Shown here: one piece after another, positions 1 through 64,000 of the stretch | How the letters are laid out: every line of letters starts with the position of its first letter | Numbering within the stretch: position 1 is the stretch's first letter | NCBI GenBank assembly: GCA_964482645.1 | Contig: CAYZYQ010000001.1 | Span: 31,271 to 95,270, forward strand | Length of the DNA: 64,000 bases | Source: an uncultured Lentisphaeraceae bacterium | GTDB lineage: Bacteria > Verrucomicrobiota > Kiritimatiellia > RFP12 > UBA1067 | Direction of reading: 5' to 3' | Position numbers and translations under genes: made by a program | The notes under the pieces: generated by a model | Database searches by the model: none | Seen by the model: only the letters and a program-made list of their open reading frames with translations | What the model was told of the DNA's origin: nothing

Positions 1-522
1 GAGATCATGATTCCGCTCACGGGCGACGTCAAGGAGTTCAAGTTCGTGAAGGACATCGTCGTCCACGTGGCGAACGATGAAATCCAGGCCGCCGAAATCA
101 AGCTCAACTACGAAGTCGGCACGATGATCGAAGTGCCGCGCGCCGCGCTCGTCGCGGACAAGATCGCGGAGGAGGCCGAGTTCTTCTGCTTCGGCACGAA
201 CGACCTCACGCAGATGACGTTCGGCTTCTCCCGCGACGACGCGGGCAAGTTCCTCGGCGACTACTACGACAAGAAGATCTACGAGAACGACCCGTTCCAG
301 AAGATCGACCCGGACGGCGTGGGCAAGCTCATGCGTTTGGCGGTCAAGGACGGCAAGGCCGTGCGCGAAGGGCTCCACTGCGGCATCTGCGGCGAACACG
401 GCGGCGATCCGGCCTCGATCGTGTTCTGCCATCAGATGGGACTCGACTACGTGTCCTGTTCGCCGTATCGTGTGCCGATCGCGCGTCTCGCGGCGGCGCA
501 GGCCGCGCTGGGCAAGAACTGA
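1..522 (+). CDS. ppdK: pyruvate, phosphate dikinase, C-terminal fragment (gene starts upstream of window)
   Basis: Translation GTNDLTQMTFGFSRDD...HCGICGEHGGDPASIVFCHQMGLDYVSCSPYRVPIARLAAAQAAL matches the PEP-utilising TIM-barrel C-terminus of PPDK; in frame from base 1, stop at 520-522. Confidence 0.85.
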   Translation, partial: EIMIPLTGDVKEFKFVKDIVVHVANDEIQAAEIKLNYEVGTMIEVPRAALVADKIAEEAEFFCFGTNDLTQMTFGFSRDDAGKFLGDYYDKKIYENDPFQKIDPDGVGKLMRLAVKDGKAVREGLHCGICGEHGGDPASIVFCHQMGLDYVSCSPYRVPIARLAAAQAALGKN

Positions 523-532
523 CGCGACGGCC

Positions 533-1285
533 GTGATCGAACGGGATGCCTATCTGCTGGCGGGTGCGACGGCGAGCGGGAAGACCGCCGCCGCGAACCT
601 GCTGGCTCGTGCGCGTGGCGCGGCAATTCTGAGCGCCGATTCCATGCTCGTCTATGCGGGCATGGACGTTGGCACGGCCAAGCCGTCGCCCGCCGAACGG
701 CGCGAGTTCGCCATGGGCGGCGTGGACGTCGTGACGCCGGCCGAGAAGTTTTCGTCGGGCGCTTGGTTGCGCGCGGCGGCGAAATGGCTGGCGAGCATTC
801 CCACGTCGCGCCCGATCGTCATCGTCGGCGGGACGGGGCTTTATTTCTCCGCATTGTTGCGCGGCCTCGACCGCACGTGGACGAATCCGCCGCCGGCCTA
901 TCCCGTGTTGCAGGTGGATCGCGCCGTGCTCCACGCGCGGATCGCGGCGCGGCTGGACGACATGTTCCTCGCGGGCCTCGCCCAGGAAGTCGCCGCCCTC
1001 CGCCGCGCCTATCCCGTCTGGTCGATCACGGCGGCGGCGGCCATTGGCTACAAGGAGTTCATCGACGGGCTGCCGGCGGCGGCGGTTCGTGAAAAGATTC
1101 TCGTGCGGACGCGCCAGCTGGCGAAACGTCAGGACACGTGGTTTCGCCATCAGGCGACGCCGCTCTACGTGCCGATCGGTGCGACGGCTGAAGAGACGGC
1201 CGCGCGAGTGGCGGACGTTTGGGACGCCCACGGCCCGTGGCGTGTGCGTCTGCCAGAAGAAGGAGAGACGGTCGATGTTGCTTGA
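533..1285 (+). CDS. miaA: tRNA dimethylallyltransferase
   Basis: P-loop AGATASGKTAAA near N-terminus, IVIVGGTGLYFSALLRGL motif; probable GTG start at 533 just after ppdK stop (alternative ATG 470 would overlap ppdK). Confidence 0.8.
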   Translation: MIERDAYLLAGATASGKTAAANLLARARGAAILSADSMLVYAGMDVGTAKPSPAERREFAMGGVDVVTPAEKFSSGAWLRAAAKWLASIPTSRPIVIVGGTGLYFSALLRGLDRTWTNPPPAYPVLQVDRAVLHARIAARLDDMFLAGLAQEVAALRRAYPVWSITAAAAIGYKEFIDGLPAAAVREKILVRTRQLAKRQDTWFRHQATPLYVPIGATAEETAARVADVWDAHGPWRVRLPEEGETVDVA

Positions 1286-2219
1286 CGTCCGGAATCTGCG
1301 GATTGCGTTCCATCGCGACGGACGGGAGATCGTGCCCGTTCGCGACGTGAGTTTCACGGTGCCCGAACACGGGCGCGTGGCGCTTGTGGGCGAATCGGGG
1401 TGCGGGAAGTCGCTCACCGCGCTCTCCCTGCGGCGGCTCTCTCCGACCGACCGGGCGGCGATTTCGGGCGAAATCCGCTTCACGCCGCCATCGTCGTCCC
1501 GCCGCCAGGCGGACGATCCGCGTCGTATTGCCTACGTCTTCCAGAATCCGTCGGATTCGCTCAATCCCGTGATGCGGATCGCAGACCAGATCCGCGAAGC
1601 GTTGCCGGACGAGTTGAACCGGGCGGCGCAGGACGCCCGCATTGTGGAACTGCTGGCGCGGACGGGACTGCCCGATCCGCAACGGGCCGCCCATGCCTAC
1701 CCGTGCGAGTTGTCCGGTGGACAACAGCAGCGGTGCATGATTGCAATGGCGTTGGCGGCCGAGCCGGATTTGCTCGTGGCGGACGAACCGACAACGGCGC
1801 TCGACGTGACGACGCAGAAGCAGGTGTTGGAATTGATCGATGCGTTGGCCGACGAGACCGGGATGGCCGTGCTGCTGATTACGCACAACCTCGGTCTCGT
1901 GGCGGGACGCATGGACGTTGTGAACGTGATGTATGCCGGGCGCATCGTCGAAAGCGGCCCCGTATTGGACGTGCTGGCGCGGCCGCGCCACCCGTACACG
2001 AAAGGCTTGCTGGCGGCCGTGCCGGCGCTCGATGCGCCGCGTGACGCGCCGCTCGCGGACATCCCCGGCACGGTGCCGCCGCCCGACGCCTGGCCGGCGG
2101 GATGCGCGTTCTGGCCGCGCTGCGCCCTCGCGCAGGAACGTTGCCGCCGGGTGTCGCCGCCCGATGTCGCCGACGGTCGCCGCCGCCATGCTTGCTGGCT
2201 GTCCCGTGCCGGCGACTGA
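1275..2219 (+). CDS. ABC transporter ATP-binding protein, oligopeptide/dipeptide (OppD/DppD) type
   Basis: Walker A GESGCGKS, signature LSGGQQQR, Walker B LLVADEPTTALD, C-terminal oligopeptide-ABC extension with conserved Cys pattern; ATG at 1275 inside longer ORF. Confidence 0.8.
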   Translation: MLLDVRNLRIAFHRDGREIVPVRDVSFTVPEHGRVALVGESGCGKSLTALSLRRLSPTDRAAISGEIRFTPPSSSRRQADDPRRIAYVFQNPSDSLNPVMRIADQIREALPDELNRAAQDARIVELLARTGLPDPQRAAHAYPCELSGGQQQRCMIAMALAAEPDLLVADEPTTALDVTTQKQVLELIDALADETGMAVLLITHNLGLVAGRMDVVNVMYAGRIVESGPVLDVLARPRHPYTKGLLAAVPALDAPRDAPLADIPGTVPPPDAWPAGCAFWPRCALAQERCRRVSPPDVADGRRRHACWLSRAGD

Positions 2220-2267
2220 CCGCTTCTTCCGTGATTTTATGATATAATCTAACGACCGATTTTATAA

Positions 2268-4736
<2,469 letters not shown>

Positions 4737-4748
4737 GGTCGCCCTCCC

Positions 4749-7517
4749 ATGAAGTGGACGCTCTACAACCTTCTGTTCGGCATCGCCTATCTGGCGATGC
4801 TGCCGTCGTTTCTCGTCCGCATGATGCGTCGCGGCGGCTACAAGGCGCGGATGGGCGATCGCTTCGGCCGCTATCCCGGCGACTTGAAAGTCCCCGAAGG
4901 CGCGGTGTGGATTCACGCGGTGAGCGTGGGCGAGGTCTTCGTGGCGGGGCAGATGATGGCGGCGTTGCGCGAACGTGCGCCGGACATCCGTTTCGTCTTT
5001 TCGACAACGTCCTCCACGGGCTGGTCGGAGGCGGAGAAGATTGTGGGGCCGCACGATGTGCTGATCTACAATCCGCTCGACTTCAGCGGGTGCGTGAAAC
5101 GTGCGCTCGACCGGATGCGTCCCCGTGCCGTCATTCTGACGGAGAGTGAAATCTGGCCCACGTTCATTCGCGCCCTCAAGGCCCGCAACATTCCCGTCTT
5201 TCTGATAAACGCCCGCGTGTCGGATCGCAGTGCCCCGCGCTACCGGAAACTGCGTTGGTTCTTCGGCGACGTGTTGCGCTGTTTCACGAAGATTTTTGCC
5301 CAATCGCAGTTGGATGCCGACCGTCTGGTGGCGGCGGGCGCCGATTCGGCGACGGTCGAGGTGACGGGTTCGTTCAAGTTCGACGTCGCGCGTCGGAATG
5401 CGGCCAAGGAACGCGAACTGCGCGGCTGGATCGGGCCAGGCGACATTCTGCTCGGTGCCAGTACGTGGCCGGGGGAAGACCAGGCGCTGGTGCGGATCTA
5501 CCAGGCGTTGCTGCGGTCGCGGCCGGACGTGAAACTCGTCCTCGCGCCGCGCCATTTCGAGAAAGCGGACGCCGTGGAGGCCAACATCCGCAAGGCCGGT
5601 TTCTCCTGCGTCCGCCGTTCATGCGATCTTGTGGCCATGCCCTCTGAAGACCCCAACGTCTATCTCTGCGACACGACGGGCGAACTGATGGGGCTTTACG
5701 GCATCGCGACGGTCGCGTTCGTCGGGAAGTCGCTCTGTGCGCATGGCGCCCAGAACATGGTCGAGCCGTGCCTCTGCGGCATCGCCACGTTGGTGGGGCC
5801 GAACACCGAGAACTTCCGTCCCGTGATGCACGATTTGCTGGCGCAGAAAGCGCTCGTTCAAGTGGGGAGCGAAGACGCCCTGCGGCGGGAGGTGCTGCGG
5901 CTTTTCAACGATGCGTCCGCTCGCACTGCGTTGGGCGAACGCGCACGTGCGGCTGTCGCGAGCCGGCGCGGCGTCGTGGGGCGTTGTGCCGACGAATTGC
6001 TGGCCGCGTTGCGTCCGCCGGTTTCGCTGGACGTTTCGGGGACGGCTGTCTCGGACGTTCGCAAGCGGTCGCATCGGGTGGCGATTTGGACGTGCGTAGC
6101 CGCCGCGCTCCTCTATTTGGCGTCGTGTCCGTTCGTCGTGCCGCGTCTCAACCATGCCTGGGATTATCTGCAGATGGACGCCAACCGTCGTTATTCGACG
6201 TTCATCGGTCTCTCGGCCGCGACGCTCATTTACCCGTGGTCGTTGCCTGCGGCGCGGACGGCCTGTCGCGGCCTTCGCCAGCGCGAAGTGGCGGGTGTGG
6301 ACGAGTTTGGCGTCGACCGTTTCCAGTCGACGGCGAAGTTGAAAAACCTGCTGCCGCGTCTTTTCGACGGACGGCGGACGGTGGCGTTCGACGCCCGTTT
6401 CGCCACGCTTGCGGATTTGAAAGGCGTCCACACGTTCATGTGCCGGGAAGGGGACGGTTATTGGCTGTGGTGCATCGGTCGTTGGGACTATCTGTTTATT
6501 GCCAAGAAGGGGGACGACGGGCGGACTGAGACGGTTGATTCGGCGGCGTTTCTGGAGAAGTTCTCCGGATTGTTCGACGATTTTGCGTCGGCGGGTATCT
6601 ACGCGCCGGCGGATCTCTTCGCCTCCTACGTGGGGGACGAGACGACGACTGCGCCGTTGTTGGAGGATGTGACGGCCGGAGACCGGATGTTGTCGGCGGT
6701 GCTGCCGTTGCGCTTGGCGTTCAAGCCCACGCCGACGGGCGGCCGCGGGCCGGTCGTCGCTTCGCGCCTGATGCCCTACGAACTGCCGCCGCTGGAGTGG
6801 TTCAAGCGTGGGGAGACGGACGGGCGCGTCTTCCTCACGTTCATCGAGCGGATTGACGCCGTGCAAGTCGCCCGGCGCGGTATTCTGCTGGGATTTGATG
6901 CGGCCGACGCGGGCGCGTCGACGAACGCCGTGTCGTCCTGGTCGGCGGCGGCCAAGACGAATCCGCGTGATCCGTTGCTGATGAATCTCGTCGATTCGTT
7001 GGACTTGGAAGGGCGGCGCTTTCTCAAAATCGGCAATGTGAACGGAGCGATTCGCTGCTACGAGAATCGTCTGCTCATTCGCCCGAACGACGTCGCGGCC
7101 GTCCACAACTTCGGCATCTGCCTCAAGAAATCGGGGCATCCCGACGTGGCCGCGCGGATTTTCGCGCGCGCGGTGGAGATGGATCCGAAGACGGACGCGC
7201 ATCGGTTGGAACTCGTCGAGACGTGCGCGGCGAGCGGGCATGAGGATATCGCCTGCCGCCAGCTGGACGTGCTGATGAAACGCCATCCAGACGATCCGGC
7301 GTTGATGATGCGCGCGGCGCGGTTGCTCTGTCTGCAGTCGAACAAGGCGCGGAACGACGCGCGCGCGGTGGATTTGGCGGAAAACGCTGTCAGATTGACG
7401 GGTTGGAAAGACCGTGCCTACGTACAGGCCCTTGCGGACGTCTACATTGAAGTCGGACAAGTCCGCTTGGGCGTGGCGCTTAAACGGAAAATGAAAGAAA
7501 TGAGGTTTGAAAAATGA
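4749..7517 (+). CDS. waaA: 3-deoxy-D-manno-octulosonic acid (Kdo) transferase fused to a ~490-aa C-terminal extension containing TPR repeats
   Basis: N-terminal 430 aa match KdtA/WaaA (VWIHAVSVGE..., glycosyltransferase C-domain); continuous 922-aa ORF; TPR-like helices near residues 780-900 (NRLLIRPNDVAAVHNFGICLKKSGHPDVAARIFARAVEMDP). Confidence 0.75.
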   Translation: MKWTLYNLLFGIAYLAMLPSFLVRMMRRGGYKARMGDRFGRYPGDLKVPEGAVWIHAVSVGEVFVAGQMMAALRERAPDIRFVFSTTSSTGWSEAEKIVGPHDVLIYNPLDFSGCVKRALDRMRPRAVILTESEIWPTFIRALKARNIPVFLINARVSDRSAPRYRKLRWFFGDVLRCFTKIFAQSQLDADRLVAAGADSATVEVTGSFKFDVARRNAAKERELRGWIGPGDILLGASTWPGEDQALVRIYQALLRSRPDVKLVLAPRHFEKADAVEANIRKAGFSCVRRSCDLVAMPSEDPNVYLCDTTGELMGLYGIATVAFVGKSLCAHGAQNMVEPCLCGIATLVGPNTENFRPVMHDLLAQKALVQVGSEDALRREVLRLFNDASARTALGERARAAVASRRGVVGRCADELLAALRPPVSLDVSGTAVSDVRKRSHRVAIWTCVAAALLYLASCPFVVPRLNHAWDYLQMDANRRYSTFIGLSAATLIYPWSLPAARTACRGLRQREVAGVDEFGVDRFQSTAKLKNLLPRLFDGRRTVAFDARFATLADLKGVHTFMCREGDGYWLWCIGRWDYLFIAKKGDDGRTETVDSAAFLEKFSGLFDDFASAGIYAPADLFASYVGDETTTAPLLEDVTAGDRMLSAVLPLRLAFKPTPTGGRGPVVASRLMPYELPPLEWFKRGETDGRVFLTFIERIDAVQVARRGILLGFDAADAGASTNAVSSWSAAAKTNPRDPLLMNLVDSLDLEGRRFLKIGNVNGAIRCYENRLLIRPNDVAAVHNFGICLKKSGHPDVAARIFARAVEMDPKTDAHRLELVETCAASGHEDIACRQLDVLMKRHPDDPALMMRAARLLCLQSNKARNDARAVDLAENAVRLTGWKDRAYVQALADVYIEVGQVRLGVALKRKMKEMRFEK

Positions 7518-8209
7518 AACGTGCAGTCGCTTTCCTCTCGCTCGTTCTGCTGGCGGGGTGCTTCACCCTCCATCGTTCCGCCGTCACGCCCGTTCAGATG
7601 ACGAAGGCGCCGGCGGGGCGCGACGTCAAGGTGGCCGTGTCGGGCTTCGCCGCCACGCTCACGGAGTACATTCCCGTCTATGGCTACACGACGGGCTACG
7701 TCGACCACGGCCCCTATCGCGGGCGGCATGGCCGCTGGTACTACACGGGCGGGCACTACGAGACCGTGACGACGGAGACGCTGGTGCCGAAAATCAGCCC
7801 CAACGAGGCGTTTCTCAAACGGGCGCAGACGCACCTGGAGGAGAATGGGTTTCTGCTGCGCGCGCCTGAACCCGCGTTTACGATCGATGTTGCGTTCAGT
7901 GGCCCGTTCGTTTCGGCGAGCGAGAAGTCGGCGGAATGGGCGTGGATGCTGCTCTCCGTCCTCTCCGCCGAATATTCCGTCCAGAACTGGACGGCGAAGT
8001 TGAAGATCTACGACAACAAGACGGGGCGGCTCGTGTTCAGCCACGACTACGCCGAGAAGTTTGAGGATGTCGTCTGGTCGCCGCTCTTCTTCGTTGGGCT
8101 GGCGGGCTACGACGAGAACACCTACAATTTTATGCAGAGCTGGTGTCTGACGATTCTGACCGATCGTGCCATGGCCGACGCGACGGCGTTTCTCGCCAAG
8201 ATGCCGTGA
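7514..8209 (+). CDS. lipoprotein, unknown function
   Basis: Signal peptide with lipobox LLAGC; ATGA overlap with upstream gene. Confidence 0.6.
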   Translation: MKRAVAFLSLVLLAGCFTLHRSAVTPVQMTKAPAGRDVKVAVSGFAATLTEYIPVYGYTTGYVDHGPYRGRHGRWYYTGGHYETVTTETLVPKISPNEAFLKRAQTHLEENGFLLRAPEPAFTIDVAFSGPFVSASEKSAEWAWMLLSVLSAEYSVQNWTAKLKIYDNKTGRLVFSHDYAEKFEDVVWSPLFFVGLAGYDENTYNFMQSWCLTILTDRAMADATAFLAKMP

Positions 8210-8237
8210 GCATTCGTGCCGTTTGAACTGAAGGGAG

Positions 8238-9647
8238 TTGAAGATGCCGTTTATCAACGATGAGTTTTTGCTGACGACGGACGCCGCGAAGGAACTGTAC
8301 CACGGTTATGCGGAGAAGATGCCGATCATCGACTACCACTGTCATCTGCCGCCGGCGGAAATCGCCGAGGACATGCGGTGGGAGAACATCGCGCAAGTCT
8401 GGCTAGGCGGCGACCACTACAAGTGGCGGCAGATGCGCTCGAACGGCGTTGACGAGAAGTACATCACGGGCGACGGCTCGTGGGAAGAGAAGTTCAACGC
8501 TTTCGCCGCGACGATGGAGCGTCTGATCAAGAACCCGCTCTTCGACTGGTCGCATCTTGAACTCGCGCGTTATTTTGGCGTGACGGATCGTCTCTCGTCC
8601 CAAACGGCCGCGCAGATCTGGGCGACGTGCAACGCGCAGTTGCAACGCCCCGAATTCTCGGCGCGGGGTTTGATGGCGCGGTCGAACGTGAAGGTTGTCT
8701 GCACGACGGACGATCCGGTCGATTCGCTCGAACATCATCGGGCGATCGCGCGTCAGCCGTTCGGGACGAAAATCCTGCCCGCCTGGCGGAGCGACAAGGC
8801 TTCGAAAATCGACCATCCGACCGTGTGGAATGACTGGATGGACAAGTTGGCGGCGGCGGCGGGGATGCCGGTGAAGACGATGGACGATTTTCGCGCGGCT
8901 TTGCAGGCGCGGCACAGCTTTTTCGCGCAGACCGGTTGCGTCGTTTCCGACTACGGCCTCACCGAAATCTTCGCGACGCCCTACACGGAAGCCGAACTGT
9001 GTGCCATTTTCAAGAAAGTGCGCACGGGCGGAACGGCGACGGACGAGGAGGTGCGCAAGTTCAAAAGCGCGTGGCTTTACGAAGGATTGAAAGCGGACGC
9101 AGCGTCCGACTGGTCGGCGCAGCTCCATTTCGGCTGTCTGCGCGACAATAACACGCGGATGTTCCAGATGCGGGGGCCGGATACGGGGTTCGACTGCATG
9201 GGCGATTGGAATGTGGCGGCGAATCTGTCGCGTCTGTTCGACCGTCTGGAGATGGCGGATGCGCTGCCGCGTACGATTCTCTATTCGCTCAACCCGAAGG
9301 ATACGGAAATGCTCGGCACGTTGATGGGGTGCTTCCAGAAGGGGCCCGTGCGTGGCAAGATCCAGCTCGGCGCCGCCTGGTGGTTCCTCGACCAGAAGGA
9401 CGGCATGAAGAAGCAGATCGAGGCGTTGGCGGCGCTGGGATGTCTGGGGAACTTCGTCGGCATGTTGACGGACAGCCGTAGTTTCCTGAGCTACACGCGC
9501 CACGAGTACTTCCGCCGCATTCTCTGCGCCAAGCTGGGCGAGGAAATCGAGCGTGGCGAAATCCCGAACGATCTCGCATGGGTGGGCGGACTTGTCGCTG
9601 ATATTTCCTACAATAACGCAAACCGCTATTTCTTCGGCGGAAAGTGA
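8238..9647 (+). CDS. uxaC: glucuronate (uronate) isomerase
   Basis: N-terminus MPFINDEFLLTTDAAKELYH...PIIDYHCHL and WLGGDHYKWRQMR are characteristic of UxaC; 469 aa. Confidence 0.9.
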   Translation: MKMPFINDEFLLTTDAAKELYHGYAEKMPIIDYHCHLPPAEIAEDMRWENIAQVWLGGDHYKWRQMRSNGVDEKYITGDGSWEEKFNAFAATMERLIKNPLFDWSHLELARYFGVTDRLSSQTAAQIWATCNAQLQRPEFSARGLMARSNVKVVCTTDDPVDSLEHHRAIARQPFGTKILPAWRSDKASKIDHPTVWNDWMDKLAAAAGMPVKTMDDFRAALQARHSFFAQTGCVVSDYGLTEIFATPYTEAELCAIFKKVRTGGTATDEEVRKFKSAWLYEGLKADAASDWSAQLHFGCLRDNNTRMFQMRGPDTGFDCMGDWNVAANLSRLFDRLEMADALPRTILYSLNPKDTEMLGTLMGCFQKGPVRGKIQLGAAWWFLDQKDGMKKQIEALAALGCLGNFVGMLTDSRSFLSYTRHEYFRRILCAKLGEEIERGEIPNDLAWVGGLVADISYNNANRYFFGGK

Positions 9648-9720
9648 GGGTCCGCGCCGACCACCCCTATGTGCAGGGTGCGGTTCACGGAGACGCGAAA
9701 CGAACGAATAAAGAACATGA

Positions 9721-9754
9721 AAAAAGTCCGGCGAACGAGATTCGCCGGACTTTT
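9721..9754. terminator. bidirectional rho-independent terminator between convergent uxaC and purM
   Basis: aaaaa GTCCGGCGAA cgaga TTCGCCGGAC tttt : 10-bp perfect stem flanked by A-run and T-run. Confidence 0.6.
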
Positions 9755-9780
9755 GCGTACCACCGTCGTGGACGGACGGA

Positions 9781-10845
9781 TTACTTGGAGAAGACGACCT
9801 GCGGGCCATCGCCCTTGCGCTTGCGGATGACGCCGATCTGCTTCCAGGACTGGCGCAGATTGCGGAAGAGCGTCTTGACGCGGGGGAGCTGATCGGCCGG
9901 CAGGATGATGACGAAGCCGATGCCCATGTTGAACACGCGGTACATTTCGTCGTGATCCACCTTGCCCTGGCGTTCGATGAAGTTGAACACCGTCGGAACC
10001 GTCCAGGACGTGCGGTCGATTTCGCAGACGACCGAGTCGGGCAGGACACGCGGAATGTTGTCCGGGAATCCACCGCCCGTGATGTGTGCCATGCCGTTGA
10101 TTTTGATCTTGGAATCCAGCAGCTTGGTGACGGGCTTGAGGAAGCTCTTGTGGACGGCGAGGAGGGCGCTGCCGACGGTCTGATTCGTACCAGGCAGCTT
10201 GTCCTGCGGCGACATCTGGCAGATGTCGAAGAACACGCGGCGGGCGAGGGAGTAGCCGTTCGTCTGGAGACCGCCGGAGGGGAGGCCGATCACGACGTCC
10301 CCGGCGCGGATGGACTTGCCCGTGATGACATCCTTCTTCGCGACCGTGCCGACGATCGTGCCCGTGAGATCGTACTCGCCGGCGGGATAGAGACCGGGGA
10401 GTTCAGCCGTTTCGCCGCCGAGAAGCGCCATGCTATTCTCCTTGCAGGCCTTGCAGAGGCCGGCGACGATCTGCTTGAAGACGGGGCCGTCGAACTTCGA
10501 CGTGCCAACGTAGTCCATGAAGAAAAGCGGCCGGGCGCCCTGGACGAGAATGTCGTTGACGCAGTGGTTCACGATGTCCTGACCCACCGTGTCATGCTTC
10601 TTCATCATGCAGGCGATTTTGAGTTTCGTGCCCACGCCGTCCGATGACGCGACGAGCAGCGTGTCCTTTGAACTTCCGTTCGGCAGCTTGCACAGTCCGC
10701 CAAACGAACCGATTCCGCCGACGACGTTCGGGGTCTTGGTGGTTCCAACCATCGTCTTGATGGCTTTCAACGCCTCCATTTTGCTGTCGATGTTGACACC
10801 GGCGGCGGCATAGGCGGATTTCGCGGCGGGCGCGGGATTGTTCAC
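9781..10845 (-). CDS. purM: phosphoribosylformylglycinamidine cyclo-ligase (AIR synthetase)
   Basis: Full-length match to PurM (AAAGVNIDSKMEALKAIK..., DGVGTKLK, LLGGETAE motifs); 354 aa. Confidence 0.95.
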   Translation of the reverse strand: MNNPAPAAKSAYAAAGVNIDSKMEALKAIKTMVGTTKTPNVVGGIGSFGGLCKLPNGSSKDTLLVASSDGVGTKLKIACMMKKHDTVGQDIVNHCVNDILVQGARPLFFMDYVGTSKFDGPVFKQIVAGLCKACKENSMALLGGETAELPGLYPAGEYDLTGTIVGTVAKKDVITGKSIRAGDVVIGLPSGGLQTNGYSLARRVFFDICQMSPQDKLPGTNQTVGSALLAVHKSFLKPVTKLLDSKIKINGMAHITGGGFPDNIPRVLPDSVVCEIDRTSWTVPTVFNFIERQGKVDHDEMYRVFNMGIGFVIILPADQLPRVKTLFRNLRQSWKQIGVIRKRKGDGPQVVFSK

Positions 10846-10924
10846 GATGATGCTCCTTTGTTAAATTTCCATTTCGGGAAAATTGCGCATATTTTAGCAG
10901 AAACTTTGCTTGGGCGCAACCCCT

Positions 10925-10953
10925 TGACACTCACTTCAGAAAATGATATTCTA
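10925..10953 (+). promoter_or_regulatory. sigma70-like promoter candidate upstream of rpoD
   Basis: TTGACA - 17 nt - TATTCT in divergent purM/rpoD intergenic region; second TTGACT at 10959. Confidence 0.35.
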
Positions 10954-11001
10954 TCCCCTTGACTTTTTATCCCTAAACTAGGATTGTACCCTGGAGTGGA
11001 C

Positions 11002-13104
11002 ATGGCGACAAAAGATACGCAAAAAAAGGCTGAAATCGGAAAAACAGGGAAGAAAAGAGGTTCAGCCGCAAAGAAGGAAGATTCTGCCCCGAAGAAACGG
11101 ACGCGGAAATCCGCCAAGGACTGGGACGTCGAGGCGGAAGATGACGTTTCCGCTGGGAATGCGGACGAGGCGTCTTCCTCCGAGGCGTTCCTGGACGCCC
11201 CTGGTGGCGAGTTGGACGATGCGGAGAGCGAAGCGCGGGATTTGAATCTCGACAGCGTGGCGCGGGAAGTCGCGGCGGCCGAGAACATTGATGATTTGCC
11301 GGCGGACGAACAGGACGTGCCGGATCCGTCCGTGCTGGGCGATTCGTTCATTGCCGACGTCTTTTCCCCGATGTCGGGCGGCGAGTTCGGCGACGACGGC
11401 GACGGGGAGACGATGACGAGTTTCGAGGGAGGCAGCGAGATGCGCTTCGGCGAAATCCAGGCCGCCGTGAGCGAACTCGTCCACATCTCCGAACGCAACG
11501 GCGGGTTCGTCACGAAGGAGATTCTCGACCAGCACATGCCCTGGGGCGCGTTGCTGGACGAGGGGACGGACACCGAGAAGGCGATCGAGAACTTCAAGAC
11601 GATGCTGGACAAGCTCGGCGTGCGCGTGATCGACTCCCGCGAAACGGAGGCGTTCATTGCCGACAAGGACAGTACGCTCGACAAGTTGTCGCAGAAAGCG
11701 CGGACGCAGGAGCTGTTCGACGATCCCATCCGCATGTACCTGCACCAGATGGGGCAGGTGCCGCTTCTGAGCCAGACGGAAGAAATCGAAATCTGCAAGC
11801 GGATCGAGGAGTCCGAGGAGAAAACGCAGGATCTGTTCAACCGCTTCGCGTTCACGCCCGGCATGTACCTGAGTTTGCTCGCCAAGCTGGAGGCCATGCA
11901 GGAGCGCTTCGACCGCGTGGTGACGGACAAGTTCGACGACAACCGCGACGCCTACATGGATCGTCTGCCGGAACTCCGCAAGATGTTGACCGACGTCGCC
12001 AAGCGTTTGCACGACGCGCAGGACAAGTACATGGCCGTCATGGGCCAGCGCAAGAAAATGACGGATGCACAGATCCGGGGCGCCGAGACGACCGTCAAGA
12101 ACGCGCGTGACGCGCTGCGGAAGGCCTACGAGGAACTGAACTTCAAGCAGAAGGTGCTGGAGACGCTCTGCCGTGAGGCGGACGAGACGATCTATCTGCC
12201 CTATCGCGGCCTCCTGTCGCAGAAGCAGACGCTCCTCGGCCAGCATCCTTCCAAGAAGCGCGAAACGGAGCTGGGGAGGGTTCGCGCCGAAATCGAAAAG
12301 CTGGAAGCGCGGTTCGGGATGCCACCGGAGGAGTTTTTGGAGACGTTTGGCGAATTGCGCGACTTCCTCCACCGGGGTGAAGAGGCACGCACGAAGATGG
12401 TGGAGGCGAACCTCCGTCTCGTGATTTCGATTGTGAAGAAGTACATGAACCGCGGCCTCAGCTTCCTCGACCTCATTCAGGAGGGCAATACGGGGTTGAT
12501 GAAGGCCGTTGAGAAGTTCGAGTACACGCGCGGCTACAAGTTTTCGACGTACGCCACGTGGTGGATTCGTCAGGCCGCCACGCGCGCGATTGCCGACCAG
12601 GCGCGGACGATCCGTATCCCCGTGCACATGATCGAGACGATCAACAAGTTGATGCGCGTCCAGAAGAAGCTGATTCAGAAACTGGGCCGCGAGCCGACCG
12701 AGAAGGAACTCTCCCTCGAAATGGAGATGAAGCCCGAACAGGTCCGCGCGGTGCGCCGCATGGCGCAGCAGCCGATTTCCCTCCAGTCGAAGGTCGGCGA
12801 CAACGACGACGCCAAGTACGGCGATTTCATTCCGGACACGACGGCCGAGAACCCGTCCGAGCAGACGGCCTACTCGATGCTGCGTGAACGGTTGGGCGAA
12901 ATCCTGCAGACGCTCACGGATCGTGAGCGGCAGGTGCTGGACTACCGTTTTGGGCTCACCGACGGTTTCTCCAGGACGTTGGAAGAGGTGGGCAAGCAGT
13001 TCAATGTGACGCGCGAACGCATCCGCCAAATCGAAGCGAAGGCCTTGCGTAAACTGCGTCACCCCTCGCGTCTCAAGAAACTCGACGGGTTCCTCGCGGG
13101 TTGA
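11002..13104 (+). CDS. rpoD: RNA polymerase sigma factor RpoD (sigma-70) with long acidic N-terminal region
   Basis: Regions 1.2-4.2 conserved ([37 protein letters not shown]; C-terminal region 4 HTH); GGAG 7 nt upstream of ATG 11002. Confidence 0.95.
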
Positions 13105-13158
13105 CGTTTGGAGGCGCCGACGGGAAAGAAGAGAAGAAGAAAGGTAGAGTAGAAGAAA

Positions 13159-13668
13159 ATGAGTATGATGATGTTTGCCCAGGCGGCGTCGAGTTGTTCG
13201 GCGTCGGCGGGTCTGTGCCCGGTCTCCTTGGGCATCGCAGCCGTCGTGGGCGCAGCCGTCGGTTTCGTCGCCGGCCGTCTGAGCAAGGGTGCGGGCAACA
13301 AGAACACGAAGAAAGCCGCGTCGCCGTCGCAGAAGAAAGGTTCGTCGCAGCCGCAGCCGCGCCGTGACCTGCGCATCACGGAAACGCGTGTGCCGATTCC
13401 GGCGGGCTACGTGGAAATCTACGTGGGCAACCTGAGCTACGACATGGACGAGCCGGCGTTGCGCAAGACGTTCGAGGCGTTCGGCACGGTTCACACCGCG
13501 CGTGTGGTGCTCAACCGCTACAACAACAAGTCCAAGGGCTTCGGTTTCGTGGTGATGCCGAATCGTCCCGAGGCCGAAAAGGCCATTGCGGCGCTCGACG
13601 AAAAGGACGTCATGGGCCGCAAGATGAAGGTGAACGAGGCCAAGAACACGGTCAAGCAAGAGGCCTAA
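13159..13668 (+). CDS. RNA-binding protein with RRM (RNP-1/RNP-2) domain and N-terminal hydrophobic segment
   Basis: RNP-2 IYVGNLSY and RNP-1 KGFGFVVM motifs in C-terminal 90 aa; N-terminal hydrophobic stretch LCPVSLGIAAVVGAAVGFVAG followed by basic linker. Confidence 0.7.
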   Translation: MSMMMFAQAASSCSASAGLCPVSLGIAAVVGAAVGFVAGRLSKGAGNKNTKKAASPSQKKGSSQPQPRRDLRITETRVPIPAGYVEIYVGNLSYDMDEPALRKTFEAFGTVHTARVVLNRYNNKSKGFGFVVMPNRPEAEKAIAALDEKDVMGRKMKVNEAKNTVKQEA

Positions 13669-13676
13669 GGACGGAT

Positions 13677-15209
13677 ATGAACGACGACCTCCTCTTCCTC
13701 TACGGACCTCCCGGCAGCGGGAAGTCGACCCTTGGCCAAGTCCTGGCGGCGCGTCTGGGTGTGCCGTTTACGGATCTCGATTCGGTTATCGTGGCGGAGG
13801 CAGGAGGCGTTTCCATTCCGGACATCTTCGCACGGGAATCGGAAAAAGGTTTCCGTGCGCGTGAACGCGCCGCGCTCCAGAACGTCGCCGCCCGCCCGGC
13901 GGGCGTTGTGGCGCTGGGTGGCGGTGCGCTTGTGGATTCTGCCGCCCGCGCCGTGGCGGAAGCCGCCGGGCGCATTCTTTTCCTCGACGTGCCGCGCCCC
14001 GTCCTCGAACGGCGCGTGATGGCGCAGCGGGGGACGCGGCCGCTTGCGGGTGCCGTGGACAAACTGCGCGCGCTGCTCGATGCGCGTGCCGCGCACTATG
14101 CGAGTTTTCCCCTTCGTTTGGTACAGACGGAGGCGCAGGGCGACGAATCGCCCGACGTCCGCGCCGACCGCGCGGAAATCGCGCTCGGCCGTTTTCGCAT
14201 TACATCGGGCGACGTGCCGTCCGACGTCCGCGTGGGGACGGATCTCATCGAGACGCTGGGCGTCCGCACCCGCGCCTGCGGGTTCACTTCCCGCGCCGTC
14301 GTGGTCTGTGACGCGCACACCGCGCCGTTGTACGCCGATCGCGCCGTGAAGGCACTTCGTACGGCCGGGCTTGATGCGACGAGTGTGACAATTCCCGCCG
14401 GCGAGGAAACGAAGGACATTTCAACTGTCGCTACCATTTGGCGTGCGTTCCTGTCGGCCGGGCTTGGCCGCCGCGACGTCGCCGTGGCCGTGGGGGGCGG
14501 CGTGACGGGCGACATGACGGGATTCGCGGCCGCCACGTGGATGCGTGGTATCGCGTGGATCAACGTGCCGACGACGCTCCTGTCGATGGTCGACGCCTCG
14601 ACGGGGGGCAAGACGGGGTGCGATTTGCCGGAAGGCAAGAACCTTCTCGGTGCGTTCCATTCGCCGGCCGTTGTGTTGGCGGACGTTTCGACGCTCGCGA
14701 CGCTTCCAGAACGGGAAATCCGCTGTGGGCTTGCGGAGGCGATCAAACATGCGTTTATCGCCGATCCCGCACTGCTTTCTCTCCCCGATTTCAAAGACCC
14801 GGCGGCCGTGGCCGCCTACGTCCGCCGCGCCTTGGCGGTGAAGGTGGGCGTCGTCCGTCGCGATCCGTGTGAGAAGGGAGAACGCGCCCTGTTGAATCTC
14901 GGCCACACGGTCGGTCACGCCGTGGAAATCGCCACCGACTTCAAGCTCCACCACGGCGAAGCCGTCGCCATCGGCGTCGTGGAGGAGGCGCGTCTCGCCG
15001 TCCGTCTTGGCCTCGCCGCCGCCGATTGGCCCACGCAGGTTGCCGCGCCGTTCGCCGCCGCCGGGTTGCCGACGGAACTGCCCGCCGGGCTTGCATTCGA
15101 TGATTTGAAACCGATTATGCGGCGCGACAAGAAGCAGCGCGAGGGGCGGATTCATTTCGCCCTGCCGTGCGCGATGTGCGACGTCCGTCTCGTCCCCGTT
15201 TCGCTCTGA
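13677..15209 (+). CDS. aroKB: bifunctional shikimate kinase / 3-dehydroquinate synthase
   Basis: N-terminal P-loop LYGPPGSGKST (AroK); C-terminal AroB motifs GGGVTGDMTGFAAATWMRGIAWINVPTTLLSMVDASTGGKTG; single 510-aa ORF. Confidence 0.9.
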   Translation: MNDDLLFLYGPPGSGKSTLGQVLAARLGVPFTDLDSVIVAEAGGVSIPDIFARESEKGFRARERAALQNVAARPAGVVALGGGALVDSAARAVAEAAGRILFLDVPRPVLERRVMAQRGTRPLAGAVDKLRALLDARAAHYASFPLRLVQTEAQGDESPDVRADRAEIALGRFRITSGDVPSDVRVGTDLIETLGVRTRACGFTSRAVVVCDAHTAPLYADRAVKALRTAGLDATSVTIPAGEETKDISTVATIWRAFLSAGLGRRDVAVAVGGGVTGDMTGFAAATWMRGIAWINVPTTLLSMVDASTGGKTGCDLPEGKNLLGAFHSPAVVLADVSTLATLPEREIRCGLAEAIKHAFIADPALLSLPDFKDPAAVAAYVRRALAVKVGVVRRDPCEKGERALLNLGHTVGHAVEIATDFKLHHGEAVAIGVVEEARLAVRLGLAAADWPTQVAAPFAAAGLPTELPAGLAFDDLKPIMRRDKKQREGRIHFALPCAMCDVRLVPVSL

Positions 15210-15211
15210 CC

Positions 15212-16792
15212 ATGATTTTCGACCGTACATTCCATCCCGACGAGGCGAATCAGGCGTTTACCGTGGGGCGTTTGCTGGAGACGGGGCAGTACACCTACAC
15301 GCCGACCGACCACCACGGCCCTACGCTCTACTATGCGGCCGCGCCGCTGCAGAAAATCGCGGGACATTCGACGACGCAGACGCTGGACGGTACGTTGTTG
15401 CGGGCGACGCCGCTCGTCTTCGCCATCCTGGGGCTTGTGCTCGGCTTTCTGGCCGTTCGCCGTGTTACGCGGAGTGTCGGTGCGGCGCTGGCGTTCGTTC
15501 TGTTGCTGGGGACGGCGCCGTTCTTCGTCTTTTTCGCGACGGATTTCATTCAGGAAATGCTGCTTTCCTGTTTCCTGATCGGCATGTTTTTCTCGGCTGT
15601 GGGCTATTTGCGGCCCGATGGCAAGTTGAAACCCGGCAGTTGGGCATTGCTTTTCGGCATTTTTGCGGGGTTGGCGTTTGCGACGAAAGAGACCGCCGTG
15701 ATTTCTTTCGCGGCCGCCGCGCTGGCGGGGGCGCCGTTTCTCGTCACGCGCATCCTGCGGCATCGAGATGCGCCGCCGCCGAAACCCGGCGTCGAACCGC
15801 CGCCTGTCGTTTACGCTCACCCCGTGACGGACGTGGTGTTCGCGCTCATTGCATTTGCCTTGACGTCCGTCACGCTCTATTCGTCCCTTGGGACGGATTG
15901 GACGGGTGTCTACCATGCGTTCATCACCGCGCCGCTGGCGTACCTCGGCCGTGCGGCGGGTGACGCGGCGGCCTCGGTGGGGGCGAACTGGCATGTCCAT
16001 CCGTTCAACCAGTATTTCAAATGGCTGTTCGCCTATCCGCCGTTCACGGAAATCGATCTCGTCATCGTCGGGTTCGTGGGGACGCCGCTCTGTCTCGGTC
16101 TGCTCCGCTTGGCTCGGAAACGGGCGGACGCCAAACGTGCGCATTTCGTCCGCTTCAAGCCGGAGAAGCCGCGCCCGTCTCAATTTCCCAGTTTGGCGCC
16201 GTGGGGCTTTGCTGTCCTCTATTCGTTGATTTTGCTGGCGGTCTATTCGCTCATTCCCTACAAAACGCCGTGGTGCGCGTTGCGTTTCCTGCCGGGGTTC
16301 GTGCTGGCGGCGGTGTTTGGCCTCCACGCGATTTTTGTGCGGATGGGGGCGGGTGTTCTGCCGCGTCTGATTGTCGCGGCCGTGGTGGGATGTATCGTGG
16401 CGTTCCGTTTGCCCGCGCTCCAGAAGATGAACGACGATCCCGATTCGAAGGACATCCCCTGCAACTATGCGAACGCCTCGCCGGAGGTGAAGGAGCTGGC
16501 GCGTGTCGTCTCCGAAGCGATGAAGGCGCCTTGCGCCGATCCGCTGGTGGCCGTGGCGCTGCCGCCTGAAGACACGTGGCCGTTCCCTTGGTACAATCGC
16601 GATTTGGCGCATCGAACGGGGTATTGGACGTCCTTCGAGGACTTGGAGAAACTGCAGCAGACTGGCATCAAACCCTCCGTGGTCGTCGTGCCGATGAACC
16701 AGGGGCATCTCGTCCAGCCGCTCTTTCCGCACTTGAAGAACACGCGCCGTTTCTTCATGCGCAACAAGGTGCGTGTGCGTGTGTTCTGGTAA
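15212..16792 (+). CDS. polytopic membrane glycosyltransferase-like protein (GT39/ArnT/PMT-like, TIGR03663-like)
   Basis: N-terminal DEANQAF...DHHGPTLYY motif followed by about 10 predicted TM helices; ATG directly after aroKB stop. Confidence 0.55.
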   Translation: MIFDRTFHPDEANQAFTVGRLLETGQYTYTPTDHHGPTLYYAAAPLQKIAGHSTTQTLDGTLLRATPLVFAILGLVLGFLAVRRVTRSVGAALAFVLLLGTAPFFVFFATDFIQEMLLSCFLIGMFFSAVGYLRPDGKLKPGSWALLFGIFAGLAFATKETAVISFAAAALAGAPFLVTRILRHRDAPPPKPGVEPPPVVYAHPVTDVVFALIAFALTSVTLYSSLGTDWTGVYHAFITAPLAYLGRAAGDAAASVGANWHVHPFNQYFKWLFAYPPFTEIDLVIVGFVGTPLCLGLLRLARKRADAKRAHFVRFKPEKPRPSQFPSLAPWGFAVLYSLILLAVYSLIPYKTPWCALRFLPGFVLAAVFGLHAIFVRMGAGVLPRLIVAAVVGCIVAFRLPALQKMNDDPDSKDIPCNYANASPEVKELARVVSEAMKAPCADPLVAVALPPEDTWPFPWYNRDLAHRTGYWTSFEDLEKLQQTGIKPSVVVVPMNQGHLVQPLFPHLKNTRRFFMRNKVRVRVFW

Positions 16793-16910
16793 CCGCGCCG
16801 TGTCCTAACCGAATCCTAACGGAAGTCTCATCGTCTTCTAACACGGTTTTTACGAACCGTTCATAATCCTTCGTTAGACTATCCTCAAACGAAAAAGAAG
16901 GATCAGGATT

Positions 16911-18593
16911 ATGAATTACTTTCAACTCGGTGTAAACGTCCTGGGCGGATTGGCGATATTCGTCTACGGCATGGGATTGATGTCGGACGGTTTGACGCAA
17001 ATCGCCGGGGCGCGGTTGCGGGCGGTGCTCGCCTATGTGACGCGCAACCGCGTGGCGGCGATTCTCGCGGGTGCCGTGGTGACGGCGATTATCCAGAGTT
17101 CAAGTGCGACGAGCGTGATGACCGTCGGTTTCGTGAACGCGGGGTTGCTGTCTCTGACGCAGGCCATCGGCGTGATTTTTGGTGCGAACATCGGCACGAC
17201 CGTCACGGGGCAGCTCGTGTCGTTGAATTTGTCCGACCTTGCAATGCCGGCTGTCGTGATTGGCGTGGTGGGGTTGCTGATTTCCCGCCGGACGGTCACG
17301 CGCGGGCTGTGGCGAACGCTGCTGGGATTTGGATTCCTGTTCTTTGGCATGAACTTGATGAGCCATGAACTCGATGCCGTCGCGAAACTGCCGTCGTTCG
17401 TTTCGTTCTTCTCGTCGTTCGACTGCGCCCCGTCCGCGTCCGGCTTCCTCCCGTTTGGCAACGTGCTCGGCGCCATCGCCGTCGGTACGATTTGCACGAT
17501 GATCGTCCAGAGTTCGTCCGCGACGATCGGCATCACGATCGCGCTGGCGCAGTCGGGTCTGATTTCCATCTGGACGGCCGTGCCGATTGTGCTGGGCGAC
17601 AACATCGGTACGACGGTCACGGCCGCGTTCGCCGCCATCAACACGAATGCGAACGCGCGGCGCACGGCGCTCGCCCACGCGCTTTTCAACGTGATCGGCA
17701 CGACGGTTCTCGTGACGACGTTCATCTTCGTCTTCGGCAACGCCGCCGGCGTCCGCGCTCCGGCGTTCTTCCATCTTGTCAACGCCTGTACGGAGGGCAA
17801 TGCGTTCGCAGGCGAGAATCCGGGCCGCTACGTGGCGATGGCCCACACGCTCTTCAACGTGACGAACGTGATTATCCTCTCCTCGTTCATCCCGCTGCTG
17901 GCGCGGCTCTGCGAATGGATCATTCCCGAGAAGCGCAGACAGCAGAATCGGACGCTTGAACCGCACTTGCTGGCCGCGCCCGAAGTTGCGCTCCATGCGG
18001 CCACGGTGGCGTTGGCGGACATGACGCGCCGCGCGTGGACGGTGGCATCCTGCTCGCTCAACAGCTGTTTGGGCAAGGCCGACGTGAACGAAGATTCCGT
18101 CCAGAAAGCGGAATCCGACATTGACGAGATGCAGACGTCCATCCGCAACTACCTGATTGAGATTTCGCGGCGCAAGATTACCGACCGCCAGGCGCAGATG
18201 ATTCCCGAACTCATCCACTGCGTCAACGATGCCGAACGCATTTCAGACATTGCGCTGCGCATCTACCGCAAGACGGCGCGTGTCCGGCGGGACGGTCTGC
18301 CCGACGACGTGCGGGCGGAATTGAATGCGGTCGTTTCCCGTGTTCGTGCGTTGGCGCACGAGACCGTCCATGCCGTGCGGGCAGGAACGCCGTCGGCGGC
18401 CGATCCGGCCGAAGAGGAGCGGAAGATCCATGAACTGGCGCGGACGACGACCCACTCGTTCGCCGCGCGTGTCCAGTCCGCCGGCGGTGCGCCGGAAGGG
18501 GAGTTGGCCGTGTTGTCCGTCCTGGCCGGCTTGCGCGACATTTCCCGCCATCTGGGCAACATCGCCACGCGCGTCCCCCAGTTCGCCGTGTAA
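16911..18593 (+). CDS. Na+/phosphate cotransporter family protein (NptA-like) with PhoU-like C-terminal domain
   Basis: Duplicated QSSSAT(S/I) Na/Pi-cotransporter motifs, multiple TM helices, helical C-terminal PhoU-like region. Confidence 0.85.
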   Translation: MNYFQLGVNVLGGLAIFVYGMGLMSDGLTQIAGARLRAVLAYVTRNRVAAILAGAVVTAIIQSSSATSVMTVGFVNAGLLSLTQAIGVIFGANIGTTVTGQLVSLNLSDLAMPAVVIGVVGLLISRRTVTRGLWRTLLGFGFLFFGMNLMSHELDAVAKLPSFVSFFSSFDCAPSASGFLPFGNVLGAIAVGTICTMIVQSSSATIGITIALAQSGLISIWTAVPIVLGDNIGTTVTAAFAAINTNANARRTALAHALFNVIGTTVLVTTFIFVFGNAAGVRAPAFFHLVNACTEGNAFAGENPGRYVAMAHTLFNVTNVIILSSFIPLLARLCEWIIPEKRRQQNRTLEPHLLAAPEVALHAATVALADMTRRAWTVASCSLNSCLGKADVNEDSVQKAESDIDEMQTSIRNYLIEISRRKITDRQAQMIPELIHCVNDAERISDIALRIYRKTARVRRDGLPDDVRAELNAVVSRVRALAHETVHAVRAGTPSAADPAEEERKIHELARTTTHSFAARVQSAGGAPEGELAVLSVLAGLRDISRHLGNIATRVPQFAV

Positions 18594-18623
18594 TCGCCCT
18601 GTACATTCTTTCACCCTGCCCGT

Positions 18624-18657
18624 GGCACGAGTTTGTAAACTCGTGCCTTTTTCAGTT
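18624..18657 (+). terminator. rho-independent terminator after Na/Pi cotransporter gene
   Basis: GGCACGAGT ttgtaa ACTCGTGCC followed by TTTTTCAGTTTT. Confidence 0.6.
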
Positions 18658-18732
18658 TTGTTGTACGGCGTGGTGCGGCGTCACAGTCTGTCAAAAAAAA
18701 AGAATTGTCAAAACGTCTGAAAAGATCCCGCT

Positions 18733-18762
18733 TGACGGACGAGAAAAAAAAATCGTATAATC
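18733..18762 (+). promoter_or_regulatory. sigma70-like promoter candidate for large secreted protein gene
   Basis: TTGACG - 18 nt A-rich spacer (gacgagaaaaaaaaatcg) - TATAAT, about 75 nt upstream of ATG 18840. Confidence 0.4.
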
Positions 18763-18839
18763 CCCGATATAATCAAACTTGGTGGAATGGCGTGACGCGC
18801 GGGGCGTGTGCCGTTCAAACCGACAAAGGAGTGTTGCCG

Positions 18840-21800
18840 ATGAGAGTGAAGAAGCTGAGAACCGCCGCCTGTTGTCTGATGGCCGTCTGCACGGGCGGTC
18901 TTTTCGCGGATGACGCGGAAGACGTTTCTGGGGGTGACCCTGCACCCGTCGAACCCGTCTTCGGGCGTGTGTTCGGCATGTACTGCCTGAACAAGGAGGC
19001 CGGGCAGACGCCTATCTTCCCGTTCCGCGCCCAATGGGAGGTTAATCCGTCCTCCACCAAAACGTCGGGTTCCGATGCGTCGCCCGACACGTCGAAACTC
19101 TCCGCCGAGGATCTCGCCTCCCTGCCCACGAATGCATTCACTCGTACGGGTTACGTCCATGCAGACGGAAAAGGGGCCAAGGAGTTCGACGTCTTCAATG
19201 TTCTCAACCTTACGCCGGGTGCGACATATCGGATGGACGTTTACCTGAACGAACCATGGGACGATTGTGGACGTGCCCAGTACGTGCGTGTCAACGACGC
19301 GAATGTGAAGGATGCGTCCGGCGCGGACGTCAAGTTGACACCGTTTGTGAACTGTGGCGGAAAAAAGATTGTCGGGAAATTCTCCTATGACGTCGTGGCG
19401 ATGGCGGATGGCACGTTGTCCTTTGCGTTTCCGAGAGTCAGCAATCAATCCGCCCTCAACGTGGTCACGTTGGCGGGAACGAACCAACCAGCGGCCGTCA
19501 CTGCGCCGACGTTCAAGTCGAACGGAAAGACGGACGAAGTTGAACTCCACTGGCCGCTTGCGCGTGACGCGTTCGCCTACTACGTCCAGCAACAGATGGA
19601 CGATGGTGCGTGGGAAACTGTCGCCGAGACGACGACGACGAACGTCGTCCTCACGTTGCCGGCGGTACAGCAGACGCTGGACTACCGCGTCATCTCCTCA
19701 AACGGGTTGGGCGTGGCGGAGGGGACGGTCGTTTCCCACGGCATTCGCCGTCGTACGCGTTACGCCGTGGGGTTGGGTTTGACCGCGCCGGCTGGCCGTT
19801 TCGTCCCGGCGAATGCCGTGTTGACCTCTTGCGTGAGACCTGATCTCACCAAGATTGCGGCGCCGCCCGGCATCGAAGGGCAGTATGCGGCGGATGGAGG
19901 CATTTACACGAACTATGTCTGGGGCGTGGACAACAAGATGTCGTTTGCGTTCTCGAACTTGACGGCGAATGCCGCCTATGCGTTCCGTATCCACTTCATA
20001 GAGGGAAGCGGTACATCCAATACGAATCAAACGCGCCTCATTGACATCTCCACGAACGGTGCTTTGGCCCAGACGTCGTATGACGCTTTGGCGGCGTGTG
20101 GTTATCGGCAGTACGGCGTGGGGTATCTCGACATGACGTCCGCCGCCGACGCGGATGGCACGTTGACGCTTGCGTTCACCAATACGGTAGGTTCAACATT
20201 CACCGGCATATCTGCTTGCGCCGTGGAAGTGTTCGCGCGTGCCGACGAACCGTTCGCATCGGAGATTCCCGCACTCGTCGTGACGGCGTTTGCGGAGGGT
20301 GTGCGTATCGTGCCCGAAACGCGCCATGCGCAGAACGTCTATGAAATCTGGTACGTCGATGCGGCGACGGCGCCCGCTGAAACGACGGAAGAGGCAGGTA
20401 CGCGTCTCGTGGCGAATGTCCCCGCGGCGGGCTTTTTCGATTTCGACGTGCCTGAAACGGGGACGCGGTGGTATCGCGTCCGTGCTGTGGCGGAAGATGG
20501 GACGTTCGGCGCGTGGTCGCCGTGGACGGGTGCGGCGCGAGGTGACCGCGCGTTCTCGGCCGCCCTGCGCGTCAACTTCACGGAAAACGACATCATGCCG
20601 CCGAACGGCTGGGTGAACGACAAACCGTTCCGTGCTGGCCATGTCGGGGCGTTCACGCAGTCGCCGACGTCGACGACGGCGTTTGTGGTCCTGCAGAACG
20701 TCATTCCCGACCAGGCGCCGGATCTCGTCTACCTGACGGGCATTCTTGGTTTTTCGGAGGATGCCGATAAAAAGACGTACCGTTTCGTCTTCCCCGGTTT
20801 CGACAGCGCACGGACGTACCGGTTGCGTCTGCATTTGGTGGAGAACTACTATGACAAAATTGAGCAGATCGGAAAGCGAACCTTCCGTCTGGCGGTCAAC
20901 CGCCTCGCGCGTAGCGAATGGCGGGGTATTGATTCGCTGGCACTGGCGAACGGCGAGAAATACCGCCCGTCCGTCTTCGAGGCGACGGTGACGCCCGCGC
21001 TCGACGGTACGATTCGCATGGACATTCTGCGCGAAAAGGAGAATCCCACGTTGCGTGGCGTCGAGTTCATCCCCGTTGAATGCGAAGGGGAGACGTTCGG
21101 TCCGGGGCGTGTGGCGTTTCTGCGCGACGCGGGCGCGGACGCCGTTGCGGGATCGAACGAGACGTGCGTGGCGGAAGCGGAGGCCCCGCGTGTGTGGTCG
21201 TGGACAACGGAGGACGTACCGGAGAACGCGGGCGATCGGCCGCGCATTCTTGCGCACGGACGCTTCTACGCGCCGTGGACGGATCTGTACACGGCCGAGG
21301 TCACGAAAGACGTGGACGGTACGTTTGATTTGTGGGTGGACGGGCAAGTCTTTTCCGTCAACAAGGCGGTGGAACTCGCGGTTGGCCCGCATGACGTCTA
21401 CGTGTCGTACCGTCCGGCGAACCGGGCGTCGTGCACGGCGACGCTGACGTGGCAAACGGAGTCGGGGGTGCCGCCCCGCGCCCTCCGTACGGATGCGCCG
21501 CTCGCCTATCCGGACGGCTGGCATTTTGCGCAGATCGGCCCTCATGCCGCGCCGGCGTTTTTGCGGGGAACGACGCCGGGCGCCTGGAAGATGGCGGCCT
21601 CCGGCAACGACACGTGGGGGGCTGCTGACTGCGCGACCTTCCTTTATCATGCGGCAGGGCGCGGGACGTTTGATTGCTCCTTCCGCGTGACGGGACTGGG
21701 CGGGACGTACACGGACAATACACGCCTCGGCGTGATGGTGCGTTCGTCCCTTGAATCGGCGAAAACAGATGCGTTCATGCTCTACGCGGGGTTGACCGGT

Positions 21801-22148
21801 AATCGTAAAGACCTGCGTGGCTATCTGGACGCGGATCCAGACAACGGGACGTTCAACATCGAAAAGGGGTTCGATGTCCCGGCGGGTGCTTGTTCGAACT
21901 TTCCGTTCACCGTCCGTGCCGTCCGTACGCGCGAAGGCCTCGGCGACCGGTTCGTGCTGTCTTTCACGGCAGCGGACGGTACGCTCGTCCATGCCGAGAC
22001 GCAGGATGTGGCGCGCGCGGCGAACGTCTACGTCGGCCCCGTGGCCGTGGCGCACCATACTATCGGCACGGCGCTCACGCACTACGAGTTCGCGGATCTT
22101 GAGTTCGAGGACACAACGCCCCGTGCGCTCGTGATCATTGTCCGCTAG
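18840..22148 (+). CDS. large secreted protein with fibronectin-III-like and repeated carbohydrate-binding (malectin-like) modules
   Basis: Signal peptide MRVKKLRTAACCLMAVCTGGLFA; AAGGAG RBS; three diverged repeats sharing a DGTLxxAF core (DGTLSFAFPRV, DGTLTLAFTNTV, DGTIRMDILRE); FN3-like segment (FKSNGKTDEVELHWPL..YYVQQQMDDGAWE). Confidence 0.7.
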   Translation: MRVKKLRTAACCLMAVCTGGLFADDAEDVSGGDPAPVEPVFGRVFGMYCLNKEAGQTPIFPFRAQWEVNPSSTKTSGSDASPDTSKLSAEDLASLPTNAFTRTGYVHADGKGAKEFDVFNVLNLTPGATYRMDVYLNEPWDDCGRAQYVRVNDANVKDASGADVKLTPFVNCGGKKIVGKFSYDVVAMADGTLSFAFPRVSNQSALNVVTLAGTNQPAAVTAPTFKSNGKTDEVELHWPLARDAFAYYVQQQMDDGAWETVAETTTTNVVLTLPAVQQTLDYRVISSNGLGVAEGTVVSHGIRRRTRYAVGLGLTAPAGRFVPANAVLTSCVRPDLTKIAAPPGIEGQYAADGGIYTNYVWGVDNKMSFAFSNLTANAAYAFRIHFIEGSGTSNTNQTRLIDISTNGALAQTSYDALAACGYRQYGVGYLDMTSAADADGTLTLAFTNTVGSTFTGISACAVEVFARADEPFASEIPALVVTAFAEGVRIVPETRHAQNVYEIWYVDAATAPAETTEEAGTRLVANVPAAGFFDFDVPETGTRWYRVRAVAEDGTFGAWSPWTGAARGDRAFSAALRVNFTENDIMPPNGWVNDKPFRAGHVGAFTQSPTSTTAFVVLQNVIPDQAPDLVYLTGILGFSEDADKKTYRFVFPGFDSARTYRLRLHLVENYYDKIEQIGKRTFRLAVNRLARSEWRGIDSLALANGEKYRPSVFEATVTPALDGTIRMDILREKENPTLRGVEFIPVECEGETFGPGRVAFLRDAGADAVAGSNETCVAEAEAPRVWSWTTEDVPENAGDRPRILAHGRFYAPWTDLYTAEVTKDVDGTFDLWVDGQVFSVNKAVELAVGPHDVYVSYRPANRASCTATLTWQTESGVPPRALRTDAPLAYPDGWHFAQIGPHAAPAFLRGTTPGAWKMAASGNDTWGAADCATFLYHAAGRGTFDCSFRVTGLGGTYTDNTRLGVMVRSSLESAKTDAFMLYAGLTGNRKDLRGYLDADPDNGTFNIEKGFDVPAGACSNFPFTVRAVRTREGLGDRFVLSFTAADGTLVHAETQDVARAANVYVGPVAVAHHTIGTALTHYEFADLEFEDTTPRALVIIVR

Positions 22149-22249
22149 AATTTTCCCGTTTGCCATTCGGGAGGATTCGTGATAGAATGGCTCATGATAT
22201 TTCATATCAAAGAACTTACGAAATCCGAAATGGAGGCATAGAGAGCGAC

Positions 22250-23506
22250 ATGAATAGACGCGATTTCTTCAAGGCTGGCGCGGCGTTTGCGGCCGTGGCG
22301 GCGGCCACGCGGGCCGCAAAGGCGCAGATGCCCGGTTTTGGCGCGGGGGCGCCGAAGCCGATGAACAACCCCATCTGGCTCATGACGTCCGCCTTTCCGG
22401 GCGAATCGTTCGAGGACGTGCTCAAGCGCGCCAAGAGCGTGGGCGCCCAGGGTCTTGAACTCTGCGTCTTCCGCCGTGATTCGGACCGCAAGGATCACAC
22501 GGCCACGCATCTCGACTACGAGACGTTCGACCTCGCGGCGGCCAAGCACGTCGTGCGCCGTTGCAACGAAGAGGGGTTGCGCGTGTCCGTCGGCGCGTAC
22601 GACAATCTGATTGGCGGCGATCCCGCGCAGCAGGTCAACAACCAGAACCACATCCTCAAGCTCATCCGTATTGCATCCTTGCTGGGTGGCGACGCGAACG
22701 ACGTCGTGTGCGGCACGTTCGTGGGCTATGATCACGTGCTGGGCCGTCAGGACGGCGGGTTCGAGAAGAACCTCCACAAGTTCAAAAAGGTCTTCACGCC
22801 GATTCTCAAGTACGCGAAGGATCTGGGCGTGACCGTATGCGTGGAGAACTGCCCGATGGAAGGCTGGCAGCCCGCGACGGCGCCGGACGCCTACAACAAT
22901 CTGCCGGGCTGTCTGGCGGCGCGTAAGTTGATGTACGCGATTCTTGATGACGCGGCGTCGTCCGCGCTGAATGAAACGTACGATCCGTCGCACGACATTT
23001 GGCAGCACATCGACCCGAGCGACGTGATCGAAGCGATGGACTTCAAGCGTCTTCGCCGCGTCCACATCAAGGGTACGCGCAACTTCCCGAAGTCGGCGGA
23101 CGCGATTCACTGGGGCCGTCTCTATCCGGAACAGGTCGTGGACAAGGCGCTTGCGGCCAAGGCGGGTGTGCCGATCGCGCAGAACGAGTGGGCTCGGATG
23201 AACTACGAGCCGCGTCTGCCCGGTTTTGGCGGCAGCGATTCGTGCGACTGGACGAAGTTCCTGCAGACGCTCATGAAGAAGGGCTTCAAGTATCCGTTCG
23301 TCATCGAGAACGAAGGCTGCAACTCGTCCCATACGGGCAACAAGGCGGCCACGATGCAGGGCTTCCGCGCCACGATTCTCAACACCGCGCCGGTCATCTG
23401 GTCGCTCGACCCGGCCACCGGGTTCACGTTCGACAAGGCGGCGCTCAAGCCGATGGTCGAGACGGACAAGGAATTGCCCGTCGTGACGATGAAGGATCTG
23501 GTCTAA
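22250..23506 (+). CDS. Tat-secreted sugar phosphate isomerase/epimerase (xylose-isomerase-like TIM barrel)
   Basis: Twin-arginine motif NRRDFFKAG; TIM-barrel AP-endonuclease/xylose isomerase-like body; GGAGG RBS. Confidence 0.8.
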   Translation: MNRRDFFKAGAAFAAVAAATRAAKAQMPGFGAGAPKPMNNPIWLMTSAFPGESFEDVLKRAKSVGAQGLELCVFRRDSDRKDHTATHLDYETFDLAAAKHVVRRCNEEGLRVSVGAYDNLIGGDPAQQVNNQNHILKLIRIASLLGGDANDVVCGTFVGYDHVLGRQDGGFEKNLHKFKKVFTPILKYAKDLGVTVCVENCPMEGWQPATAPDAYNNLPGCLAARKLMYAILDDAASSALNETYDPSHDIWQHIDPSDVIEAMDFKRLRRVHIKGTRNFPKSADAIHWGRLYPEQVVDKALAAKAGVPIAQNEWARMNYEPRLPGFGGSDSCDWTKFLQTLMKKGFKYPFVIENEGCNSSHTGNKAATMQGFRATILNTAPVIWSLDPATGFTFDKAALKPMVETDKELPVVTMKDLV

Positions 23507-23558
23507 ACGATTTTGTCCGCTCACGGACAGATAAAGAAAACAAACAAGGAGTGAATTG

Positions 23559-24461
23559 ATGAATCTCTCAAGACGTGCGTTTCTGGGTTCGATGGCTGCG
23601 GCGGGTGCCGCGTCCGTTCTGCCGGCGGGTTGCGCCACCATGTGCTGTGGCAAGGGGAAGGTCGGCCAGCTGGCCGTCCAGCTCTACTCCATCCGCGACT
23701 ACATCGGCGGCAAGAAGAAAGTGGGGCTCGCACAGTCGCTCAAGGACGTGGCCGCGCTCGGCTACAAGGGCGTTGAGTTCGCCGGCTACTACGGCAACGA
23801 CGCCAAGACGCTCAAGGCGATGCTGGACGACGCGGGTCTCGTGGCGTGTGGTACGCACGTGGGCCGCGATGCGTTCTCCCCGGCGAACGTCGCCAAGACG
23901 TGCGAGTTCAACCTCGCCTACGGCAACAACCTCATCATCTGCCCCGGCGGCGGCAACTTCCCTGGCAAGGGCCAGAACCTCGACGACTTCCTGAAGATGC
24001 TTGTGGATTACTACAACAAGGCGGCCGAGGATGCCGCCAAGTTTGGTTGCAAGATCGGTCTGCACAACCACACGCAGGAATTCACGATGAAGATGAAGGA
24101 TGGGACCACGTACTGGGACTACTTCTTCTCGAACACGCATCCGAACGTCTGCATGGAACAGGACGTCGGCTGGACGACCTGTGCGGGCAGCGATCCGTGC
24201 GAGCAGTATAAGAAGTATCCGCACCGTTCGCCCACGCTCCACGCGAAGGAGAACGGTATGGGCGCCGGTGTCAAGACGTTCGACGCGATTCTCGGCCAGC
24301 CCGGCAAGCCGGGCGCCAAGGGCGTGGAATGGGATCGTCTCTTCCCCGTCACGGACGCGGACGGCGTCAAGTGGTACGTTGTCGAGTGCGAGCGTCACTG
24401 CGACAGCTTCGACGCCATCAAGCCCTCGATCGAGTTCCTGAAGTCCAAGGGCCGCGGTTGA
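23559..24461 (+). CDS. Tat-secreted sugar phosphate isomerase/epimerase (xylose-isomerase-like TIM barrel)
   Basis: SRRAFLGSMAAAGAA Tat signal; LAVQLYSIRD...GYKGVEF motif typical of the family; AAGGAG RBS. Confidence 0.8.
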   Translation: MNLSRRAFLGSMAAAGAASVLPAGCATMCCGKGKVGQLAVQLYSIRDYIGGKKKVGLAQSLKDVAALGYKGVEFAGYYGNDAKTLKAMLDDAGLVACGTHVGRDAFSPANVAKTCEFNLAYGNNLIICPGGGNFPGKGQNLDDFLKMLVDYYNKAAEDAAKFGCKIGLHNHTQEFTMKMKDGTTYWDYFFSNTHPNVCMEQDVGWTTCAGSDPCEQYKKYPHRSPTLHAKENGMGAGVKTFDAILGQPGKPGAKGVEWDRLFPVTDADGVKWYVVECERHCDSFDAIKPSIEFLKSKGRG

Positions 24462-24553
24462 TTCCCACAGGCCATGATTTCGCTGGCGGGGCGTGGTCGT
24501 CTAGACCATCCGCCCCGTCACGGAAAAGCGGCCGTTCATTCAAGGATTAGAAC

Positions 24554-26086
<1,533 letters not shown>

Positions 26087-26119
26087 CATTCCCCTCGCGT
26101 GAATGGCATATCACGAAGA

Positions 26120-26152
26120 GGCCGTCCTCCTGTGAGGGCGGCCTTTTCGTTT
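26120..26152 (+). terminator. rho-independent terminator after oxidoreductase gene
   Basis: GGCCGTCCTC ctgt GAGGGCGGCC then TTTTCGTTT. Confidence 0.5.
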
Positions 26153-26196
26153 AAAATGACACCACCCGTTGACGCGGAATGCCGGAGGATGGTAGA

Positions 26197-28002
26197 ATGG
26201 CAATCATGGAACGGCGACTGAAAATACCCTACGGCATCAAGGACTTCAAGCGCATTCGCAACGAAGGCTACTATTACGTCGACAAAACGGCCTATATTCG
26301 GCGGATGGAGGAGCGTGACAGCTTCGTCTTCTTCGTGCGCCCCCGCCGCATGGGGAAGTCCCTCTTCGTCGAGACGCTGCGCTGCTACTACGACGTCAAC
26401 GAGAAGGCGAATTTCAAGAAGCTCTTTGGCGGCCTCGACATCGGCGAGAACCCGACGGAGAACGCGAACAAGTATCTCGTGCTCGCGCTCGACTTCTCGT
26501 TGGTGGACAGGGGTAGCGGAATGGCGCTTGAGGAGCGCTTCGAGCGCTACCTCTCCACGCAGTTCAACGCATTCCTGTACGCCTACGCGGAGTTGTTCGG
26601 GCCGGAATTCGTGGAACGTCTGTTGGAGCGGAACGCCGTCGACAAGTTCAACGAGATCGTCTCGCGGACGCGTCTGCGCGGCCGCGAAATCTACCTCGTC
26701 ATCGACGAGTACGACAACTTCACGAACACGATGATGCGCGACGAGGCGGATTCCGACTACCGGTCCGTCACGCACGGGGCAGGGTTCTACCGCAACTGGT
26801 TCAAGGCGTTCAAGGAAGGCTGTTCGCGGATTTTCATGACGGGCGTTTCGCCCGTGACGATGGACGACCTGACGAGCGGGTTCAACATCGCCGCCAACCT
26901 CACGCAGGACGAGGAGTTCAACGCGATGGCGGGCTTCTCCGAGGCCGAGGTCGTGAAGATGTATTCCGACTTCAAGGGAACGGGGCGTTTCACGAACGGC
27001 GACCCGGCGGCGATCGTAAAGGCGATCAAGCCGTGGTACGACGGCTACTGTTTCTCGACGGCCTGCATCGGGAAGGAGTGCGTGTTCAACAGCGACATGG
27101 CGCTCTACTACCTGAAGGCGCTCGTCGCGAAGGGCGAGCCGCCGGAGAACATGGTGGACGTCAACATCAAGACGGACTACGAGAAGCTGAAAATCATCGC
27201 CGACATCCAGCGGCGGCAGTGTGGCGGCGTCAGCGCCGCTTCCTCCCCCGAGACGGCCGCCGACCCCGCCGTCGCCGAGGGCGTGCTGCCGGTCACGGAG
27301 CAGCTCGCCGCGACGGGCGAGATCTCCTTCGACCTCGTCGAGAGCTTCCCGGCCGACAAGATCTCCGACCTCGCGAACTTCCACTCGCTCTTCCACTACT
27401 ACGGCATCGTCTCGATGCAGGGGCGGCGCGAGGGGCAGACCGTTTTCAAAATCCCGAACGTCTGCGTCCGCCGCCAGCTCTTCGACTACCTGCGCGACGC
27501 CTACCGCCGGACGCGGACGCCGGACTGGATGGAATGGTCGCGTCTCGCCTCCGCGTTCGCCTACCGGGGCGAGTACGAGCCGTTCCTCCGCCGCCTCGCG
27601 CAGGACTACGCGGAGACGACGCCCGTGCGCGGCGGTCTCCAGGGCGAGATCCGCGTGCAGGGCTACATGCAGGCGGAGTTCGGGCACCTGAAGTTCTACC
27701 TCCTCGCGCCGGAGATGGAGCTCGCGCGCGGGTTCTGCGACTTCTGCCTCTTCCCCGAGCGCGTCCACTACGGCGACGCCTCGCACAGCTACCTCGTCGA
27801 ACTGAAATACGCGGGCAAGGACGCGACGGACGAAGAGATGGCCGCGAAGGTCGACGAGGCGAAGGCGCAGCTGGCGAAGTACCGCGCCGACCGCGCCGTC
27901 CCGTCGCTCGCGCGGGGCACGACGCTCCACCAGATCGTCTACGTCTTCCGGGGCGCGGAACTGCACACGCTCGAAGAAATCGCCTGTGAGCAGATGCCAT
28001 AG
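26197..28002 (+). CDS. AAA-ATPase-like domain protein with C-terminal PD-(D/E)xK nuclease-like domain (PF09820/PF08011-type)
   Basis: N-terminus LKIPYGIKDFKRIRNEGYYYVDKTAYI...FFVRPRRMGKSLF is the hallmark of the predicted-AAA-ATPase family; C-terminal FCDFCLFP...YLVELKYAGK matches the PD-(D/E)xK nuclease motif. Confidence 0.75.
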   Translation: MAIMERRLKIPYGIKDFKRIRNEGYYYVDKTAYIRRMEERDSFVFFVRPRRMGKSLFVETLRCYYDVNEKANFKKLFGGLDIGENPTENANKYLVLALDFSLVDRGSGMALEERFERYLSTQFNAFLYAYAELFGPEFVERLLERNAVDKFNEIVSRTRLRGREIYLVIDEYDNFTNTMMRDEADSDYRSVTHGAGFYRNWFKAFKEGCSRIFMTGVSPVTMDDLTSGFNIAANLTQDEEFNAMAGFSEAEVVKMYSDFKGTGRFTNGDPAAIVKAIKPWYDGYCFSTACIGKECVFNSDMALYYLKALVAKGEPPENMVDVNIKTDYEKLKIIADIQRRQCGGVSAASSPETAADPAVAEGVLPVTEQLAATGEISFDLVESFPADKISDLANFHSLFHYYGIVSMQGRREGQTVFKIPNVCVRRQLFDYLRDAYRRTRTPDWMEWSRLASAFAYRGEYEPFLRRLAQDYAETTPVRGGLQGEIRVQGYMQAEFGHLKFYLLAPEMELARGFCDFCLFPERVHYGDASHSYLVELKYAGKDATDEEMAAKVDEAKAQLAKYRADRAVPSLARGTTLHQIVYVFRGAELHTLEEIACEQMP

Positions 28003-28081
28003 GACGTTTGGGGGACTCTCAAGGGGAATTGTGGTTGTAAAAAAAAAAGGAGTAAAAGTGTAAACATCTCTCCGTTCGGGT

Positions 28082-28113
28082 TTGACAGAAAGAAAAAAAA
28101 AATGGTTATAATA
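28082..28113 (+). promoter_or_regulatory. strong sigma70-like promoter candidate
   Basis: TTGACA - 18 nt A-rich spacer - TATAAT in AT-rich intergenic region upstream of ATG 28170. Confidence 0.45.
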
Positions 28114-28169
28114 GCCCTATTCTGCATGGAGTGGTTTCGTGCGGACGTCAAATCGAACGGAGTTGAAAC

Positions 28170-30851
28170 ATGGGCAAAATGTACAGGCGGGTTGCGGATT
28201 GGCGCACGGTTCTGGTCGCAGGTTTGTGGATGGTGGCGGGGAGTGTTTCTGCCATATCCTTTCCGGAGGTCGTGGACGGTACGATCACACTCGACGTCGC
28301 GGCGGGCGTCACGAACACGTACAACGCGGTTCTGCCGAACGTCGCGTCCGTCGTCAAGACCGGCGCCGGTTGTGCGGTTCTCGCGGCCGCGTCGTCGTCC
28401 TTCACGGGGCAGGTCGACGTTCGCGACGGAACGCTTCGGCTGACCCACATCGATGCTGTCGGGTCAAGCCGCGCCGACGGTACGACGGGCAAGCTCGCCG
28501 TCACGGGCGACGCCGCTACGCTCCATCTCAATTTCCCCGCGCCGAGTGGGGCACACCAGGGGACGACGTTTTTTGCGGGGCATGACATCACGATCCGCGG
28601 CAAGGGTGTGGACGGGAAGGGGACCCTGCGCTGGACGGATCCAAATAAGACGGACAGTATGTACGATAGCATGATCGACACGCTTACGTTGTCGGGAGAC
28701 GCCTACCTGTCCGTCACGCATCGCTACGGTTTCGCCAAGGCACTCAACCTCAACGGGCACGTCCTCACGCGCATTGATGGTGGCTCCCAGTGGATGTGGT
28801 ACAACGAGGCGTGTGTCATCGGCGCAGGCGTCGTCTCGAACGTCACGGGCACGATCACGTTCCAGAATACGCAAAAATTTGCCGATCCGGCCAACACGAC
28901 GCTCTACATGGCCGGCGGTACGCTGCACCTCTGGTCGGCGTTTCCTATTCCGTGCCGCGTCGTGATGTGCGGTGGTAAAGTCAGTGCAGGATCGTGGTGG
29001 AAGACGACGCCACGGCGGAATGTCTTCACCGGACCGTTTGAAGTCGTGAAGAACACAGCCATAGATGTGGGTGCCACGAACAGGGTGGTGGAACTTCTCG
29101 GTCCGACGACAGTGTCTGCCAATTTGACGGTCACGGGTTCAGGAACGCTTTATCTCGACGGTCCTTTTGAAATGTCGGCGGGAGATTTTTACGGGAACTG
29201 GGAGAGTCGGGTGGTTTGTAGTTCGAACGTCGTTCGCGCTTTGAGAGGGTTGGTATTGGCGGGCGGTCGTACGACGCGCTTCAATGTCTACGGCGGTGTG
29301 GTGACGAACACCATGTTACGTGTGGCGAATGGTGGCGGGTGGCGCAGTGTGCTTGTCCAAACGAATGGTGCGCTCGTCAACGCGGGTAATTCGTATGTGG
29401 GCGAAAGTACGGGGTCTTACGGCGCGTATCTGATGTCTGGCGGGGAGTCGATTATGAATTACGAATTGAATATTTGTGCTGCGACGAATTCCGAAGGTGT
29501 TGTTTGGCAGACAGGTGGTCGGATGCGGCTCGATCACGAATTTATCAGGATTGGCTGTTCCGGGCGTGGCTTCCTGGGCGTCTTCAACGGCGCGACGAAT
29601 GACACGTGGGTGAGCAAGTATGGTGGCCAGACACGTTTACATTTGGGTAACCAGGCTACCGGACGGGGAACGCTTGTCGTCTCTGGCACGGGATCGGTCG
29701 TGCAGACCGAATCGGTCGTCATGGGGTCGGCTGGCGTCGTTTCCACGAACCTCATCGTCGTTACAGACGGCGGCACGCTCAAGGCGCGTCGGTTCTACCG
29801 TGCCGAAAATACCGACGCCGAATCGGTAAACGAAGTCTACGTGGACGGTGGTATCATTATGCCGACGTTTCATGCAGGTTGGGGGCATGTGTCTCCCGGC
29901 GATGCGAGGTTCTTCCGTCGCAGTCCCGACCATTGGACGATTGGGCCGCGCGGCATGGCCGTAGATACGTCCGATTTGCTCGGCGAGAACGCGGAACATG
30001 TTGCCGAAACGGTCGACTTTCCCTATGCGCTGACGGACACGGCGGGGCGTGGCATTGCATCGATCGAATTGCCAACGGATGCAGCGTTTACGGCGGAGGT
30101 TTACTGCGGCCCCGCATTCGTGGACATCGAGGGGCAGGATGGGAGCTACGGTGCGGCGGCGATGGCCGCGTTCGATCCCGATACCTGCAAGCTGACGCAC
30201 GTCGTCGTGATGTCGCCTGGCTGTCGCTACGACGAAACGACGCGCGTCTACGTCCGCGCCGCCAAGGCGACGGGACGCTATGAATGCGCCTACACGCTGA
30301 CGGACGTCCGTTCGGGTGGCGTCCTCATCAAGCGCGGTTCCGGCACGTTCAAGGCCTATGGAACGAACGACTACACGGGTGGCACGGTCGTGGAGGGAGG
30401 GACGTTGCAGATGATCAACGCGACATCCTTCCCGTCGAACACGCCGCTCACAGTGAAAACGGGCGGGACGTTCAACAACAACGGCCGCGCATTGGTCGTC
30501 TCCACGCTGGGCGGCGTGGGCGGTACGGTGACGAGTTGCGGCAGGGACGTGACGGTGAACGCCGGGCTTGAAATCTCGGCGGCCGAACTCTATGCCGCGC
30601 CGGGTCCGCTCACGGTCAGGTCTGCCGTGGCGTTCGCCGACGGCGCGACGGTGCGCGTGACCGATCCCGAGAACCTTCCGCCGCATCGCCATGGGGCGAG
30701 CGTGGCGTTTCTCACGGCGACAGGCGGCTTCACGGGGACGATTCCGCGCCTGAATCTCGTTGACGAGACGGGCACGTCTTGGACGGTTTTCCGTCGTGGC
30801 GACGAATTGCGTCTCACGCCCGTGAACGGGACGCTGCTCATTCTCCGCTGA
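28170..30851 (+). CDS. large secreted protein with autotransporter-associated beta-strand repeats
   Basis: N-terminal signal sequence; recurring G(G)TL(R/Q)L repeat units (VRDGTLRLT, AGGTLHLW, VEGGTLQMIN, DGGTLKARR) typical of PATR/beta-helix adhesin-like proteins; 893 aa. Confidence 0.7.
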   Translation: MGKMYRRVADWRTVLVAGLWMVAGSVSAISFPEVVDGTITLDVAAGVTNTYNAVLPNVASVVKTGAGCAVLAAASSSFTGQVDVRDGTLRLTHIDAVGSSRADGTTGKLAVTGDAATLHLNFPAPSGAHQGTTFFAGHDITIRGKGVDGKGTLRWTDPNKTDSMYDSMIDTLTLSGDAYLSVTHRYGFAKALNLNGHVLTRIDGGSQWMWYNEACVIGAGVVSNVTGTITFQNTQKFADPANTTLYMAGGTLHLWSAFPIPCRVVMCGGKVSAGSWWKTTPRRNVFTGPFEVVKNTAIDVGATNRVVELLGPTTVSANLTVTGSGTLYLDGPFEMSAGDFYGNWESRVVCSSNVVRALRGLVLAGGRTTRFNVYGGVVTNTMLRVANGGGWRSVLVQTNGALVNAGNSYVGESTGSYGAYLMSGGESIMNYELNICAATNSEGVVWQTGGRMRLDHEFIRIGCSGRGFLGVFNGATNDTWVSKYGGQTRLHLGNQATGRGTLVVSGTGSVVQTESVVMGSAGVVSTNLIVVTDGGTLKARRFYRAENTDAESVNEVYVDGGIIMPTFHAGWGHVSPGDARFFRRSPDHWTIGPRGMAVDTSDLLGENAEHVAETVDFPYALTDTAGRGIASIELPTDAAFTAEVYCGPAFVDIEGQDGSYGAAAMAAFDPDTCKLTHVVVMSPGCRYDETTRVYVRAAKATGRYECAYTLTDVRSGGVLIKRGSGTFKAYGTNDYTGGTVVEGGTLQMINATSFPSNTPLTVKTGGTFNNNGRALVVSTLGGVGGTVTSCGRDVTVNAGLEISAAELYAAPGPLTVRSAVAFADGATVRVTDPENLPPHRHGASVAFLTATGGFTGTIPRLNLVDETGTSWTVFRRGDELRLTPVNGTLLILR

Positions 30852-30938
30852 CGCCTGTCGGCACGGCTGTGTTGACAGACGGGCGGACGATGGTGTAGAC
30901 TGCGCGGTCGTTTGAGTTGTTCAAAGGAAGCGGTTGCT

Positions 30939-31454
30939 ATGAAAGTCGTCATCATCGGTACGGGGTTGCTTGCGAACGTCCCGGCGGCTGCCGGGACCGG
31001 ACTCCCGCCGCCCGATACGTGGGAACTCGTATTGCGTCTATTGTTGGCGGGACTGCTCGGCACGTTGATCGGCGCGGAACGCGAGTACCGTGCGAAAGTG
31101 GCCGGGATGCGGACGCATCTGCTCGTCGCGCTCGGCGCCGCGCTGATGATGATCGTTTCGCAGTATGGGTTCGGCGGTTACGGCGATCCGTCCCGCGTGG
31201 CCGCGCAGATCGTGAGCGGCATCGGCTTCATCGGCGCGGGCGCAATCATGGTGAACAAACATGCCGTCCATGGTGTGACGACGGCCGCCGGGCTTTGGGT
31301 TTCCGCCGGCATCGGCATGGCCGTCGCGAGCGGCCTCTACGGTCTGAGCGTGGCGACGACGCTGTTCGCGCTCGTGGGGTTGGAGGCGTTTGGCCGCATC
31401 ATCCGCAAGTTGCGCGGCAAAGGTGCGCAGTCCACGCTGCCAGACGAGAATTGA
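30939..31454 (+). CDS. mgtC: MgtC/SapB family membrane protein
   Basis: LIGAEREYRAK...GIGFIGAGAI...GLWVSAGIGMAV conserved MgtC motifs; AGGAAG RBS. Confidence 0.85.
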   Translation: MKVVIIGTGLLANVPAAAGTGLPPPDTWELVLRLLLAGLLGTLIGAEREYRAKVAGMRTHLLVALGAALMMIVSQYGFGGYGDPSRVAAQIVSGIGFIGAGAIMVNKHAVHGVTTAAGLWVSAGIGMAVASGLYGLSVATTLFALVGLEAFGRIIRKLRGKGAQSTLPDEN

Positions 31455-32181
31455 CGCGGACGCTTCCGACGATGGCCGGTTCGTCTTGCGCGTCGCGCTG
31501 GCCGGGCGCGGGTTCGCCGCAAACGTCCACGCCGAGCAGGGTGCGATGGGCGGCCAGCGCGTCGAGGCGCGTGCGCAACGTGTCCCAGCCGACCGTACCC
31601 TGATCCCAGTTGACGGACACTTCCGCTGGATCAAGCACGTCCTTGTCGATGGAGAGGTAGACGGGTACGGGCGGCAGGGCGTCGAGCGCAGTTTGGAATC
31701 GTGCGGGATCGTCCTTCAACGTGGCTTCGTCGAGAAAGAATATGCGTTGTCGCAGCGGCGCGTCCACACCGTCGATGGCTTCGGTGGGCGGGCCGGCCAC
31801 GAGGATGGATTGGACGTGCGGGTTCGTCCGGGCGACGTACGCGATCCAGCCGCCGCACGAGAGGATGGAATCGCCCCAGGCGGGCGGTTGCGTGTCGGGA
31901 TGGTGGTCGAAGACGACGAGGTTGAACGGCGTATCGATTTTCTCCAGCCAGAACGCTGTGACGTAATGGTAGTTTCCCGAATCGAGGAAATGGAGGCCGT
32001 GTGGCGGGAAGGGGGCGAGTGCGTGGCGGAGGGCGGCGGTGCCGTCCGCGTCGCAATAACAGTCCGTTCCCATGAACGCACGGCAGTCGAGCCGGGTGAA
32101 AGGGCGTTCGGGGAGAAGCGGTGCGTCTGCGTAGACGCCCGAAAAATCCATGACGAGCGGAGGGGAGGCGAAGCGGTTCAT
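31399..32181 (-). CDS. arginase/deacetylase-fold family protein with non-canonical metal-site motifs
   Basis: Motifs LVVFDHHPDT (cf. DAHAD) and LSIDKDVLDP (cf. SxDxDxxDP); FLDSGNYHY in place of GGDHS; 3' end overlaps mgtC tail-to-tail by about 55 nt. Confidence 0.55.
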   Translation of the reverse strand: MNRFASPPLVMDFSGVYADAPLLPERPFTRLDCRAFMGTDCYCDADGTAALRHALAPFPPHGLHFLDSGNYHYVTAFWLEKIDTPFNLVVFDHHPDTQPPAWGDSILSCGGWIAYVARTNPHVQSILVAGPPTEAIDGVDAPLRQRIFFLDEATLKDDPARFQTALDALPPVPVYLSIDKDVLDPAEVSVNWDQGTVGWDTLRTRLDALAAHRTLLGVDVCGEPAPGQRDAQDEPAIVGSVRVNSRLAAWTAHLCRATCG

Positions 32182-32191
32182 GCGGGGCGAT

Positions 32192-32914
32192 TCAATGCGC
32201 GTAGATGAGATCAGCGGGTGGTTCGGCCAAAAATTCCAACGGCCGTCCCGTCACGGGATGCGGAAAGGAAAGACCGAGCGCGTGGAGGAGCGTCCGATGC
32301 GGACGCACGGCGAGGTGGCGGTCGCGCACGGGATCGCCGTAGAGCGCGTCGCCGACGACGGGATGCCCCAGATGGGCGGCATGGACGCGGATTTGGTGCG
32401 TCCGCCCCGTTTCGATACGGAACTCGACAAGCGCGAGCGGGCCTTGTTTCTGCAACGTTTCCCAGTGCGTGATGGCGCGGACACCGCCCGATTCGACGAC
32501 GGCCATGCGCCGAGCGTCCCAGTTCTTGCGTCCGATCAACGTATCGAGCGTTCCGTGGCGGGGATTTGGCGCCCCGTGGAGAACGGCCAGATACGTCTTG
32601 ACGATTTTCACGTGCCGCTCGAAGAGCGTCCGCAGTGCCCGATAGGCGCGGTTGGTCTTGGCCACGACCATCACGCCGCTCGTCTCCTGGTCGAGGCGAT
32701 GGACGATGCCCGGCCGCGCGACGCTCCCCACGCCGGCGAGGCGGGGGCAGTGGGCCAGCAGGGCGTTGACGAGCGTACCGGTCGGGTGGCCGGGCGCGGG
32801 GTGGACGATCATTCCGGCCGGTTTGTCCACGACAAGAATGTCGCCATCCTCGAAGAGAATGTCGATGGGAATTCGTTCAGGTTGGGGCACGGCGGGGACG
32901 TCGTTCGATTTCAT
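32192..32914 (-). CDS. RluA-family pseudouridine synthase
   Basis: HRLDQETSGVMVVAK catalytic-Asp motif, GRTHQIRVH motif; TATAAT immediately upstream of ATG 32914 (longer ORF to 32941 possible). Confidence 0.85.
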   Translation of the reverse strand: MKSNDVPAVPQPERIPIDILFEDGDILVVDKPAGMIVHPAPGHPTGTLVNALLAHCPRLAGVGSVARPGIVHRLDQETSGVMVVAKTNRAYRALRTLFERHVKIVKTYLAVLHGAPNPRHGTLDTLIGRKNWDARRMAVVESGGVRAITHWETLQKQGPLALVEFRIETGRTHQIRVHAAHLGHPVVGDALYGDPVRDRHLAVRPHRTLLHALGLSFPHPVTGRPLEFLAEPPADLIYAH

Positions 32915-33063
32915 GACGCAAATTATACCATACTGGCGCATGGCCGGCGCGATTCCGCGTGTTTGGGCTTGCCGATACGGGCGGGTTTACGCTAAAATGG
33001 CATCTCCGTTTTTTCGTCTTGCGGGAAAGACGGAAAACGAAACGTAAACGAGGAGACTTGAAC

Positions 33064-36000
33064 ATGAAGGGTAGGAAAATCGCGGTGTTCGCGTGCTGGG
33101 CCAAGCGTAGTCTGGGCGCGGGTTGTGTCGCGTGGGCGTTTGTCTGTGGTGGCGCGGACGGCGTGTCCTTCGATGCCCGGACGGGAGCGATGACCGTCGC
33201 GCAGGATGGCAGGACGCTTTGGACGAGCGGCGAACAGGGGCTGTGGCGGATCCACTTCCGCGACGGTTCAAGTCTGTCTGCGGCGGATTTCGCGACGAAT
33301 GGCGTCGCCGGTGGCGCATTCAAGATGACCGGCGATGGCGCGGACGTTCGGCTCGACTGGCGTTCGTCCCGCGCGGATGTGACGGTCGTCGCCGTGCCGT
33401 CCGCCGACGGTGTTGCATTCGATCTCCGCGCCGAAGTGACGCCGAAGACCGGCGAATCGCTGATGTTCGACTTCCCCGCGCGGCTGCGTTTTCCGGCGGA
33501 TGACGTGGCGGAATTCATTTATCCCGGTCGTGGCAATTCGGGTCTGGGACTCGCGTTCAACGCGAAGTACTTTCAGCCATCCCCGCCCGGTTCTCCCCGC
33601 AGTTGGAACGCGGTGCAGAAGGGCGGCGCCGGCTACGCCCGCCTCTACGGGCGCGGACTCAAAATGCAGCCGATGGACGCCGAACCCGTGCCGTTGCGGG
33701 TGACGGATGAAGGGCGAACTTGGTTTTCGTCGAACGCCGTCGCCCGCCTCGCCAAATGGAAGCGTCCCGTCATTCGACCGTCGGCTGCGGGGCAGTCAGA
33801 CCTCGTGCTGATCGATTCCGAGCTGGGGCCGTATCTGTCCGCCAAGCGTTTCGGCGGCACGGGCGCACTCTGGCGGTTTGGTGTGGCTGACGGGTCGTCG
33901 GCTTGGATGACCGTGCCGCCGGCGGAGACGTTCGCCGTCCGGCAGCTCCTGCCACGTTTGGCCGAACGGACGCCCGCGCGGCGGACGGTTGCGTTGATCG
34001 CGCTCGCGGGCGGTCCGAAGGTGGGCGGGTTCGTTCGCGCCACGGTGGACGACTGGCGGCGGGCGTTGCGGGCCGCGTTGCCGCGTGGTTGCGTCTACGA
34101 GGAACTGCGCACGGTTGCCGCCCTGCACCGCGCGCTGGCGTCGCAAGATCATCTCTTCATCCTCAATCCGTACGGCGAATTGTTCCCCGTCGACCGGGAG
34201 GAGAACTACGCGGCCGGACTCGATCGCGTCCGCGCTTACGTGCAGGCTGGCGGCAACTGGCTTGAGACGGGTGGTTATTCCTTCTATGCGGCGCTCGTCG
34301 GTGGACGCTACCACGCGATGACCGTCCCCTACCCGCCGCTGTTTGCGGACTTTGCGCAGTTGGCCACGTGCACGGGCGGCCGCGTGGCGCTTTACGGCGT
34401 CCAGCCGCGTCCACCGCACGAACCGTGGCAAAATCCCCGGCCGTTCATTCCTGGCGAGACGGGTGTGGGTGGCGACGACGCGGGCGGGTGGTACGTCCAT
34501 GCGTTCGCCGCGTACGCGAAGGCGGGCGAGACCGTGCGAACCCCGGCCGTGCGTGTGCGCGTGGGCGGGACACTCGACACGGCGCTGGCGGACTACGCCG
34601 CCGCGAACTCGTTCACGACGCCGCTCGCCGCGAAGTTCCGCGATTTGACCGTGCTGGAGAAATTCAAACGCGCCCCGTTGCTCCATCTCCATGCGACGGC
34701 GCAGGAGGCGAAGACGCTGCTGGACAATCTGCCCATTCCGACGCTCTACCATCCGTCGTGCTACCTCAAAGGCGGATTCGACAAGGAATATCCCGATCAT
34801 CTTCCGCCCAAAGCCTGGTACGGCACGCTGGCGGATTTGCAAGAACTCTACCGCGTTGCGCGGGCGAAGGGACATCTCGTGTCGCCCTACACGAATCCGA
34901 CGTGGTGGTGCGACCATCCGCGCGGGCCGTCCTTCCTCGCCGCCGGCGAGGCGCCGCTGGCCATCGGCCTCAACGGCAAGCCCTACTACGAACGCTACGC
35001 GAAGAACGACGGATGGAAGATCACCTTCTGGCATCCCGATGTCCAAAAGGCGAATCGCAAGACCGTCCGCGAGTTCACGCAGGACGCCCCCGTCGATCTG
35101 CTCTTCCAAGATCAGTGCGGCGCACGGACGTGGTGCTGGGACTTCAACGCGGCGTCGCCTTCGCCGATGGCCTACTTCGAGGGGATGCTGTCCATGAACG
35201 AGGAGGATTCGCGCGTCGTCCCGCTCGGCACGGAAGACGGCTGGGATCACTGCGCGAATTTGCAGGCGGCGATTTGCGGTTGCACGTGGCGGACCGTGCC
35301 GACGGAGGGCGGTCTGCAGCGGACGCTCTTCAAGGAGGAAATCGCGCCCGACAGTTGGCGCTTTGAGCCGATCGGTCTGCGTCTGTTCCACGACAAGTCG
35401 CTCTTCTACATGCACGACCTTGGCGCGTTCGTGACGAACGAGCGCGTCCTCTCCTGGATGTTCGCGTTTGGCTACAACCTTTCGTTGGCCGGATCGGCAA
35501 AGGATTTCGCGCCCGGTACGCCGCGTCGCATCTGGTACGATTGGCTGCACGTCCTTCAGTCACAAGTTGTCTCGCGGATTGCCGGGCAGCCGCTCGTGCG
35601 TTTCCACCATGACCGTGCGCCGCTTCTGGCGCGGGCGGGCTTCGATCCGACGGACAAGACGGACGATGGTGTGGTGACGGCGCAGTGGGGCGACGTGTCC
35701 GTCGTCGCCAACCTTGGCGACATCCCGCGCGCGGTAGCCGGGCGGCGGCTTGCGCCCTACGGCTGGTGGATCGAGGGGCCGGGGTTGACGGCCGGTTACC
35801 TGGAAGGGGCGCGTCCTTTCGTCGAGACGTCTGCCGGTCGCTGGGTCTACGCGGAAGACCCGGCGTTTGCGCCCGTTCATCCGTCGCCAGCCGAACGGAC
35901 GCAACCGGCGAGTGTGCGGCCCGATGCGCCGCGCACGGTCGGCGTCATCGATTTTGGGCCGGGTCTTCGCGCGGCCTGGACGAAATGTTCGCCGGGTGAC

Positions 36001-36684
36001 TGGGTACGCGCGTTGGCGGCGAATGGAAGACTCTCCGTCGTCCGTCTGACGAACGCGGCGGCTTTGGACGCGGCGTTGACGAACGGTACGTGCTTCGCCA
36101 TCGTCAATCCTTACGGGGAGTATCTGCCGACGGACGGGCCGCAACGCTGGCTCGCGCGTCTGGCCGCCGTACGGCGCTATGTGGCGCACGGCGGGAACTG
36201 GGTTGAGGTCGGCGGGGCGCCGTTCTTCGGTGCGACATGGCGTAACGCGGACGGCACGTGCGCGGGCGAGGCGGTCGGCGCGGCGGGGCTGCGGAAGCTG
36301 GGTGTTGCCGTGCGCATGGATGACATCGACGAGCCGCCCGTGCCGTTGAAAGTCGCGCCGAGGGCGCACGGCTTTTTCGCCGACGATTTGCGGACACGGA
36401 TCGAAGCGGCATCGTCCGCCGTGAATCGCGGTCTTCTGGAAACGCCCGATGCGACGTTGGAGCCGTGGATTGTCGACGGCGACGGCCGTGTCTGGTTCGG
36501 CCGTCATCAGCTCGGCGGCTGGGGGGCGCTCTGGCGGTTCGGCGGCGCGAATCCGAATCGCGAACTGGCGCCGGCGGTACTGTCCGCCGCGTTGGCCCAT
36601 GCGTACACGCACGTGCCGCCGCCCATGCCGGCCAATCGCCACTTCGTTGTCCGGCGCGTTGCGCCTGAAAAATGCGAAGACTGA
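33064..36684 (+). CDS. large secreted protein of unknown function with internal domain duplication
   Basis: Signal peptide MKGRKIAVFACWAKRSLGAGCVAWAFVCGGA; AGGAG RBS; two homologous segments (LFILNPYGELFPVDREENYAAGLDRVRAYVQAGGNWLETGGYSFYAA vs FAIVNPYGEYLPTDGPQRWLARLAAVRRYVAHGGNWVEVGGAPFFGA); 1206 aa. Confidence 0.65.
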   Translation: MKGRKIAVFACWAKRSLGAGCVAWAFVCGGADGVSFDARTGAMTVAQDGRTLWTSGEQGLWRIHFRDGSSLSAADFATNGVAGGAFKMTGDGADVRLDWRSSRADVTVVAVPSADGVAFDLRAEVTPKTGESLMFDFPARLRFPADDVAEFIYPGRGNSGLGLAFNAKYFQPSPPGSPRSWNAVQKGGAGYARLYGRGLKMQPMDAEPVPLRVTDEGRTWFSSNAVARLAKWKRPVIRPSAAGQSDLVLIDSELGPYLSAKRFGGTGALWRFGVADGSSAWMTVPPAETFAVRQLLPRLAERTPARRTVALIALAGGPKVGGFVRATVDDWRRALRAALPRGCVYEELRTVAALHRALASQDHLFILNPYGELFPVDREENYAAGLDRVRAYVQAGGNWLETGGYSFYAALVGGRYHAMTVPYPPLFADFAQLATCTGGRVALYGVQPRPPHEPWQNPRPFIPGETGVGGDDAGGWYVHAFAAYAKAGETVRTPAVRVRVGGTLDTALADYAAANSFTTPLAAKFRDLTVLEKFKRAPLLHLHATAQEAKTLLDNLPIPTLYHPSCYLKGGFDKEYPDHLPPKAWYGTLADLQELYRVARAKGHLVSPYTNPTWWCDHPRGPSFLAAGEAPLAIGLNGKPYYERYAKNDGWKITFWHPDVQKANRKTVREFTQDAPVDLLFQDQCGARTWCWDFNAASPSPMAYFEGMLSMNEEDSRVVPLGTEDGWDHCANLQAAICGCTWRTVPTEGGLQRTLFKEEIAPDSWRFEPIGLRLFHDKSLFYMHDLGAFVTNERVLSWMFAFGYNLSLAGSAKDFAPGTPRRIWYDWLHVLQSQVVSRIAGQPLVRFHHDRAPLLARAGFDPTDKTDDGVVTAQWGDVSVVANLGDIPRAVAGRRLAPYGWWIEGPGLTAGYLEGARPFVETSAGRWVYAEDPAFAPVHPSPAERTQPASVRPDAPRTVGVIDFGPGLRAAWTKCSPGDWVRALAANGRLSVVRLTNAAALDAALTNGTCFAIVNPYGEYLPTDGPQRWLARLAAVRRYVAHGGNWVEVGGAPFFGATWRNADGTCAGEAVGAAGLRKLGVAVRMDDIDEPPVPLKVAPRAHGFFADDLRTRIEAASSAVNRGLLETPDATLEPWIVDGDGRVWFGRHQLGGWGALWRFGGANPNRELAPAVLSAALAHAYTHVPPPMPANRHFVVRRVAPEKCED

Positions 36685-36770
36685 GATTTCCACTTGCGAC
36701 TTTGCGTCAAAAGCCCTATAATGTTCTGAAACAAAACCCCTACAAAGGATTTAACGTAAGAGGATTCAAT

Positions 36771-37352
36771 ATGAAAAAGATGCTGATGGGTCTCTGTGTG
36801 TTGGCTTGTGCCGCTGTGTCCGCGCAGGATGCGGTTCCGTCTCCCGAAGCGGCGCCGGCGAATCCGCCTCCGGCGAAAGTGTCCTCCGAAAAAGCGGCGT
36901 GGCCGGTGTGGCTGGCGTTTAATTCGGCGAAGGACATCGATGTGGTTGGTTTCCGTTTCACGCTGCCCTACGGTCAGTGCGAAAGCGTCACGGGTCTTGA
37001 CCTCGGCATCTACGGCCGTTGCCGCTATTTCGAAGGGCTGCAGGTCAACGTGCTCCGCAACGAGGCCGAGGATGTGTTGTCCGGTATCCAGCTTGGCGTC
37101 TACAATACGGCCGGCCGCGCGGATCTGTTCGGCGTCCAGGTTGGTCTTTTCAATGAAGCGCGTACGATTCGCGGTGTCCAGGTCGGCATCATCAACCTCG
37201 CCGAGCAGGTGGAGGGCATTCAGGTTGGTCTGATCAACCGTGCGGAAACGGCCTACGGCTTCCAGGTTGGCGCGGTGAACGTGATTCGCGAAAGCGAACT
37301 GACGTTCTGCCCGATCGTCAACGTCGGGTTCGATATTTTCCCGAACTACTAA
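36771..37352 (+). CDS. secreted GxQxGxxN surface-repeat protein (LA_2272-like family)
   Basis: Signal peptide; at least five tandem about 20-aa units with G(I/V/F)Q(L/V)G(V/L/I/A)xN core (GIQLGVYN, GVQVGLFN, GVQVGIIN, GIQVGLIN, GFQVGAVN); AAGAGGA RBS. Confidence 0.6.
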   Translation: MKKMLMGLCVLACAAVSAQDAVPSPEAAPANPPPAKVSSEKAAWPVWLAFNSAKDIDVVGFRFTLPYGQCESVTGLDLGIYGRCRYFEGLQVNVLRNEAEDVLSGIQLGVYNTAGRADLFGVQVGLFNEARTIRGVQVGIINLAEQVEGIQVGLINRAETAYGFQVGAVNVIRESELTFCPIVNVGFDIFPNY

Positions 37353-37367
37353 TCTAGACGCACGCGC

Positions 37368-38573
37368 ATGAACGTCCGTCCTTTTTCCGCCCTGCGGCCG
37401 TCCCCTGAAAAGGCGGCGGCCGTGGCCGCTGTGCCGTATGACGTGGTGGATGCCGCCGAGGCGAAAGCCTTGGCCGCCGGGAATCCGGCGAGCTTTCTTC
37501 ATGTCTCCCGTCCTGAAATCGACATGCCCGACGGCACGGATGGTTCGTCGGATGCAGCCTACGCCCAGGCTCGCCGTGCGCTTGATGCCTTGCGGGCGGA
37601 CGGTACGCTTGTCCAGGATGCCACGCCGCGTTTTTACGTCTACCGTCAGATCATGGGCGACCATGCGCAGACGGGGATTGTGGCGACGTTCGACACGCAG
37701 GACTATCTCGCGGGCGCGTTGAAGCAGCACGAGAAAACGCGCAAGGACAAAGAGGACGACCGGACGCGCCACATCGAAACGTTGCAGGCCCACACGGGGC
37801 CGGCGTTTCTGACGTACAAGGACGTTCCTGAGATCGACCGTCTCGTGGCGGATGTCTGCGCGGCCGCGCCGCGTGACGACTTCACGGCGGCGGACGGGAT
37901 TCGTCATACGACGTGGGACGTGCCTGTCGCCCGTGCGGCCGAGTTGGAAGGGCTGTTCGCCCAGATTCCCGTGGCCTACATTGCGGATGGTCACCACCGC
38001 AGTGCGGCCGCGAGCCGCTACGCCCGCGCACGGGGGTTCGCGGGCGAGAGCCGCTGGTTTCTGGCGGTGGCGTTTCCGGCGTCGCAGTTGAAGATTCTGC
38101 CTTACAATCGGCTCATCGCCGATTTGAACGGCTTGACGGCGGGCGAACTGCTCGCGGCGGCGAGGCGGACGTTTACCGTGACGGAGGCCGCCGACGGTGT
38201 GCCGGCGGCGGGACGTCACGCGCGAATGTTCTTGGATGGGCGTTGGTACGATCTCGCATGGGATGTGCCGGCGGGGACGGACGTTGTGTCTGCGCTGGAT
38301 GTATCCGTGCTGCAGGACCGTTTTCTCGCACCCGTTCTCGGTATCGACGATCCGCGTACGTCGCCCCGCATTTCGTTCATGGGTGGCGTCCGTGGCTTGG
38401 ACGAGTTGAAGGGGCGCGTCGTGGACGGTCGTGCGGCGGTGGCATTTTCGATGTATCCCGTCACGGTGGGCGAGATGATGGACATTGCCGACGCCGGCGC
38501 GATCATGCCGCCGAAGTCGACGTGGTTTGAACCGAAACTCCGTTCCGGGTTGTTCGTTCATGTCGTGGATTAA
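37368..38573 (+). CDS. DUF1015 family protein
   Basis: N-terminus MNVRPFSALRPSPEKAAAVAAVPYDVV matches the DUF1015 consensus start; 401 aa. Confidence 0.7.
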   Translation: MNVRPFSALRPSPEKAAAVAAVPYDVVDAAEAKALAAGNPASFLHVSRPEIDMPDGTDGSSDAAYAQARRALDALRADGTLVQDATPRFYVYRQIMGDHAQTGIVATFDTQDYLAGALKQHEKTRKDKEDDRTRHIETLQAHTGPAFLTYKDVPEIDRLVADVCAAAPRDDFTAADGIRHTTWDVPVARAAELEGLFAQIPVAYIADGHHRSAAASRYARARGFAGESRWFLAVAFPASQLKILPYNRLIADLNGLTAGELLAAARRTFTVTEAADGVPAAGRHARMFLDGRWYDLAWDVPAGTDVVSALDVSVLQDRFLAPVLGIDDPRTSPRISFMGGVRGLDELKGRVVDGRAAVAFSMYPVTVGEMMDIADAGAIMPPKSTWFEPKLRSGLFVHVVD

Positions 38574-39060
38574 GCGCCAGTGGGTGCGCCTCCGCGTGAA
38601 GATGTTGCGCGAGAAGGCGTCGCCGGAGTTCATCGCGCGCGGCTGGGCGATCGGCATGTTCTATGGGTGTACGATTCCGTTCGGCCTTCAGCTGGCGTTG
38701 TCGATTCCCACGGCGTTCATCCTCAAGGGCAGCAAGATCGGCGCGACGTTCGGGACGCTCCTCACCAACCATTTCACGATTTGGTTTATCTATCCCGCCC
38801 AGTGTTGGGTTGGGAATCGTCTGCTGGGCGGCGAGTTGTCGTTCGCCAACATCAACACCGCGTTGAAGGACGTGCTCACGGAGCAGAGTTGGGAGGCGTT
38901 GTTGCAGTTGGGCGGCGACCTCTGTTCGGCATTCCTGTTGGGCGGCGCGTTGTTGGCGGCCGTGTGTGTGCCGTTGACTTACTGGGGCGTGTTGCGTTAT
39001 GTTCGGCTCATGCGGGGACGTAAGGCCGCGACGCGCCAGAAGGACGCGCGGCGTGTCTGA
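38560..39060 (+). CDS. DUF2062-like small membrane protein
   Basis: MSWIKRQWVRLRVKMLREKASPEFIARGWAIGMFYGCTIPFGLQ start typical of DUF2062; two or three TM helices; overlaps upstream stop. Confidence 0.6.
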   Translation: MSWIKRQWVRLRVKMLREKASPEFIARGWAIGMFYGCTIPFGLQLALSIPTAFILKGSKIGATFGTLLTNHFTIWFIYPAQCWVGNRLLGGELSFANINTALKDVLTEQSWEALLQLGGDLCSAFLLGGALLAAVCVPLTYWGVLRYVRLMRGRKAATRQKDARRV

Positions 39061-40123
39061 CGCGAATCCGTTTGCCGAGCGCCTGTCGGATCTGTCGGCG
39101 CGAATCCGGCGGCGCCGGTTGGATGTCGCCGTTCTTTTCGGCGAGGCCAACATCCGCGCGTTGACGGGTCTGGTCTGCGACAACGGTTGTCTCGTTGTCA
39201 CGGCGGCGGGGGCGGTCGTGTTCGCGACGGATTTCCGCTATGTCCCGATGGCGCACCGCGTCGCGCCGTGGCTTGAGACGCGGGAACTGCCGCGCAAGTC
39301 GACGTTCGCCGATTTTGTCGGGCGTCTGGGGCGGGGGTGGACGCATTTGGGTTACGAGGGAACGCTCGATGTGCGCCGCTATCTCCAGTTGGTGAAGAAA
39401 TTTCCGGCGGCGAAGTTTGTTGATGTCGGCGACGACGTGTTGGCGTTGCGCGCGGTGAAGACCGTGGATGAGATTGCGCGGATTGCCGCCACCGAGGCGT
39501 TGAACGATGAAATCTGGGCGCGGGCGCAGGACGACATCAAGCCCGGCATGACGGAGAAGGACATTCAGCGCGTCATTCGCGCGTGGATGAATGCCCTGGG
39601 CGACGGCGAGGCGTTCGAGACGATTGTCTGCGCGGGCGCGAACGCGGCCGAGTGCCACCACGTGCCGGACGACACGGTGTGGCGCACAAACGAGCCGTTG
39701 CTCGTCGACATGGGCGTGTTGTTGGATGGGATGCATGCCGACATGACGCGGAACATCCGTCCGCCCAAAGGCGCGGATCGCCTGTACGACAAGATCTACA
39801 ATCTGGTGTTGAAGGCCAATCGCGCGGCCATTGCCGCTGCGCAACCGGGCATGACGACCGGTGCGCTGGACAAGGTGGCGCGGGAGATCATCGACCAGGC
39901 GGGCTACGGCGCGGCGTTTGGTCATTCGCTGGGGCACGGCGTCGGCTATGAAATTCACGAGTTGCCTGTGGCGCGGCCGGATGACAAGACCGTGCTCGAA
40001 CCGGGGATGTTCGTGACGATTGAGCCGGGAATCTATTTGGAAGGACGGCTTGGGGTTCGTATCGAGGACCTTGTGCTGATAACGACAACGGGATGCGAAG
40101 TGATGTCTCACTCCGCGAAATGA
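39053..40123 (+). CDS. pepP: M24 family Xaa-Pro aminopeptidase
   Basis: Pita-bread fold metal ligands ([56 protein letters not shown]); probable GTG start overlapping upstream stop. Confidence 0.85.
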
Positions 40124-40134
40124 GGATGATGAAC

Positions 40135-40647
40135 ATGAAAAAAGCGACGATTGAAACTTCGATGGGCAGCATCACCCTGGAACTGGACGAGGCGAAAGCC
40201 CCCATCACGGTGAAGAACTTTTTGGACTACGCGGCGAGTGGCCACTACGACGGCACGATTTTCCATCGTGTGATTGACGGCTTCATGATTCAGGGCGGCG
40301 GGTTCACGAAGGAGATGAACCAGAAGGCGACGAAGGCGCCGATCAAGAACGAGGCGGCGAACGGATTGGCGAACGCGCGCGGCACGATTGCCATGGCGCG
40401 GACGATGGTGGTTGATTCCGCCACGAGCCAGTTCTTCATCAACCTTGTGGACAATGGCTTCCTCGATTATCGCGGGCCTAGTCCGCAGACGTTCGGCTAC
40501 TGCGTTTTCGGCAAGGTCGTCGACGGCATGGAAGTCGTGGACAAAATTGGCAAGGTCCGCACGGGGTTTGCCGGACCGCACCAGAACGTCCCCGAAGAGC
40601 CGATCGTCATCAAGAAAGTCCATGTGGCCGTTGCGCCGCAGAAGTGA
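40135..40647 (+). CDS. ppiB: cyclophilin-type peptidyl-prolyl cis-trans isomerase
   Basis: [15 protein letters not shown] and GTIAMAR cyclophilin signatures; 170 aa. Confidence 0.9.
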
Positions 40648-40662
40648 CGGGCCGGTCGCGCC

Positions 40663-42882
40663 ATGGCGGGCGGGGCGGTGAAAACGGATGCGCTTGAGAC
40701 GGTCGACGGAACCGTCAAGAGCGTTGTTTTTCGTAACGACGATACGGGGTTCACCGTCCTCCACGTGGTGACGGAGGAGGCGCGGTTTCGTTTGGGCGCA
40801 CGGGAGACGACGGTGCTGGGTACGTGCGCCGCCGTCTGGGAAGGTGAGGAACTCCACGCCGAGGGTGTTTGGGTGCAGGATCCCGTACGTGGGCGGCAGT
40901 TCAAAGCGAAGACGATTGCCTGCATACCGCCGAAATCGACGGAGGGGATTCGCCGTTATCTCGCCAGTGGATTGATTAAGGGCATCGGCCCCGTGTTGGC
41001 GAACCGCATTGTCGATACGTTTGGCGCGGACACGTTGGATGTCCTCGACCACCACTCGGGACGCCTCTCCGAAGTCAACAAGGTGGGGCCGCGCAAGATT
41101 GAGCAGATTCGGAAGTCCTGGCGTGACGCGCGGGGGATGCGCGAAGTGATGATTTTCACGCAGACCTACGGCATCTCGGTGGCGAAAACGACGAAGATTT
41201 ATCGGAAGTACGGACCTGATTCCATTGCCATCATCAAGGCCGATCCCTATCGTCTCTGTCGGGACATCTGGGGAATCGGTTTCGCAACGGCGGATCGCAT
41301 CGCCACGAGTGTCGGTCTGCCCATGGATTCACCCCTCCGTGCCCGCGCGGCAATTCTCCACACGTTGCGCGTCGAGGCCGAAGAGGCCGGGCATTGCTGG
41401 ACGTCCGAACCCGATCTGCTCCTGCACGCGCAGGAACTCGTCGGCATCTCCGTGGAAATCCTCTCCGCCGCCCTTGCGGTGGAGGTTGCCGAACGGCGCG
41501 TTGTCCGTGAAGACGACCGTCTCTATCTGTACGAACTCTATGCGGCCGAAAAGAGCGTGGCGGCGAGGATACGTCGTCTGCTCGCGACGCGCCCGGCTTT
41601 CGCGCCCATCGATCCCGACAAGGCGATTCCCTGGTGGGAAGGGCGGACGGGGTTCACGCTCGCGCCGGCGCAGATGCGGGCCGTGCGGACGACGTTGCGG
41701 TCGAAAGTCGCGATTGTCACGGGCGGTCCGGGCGTCGGCAAGACCACGATTATTCGGGCGCTTGTGGATATCTATCGCGCGCGCGGCGGCGTTCATGCGA
41801 TCAAGACGCTTTTGGCCGCGCCGACGGGCCGCGCCGCAAAGCGAATGTCGGAATCGACGGGCGCGGCGGCCCAGACGCTCCACCGACTGCTCAAATACAA
41901 TCCGCAGACGAATGAGTTTACGTTCAACGCGGAACGTCCGTTGCCGGGTGACGTGTTCATCTTCGACGAGATGTCGATGGTCGACATTCGCTTGATGCGT
42001 GATCTCATGGTCGCGTTGCCGGACGAAGCCACGCTCATTCTCGTGGGCGACACCGACCAGTTGCCGTCCGTCGGCCCCGGCAACGTTCTGCGCGACTTGA
42101 TTCGCAGTGGGGCGATTGCGACGTCGCAGTTGACGGAGATTTTTCGTCAGGACAGTTCGGGGTTGATTGTCCGCAACGCCCACCATGTCAACGCGGGCGA
42201 GGGGTTGGAGACGCGGAGCGGCGAGAGCGATTTCTATTTCGTCCCGCAGGAAGACCCGGAGAAAGCGCTTGCCGCCGCGCTCGATCTTATGACGGTACGT
42301 ATTCCGCGCCATTTCCATCTTGAGCCGTTGCAGGACGTGCAGGTACTCACGCCGATGCGGCGCAATTTGCTGGGGGCGGAAAACTTGAACACCGTCATTC
42401 AGCAACGATTGAACGGCACAGGACCGTCCATTCCGCGTGGTGGTACCGTGTTCCGTGCGGGCGATCGCGTGATGCAGTTGCGCAACAACTACGACAAGGA
42501 TGTCTACAACGGTGACGTTGGATTCGTGCAGAGCGTCGATTCGGGCAATCGGTCGCTCATCGTCCTCTTCGACGGGCGGCCTGTGGAATACGGCAGTGCG
42601 GACCTTGATGAGCTGACATTGGCCTACGCGACGACGATCCACAAGTCGCAGGGCAGCGAATATCCCGCCGTCATCGTCATTCTGCATCGCCAGCACTACA
42701 TGATGCTGCAACGCAATTTGCTCTACACCGCGATTACACGCGGCAAGAAGCTCGTCCTCGTTATCGGGTCGGGTTGGGCCGTCAAGAAAGCCATCGAGAC
42801 GAACACCGTCCGCGAACGGCGTACGTCCCTTGCCGACCGTTGTGCGGTCACACCGCCGGGCGGGCTTCCTGCGGAATCATGA
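40663..42882 (+). CDS. recD2: RecD2-like SF1B ATP-dependent DNA helicase
   Basis: N-terminal OB/HhH region (GIGPVLANRIV), Walker A GGPGVGKTT, VFIFDEMSMVD, C-terminal 2B/SH3 and motif VI (ATTIHKSQGSEYPAVI); 739 aa; last about 40 nt form repeat copy 1. Confidence 0.85.
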   Translation: MAGGAVKTDALETVDGTVKSVVFRNDDTGFTVLHVVTEEARFRLGARETTVLGTCAAVWEGEELHAEGVWVQDPVRGRQFKAKTIACIPPKSTEGIRRYLASGLIKGIGPVLANRIVDTFGADTLDVLDHHSGRLSEVNKVGPRKIEQIRKSWRDARGMREVMIFTQTYGISVAKTTKIYRKYGPDSIAIIKADPYRLCRDIWGIGFATADRIATSVGLPMDSPLRARAAILHTLRVEAEEAGHCWTSEPDLLLHAQELVGISVEILSAALAVEVAERRVVREDDRLYLYELYAAEKSVAARIRRLLATRPAFAPIDPDKAIPWWEGRTGFTLAPAQMRAVRTTLRSKVAIVTGGPGVGKTTIIRALVDIYRARGGVHAIKTLLAAPTGRAAKRMSESTGAAAQTLHRLLKYNPQTNEFTFNAERPLPGDVFIFDEMSMVDIRLMRDLMVALPDEATLILVGDTDQLPSVGPGNVLRDLIRSGAIATSQLTEIFRQDSSGLIVRNAHHVNAGEGLETRSGESDFYFVPQEDPEKALAAALDLMTVRIPRHFHLEPLQDVQVLTPMRRNLLGAENLNTVIQQRLNGTGPSIPRGGTVFRAGDRVMQLRNNYDKDVYNGDVGFVQSVDSGNRSLIVLFDGRPVEYGSADLDELTLAYATTIHKSQGSEYPAVIVILHRQHYMMLQRNLLYTAITRGKKLVLVIGSGWAVKKAIETNTVRERRTSLADRCAVTPPGGLPAES

Positions 42883-42890
42883 ACGCGAGA
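42859..42890. repeat. direct repeat copy 1 (core GGGCGGGCTTCCTGCGGAATCATGAACGCGAG) at recD2 3' end
   Basis: 32-nt core identical to 54352-54383 and with 1 mismatch to 57799-57830; flanks partially similar. Confidence 0.8.
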
Positions 42891-42926
42891 TGTCGATGTC
42901 CCGCGTGTAGTGTGATCCGGAACCAA

Positions 42927-43322
42927 CTATCGCGAACTCAATGACTCCGGTAACCAGATGTCTTCCCAGAAGAACGTCGGAAAGAAGTCGATTGTTTCGC
43001 TTGAATGCGAAACCGAGTTTCCCCAGATGCCGAGCGTGAAGCAGTCGGCAACCCCGTCGACAATGCGCACGGCGCACATGACGGCGCCGGGGACAATGCC
43101 GAAGACGCCTCCCAAAAAAGCGCCTGGCTCGGCGGCGGATTCATATCCCCTGCCGCCATAGTACGATATGTCCCTGACGATTTCGCCAGGACTTGTGACG
43201 ACGTTCACGAGTCCGCGGCCGACGCCGGTGGGCGGCGGCCATCCAAATTCATCCCCGTCCTCGCTGGCGGCAAGGCACGCCAGCGTCGTGCAGGCGCATA
43301 TCAGCATGCAAAGCTTTCTCAT
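42927..43322 (-). CDS. small secreted/lipoprotein, possibly exosortase-associated TIGR04073-like
   Basis: Signal peptide with LAC lipobox; GRGLVNVVTSPGEIVRDI segment resembles the conserved core of TIGR04073-family small proteins; last gene of the operon. Confidence 0.45.
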   Translation of the reverse strand: MRKLCMLICACTTLACLAASEDGDEFGWPPPTGVGRGLVNVVTSPGEIVRDISYYGGRGYESAAEPGAFLGGVFGIVPGAVMCAVRIVDGVADCFTLGIWGNSVSHSSETIDFFPTFFWEDIWLPESLSSR

Positions 43323-43337
43323 CTCATGTTTCTCCTG

Positions 43338-44165
43338 TTAGGCAAACTCGACCCGGGCCTTTCCAAGGCATTTGCCCTCGGTGGTACGAATCAGCGCCGT
43401 CTTGACCTTCGTGACTGTCATGGTGTTGTCCAGGGGGTGGGCGCCTAGGCCGTAAACAATGTGGAGGTCGGAATTGATTGGATCTCCAACGAGATCCCAA
43501 GTCACTTCGCAGCCTGCCGTCCGCCCGTCAAGCAGTTTTTTGAATTGCCGCCGAATGTCTGTCAGTTTCGCCTCGTCGTCGCGGAACAATGTGTAGAGTT
43601 CGACGTCAAACGCCTTGAAGCGGTTGGCGAACGCAATGTTGTTGTTCCTTGCAGAACTGACGGCTCCGATGAAAAGAGACACGATTCTCGTCGCGTCAAG
43701 GTTGCCACCCAGTTCCTTCCATATCGGCAGAACCTCAAGATGCAGGTCTTCGGGGATGAACGACGGCATCGGTTCGTTTTCGATTCTATAGCCCTTTCCT
43801 CGAAGCGCAGCGCATTCTATTGCCGTCTTCTTCAACTCGTTCTCAAGTTCGGCGATGCGCTCCCTGAGCCGATCCGCCTCTGAAGGCCTCGGCGGCTTCG
43901 CGTCGCGCTCTGCGAGTGAATGGTGTGAAATCCACTCCTGCCGGTTCCAGATTGCGCAGAGCTTTTGGAGACCGTCGGGCATGACTGCGCCTGGATGCTC
44001 TGAAAGGGTACGGGCGATGTCGGAGTCGGAGAGTCGCTTGTTGACGAAGCGCACCGCGAAGTCCTTGCCGATTTTTTCTTCAAGGGCGTCGGCGACGACG
44101 CACACCTGCCCGTCGTCGATCAGCCCTGTTTCGACAATGCGTGAAAGTACAGTGGTCAGGTTCAT
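43338..44165 (-). CDS. hypothetical protein (central coiled-coil)
   Basis: 275-aa ORF with lower-GC codon usage consistent with neighbours; 4-nt overlap with upstream gene; no recognisable motif. Confidence 0.5.
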   Translation of the reverse strand: MNLTTVLSRIVETGLIDDGQVCVVADALEEKIGKDFAVRFVNKRLSDSDIARTLSEHPGAVMPDGLQKLCAIWNRQEWISHHSLAERDAKPPRPSEADRLRERIAELENELKKTAIECAALRGKGYRIENEPMPSFIPEDLHLEVLPIWKELGGNLDATRIVSLFIGAVSSARNNNIAFANRFKAFDVELYTLFRDDEAKLTDIRRQFKKLLDGRTAGCEVTWDLVGDPINSDLHIVYGLGAHPLDNTMTVTKVKTALIRTTEGKCLGKARVEFA

Positions 44166-45286
44166 TCCGCATCAACCCCCGCATGAGACAGACATTTCGG
44201 TTCACCGTTTTTCGGCAGGCACATGACATACGCTGAACGGGCGTAGGTGATTCTTCTCGCGTTTTCGTTGCCCTCATGGATTTCCTTGTCGAAGTCATCG
44301 CCTTTTTTCGGCCAGCAAACCGAGATCGTGCAGTCGTCGCGCTTGCCGGCCATTTTGCTGTTCAGGTATCTTTCCACGCGTCTGCGGCATTCCTCCAATG
44401 TGTCTCCGCTGCCCATGGCCTTGGCGAAAGCATTGTCGAATGCCCTGAACCGTTCGACGAAGACATCCCTGTCAAGGGATCCCGTCAGAAGCCACATGAA
44501 GGAGTAGGCGCATTGAAGCCTGCGGCGTGAATCCTCGGAGTCGTCCGCATCCTCCCGATAGCCGAAGAGGTCGCACACATCCTTCGGCATTGCCTTTTCG
44601 ATTTCCAAACGCACTTTTTCAAGTTCGTCCTCGCACCCGGCCCTCACCTGCTCTATTTCCTCATTCTTCTCTTTGAGAGCCGATTCGTACTTCTGCCGAA
44701 TTTCCTCGATTTCGGCCTTATGCTCTGCCTCCATGGCGTTCTTTTCGGCTTCGCAGTTGCCCTGCTCCGTGGAAACTGTCTGCTCCATCGCCACCGCAAT
44801 GTCCATCTTGCGCTTTTCTTCCAGGCGGCATCTTTCATCGTCAAACGCCTTGCGCTCCGCCTCAAGCGTTTTCTTGGCCTCACACGCTTCCTCAAAGTCC
44901 TTCCGCGCCGATTCTTCAAGGCGCCTCTTGTCGCACTTCAACGCTTCGACCTCTTTATTCAGCGCTTCGACCTCTTCATTCAGATCGGCATTCTCCATGC
45001 GGTATCTTATTGTGTCGTCCAGAAGGAGGGAATAGGTCTTTTTATGCCGTTCAAGCTCCGTTTCAAGTTCGCGTTTCTTCTCATCGTTCAGTCTGTCGAC
45101 CTGTTCGTATCGGGCCTTGATTGCGTCCTTGATTGCATTCAGGCTGACGTTCAGGCTGGCGAGAACCTTGTTCGCGACTTTGTCGCATATGTTTTCGATC
45201 AGAATCTCGTCCGAAGAAGGTGGCTGGGAGGCCGTGGATGGAATCTCGGCGGCTTCGCTTTTGCTGGAAGTGTTTTCATCGGTCAT
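44162..45286 (-). CDS. coiled-coil protein, Glu/Lys-rich
   Basis: About 250 aa of heptad-like E/K/L-rich sequence (ELETELERHKK..., LNEEVEALNKEVEALK...) followed by globular Cys-containing C-terminal domain; 20-nt gap to upstream gene. Confidence 0.55.
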   Translation of the reverse strand: MTDENTSSKSEAAEIPSTASQPPSSDEILIENICDKVANKVLASLNVSLNAIKDAIKARYEQVDRLNDEKKRELETELERHKKTYSLLLDDTIRYRMENADLNEEVEALNKEVEALKCDKRRLEESARKDFEEACEAKKTLEAERKAFDDERCRLEEKRKMDIAVAMEQTVSTEQGNCEAEKNAMEAEHKAEIEEIRQKYESALKEKNEEIEQVRAGCEDELEKVRLEIEKAMPKDVCDLFGYREDADDSEDSRRRLQCAYSFMWLLTGSLDRDVFVERFRAFDNAFAKAMGSGDTLEECRRRVERYLNSKMAGKRDDCTISVCWPKKGDDFDKEIHEGNENARRITYARSAYVMCLPKNGEPKCLSHAGVDAE

Positions 45287-45306
45287 GTTCCGTCTCCTCT
45301 TTTTCT

Positions 45307-47691
45307 TCAGGCTATTTCAACGATGCGGTCCATCATGAACTCGCCGTCCATTGTGCAGACGCGGCACTCGACGTCTTCGGGATGCAGTTCCGTGGCGTCG
45401 CCTCTGAACGTGCCGGTTGCGGACACGACTCGCAGGGCGTTGTTCAGCGGATCGCTTTCAAGTCTCACCGAGACTCCGTCGCCGATTCCGCCATGTTTTT
45501 CGAGCGCTTCCGGTTTTATGCGGAGTTCGTACGACAGGATGGCTGTTTTCCCATATGGCGTCTTGCGCGCGAAAAGACGTCGCGGCGACGTCATCGGGAT
45601 GTCCTTCTGCAGTTCCCCGTCTCCGAATATCGGGCGCGTGAACGCGACGTGCTGCCCGTCGGGAACGATGCCCCACTTGAAGTCCGTGTTCACGACGTTG
45701 TTCGTGAACGACAGGTTCACGGATGCTTCGTTGCGCAGCGCATACAGCGCTCCGCCAAGCGCGGTCGAGATCTTCGAGTCGGTGATGCTCTTCGCGCCAT
45801 TGAAGAACTTGCCGCACCAGTCGCTGACGCGGTAGTCCTTCATGCTCCGGATTGCGGACGAGGGCAGGGCGATGCGTCTCTTGAACACGTTCTGCACTGC
45901 GGTGAACTCCATCGTCTTTCCGGAGAGGACGAGCATGTCGACGTCGTACGCGGCAATCAGATTCGCGAAGGAATGCGCGATGCTCCGAAATGTCTTCTCC
46001 GCGGTTGCACGGTAGGCGGAGACAATCTCCTGCGTAATGGCAATCTCGATTTCAAGGTCCTTGACTTTCTCAACGTCATCGATTTTCAGTTTTGCAATGC
46101 GGCACCAATCGGTGGCGTCGTCGTTCGAGAACTTGTGCCGGAAGACAGACAGGTCGTCATCGCGGATGTCGTCATTCGGATATCGCCGCAGAAGTTCGTC
46201 CAGTTTGATGGCGAGCGAAAGGGCAAGGTCGAACCAGAACGTCTTTGTCAGCGATCTGACGTGCGATCGCATTTCCGACGAATGGTAGTTCGCGCGAAGG
46301 TCTGCGTCCTTCGTTCCGAATTCATGCTCCAATTTCTGCGCAACGGCCTTGAACCCTGCCTTGGCAACGCAGTTCTCGATGAACGCGAAGATGAACGCAT
46401 CTCCGGCCGTGTTCACGCCATCGCGGCAGAAGAGGTCTATCGTGGCGCTGTACGGATCGACGCCGGCCGTTTCCTCCGATGCGGACACGGCGGATATCGA
46501 GAGATCGGACGTTCCGCCTCCGACGTCGATGACGGCAATCCTGGCCTCGCGTCCAATCGGAGACCTGCGGCCTATGGACTGGAGCCAGAAGAACGCACTC
46601 GGGTTTCTGCGGATTTCGTTGTAGGCGAAGAGAGAGAGCACGGACGTCGCCTCGTCGATGTCCGAGGTCAGCTCCACTTCCGTCTCGGGAAAATTCCGCA
46701 GATAGGCTCGCAGTCCATTCTGCAGCCGTTCGCGGTACAGTTCCAGCTCGCGCGGCAGAAGCGTGGAAGGATATGTGACGTGAATGCGGGAGATTCTGCG
46801 GCAGCGCGAGTCGCATGATTTTTTCTTGAACTCCGCCGAAGAGACGTAGTAGCACCCCTGTTCGTACAGTTCCGCCAGCATGGCGCCGAGCATGGCGGCG
46901 GGTGGAAGACGGTTCATGTCGATTCCGCAGTCCATTCCAAGTTCTGCCGCGATGATTCCGTTCAGATGTTCCACTTTCGGCTGCTCGGCGTCGACAGGCA
47001 TTCTTGAGGCGACCCATTCGCGTGACGAAGGATCGGCGTCCCAGAAATACCTTTTGGGGCTTGAAAGCGTATAGCGTCCCGCTCCTTCGCGACCTCTGAA
47101 CTGATAGTTGTTCCATTCCGCAAAGCGTCCGAGTCTGACAAACGACAGCCGTCCCTCGTTGTCGCAGAATTCACCGTCGGGGCGTGAATCCGCGTTCGTG
47201 AGCGACACCAGGCTTTTGAACGCGCCCTTCAGGGGACTCTCGCTTTTCCGCTGCTTGCACGCGATCGGCAATTCGTATACCGACGGGGCGCTTTCTCCAA
47301 GACCGTCGACGAGAAGAGCCACCGTGCGCGTGTTGCCAAGATCAATTGAGAGCATGCAGTCGACGACGTTGGACGGCGTCGCGATCTCATAACCCTCCCA
47401 GTCCTCGAAGTCGCCTAACTTTCTCCTGGCGTTTGGGTCTTTGCGGTCGCCGGGACGCGGCAGGGAAGGGCGCGCGTCGACCGTGAGGTACAGTATGTAC
47501 CTGGTCGTTTCCGTATCTCCGCCTACGGGTCTGCTCTTTTCCGTGGATGTCACGTACAGCAGACGATGGGGCACGACCCCTCCGTCCGATTCGGCTGCGA
47601 ACGCGCCCTGTTCCAGATTGTTAAACACGCTTTCCTCTAGATCAAGTTTCAGCGTGCAGACTTCGCCTTTGTAGATTGCAGATAATGCCAT
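45307..47691 (-). CDS. Hsp70/actin-fold ATPase-like protein (about 795 aa)
   Basis: Phosphate-1-like MLSIDLGNTRTVALLVDG and phosphate-2-like IAVIDVGGGTSDLSI motifs in the spacing expected for an Hsp70-type nucleotide-binding domain; start ambiguous (ATG 47691, or 47793/47838 overlapping upstream gene). Confidence 0.65.
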   Translation of the reverse strand: MALSAIYKGEVCTLKLDLEESVFNNLEQGAFAAESDGGVVPHRLLYVTSTEKSRPVGGDTETTRYILYLTVDARPSLPRPGDRKDPNARRKLGDFEDWEGYEIATPSNVVDCMLSIDLGNTRTVALLVDGLGESAPSVYELPIACKQRKSESPLKGAFKSLVSLTNADSRPDGEFCDNEGRLSFVRLGRFAEWNNYQFRGREGAGRYTLSSPKRYFWDADPSSREWVASRMPVDAEQPKVEHLNGIIAAELGMDCGIDMNRLPPAAMLGAMLAELYEQGCYYVSSAEFKKKSCDSRCRRISRIHVTYPSTLLPRELELYRERLQNGLRAYLRNFPETEVELTSDIDEATSVLSLFAYNEIRRNPSAFFWLQSIGRRSPIGREARIAVIDVGGGTSDLSISAVSASEETAGVDPYSATIDLFCRDGVNTAGDAFIFAFIENCVAKAGFKAVAQKLEHEFGTKDADLRANYHSSEMRSHVRSLTKTFWFDLALSLAIKLDELLRRYPNDDIRDDDLSVFRHKFSNDDATDWCRIAKLKIDDVEKVKDLEIEIAITQEIVSAYRATAEKTFRSIAHSFANLIAAYDVDMLVLSGKTMEFTAVQNVFKRRIALPSSAIRSMKDYRVSDWCGKFFNGAKSITDSKISTALGGALYALRNEASVNLSFTNNVVNTDFKWGIVPDGQHVAFTRPIFGDGELQKDIPMTSPRRLFARKTPYGKTAILSYELRIKPEALEKHGGIGDGVSVRLESDPLNNALRVVSATGTFRGDATELHPEDVECRVCTMDGEFMMDRIVEIA

Positions 47692-47716
47692 GAGGGTTTC
47701 CAGAGAATGTCCGTGT

Positions 47717-48193
47717 TTACTTTGAATCGCATTGGAACAGGCTTTCAAGGCGCATTCGCCAGGGCTTTGTCTGTCCCTGCCCAAGGACGGCATTTGCGTC
47801 CTTGATTGAACGGTGCGTATCGTCGGTCGACGTTTCACCGCGCATCACGCGCATGAAGAACCGCGCGAGATGATCGCGGATTTCCTTCTCCGATGCGTTC
47901 CAGTTGCAGAGTTCGTCGCTGAACGTCTGGAACTCATTCGATTCGCCATCGTCGCCGAGACAGCGGTCGCAGCGCTTCCGATAGAACGCCTGCCGTTCGG
48001 AAGACGGCCCGGCGGCCTTGATGAACTCCTTTAGGATTTCCGCAACGGCGTCCGTGTCCACGTACTGGTCTTCCAGGTCAAGGGCGATGAAATGGTCTCC
48101 AACCAGTTCCGTCTCGTCCCATATCAGCCGGAGATACGTCTCTTCCGTGGCTCCGGCCTTTTTTTCCCTCTCGAAATCTTCTCTAAGTCCCAT
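47717..48193 (-). CDS. hypothetical acidic protein
   Basis: 158-aa ORF tightly packed between tubulin-like and Hsp70-like genes; no recognisable motif. Confidence 0.5.
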   Translation of the reverse strand: MGLREDFEREKKAGATEETYLRLIWDETELVGDHFIALDLEDQYVDTDAVAEILKEFIKAAGPSSERQAFYRKRCDRCLGDDGESNEFQTFSDELCNWNASEKEIRDHLARFFMRVMRGETSTDDTHRSIKDANAVLGQGQTKPWRMRLESLFQCDSK

Positions 48194-48206
48194 TTCCCAT
48201 CTCCAA

Positions 48207-51164
48207 TCAGATTCCGTGGATATCCAGCGTGGACGTTATCGTCGCCTTTGCCGTATTGAGCTCCGCGATTTCCGCGTCCGTTATTGAAAAACGGAGGGCG
48301 TTGAAGATGTCTGTTTCGCAATTCAGCACGCTCGTGAACCTCGCCTTTGGATAGAACGATACGAAACCCTTCGGACTGCGGATCCACGCGAGAATCTTTC
48401 CCGTCCAGTCGACGGAAATAAAGTCGAACTGGCACGTGCCATCGAGATTGTCCACCACGCCCAGTTCGTGAAGCCTTGCGCCCGGGAGTCCAAACTTGTC
48501 TCCGTCCTTTGTGAACGTGAACTCGACTTTGGGCTTGTGCAGCAGGACGGTGGCGTCCGGATTCGCGGTGTTTTTCTTGTACGCCTTCCAGGACTCGTTG
48601 AGTCTGCACTCGATCGATTCCATGATGACGCCGAAACGGATCATTTCGGACAGCGTCATGGTCGTTCGCGACGACGGCGCCATGAGACCGGCCCTTATCC
48701 ACGCCTGTTTTACGGCGGGCATGGACGAATAGAGCCTTGAGAGCGTGTCGTGCGCCGTGAAGTCGATGCCGAGAGTCCCCATCCAGAGCCCCTGCACGTG
48801 TATAGGCGTCGCGTCCTTCTTCCTGCCCTTGAACAGCGGCGACGCGGCGGTTTCCTCGTCCTTCCACATGTTCGGGTTCATGATGCCCGATGAATGGTTT
48901 ACGGACAGGAAGGAATCTGCCGAGTTTGCCGTGTTCGGCATGGTCTTCAGACCGAGGACGTCGCAGACGTCGCCATTCGTCATCTTGAAGCCAGGCGGCG
49001 TTCCGCCCTGCTTGATTACGTAGTGGTAGTGGAACGTCTGGGAGTCCGGCGCCGCGAATTCCGGCGCATTCGTCCTGCAGCCGATTGAGTTCTTTGCCAC
49101 GGAGAAGTCCTGAAGCGTTGCACCCGAAAGAGGGTTGGCGCCCGGCTCCAGCTGGTCTGCAAGTTCGATGAACTTGTTGAAGACGCTTTCCTCCGCAAGC
49201 TCCAGGATGGCGTCCGCCGTATGGTCGTAATTGAGGAGTAGTTCGGCGGAGTCGTCGCGTGCGTTCATGTCCTTCACGGTCTGCACGTTCAGTCTCTTGT
49301 CGTTGACGCACTTGCGGTACACGATCGACATCACGATGCGGAATGGATCGAATGCGAGCTGTTTGCGCTTCTCGTCCGGGAGCGGGGCAAGCGGTTCCAC
49401 GAGAAGACCGTCTATGATGTGCGGATTCGTTCCGCCGCGCAGCTCCTTGCACTGTCTGTGCAGTTTCGCCTTCAGTTCGTCGCACTCTTTCCTGAAGTCG
49501 GAGAGTTCGCGCGAAAAGGCGCCTGTGTCGATGAACGACGTGCGCGCGCAGCGGCAGGCGCAGATGTAGAAGCCGAGCAGTTCGCGGAAGCGCTTGTCAA
49601 ACGCATCCACCACTTCCCTGAAGACTTCGTCCTCTTTCGAGAGGCCGAACACCCAGTCGCGTACGACGCGATTCTGCTTCCGCGTCGAGGCCAGCGCGAT
49701 CGCATTGTCCAGCGACTTGACCATCTCGGCCGCATACTGGGAGACGTTTGCCTTAAGCCCCTGGATCTTGTCATGAAGTTCTTTGTATCCCTGGGCGATG
49801 AGTTCCACGTTGACGTCGCCGTTCCAGTCTGCATACTTCGAACAGGCGAGGAGGAGCATGAGTTCCTTGGCGGGGACGACCCTGTACTCCGGAACGCCGT
49901 CTTTCACCGCGTCAAGCAGTTGCCTGAAGGAGTTCCTGAATTCTCCAAGGGACCTCTCGTTGATGGCGCCGCGTTCTTCCGCCTGGAGCAGCGCTTTCAG
50001 CGGAATGCACTGCGCGGGATCGACGCCGGCAAGGGCTTTCCTGTATTCGGGCAGCTGGGCGTCGATGAACACGCTTTTGACGTTCTCCAGGATTGCGGGG
50101 GCAGCTCCGCTTCCGTTCAGAAATCCCGTCCGCCCGTCCTTGCCGTCAAGGACGGCGATGAGGCTCTTGTAGAACCAGTTCTTCAGCGAGACCATCCGTC
50201 CGCTTTTCATCACGAACATGTTGAATGCGGAAAAACACGGATCCTCCTTGTCCACGTGGTACGCGGGGCCTGACTGCCCCGCGATCAGCCTGTCCACCCA
50301 GCGCGGATGGAATTCCTCCACGTGGAGGTACGTGGCGGCGAAGAGCTGTTCGGCCAGGAGCGACGTCACAAGCGGCCGGCGTCCATGCGGCGTGGGAAGC
50401 ACGTAGAGGTTGCCCATGGGCAGGGATGAACCCGAAATGCCGCGGTCTGCAAGCACGTGTCCGTCGGGCTTCGCGCCGGTGAACAGCGGAAACGCTTGGT
50501 CTTCCTTCTGCACCCACACGGGGACTTTGAAGCCGGGGCGTTCCGATTCCAGCCGTCGCCGCCAGCTTGCCGTCTGGAGGTCCTTGAACATCGAGATCAT
50601 GTTCAGCGCGATTGGATAGTTGCCCTCTCCGGGAATCGCCTCCGGCATCAGGAGAAAGCCCAGCACCACCACGTTCTTGAAGTCGGGGTTTGCGTTTCTC
50701 TTCCGCAGAATCTGCAGGTCGAGGAAATCGCATATGTTCAGGAACAGGCCTCCGGACGTTCCACCGAACGCAGAGCCCACCACGACGATCTGGTCGTCCG
50801 GTTCTAGCGGGAATTCGTTCTCGATTTCAGCCCAGGTCTTTCTGATGAACTCGGCCGCCTTGCCGGAGACAGAACGGTCGCCGCCGACACCGCCCGCAGG
50901 AACGGTCTTGGCCGTCCATGACGGCTGGAAGCTCTTTTCCACGTCTCCGTCGTCGTCCGATATCTTCAGCACGTAGCCCTTCACGCGCGACGTGTGCAGG
51001 CGCGTCCCAAGGGCGTTGAAGGCGTCGATCTCCGACGGCATCGAGTCGATCGCCACGTAGCGGTCGTCGAACCTTCCAAACAGATTCTCCTCGCACAGGC
51101 GTTTGATGAGCGCCATTACGCCTTTCAACGACTCGCTTCCGGATGCAATGAAAATTCTCTTCAT
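48207..51164 (-). CDS. tubulin/FtsZ-like GTPase domain protein with about 700-aa helical C-terminal extension
   Basis: N-terminus RIFIASGSESLKGVMALIKRL...VAIDSMPSEIDAF resembles the FtsZ/tubulin N-terminal strand-loop-helix and DxxAL; VVVGSAFGGTSGGLFLNICDFL resembles the T4 GGGTGSG loop; 985 aa. Confidence 0.6.
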   Translation of the reverse strand: MKRIFIASGSESLKGVMALIKRLCEENLFGRFDDRYVAIDSMPSEIDAFNALGTRLHTSRVKGYVLKISDDDGDVEKSFQPSWTAKTVPAGGVGGDRSVSGKAAEFIRKTWAEIENEFPLEPDDQIVVVGSAFGGTSGGLFLNICDFLDLQILRKRNANPDFKNVVVLGFLLMPEAIPGEGNYPIALNMISMFKDLQTASWRRRLESERPGFKVPVWVQKEDQAFPLFTGAKPDGHVLADRGISGSSLPMGNLYVLPTPHGRRPLVTSLLAEQLFAATYLHVEEFHPRWVDRLIAGQSGPAYHVDKEDPCFSAFNMFVMKSGRMVSLKNWFYKSLIAVLDGKDGRTGFLNGSGAAPAILENVKSVFIDAQLPEYRKALAGVDPAQCIPLKALLQAEERGAINERSLGEFRNSFRQLLDAVKDGVPEYRVVPAKELMLLLACSKYADWNGDVNVELIAQGYKELHDKIQGLKANVSQYAAEMVKSLDNAIALASTRKQNRVVRDWVFGLSKEDEVFREVVDAFDKRFRELLGFYICACRCARTSFIDTGAFSRELSDFRKECDELKAKLHRQCKELRGGTNPHIIDGLLVEPLAPLPDEKRKQLAFDPFRIVMSIVYRKCVNDKRLNVQTVKDMNARDDSAELLLNYDHTADAILELAEESVFNKFIELADQLEPGANPLSGATLQDFSVAKNSIGCRTNAPEFAAPDSQTFHYHYVIKQGGTPPGFKMTNGDVCDVLGLKTMPNTANSADSFLSVNHSSGIMNPNMWKDEETAASPLFKGRKKDATPIHVQGLWMGTLGIDFTAHDTLSRLYSSMPAVKQAWIRAGLMAPSSRTTMTLSEMIRFGVIMESIECRLNESWKAYKKNTANPDATVLLHKPKVEFTFTKDGDKFGLPGARLHELGVVDNLDGTCQFDFISVDWTGKILAWIRSPKGFVSFYPKARFTSVLNCETDIFNALRFSITDAEIAELNTAKATITSTLDIHGI

Positions 51165-51189
51165 GGTGTTTCCTTTCTGCGTCTGCGCC

Positions 51190-51783
51190 CTACAGTCTTG
51201 TCGTCTGCCGCTTCATCTTGAAGCCCGGCCAGAAGAACCATGCCAGCACGACCATGTCCAGAAGTGTCGGAATGATTGGGTGTATGTAGCCGTAGTGCCT
51301 GTAGAAGAATGCGGTCGTCCTGTACGCCGGCCGCTTGCTTGCGTCGGCGTGGTCTTTCGCGTCGCCCTTGTTCTGCGCGGCGCGACTGTTCTGGCACTTC
51401 TCGCTGATGGCCTTGATGTTCCAGAAGTCGTTCTTCGCGTTCGCGTCATATCCCGGCATCGACGCCCTGTAGTCCGTCGCGAACGACGTGATCCCGCTTA
51501 TTTCGGTCACCAGCACGGAGTGCGCGACGAAATAGATGCACGCCATGGCGACGAGGCTGGCCCAGAAGCACTTGCACCATGCCTCCCCGGCCGTGCGCCA
51601 GGCGCCTTTTGCCTCTTGATTGAATCGGTTTCGGAAAAAGCGCACAAGGCCGAAGACCAGGCCGACGGGAAGGGCGATGAAGAAAAAGGCGTCCCAGGCG
51701 AGAAGCGCCAGGCTCGTCGGCAGAAGGCTTTTCAGCATCGTCAGCCATCCTTCGACGGACAGCGAATTCAGAGTTTCGATCAT
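51190..51783 (-). CDS. integral membrane protein (about 4 TM)
   Basis: Hydrophobic helices LLPTSLALLAWDAFFFIALPVGLVFGLV, CFWASLVAMACIYFVAHSVLV, IIPTLLDMVVLAWFFW; 14-nt gap to neighbours. Confidence 0.55.
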   Translation of the reverse strand: MIETLNSLSVEGWLTMLKSLLPTSLALLAWDAFFFIALPVGLVFGLVRFFRNRFNQEAKGAWRTAGEAWCKCFWASLVAMACIYFVAHSVLVTEISGITSFATDYRASMPGYDANAKNDFWNIKAISEKCQNSRAAQNKGDAKDHADASKRPAYRTTAFFYRHYGYIHPIIPTLLDMVVLAWFFWPGFKMKRQTTRL

Positions 51784-51797
51784 TTCCGTTCTCCTTG

Positions 51798-54176
51798 TTA
51801 GACTGCCCGTCGGAACTCGATTTGTCCGACAGGCTCCATTGCCACTTTGTTTTCAAACAGCAGGTAGATCCCCTCGTCGAAGACGACCGTGTTCTCCCCG
51901 ACGGTCTTCTTGTCCGTGCCTGCAATGGGCATCAGTTGGACGTCCTTGCCGGGGGCGCGCAGTTCAAATTCGACCGCCTCCGTCTCCCCCTTGCGGCAGA
52001 TGACGACGAGGTCGACCGGACAGCCGCATTTCCCGTCCAGTCGCACGGCGCGGTTGAGCCTGACGTCAAGCACGACTTGCGTATCGGACTCCTTGTTTGA
52101 ACGGTAGAGGATCTGCGCGGCAGTTCTGCCGCGAACGAGCTTGGCGACAACCACGCCCGTACCTGCGACAAGAGCCGGCAGCAGCACGAACGGAAGAACG
52201 TTGCCTCCGCCATTCGGCGTTCCGCCTTCGACCGGGATGGGCACTCGCTTCCACTCTTCGAGTTCGGCCTTGGCCGTTGCCAGCTCGTTGTCGTTTACGG
52301 CCGCCTCCACTTTTTTCCGTAGCGATTCAAGTTCGGCGCGGTTCTGGATGACGTCGTCGCCATTTGCCGAATTGTCCAGGCGCCAGACTCGCCTGTTCAG
52401 GAGTTCATCTTTCTTTCCTTGAAGTGCGGCCTCCTTGACGCGCCGTTTTTCTTCATCGTCCTTAAACTTTTCGGCCTCTTGATCGGCTTCGACCTGTTTA
52501 GGTGTCTTTGTGGCTGACTTCGTGGCGGGTTTCCATACATTGAATGCGTTCACCGCCTCGTCGAGGGAATCTTTGTCTTTTGCGGCTTTTATCCTCTGCA
52601 GAATCGTAGAGAGGTCTTCGTGATTGAAGATTTGATCCTCGGAATATACGGCCAGTTGTCTCTCCACAATACTAATGGCATTCGTACGCAATTCTTCAAA
52701 CCTGCGGCGGGCTATTTCCGCCTCTATCTCCTTGTTCCTCCGCGCCATGCTTTCCTCCAGTGTAGAAAGGCGTCCCGCCAGTTTTTCAAGCTCGGAGATG
52801 AACAAGGCGATGTCCTTCGTCGACAGCCTTGGGTCGTTGTCGATGAAGCCCGTGCACTTTGCAAGTTGATTGGAGATGTCGTTACAGTCGGAAGCAAAGG
52901 CGCTTCTGTCGCTCGCCGGCATTTTGGAAAGGCGTTCTACGGTGGAGTGCACTTTGATGGCGATGCCCTTCTTCTTTTCCTTGAGTTCGCGCAGGCATTC
53001 AAGGCGCGTGTTCTCTTCGGTCACGGATGCGACGAGTTCTGCGATGGAATCCAGTTTTACCTTGATATACGGCTTGTCAGGTGCAGCGGCAAGGTCGGCG
53101 AGCTGTTTCACGGCGTCGCCTTTCTGCCCTTCCTTCCGCGCCTTTGCGAGGGCGTTTGTGACATCGGAGAAGAGACGTTCTCTGTCGCGAAGACATCCGT
53201 AGTCGAACAGACTCGAATCCCATGTGCGCGTATACGTGATTCCGGCGGGCGAGACAATTGACGCCACCAGTTCATTCTGTCCGAGAACGGGCGTCAGGTT
53301 CGTCGAGTCTTCGTCAAGCGAAATAGACTGCCCATTGTGCCTTATGGTCGTCGTCCATGTTTCCCTTCTTGGCAGTCGGCTTGTTCGCCTTACGGCGATA
53401 TGCGTGTCTTCTGGATTGCAGACAAGCGCCTCCAGACCGGCTTTCTCCGTTTCCGAAAGCGCGTAGTAATGGTCGACGATGGCGTTGGCGACGTCGTTGG
53501 CGTTCGTGTCCAGGGCGACGCGAAGGAAATCTCGCCATTTTTCATGCGACCAGTATGGCTTGAAGATGCCCGCGTTCACTGATTCTGCTGGCGCGTGAAG
53601 CATGAAAAACATGATGTCGTGTTCTTCGTCGAGATGAAACGCGCCATGTCGCGTAGTCAGGTCCGGGTCGTTGGAAATGATGCAGACGACGACATTTCGG
53701 GCAGATTTTTCGTTGTCGAGCACCTGCTTCACGAGGATGTCCCGTCCCCACTCCTCGTCCTCTTTCCCGAATGCGCCGAAATCGGAACGGCTGGCTTTCC
53801 TTGAAAGCGAAAATGGCATGACGATGCCGGGTTTCAGCAGATATGCCGTCCCCGTGTTCACTTCGACGTAGTTTCCGAAGCCGCGCCGGCGCAGCCCTGC
53901 TTCAATCGGATTGTCACGATCGGCCAGAAGCGACCGCAATGCGTTGATGGCACGGACATAGGCGTGGGACGTTCCGTAGTCCATGTTCGCGTCCTTGTTG
54001 CGCTTGTGTCCGTCCACGTAGAAATGCACACTGACATCCCGTCGCCCGTCCAGCGACATGTTTCTCTCTATGGGCGGTACCGCCATGTCGTTCAATGCGG
54101 CCGCGCAAGTCCATGCCGCAAGCAAAATCGCGACTATGCCATATGATTTAAACATAAATTCTCTTCCTTCGCACAA
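51798..54176 (-). CDS. secreted/membrane-anchored protein: signal peptide, about 300-aa ectodomain (possible degenerate vWA), long coiled-coil, single TM, about 110-aa C-terminal domain
   Basis: Signal peptide MFKSYGIVAILLAAWTCAAA; ectodomain with DVSVHFYVDG...NVVVCIISNDPDL; about 250 aa Lys/Glu-rich coiled-coil; TM VLPFVLLPALVAGTGVVVAKLV; first gene of operon. Confidence 0.6.
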   Translation of the reverse strand: MCEGREFMFKSYGIVAILLAAWTCAAALNDMAVPPIERNMSLDGRRDVSVHFYVDGHKRNKDANMDYGTSHAYVRAINALRSLLADRDNPIEAGLRRRGFGNYVEVNTGTAYLLKPGIVMPFSLSRKASRSDFGAFGKEDEEWGRDILVKQVLDNEKSARNVVVCIISNDPDLTTRHGAFHLDEEHDIMFFMLHAPAESVNAGIFKPYWSHEKWRDFLRVALDTNANDVANAIVDHYYALSETEKAGLEALVCNPEDTHIAVRRTSRLPRRETWTTTIRHNGQSISLDEDSTNLTPVLGQNELVASIVSPAGITYTRTWDSSLFDYGCLRDRERLFSDVTNALAKARKEGQKGDAVKQLADLAAAPDKPYIKVKLDSIAELVASVTEENTRLECLRELKEKKKGIAIKVHSTVERLSKMPASDRSAFASDCNDISNQLAKCTGFIDNDPRLSTKDIALFISELEKLAGRLSTLEESMARRNKEIEAEIARRRFEELRTNAISIVERQLAVYSEDQIFNHEDLSTILQRIKAAKDKDSLDEAVNAFNVWKPATKSATKTPKQVEADQEAEKFKDDEEKRRVKEAALQGKKDELLNRRVWRLDNSANGDDVIQNRAELESLRKKVEAAVNDNELATAKAELEEWKRVPIPVEGGTPNGGGNVLPFVLLPALVAGTGVVVAKLVRGRTAAQILYRSNKESDTQVVLDVRLNRAVRLDGKCGCPVDLVVICRKGETEAVEFELRAPGKDVQLMPIAGTDKKTVGENTVVFDEGIYLLFENKVAMEPVGQIEFRRAV

Positions 54177-54212
54177 GATGTCGTTGAATGAAAACGCGCA
54201 TATTTTACAATA

Positions 54213-54231
54213 CCCCCCCCCCCCCCCCCCC
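54213..54231. repeat. homopolymeric C19 (G19 on coding strand) tract 37-55 nt upstream of operon start codon
   Basis: 19 consecutive C residues read directly; sits between island operon start (54176) and repeat copy 2. Confidence 0.9.
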
Positions 54232-54338
54232 TGTCAACTGCAAGTTTTGGAATTGTCATTTGTCAGAGTGAATGTACCTATGGCAGTCGCATCTATTCTG
54301 GCAAGCGACCTACAAATGTACGTGTAAAGGCGTTGTGC

Positions 54339-54383
54339 ACTCACGCCACGGGGCGGGCTTCCTGCGGAATCATGAACGCGAGG
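54339..54383. repeat. direct repeat copy 2
   Basis: CACTCACGCCACGGGGCGGGCTTCCTGCGGAATCATGAACGCGAG; 41/41 identical to 57786-57826. Confidence 0.85.
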
Positions 54384-54418
54384 TGACGGGCGACGAATTG
54401 ACTGCGACGAGCTTTTGG

Positions 54419-55684
54419 TTACGCTTTCGTTGAGAACAACTTGTCCAGCTGCCCTCTGACGTCGAGGCCGCCTTCGCTCTTGTACACCGTGGCGTAGAGG
54501 CACGAACCGCCTGACTTCGCCGCCCAGAGGCGGCCGATGGCGTCCTTTTCCAGCGTGTCCCTGGCGTTGCGCAACTGTTCGCCCTTGTATTCGACCGCGA
54601 AGAGGCGTCCGTCGTCAAGGACGCCCACGAAGTCCGGGAAGAACCGCGTGTGCGCCAGCGGCAGCCAGAACGACTCGTCGCACGTGTCGAGATTGCGCAG
54701 CCACGTCCTGACTTTCGGATGGGCGTCAATCAGCTTTGCGCACTCGAACTCTTCGCCCTCGCCGTATTTCAGCTGCCCGTCGAACGCCGGGATGCGGTGC
54801 GTTCCAAGAAAGTGCTTGTTGAAGCGGTAGTTGCCACGGTAAACCTCAAGCATCGTCTGATTGCGATAGAGCGCGTCGTCCAACGCAAAAGCCTTGTCCA
54901 CGTTCAGTTCAACACGATGGACGCTGTCGAAGAACACCGCTTGATAGGCCTTCTTCCGGACGATTCTCGCGGCCTCGGCAATATGGCCGTCGAGACAGTT
55001 TCGCAGTTTGTAGCGGAAGCAGTAGAGCTGTGCCGGCGTGAATCCCCTGGCCGTCACAAGATGATTGACGACCCCGGCGATCCAGCCGCGCATCACCTCC
55101 GGCGGAATCGCATTGTGCCGCGTCAGGGCGGCGAGTTCATTGACCACGTCTCCCGGCGCAAGATCCGTCTTGACCTCTTGCAGGAACGTCATCTGTTCGT
55201 GCGCGAACTGCTGTTTGATTTCATTTCCGTTCAGTTCGAGAACAAACGTTTCGCCCTGTTCCCTTATCTCGAATTCGCCGTCCGGCAGCACGGCGTGGTT
55301 CGCCTCCAGTTCCCTGCCCAGATCCTCGCCCGCCAGTTCCTCCGCCTCTTCGCCGTCGAAGCAGAGTTCGCCCTGGACGTCTGCGCAGAGTTTTGGAAAC
55401 GTCATCTTGACGGAGTTCGCGGGAACGGCCTCGACGGCCTCTGACTTCTTCTCTGCGACCTTCTTCAGGAATTGGGCGGCGAGTGCGGTCTGGCCGTTTT
55501 CATGCAGGAGGTTCGCGATTTTGGATGCGGATGCCTCGGAGATGTCCGCCCTTACCGCAATCGTCCCCGAACCGTCGGCGTTCGCTGTCACCTCGACGTC
55601 TTCGGGCATTTCGGCGGCAATGGCCTCGTACACTGGAGTTTTGGAGTTCGGGAGACGCGAGGGTGTTCCGCAATTCTCCCCCAA
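54419..55684 (-). CDS. PD-(D/E)xK restriction-endonuclease-like domain protein (possibly truncated)
   Basis: C-terminal FFPDFVGVLDDGRLFAVEYKGEQL shows D...E-x-K nuclease core similar to type III restriction Res C-terminal domains; no helicase motifs in N-terminal half. Confidence 0.5.
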   Translation of the reverse strand: MGENCGTPSRLPNSKTPVYEAIAAEMPEDVEVTANADGSGTIAVRADISEASASKIANLLHENGQTALAAQFLKKVAEKKSEAVEAVPANSVKMTFPKLCADVQGELCFDGEEAEELAGEDLGRELEANHAVLPDGEFEIREQGETFVLELNGNEIKQQFAHEQMTFLQEVKTDLAPGDVVNELAALTRHNAIPPEVMRGWIAGVVNHLVTARGFTPAQLYCFRYKLRNCLDGHIAEAARIVRKKAYQAVFFDSVHRVELNVDKAFALDDALYRNQTMLEVYRGNYRFNKHFLGTHRIPAFDGQLKYGEGEEFECAKLIDAHPKVRTWLRNLDTCDESFWLPLAHTRFFPDFVGVLDDGRLFAVEYKGEQLRNARDTLEKDAIGRLWAAKSGGSCLYATVYKSEGGLDVRGQLDKLFSTKA

Positions 55685-55931
55685 GCCTCCGAAACTCCAC
55701 GCGGCGAAAGCAACACCTCCCCTACGGCATCTGCTCGCCGGCGATTTCTTCGAGGGTGTGTATCGGACGCGCTCCGCGTTCCCGCAGCCGAATTTTCACT
55801 TGGCGCAAAGCGAAAACAGCGACGTCGCCCTTTGTTTACAGGGGTTCGGCGATTCTCTTGCCCGAAAAATTGGGGAATCTCCAAAGGTGATGATAGTACG
55901 CTGCACCAGTCACTCCCATAATATTGCCGAA

Positions 55932-56591
55932 TTACAAAAGCTCCCAAGTGAAAATAACGGAGTCAGAAACGTCAAGGTCGTCAGGATTGATGTCTGGTAC
56001 AGAACAAGCAGACGCCTCTTGCCAACAACCCAGAACTTCAATTCTAGTCCTTCTATACACATTTAACTCATGCCACGAATAGTTAATGTTTATAATGTCG
56101 CCAAGCTTCTTGCCAACACCACGACTGAGTCCTTCGGCAATCTTACGGGCGTTCTCGGAGGCCTTAGCGAACAATTCAGCTTGTACAAACGAAGCGTCTT
56201 TCACCGTAAATCGAACTTCAAACTCAGGATTGACACCGGACTTTACAATGCCCCCCAGAATTGCACCTATCATTTCGCGGCTGAAATCAAAACCAAACTT
56301 GAGTTTTTGGTGAATCTTGTATCCAGCAAACACACGCTTCTTTGTGCGTTCACCATTCGCATCATCAATCCACTCCCATTCAGTATCGACATCAAAATCC
56401 GTGGTTCGCAAATCCTCGGCATCGACATTGACTTCTTTCAATGCATTTTGCAGAAATTGAATCTTGTGTGCCGCATCGGACATACAATTCGAATAATCAT
56501 GGCCGCGTGTCACTATGTCGATAAGAATATTGACATAATCCGGCTTTACTTTCACATTTGCCGCACTGCGGACAGTTATTTCTTTTCTCAT
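55932..56591 (-). CDS. SIMPL (DUF541) domain protein
   Basis: N-terminus MRKEITVRSAANVKVKPDYVNILIDIVTRG matches the SIMPL-domain start; low-GC codon usage unlike host. Confidence 0.55.
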   Translation of the reverse strand: MRKEITVRSAANVKVKPDYVNILIDIVTRGHDYSNCMSDAAHKIQFLQNALKEVNVDAEDLRTTDFDVDTEWEWIDDANGERTKKRVFAGYKIHQKLKFGFDFSREMIGAILGGIVKSGVNPEFEVRFTVKDASFVQAELFAKASENARKIAEGLSRGVGKKLGDIININYSWHELNVYRRTRIEVLGCWQEASACSVPDINPDDLDVSDSVIFTWELL

Positions 56592-57785
56592 TGCCTCTAC
56601 TCCTTTTTTAGTTAAACAATGTCACTACCATGCAATAGTGATGGTGTGATGTGAGTAAAAAAGTCGTTGCCTTCAGGTCGCTTTCCCGTGTACCATACAC
56701 GGTGTCATGAAAGAACCCTGAAAGCAACGACGAAGAGAATGATACCAATTCTGGCGCAGATAGTCCAACATACTTGCCAGGATACAAAATCGAGGAACTC
56801 GCGGCCGAAGAGAAAATCAAGGCCAGGGAGTTTTCCTGCTCCGCGCAGGTGTACCTGTTGATGCTCGGCCAGCTTGCGCATGTCTTCTCTTTGAATGAAC
56901 TCGTCGACCCCTCGACGATATTCTCCGGGGAGCTCCGCCACATACGCGGCATCGAGGCCGTGAAGCTCACGACGTTCTCCCACGCCAACAGGACGCGGGC
57001 GAATGGCAGATATGGGCGGCGATGCTGACGCATCTTGTCCTGTACTACATCAAATGGAAGAACAAGGTGGTTTCCTCGTATACGCGGTTCGCGGCGATGA
57101 TCAAGAACACCATCTGGTTGAAGCGCCCTCTTGAGGCGGGGATCAATTTATATTGCAGAACACCTGGCCAAAGCAGCCCTCCGCCAGACCGCAGCATGCC
57201 GTATTTGCCGGGGTTTGAGCGGCTTGCCATTGGATAGCACCCGGCGACAATTGCAACGACAACGGCGTCTATCGCATGACATAAACACACTCACATTGAA
57301 AATCGCCTTGCGAAACTGTCGCTTTGGGCCGAAAAACCACCTAATACGCTATCCGTTCGCATAGTTTTGGAACCCTGTTGTATGGTATTGGAGATGCGAG
57401 GTCGTTCCACAATTCCCTCGAACTCCGGGACTCCAGAACTTCCGCAACGAAAGCAACAAACTTCCGCGCCCGCATGATGCAACCCGGCGCGACAGGGACG
57501 TCGCGCCCTACTGGATGGGCAGACGCCCCGCCATGCGGTAGCCGAACAGACGTTCCGCCATTCGGCAGGGCGTGCAGATGTTTCGCCATTCGGTAGGGCG
57601 GGGCGTCCCGCCCCGCCGTTGACGTGCGCGACGGGGAACTTGCCGACGATGCGGCCGGCCTTGACGAAGAATCTTCAGCTCATGGTCGTCGCGCTGGAAT
57701 GTTTCGTCCGCAAAAAAAAAGGGGATCCTCCAAAACATGTGCATCTTCCCAAAGCCAATGCGCCCGAAATCCGGAATAGCTGTAC

Positions 57786-57830
57786 ACTCACGCCACGGGG
57801 CGGGCTTCCTGCGGAATCATGAACGCAAGG
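57786..57830. repeat. direct repeat copy 3 (forms the 3' end of antiporter gene)
   Basis: CACTCACGCCACGGGGCGGGCTTCCTGCGGAATCATGAACGCAAG. Confidence 0.85.
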
Positions 57831-58807
57831 TAGGCGAGGAAGAGAAGAATCCAGAGGGCGCCTTCCAGACGGTTGATCGTACCGTCCTTCTTGGGATTGC
57901 GGAAGTTGAGGCCGAAGACGGCGATGAGAATCGAGAAGAACGTCATGACGGGCAAGTCGCGCGTCAGGATGTAGCCGGAAAATCCGCTGAACGGCGAAAT
58001 CGATCCGGCAACGCCCACGACGACGAGCGCGTTGAAGAAGTTCGAGCCGACGATGTTGCCGACGACGAACTCGTTTTCGCCTCTCCGTGCCGAGGCGATT
58101 GACGACGCCAGTTCCGGCAGGGACGTGCCGGCCGCCACGATGGTCAGGCCGATGAGGAGTTCGCTCACGTGCAGAACGTCGCGCGCGAAGTCCACGCATC
58201 CCCACACCATGACGTGGGACGAAAGGACGAGGATTGCCAACCCGAGAACGAGGCGCGTCCATTCGCGAATGCCGCTGAACGGCACGGTAGGCGTTGGCGC
58301 GGCGACGGGTTCGGCTGCGGTGAGGGGCTTAGCCTCCCGTTGGTCGTACCAGCAGTAGATGGGCATCAGAACCGCGAACGCCACAAGCAGGCCAAGGGCG
58401 TTGAAACGGTCGAACGAGCCGTCTCGCACGGCCCACCAGGAAAGGACGGACGTGATGAGCAACAGGGGGACGGCAAACCAGTTGACCGACGACTTCACCT
58501 TGATGGGCCAGAAGAGGGCCGTCACGCCGAGGATGATGCCGATGTTGAAAATGTTGCTGCCGTAGGCATTGCCCAGCGACAAGTCGGCATGGCCGCTCGC
58601 GCTTGCAATGGCCGAGACGGCCATTTCTGGCGCACTCGTGCCGAAGCCGATGATGACCATGCCGACAATGAGCGGCGAAAGGCCGAAATGACGAGCAAGG
58701 ACGCTGGCCGCGTCCACGAACACGTCCGCACTCTTTGCGAGGACGAAAAGACCACCGATGATGAAGATGAGTGACAGGATGAGGGGGATGTCTGTACTGA
58801 TACTCAT
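57788..58807 (-). CDS. Ca2+/Na+ antiporter (CaCA/YrbG family)
   Basis: Duplicated alpha-repeat motifs GTSAPEMAVS and GTSLPELASS; about 10 TM; AAGGAG RBS before ATG 58807. Confidence 0.85.
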   Translation of the reverse strand: MSISTDIPLILSLIFIIGGLFVLAKSADVFVDAASVLARHFGLSPLIVGMVIIGFGTSAPEMAVSAIASASGHADLSLGNAYGSNIFNIGIILGVTALFWPIKVKSSVNWFAVPLLLITSVLSWWAVRDGSFDRFNALGLLVAFAVLMPIYCWYDQREAKPLTAAEPVAAPTPTVPFSGIREWTRLVLGLAILVLSSHVMVWGCVDFARDVLHVSELLIGLTIVAAGTSLPELASSIASARRGENEFVVGNIVGSNFFNALVVVGVAGSISPFSGFSGYILTRDLPVMTFFSILIAVFGLNFRNPKKDGTINRLEGALWILLFLAYLAFMIPQEARPVA

Positions 58808-58870
58808 GTTTGTACCTTCTCCTTCGTTTGGTTTTCTTGTGAAAGGGGCGGCTCGTCCGAATGACAAGCT

Positions 58871-58958
58871 TGGCGGAGAGAGAGGGATTCGAACCCCCGA
58901 AGCCTTGCGGCTCGCCGGTTTTCAAGACCGGTGCATTCAACCACTCTGCCATCTCTCC
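58871..58958 (-). tRNA. tRNA-Ser (anticodon TGA)
   Basis: Reverse complement GGAGAGATGGCAGAGTGGTTGAATGCACCGGTCTTGAAAACCGGCGAGCCGCAAGGCTTCGGGGGTTCGAATCCCTCTCTCTCCGCCA folds as cloverleaf: 7-bp acceptor, anticodon loop CTTGAAA, long variable arm, TTCGAAT T-loop, encoded CCA. Confidence 0.85.
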
Positions 58959-59186
58959 AGCGCACGGATGAAAGTACGAGATAGTCTACACGATTTTGTC
59001 GTCCGATGCCAATGAAAACAACTTAATCTTTTGGCAATGTTTCGCACTGTTGTTTTCGGTAGGGAACTCCCATTCCCCACACCACGAGATTTATATAAAT
59101 CCGGTGGTGCGGATTCTATTCTGCTCCCGTCCGGCGATGATTTATGGTAGAATTTTCGCCTGTCTTAATTGGAAGGACTGTAAGTC

Positions 59187-61169
59187 ATGCATAGATTTTT
59201 TGCGTTGGTTTGTTCGTTGTCGGCAGTGGCCGTGTCCGCTGCGGATTGGCATGTGGACGCTGCGGCGGGTAATGACGCGGCCGACGGGTTGACGCCAGCC
59301 ACGGCGTTGCGGACGTTGGCGGCCATCAACAAGGCTCCGGTACAGCCGGGCGACCGCGTCCTCTTCAAGCGCGGCGGCCTGTGGCGCGGTTCGTTGACGC
59401 CGAAAAGCGGCGAACCCGGCAAGCCTGTCGTCTACGGTTCGTATGGTGTCGGCCCGAAGCCGATTCTCCAGAAATCGGCGGATCGGTCGCGTCCCGAGGA
59501 CTGGGTGGAAGTCGAACCCGGCATCTGGGCGACGCGGGTCAACGAGAACAAGGTGTACGAACAGGTCTGGGACGGTGCGGATTGCCAGGGCTGGTCGGGG
59601 TCGTTCCAGGAGGGCGTGAAGGGCTTTGTGAAGCGCGTCGCGTCGCCCGACGAGGGCACGTTCGTCCGCGTGGTCTGCACGGAACAGCCGAAACGCGCGA
59701 ACCATCTCATCCAGATCTGGGGGCCGAAGGTCGACAACTTGCCGGAGGCGGTGATGATGAAGATGAAGGTGCGGGCCACGAAGCCGTTCGCAATCGAGCA
59801 GATCGGCCTGTCGCTCAACCACCCGCCGTGGACGTACGGGCTGCGCGGCGCCGTGCAGGGAGAGGGGGAGGCGTCCGCCGAACTTGGCTCCGCGTGGAAG
59901 ACCGTCTGGGTGCCGATGGCCCGTAAGGACGCCATTGCCGATTTGCATTTCCATTTTTCGATTGGCGACCTGATGCCCGTTGGCTGTACGTTCGATTTCG
60001 TGCCGCTGGGGTTGTGGCGCATGGAGTCCGATCCGCGCGCGACGCTGCCGTATGACGTGGGCATTTTCATCGCCGACCACGGAAAGGCGTGGGGTGTGAA
60101 GAAGTGGTCGCGTGACGCGCTGAAAAAGCCGCTCGACTACTGGGACGACCGTCCGCACGAGCGCGTGTTCGTCCGCCACGACGGCAATCCGGCGGCCGCG
60201 TTCGCGAGCATCGAACTTGCGTTCACTTCGCACATCGTCCAGCAGGGCGGTTGCCACGACGTCGTCTACGACGGCCTTTGCGTTCGCTACGGCGGCGCCC
60301 ACGGCTGGGGCGGCGGCAGCACGCGCAACATCGTCATTCGGAATTGCGACATCTACTGGATCGGCGGTGGCCTCCAGTACTGGAAGACGCGCCCGAACGG
60401 CACGCGCTATCCCGTCCGTTTCGGCAACGGCATCGAGTTCTGGGGGCACTGCGTGAACAATCTCGTGGAGCGCAACCGCGTGTGGCAGATCTACGACGCG
60501 GCGCTCACGAACCAGACGAACGGCGATCCGCGCCCGGAGACGGACGTGATCTGGCGCGACAACGTGATCTGGCAGGCCGAGTATTCCTACGAGTACTGGA
60601 ACCACGATCTGCGTTCGCACACGGCCAACGTTCTCTTCGAACACAACACGTGCATCGACGCGGGCTATTGCTACAGCCACGACCAGCGGCCCGACGTCAA
60701 TGGCGCCCATCTGATGTTCTACGACAACGCCGCGCCGACGACGAATTTCGTCGTGCGCAACAACGTGTTCGTGCGCACGACCGACCGCTCCACGCGAATG
60801 TTCAACGACTGGCGGGCGAAGGACGGCTCGAACGTCGGTCTGACGATGGATCACAATCTCTACTTCATTCCGGAGAACAAGATCTACGAGTACCACGTCA
60901 ACGGACGCGAAAAGGCGCAGAAGAAGGAGGGCATTCGCCTGACGCCCGCCTGCTACGGCGCGGGCGCGGAGGCGTTCGCCAAATACGTCGCGGAGATGGG
61001 ACTCGACGCCGGCAGCGTCTACGGCGAACCGCAGTTCGTCGACGAGGCGAAGCGCGACTATCGTCTCAAGCCCGGCTCGTTCGGCTCGAACCTTGCGACG
61101 GACGGCGGCCCGCTCGGGGCGCGGAACATGCCCGGCCTGGATGAAGACCAGTCGCGTCCGATGAAGTGA
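59187..61169 (+). CDS. secreted right-handed parallel beta-helix (pectate-lyase-fold) protein
   Basis: Signal peptide MHRFFALVCSLSAVAVSAA; repeated NxVxxN/beta-helix rungs (NIVIRNCDIYWIGGG, NNLVERNRVWQIYD, NFVVRNNVFVRT). Confidence 0.75.
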   Translation: MHRFFALVCSLSAVAVSAADWHVDAAAGNDAADGLTPATALRTLAAINKAPVQPGDRVLFKRGGLWRGSLTPKSGEPGKPVVYGSYGVGPKPILQKSADRSRPEDWVEVEPGIWATRVNENKVYEQVWDGADCQGWSGSFQEGVKGFVKRVASPDEGTFVRVVCTEQPKRANHLIQIWGPKVDNLPEAVMMKMKVRATKPFAIEQIGLSLNHPPWTYGLRGAVQGEGEASAELGSAWKTVWVPMARKDAIADLHFHFSIGDLMPVGCTFDFVPLGLWRMESDPRATLPYDVGIFIADHGKAWGVKKWSRDALKKPLDYWDDRPHERVFVRHDGNPAAAFASIELAFTSHIVQQGGCHDVVYDGLCVRYGGAHGWGGGSTRNIVIRNCDIYWIGGGLQYWKTRPNGTRYPVRFGNGIEFWGHCVNNLVERNRVWQIYDAALTNQTNGDPRPETDVIWRDNVIWQAEYSYEYWNHDLRSHTANVLFEHNTCIDAGYCYSHDQRPDVNGAHLMFYDNAAPTTNFVVRNNVFVRTTDRSTRMFNDWRAKDGSNVGLTMDHNLYFIPENKIYEYHVNGREKAQKKEGIRLTPACYGAGAEAFAKYVAEMGLDAGSVYGEPQFVDEAKRDYRLKPGSFGSNLATDGGPLGARNMPGLDEDQSRPMK

Positions 61170-61210
61170 ACGTGTCGATGCGCCTGACCGAGAAGAAAGA
61201 AGCAGGGAAC

Positions 61211-61735
61211 ATGAAGAAGCTTGAAGACTACATCCGGACGATTCGCGATTTTCCGAAGCCGGGCATTCTCTTTCGCGACGTGACGGGCGTGATGGCAGAT
61301 CCGTTCGGTTTCCAACTGGCGCTTGAATCCTATTGCGACGCGCTGGACGGTACAGCGTTCGACGTCGTGGCGGGCGTCGAATCGCGCGGGTTCATTTTTG
61401 GTGCGCCGTTGGCGTTGCGTCTGGGCAAGTCCTTCCTACCCGTCCGCAAGGCGGGAAAACTACCAGGGCGGACGCTGTCCGAATCCTACGATTTGGAGTA
61501 CGGGCGCGCGACGTTGCAAGTCCATGCGGATGACGTCAAGACGGGCGCGCGCGTGGTGGTGGTCGATGACTTGCTAGCGACGGGCGGTACGGTTCATGCT
61601 GCCGCGCGACTTATCGAACGGTTGGGCGCACACGTGGTGAAGTATGTGTTTTTGATCGAACTCGACGACCTTGGCGGACGGAATCGTCTGCCGCCGGGAT
61701 CTGTCGTGTCATTGACGCACTTCCCCGGACACTGA
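61211..61735 (+). CDS. apt: adenine phosphoribosyltransferase
   Basis: PRPP-binding VVVVDDLLATGGT; DFPKPGILFRD N-terminal motif. Confidence 0.9.
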   Translation: MKKLEDYIRTIRDFPKPGILFRDVTGVMADPFGFQLALESYCDALDGTAFDVVAGVESRGFIFGAPLALRLGKSFLPVRKAGKLPGRTLSESYDLEYGRATLQVHADDVKTGARVVVVDDLLATGGTVHAAARLIERLGAHVVKYVFLIELDDLGGRNRLPPGSVVSLTHFPGH

Positions 61736-61766
61736 GCGCGGCGAAACGATTTTGAAAGAAGGTTCC

Positions 61767-63335
61767 ATGAACGAAACAGAAGTTGAATCCGCGAACCGAC
61801 GGGAATGGATTGCCATTCTCGACTACGGTTCGCAGTATACGCAGTTGATCGCGCGGCGCATTCGCGAAAAGCACGTCTATTCCGAAATCATCCGTTTCGA
61901 CACGCCGGCCGAAACATTGCGGGCGCGAATGCCGAAGGGCGTCATTCTTTCGGGTGGCCCGAACAGCGTGTTCGAGGACGGTGCGCCCGGCGTCGACAAG
62001 GAGATTTTCAATCTAGGCGTCCCCGTGCTCGGCATTTGCTACGGGATGCAGTTGATGAGCCAGACATTGGGCGGCCGCGTCCGTCCTGGCGTGTCCCGCG
62101 AGTACGGCAAGACGGAAATGGCGATCCAGCCCGGTAACCGCCTCTTCAAGGGACTGCCGACGAAATCCGTCGTCTGGATGAGCCACGGCGATCGCGTCGA
62201 GGCGATTCCGCCCGGCTTCAAGGTCAGTGCCGTGTCTGACAACTGCCCGTTCGCGGCCATGCGGCACGAGGAGAAAAACTTCTACGGCATTCAGTTCCAC
62301 CCGGAAGTCGTGCATTCACAGTACGGAAACGAGATCCTCCACAACTTCCTCTTTTCGATTTGTGGCTGTCGGGGCGACTGGCAGCTGGCGTCGTGGATCG
62401 ATGAAACGGTGGAGCGTCTCAAAGAACAGATCGGCGACGAGGAAGTCGTGCTCGGATTGTCGGGCGGTGTCGATTCGTCCGTCGTGGCCGTCCTCCTGAA
62501 CAAGGCGATCGGATCGCGTCTCCACTGCATTTTCGTGGACAACGGCCTGTTGCGTTACGAGGAGGATAAACAGGTCGAAGCGATGTTCCGCGCCAAACTC
62601 GGCCTCGACCTTCACGTGGCTCACGCCGCGCCGCGTTTCTACGCCGCACTGAAGGGCGTGAGCGATCCCGAACAGAAGCGGAAGATCATCGGACGCGAGT
62701 TCATCAACGTCTTCGCCGACGAGGCGCGTAAGTTCAAGCACTGCAAGTTCCTCGGCCAAGGGACGATCTATCCGGACGTCATTGAGTCTTCCTCTTCCGT
62801 GAAAGGTCCGTCCCAGACGATCAAGAGCCACCACAACGTAGGCGGTCTGCCGCCCGATCTGAAGTTCGCGCTCGTGGAGCCGTTGCGCGATCTCTTCAAA
62901 GACGAGGTTCGCGCGGTCGGTCGCGTCCTCGGCATGGACGCCGAGCTGCTCGATCGTCAGCCGTTCCCCGGGCCGGGATTGGGCGTCCGCATCCTCGGTG
63001 AAATCACGGAGGAGAAAGTCAAGCTCCTTCAACAGGCCGATCTCCGCGTTCAGGAAGAAGTACGCAAACTGCCCGACTACAAGACGATCTGGCAGACGTT
63101 TGCCGTGCTGTTGCCCGTGAAGAGCGTGGGCGTGATGGGCGACCAACGTACCTACGAGTATACGTGCGTGATTCGCAGTGTGAACTCGATTGACGCAATG
63201 ACGGCGGACTGGACGCGCCTTCCGTACGAGACGCTGGCCACGATGTCCAACCGCATCATCAACGAAGTGCGCGGCATCAACCGCGTCGTCTACGACATTT
63301 CATCCAAACCTCCAGCGACAATCGAGTGGGAATGA
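61767..63335 (+). CDS. guaA: GMP synthase (glutamine-hydrolysing)
   Basis: GATase VLGICYGMQL, PP-loop SGGVDSSV, C-terminal dimerisation domain ending PATIEWE; 522 aa. Confidence 0.95.
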   Translation: MNETEVESANRREWIAILDYGSQYTQLIARRIREKHVYSEIIRFDTPAETLRARMPKGVILSGGPNSVFEDGAPGVDKEIFNLGVPVLGICYGMQLMSQTLGGRVRPGVSREYGKTEMAIQPGNRLFKGLPTKSVVWMSHGDRVEAIPPGFKVSAVSDNCPFAAMRHEEKNFYGIQFHPEVVHSQYGNEILHNFLFSICGCRGDWQLASWIDETVERLKEQIGDEEVVLGLSGGVDSSVVAVLLNKAIGSRLHCIFVDNGLLRYEEDKQVEAMFRAKLGLDLHVAHAAPRFYAALKGVSDPEQKRKIIGREFINVFADEARKFKHCKFLGQGTIYPDVIESSSSVKGPSQTIKSHHNVGGLPPDLKFALVEPLRDLFKDEVRAVGRVLGMDAELLDRQPFPGPGLGVRILGEITEEKVKLLQQADLRVQEEVRKLPDYKTIWQTFAVLLPVKSVGVMGDQRTYEYTCVIRSVNSIDAMTADWTRLPYETLATMSNRIINEVRGINRVVYDISSKPPATIEWE

Positions 63336-64000
63336 CAGTCGAACTCAACATCACGAAAACCGTCTACGGCGGCGACGGTCTGGGGCGTCTGGGCGACGGG
63401 CGCGTGTGCTTTGTGCCGGGCGCGTTCGCGGGCGAGACCGTCCGCGTGGAACTCGTCGAACAGAAAAAGAAATTTGTTCGCGCCCGGCTTGTCGAACTTC
63501 TCAAGGCTCTACCAGATCGCGCGGCGGCGTTGCCGCCCGAACGGCGTGTGCCGGGCATGGTCTATGCCGACGTCGCCTACGCGGCGGAATTGCGCTTCAA
63601 GCAAGATCAGCTTGAAAACTTCCTCGGGAAGGTGGCCCCGCACGTACGGCCGTTGACCGTCGTACCCGCGCCGAGTCCGCTCAACTACCGCAACAAGGTC
63701 GTCTACCACACGGAACGGCGCGATGGACGCTGGTTGCTCGGTTATCGGACGGAACCTGAACACCGCGTGGTTGACGTCGTGGACGATCCGCTTGCCTGTG
63801 CGGCGATCAATGCCGCGTTGCCCGAAATCCGCGCGAGCGTGTTCGCGCTTCTCACGCAAGGGTCACGCGCGGCCCGCCAGTCCGTAAAAGCGGCCGACAA
63901 CGTGACGATTCGCTGGACGCCGCTTGACGGTGTGAAATGGTGGCTGGGCGATGCGCCCGCCCATCTGGAACTTCACGAACGGACGGACAATCGAACGTTC
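63332..64000 (+). CDS. RumA/RlmD-like 23S rRNA (uracil-5)-methyltransferase, 5' partial (continues past window)
   Basis: N-terminal TRAM-like region (TKTVYGGDGLGRLGDGRVCFVPGAFAGETVRVELVEQKKKF) characteristic of RumA family; ATGA overlap with guaA stop. Confidence 0.7.
   Translation, partial: MTVELNITKTVYGGDGLGRLGDGRVCFVPGAFAGETVRVELVEQKKKFVRARLVELLKALPDRAAALPPERRVPGMVYADVAYAAELRFKQDQLENFLGKVAPHVRPLTVVPAPSPLNYRNKVVYHTERRDGRWLLGYRTEPEHRVVDVVDDPLACAAINAALPEIRASVFALLTQGSRAARQSVKAADNVTIRWTPLDGVKWWLGDAPAHLELHERTDNRTF

Follow-up and report, generated by a model that had tools for sequence, protein, structure and literature searches.

The question raised by this locus is whether a long homopolymer lying ahead of an operon in an uncultured gut bacterium acts as a switch for the expression of that operon or is an inert repeat. 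In the window, which is the whole 64-kb stretch of DNA analysed here, 19 consecutive C residues occupy positions 54213 to 54231 of the plus strand (G19 on the coding strand), exactly as recorded in the first-pass annotation, which had also regarded such a tract as very unexpected by chance. This was borne out: the number of runs of 19 nt or longer expected from the base composition of the window is 1.8e-5, and the longest other C or G run in the window is 6 nt. The tract far exceeds chance expectation, and G/C runs of 9 nt or longer are also rare in related genomes, with only two found in 326 kb of sequence from 80 related Kiritimatiellia loci. The sole other G/C run of more than 9 nt in those loci is a G13 directly following a T9 in the MAG UBA6354 (L053:687-708), which is intergenic and lies upstream of gyrB.

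The sequence surrounding the tract has the layout of a promoter. Read on the minus strand, the order is AAACTTGCAG-TTGACA-G19-TATTGTAAAATATG...AAGGAAG-N7-ATG. The hexamer TTGACA (54232 to 54237, minus strand), a perfect match to the -35 consensus, adjoins one end of the tract and is preceded by the block AAACTTGCAG (54238 to 54247), recognized as conserved by alignment. The hexamer TATTGT (54207 to 54212), a candidate -10 element, adjoins the other end. As the hexamers adjoin the tract on both ends, the tract constitutes the whole promoter spacer of 19 nt, so that the proposed placement between -35 and -10 elements held with exact boundaries. A second candidate -10 element, TAAAAT (54202 to 54207), overlaps TATTGT but is shifted downstream by 5 nt, giving a spacer equal to the tract length plus 5, i.e. 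24 nt in the window.

The distance from the tract to the first gene had to be corrected. It had been given as 37–55 nt, measured to an in-frame TTG at 54176, whereas the real start of gene 1 is almost certainly the ATG at 54155, based on the ribosome-binding site AAGGAAG (54163 to 54169), the gene callers in independent assemblies and the alignment of orthologue N-termini. The tract is 58–76 nt upstream of this ATG, with the ribosome-binding site and start codon approximately 45 nt downstream of the promoter hexamers.

The GyrB protein encoded in the window shares 99 % identity with that of an uncultured gut MAG, and its relatives carry the labels Kiritimatiellae or Kiritimatiellia. Use of sigma-70-like promoters in this genome was assessed in the first 40 kb of the window, where sigma-70-like sites occurred approximately threefold above dinucleotide shuffles (10 versus 3.3 and 9 versus 3.3). 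The best of these sites lie just upstream of long ORFs, and the strong ones have spacers of 16–19 nt. This enrichment and placement indicate that a -35/-10 model is reasonable for this genome. Two other promoter types, sigma-54 (TGGCAC-N5-TTGC) and Bacteroidetes-type (TAnnTTTG), were checked by eye and rejected as not fitting, since the TTGCA here has no GG 10–11 nt upstream of it. No Rfam match was found across positions 42500 to 58500.

To determine the conservation of this arrangement, exact or near-exact copies and orthologues of gene 1 were recovered from independent metagenome assemblies, giving 31 assemblies including the window. A G tract was present between the same two hexamers in all 31. 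Both hexamers were invariant in all orthologues, and the second -10 candidate was present as TAAAAT or TAAGAT in all of them. In the nine promoters that were aligned, AAACTyGCAGTTGACA and TATTGTAArAT were invariant down to 55 % identity of the gene-1 protein. The DNA farther upstream was unrelated between lineages, with homology to the window beginning only 10–25 nt upstream of the -35 hexamer, and the TTGACA-Gn-TATTGT module was the sole conserved non-coding block in the intergenic region upstream of the operon. In two lineages, P0009 and P0006 (those with 55 and 91 % protein identity), the upstream neighbour is divergently oriented, which means that the operon needs its own promoter there. 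There were no gene-1 relatives among the GTDB species representatives, no matches to the promoter module in a DNA-pattern scan of JGI metagenomes or in viral contigs, no confirmed relatives in a protein scan of JGI metagenomes and no gene-1 match in plasmids by tblastn.

The length of the tract was highly variable, as would be predicted for a slippage-prone repeat and as the first-pass annotation had suggested might be found at orthologous loci. The overall range among the 31 assemblies was 10 to at least 26 nt. The near-identical lineage comprised 14 assemblies, ten of them with spanned alleles, namely G19 (twice), G22, G15TG5, G14TG5 (three times), G13TG5 (twice) and G10TG5. These correspond to spacers of 16, 19, 20, 21 and 22 nt, although differences of a single nucleotide within the range G19–21 could be Illumina or PCR stutter and only the larger differences are robust; one further contig begins with 26 G, a lower bound. 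In the T-interrupted alleles, the long run varied (10, 13, 14 or 15) and the G5 was constant. Diverged orthologues with 91, 86, 56 and 55 % protein identity carried G10, GGGAG14, G11, and G13–14 plus A or GGGAG10 plus A, respectively, for tract lengths of 10, 11, 14, 15 and 18 nt. Within the 55 % lineage, tract length hardly varied, a point against the switch: 12 of 13 spanned assemblies had 15 nt and one had 14, although these assemblies come from two related run series.

The variation in the tract stands out against its flanks. One copy (L001) shows no mismatch to the window in 8,358 nt, the single gap being the tract itself (G22 versus G19), and in three other copies (L002–L004) the tract is the sole indel in approximately 5.5 kb relative to the window. 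The best-supported reading of these alignments is that the tract would gain and lose length far faster than its flanks mutate. In addition, six of the 31 contigs start inside the tract (L005, L006, L102, L108, L112 and L113). We infer that these breaks reflect branching of the de Bruijn graph at reads of more than one tract length, to which stutter could contribute. The tract breaks short-read assemblies, and a length found in a single assembly is not to be regarded as fixed.

The genes downstream of the putative promoter form an operon of seven tightly packed minus-strand genes (43338 to 54155), separated by gaps of -4 to approximately 25 nt. Gene 1 (51798 to 54155, 785 aa) had no match in Pfam, NCBIfam or PADLOC and belongs to a very rare family: 1.84 billion proteins yielded 13 representatives at E<=1e-30. 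The protein has a signal or anchor segment at its N terminus, a beta-sandwich at its C terminus and, besides these, a conserved alpha/beta domain, a long coiled coil and a single transmembrane helix. A Foldseek search with the AlphaFold model of gene 1 (pLDDT 76) returned nothing significant, with faint matches to vWA folds (best E=3e-3) and FHA-like folds, and sequence searches of the PDB returned coiled-coil noise only. Gene 2 (51190 to 51783, 197 aa) encodes a membrane protein with three hydrophobic segments. Gene 3 (48207 to 51164, 985 aa) has a weak Tubulin_2 (FtsZl1-type) match of 23.4 bits, below the Pfam cut-off of 27. Gene 4 (47717 to 48193, 158 aa) has no family match. Gene 5 (45307 to 47691, likely start ATG 47691) is a member of the SrfB family (PF07520, E=5.3e-39, 134 bits). 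Gene 6 (44162 to 45286, 374 aa) encodes a coiled-coil protein and gene 7 (43338 to 44165, 275 aa) is the last of the operon. Neither SrfA nor SrfC was detectable, and no other operon protein had a Pfam or NCBIfam match.

The operon occupies an 11.4-kb island between 58-nt direct repeats at 42838 to 42895 and 54331 to 54388. The first, at the distal border, is att-like and overlaps the 3′ end of a convergent recD2 gene; the second, likewise att-like, forms the proximal border 94 nt upstream of the -35 hexamer. A third copy (57778 to 57835) is the true 3′ end of a Na/Ca-exchanger gene (57788 to 58867, minus strand) and bounds a second cassette of 3.4 kb. Read on the minus strand, each of the three copies encodes the C-terminal exchanger tail, LAFMIPQEARPVA and stop. 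The island looks like a tandem site-specific insertion with att-like duplication, and no integrase was seen with the two tandem cassettes. Assemblies made at k=31 break at the second repeat copy, and the repeats account for the many k=31 contigs that have a length of approximately 11.5 kb and begin 213 nt upstream of the ATG.

Several other features were observed in and around the second cassette. It holds a minus-strand gene (54419 to 55684) for a protein of 404–421 aa that corresponds to the C-terminal half (505–895 of 898) of a PADLOC Type III restriction enzyme model (E=9e-38), without the helicase half and with no methylase nearby, and a SIMPL/DUF541 gene (55932 to 56591). An A9 run (57712 to 57720) is located near the third repeat copy at the 3′ end of the exchanger gene, and a tRNA-Ser(TGA) gene (58871 to 58958, minus strand) is located immediately upstream of the exchanger gene.

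The G19 tract probably serves as the spacer in a promoter of sigma-70 type, and its slippage probably phase-varies the seven-gene island operon. TTGACA-Gn-TATTGT would act as the promoter driving the operon, and slipped-strand mispairing at replication would cause the tract to gain or lose G residues. Each change in length would alter how far apart the -35 and -10 hexamers lie and also their helical phasing. Transcription of the entire operon could then vary between cells of a single population in a heritable yet reversible way, in either an on/off or a graded manner. The locus is therefore best described as a well-supported candidate phase-variable promoter, as judged from genome sequence.

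The state predicted for each allele depends on the spacing rule that is applied. Under the E. coli optimum of 17 +/- 1 nt, which may not be that of the Kiritimatiellota, the 19-nt spacer of the window would be weak or off. Most of the observed lengths (10, 11, 14, 15, 19–22 and at least 26) are outside the range of 16–18 for TATTGT and none is exactly 17. Another strong-looking promoter in the window has a 19-nt spacer, which suggests that a partly active G19 state is possible.

A different form of poly-G tract was found in distant homologues of gene 1. Two loci at 42–45 % identity (L104 and L109) have no promoter tract but canonical promoters (TTGnnn-17/18-TGnTATAAT, of the TTGCTA-18-TGGTATAAT type). 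Instead, G9 (L104:3020-3028) and G11 (L109:170-180) are present at nt 20–31 of the gene-1 homologue coding sequence, each seen on one contig. Directly after the tract comes TAAGTAAG, which places a stop codon in each of the two wrong frames. Both observed lengths keep the reading frame; every +/-1 or +/-2 variant would terminate by codon 9–12, and gaining or losing a single G would end translation within one to three codons. The intragenic tract was absent from the close relative P0012 and from more distant family members, and N-terminal poly-Gly footprints, checked in all family representatives as a stand-in for intragenic tracts, were confined to the P0013/P0014 clade. In L104, the operon is immediately preceded by a gene (L104:190-2880) whose 896-aa product has Sel1 repeats and faintly matches Double-GTPase 1 (PF19975); this gene is missing from the window version.

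The operon family accordingly carries candidate poly-G switches at two levels, transcriptional in one clade and translational in another, and their occurrence in the same rare operon family argues for selected stochastic expression rather than a neutral repeat. A broader proposal is that this is a contingency locus in which poly-G switches evolved independently in the promoter spacer and in the 5′ coding region, with the promoter version possibly being multi-state; we regard this only as a tentative extension, and one that may well not hold. Given that the tract is the entire spacer and that two overlapping -10 hexamers (TATTGT and TAAAAT) lie 5 nt apart, there could be two 'on' windows at approximately 11–13 G and 16–18 G, with different transcription starts. 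Tract lengths of 10–11 give spacers of 15–16 with TAAAAT, which hints, speculatively, at two such alternative -10 elements and 'on' windows. Two windows would explain why lineages are found at 10–11, 14–15 or 16–22 G.

Four alternatives to the promoter-spacer switch were considered, all of which are less well supported. In the first, the tract would be a neutral passenger, hypermutable through slippage and located near the edge of a mobile island, with the operon expressed from another promoter or by read-through. Most consensus lengths are indeed far from a 17-nt spacer, the module lies within approximately 25 nt of the start of inter-lineage homology, and in the window lineage a search for a terminator separating the promoter from the co-oriented gene upstream of it found none (z = +0.98), so read-through could contribute there. 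However, a neutral homopolymer should decay, yet at least 10 G have been kept in 31 of 31 assemblies and down to 55 % identity, and the adjoining hexamers are invariant next to neighbouring DNA that is unrelated. Read-through is impossible in the two lineages with a divergent upstream gene, and the distant homologues, with their additional poly-G inside the coding sequence, point to switching being under selection. A passenger role is thus unlikely.

Secondly, the tract could have a length-independent role, either by folding of the non-template strand into a G-quadruplex or another unusual DNA structure, or as a regulator site, in which case the length changes would be incidental. In principle, a three-tetrad quadruplex can form from runs of at least 15 G, and classic promoter tracts are far shorter than the present one. 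The G10 and G11 orthologues cannot form such a structure and yet keep the module, A or T interruptions are tolerated, and nothing in the data calls for a mechanism of this kind, making it quite improbable.

Thirdly, the conserved TATTGTA reads as TACAATA on the other strand and could serve as the -10 element of a divergent promoter with its start inside the C run, leading to reiterative transcription or to a shared bidirectional switch as in Haemophilus influenzae hifA/hifB. A plus-strand site of suitable form, TTGAAT-16-TACAAT (54184 to 54211), ends one base before the C run, and the upstream neighbour is divergently oriented in two lineages. This site is probably due to chance: it scores 9/12, with 0.4 such sites expected by chance in this 700-nt region, and its -35 is not conserved in the alignment of other lineages. 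As the window lineage also has no plus-strand gene to drive, we attach very little weight to a divergent promoter. Finally, a sequencing or assembly artefact such as a contig join, raised as a concern in the first-pass annotation, is excluded: although six contigs begin inside the tract and Illumina sequencing is error-prone at long homopolymers, the tract is present in 31 of 31 assemblies from several independent run series and both assembler types (k=141 ENA contigs and Logan contigs), recurs in diverged orthologues, is spanned with unique flanks on both sides in 25 of 31 assemblies and is internal to a 159-kb NCBI contig that also encodes the gene-1 protein.

Work on phase variation by simple repeats has dealt almost entirely with a small number of cultured pathogens. 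The present locus offers a clean and comparatively well-supported candidate from an uncultured Kiritimatiellia gut commensal (PVC group), obtained from metagenome assemblies alone. The genes that would be controlled belong to a rare, uncharacterised island operon with SrfB-like, possible FtsZ-like and membrane proteins. The intragenic poly-G in distant relatives points to strong selection for stochastic expression, which in turn may point to a surface-exposed, phage-targeted or costly function. Were the multi-state contingency reading true, it would imply that a rare membrane machine containing SrfB is under strong fluctuating selection, perhaps because phages or host immunity target it or because it is a costly defence, and would provide the first functional handle on SrfB-type operons outside the Proteobacteria.

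The gene content of the operon can be compared to two known systems. SrfABC is an SsrB-regulated operon in Salmonella, with cytotoxicity reported in Xenorhabdus (PMC6950479), and the literature found on SrfB function was limited to work in these two genera. Gene 5 is clearly of the SrfB family, but unlike SrfABC the operon has no detectable SrfA or SrfC. In the vWA-FtsZl1 membrane-remodelling systems (PMC2875224), the corresponding components would be genes 1 and 3; here the Tubulin_2 match of gene 3 is below threshold, and gene 1 is a signal-peptide or transmembrane protein whose vWA-fold matches are not significant. The seven-gene architecture with two membrane proteins matches neither system.

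The putative switch itself has closer counterparts. The fim2 and fim3 genes of Bordetella pertussis have a poly-C tract of approximately 13–15 nt in the promoter region that alters spacing and results in phase variation. The present locus is similar in having a long C/G homopolymer in the promoter region, but the fim tract separates the BvgA activator site from the -10 element, whereas here there is a canonical -35 hexamer and no activator is known. In Mycoplasma hyorhinis vlp and H. influenzae hifA/hifB, poly-A or TA repeats in the -35/-10 spacer switch transcription by slippage. The hif switch is covered by reference 18 of PMC5084427, as cited there. The vlp and hif systems differ from the present locus in repeat type and in their targets, which are surface lipoproteins or fimbriae, and hif is bidirectional.

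The vlp layout is resembled by two other promoters in the window, which have A9 or A10 in their spacers. One (18693 to 18761) is a near-consensus promoter, TTGACG-gacgag-A9-tcg-TATAAT, with a spacer of 18 nt containing A9 at 18744 to 18752 and a second A9 (18693 to 18701) approximately 51 nt upstream of it. It precedes a large secreted protein (ATG 18840, 1,102 aa) with no Pfam match. The other (28039 to 28112), TTGACA-gaaag-A10-tggt-TATAAT, has a spacer of 19 nt and a second A10 approximately 54 nt upstream, and precedes a PATR-repeat (PF12951) surface protein (ATG 28170). These two-tract promoters may represent a second class of slippage-prone spacers in this genome.

Intragenic poly-G contingency loci are established in Campylobacter, Neisseria and Haemophilus. 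They have also been predicted in Akkermansia muciniphila (PMC3048395). The L104 and L109 homologues match this layout, with G9 or G11 in the first 31 nt and stops in both alternative frames, while the window clade differs in having the switch, as predicted here, in the promoter. To our knowledge, no operon family has been reported in which one clade uses the first mode and another clade the second.

For the promoter tract, the nearest parallel is porA of Neisseria meningitidis, where the tract is approximately 9–11 G and is embedded in other spacer bases, and where its length determines the -35/-10 spacing and with it the level of transcription. Variable spacing between its -10 and -35 elements has been described (van der Ende 1995, as cited in PMC5084427). 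As in porA, a poly-G homopolymer longer than the approximately 8 nt needed for slipped-strand mispairing is located between conserved -35 and -10 hexamers of sigma-70 type and is polymorphic between near-identical strains, with the link to expression being a prediction in the present case. Unlike porA, the tract here is the whole spacer, ranges from 10 to at least 26 nt, precedes an operon of seven genes instead of one porin gene and is found in an uncultured gut member of the Kiritimatiellia rather than a proteobacterial pathogen. The locus would thus be a candidate for a known mechanism, slippage within a promoter spacer, operating in a new phylum and on a new operon, and it is distinctive in its all-tract spacer, its unusual length and the convergent, putative intragenic switch in its distant relatives.
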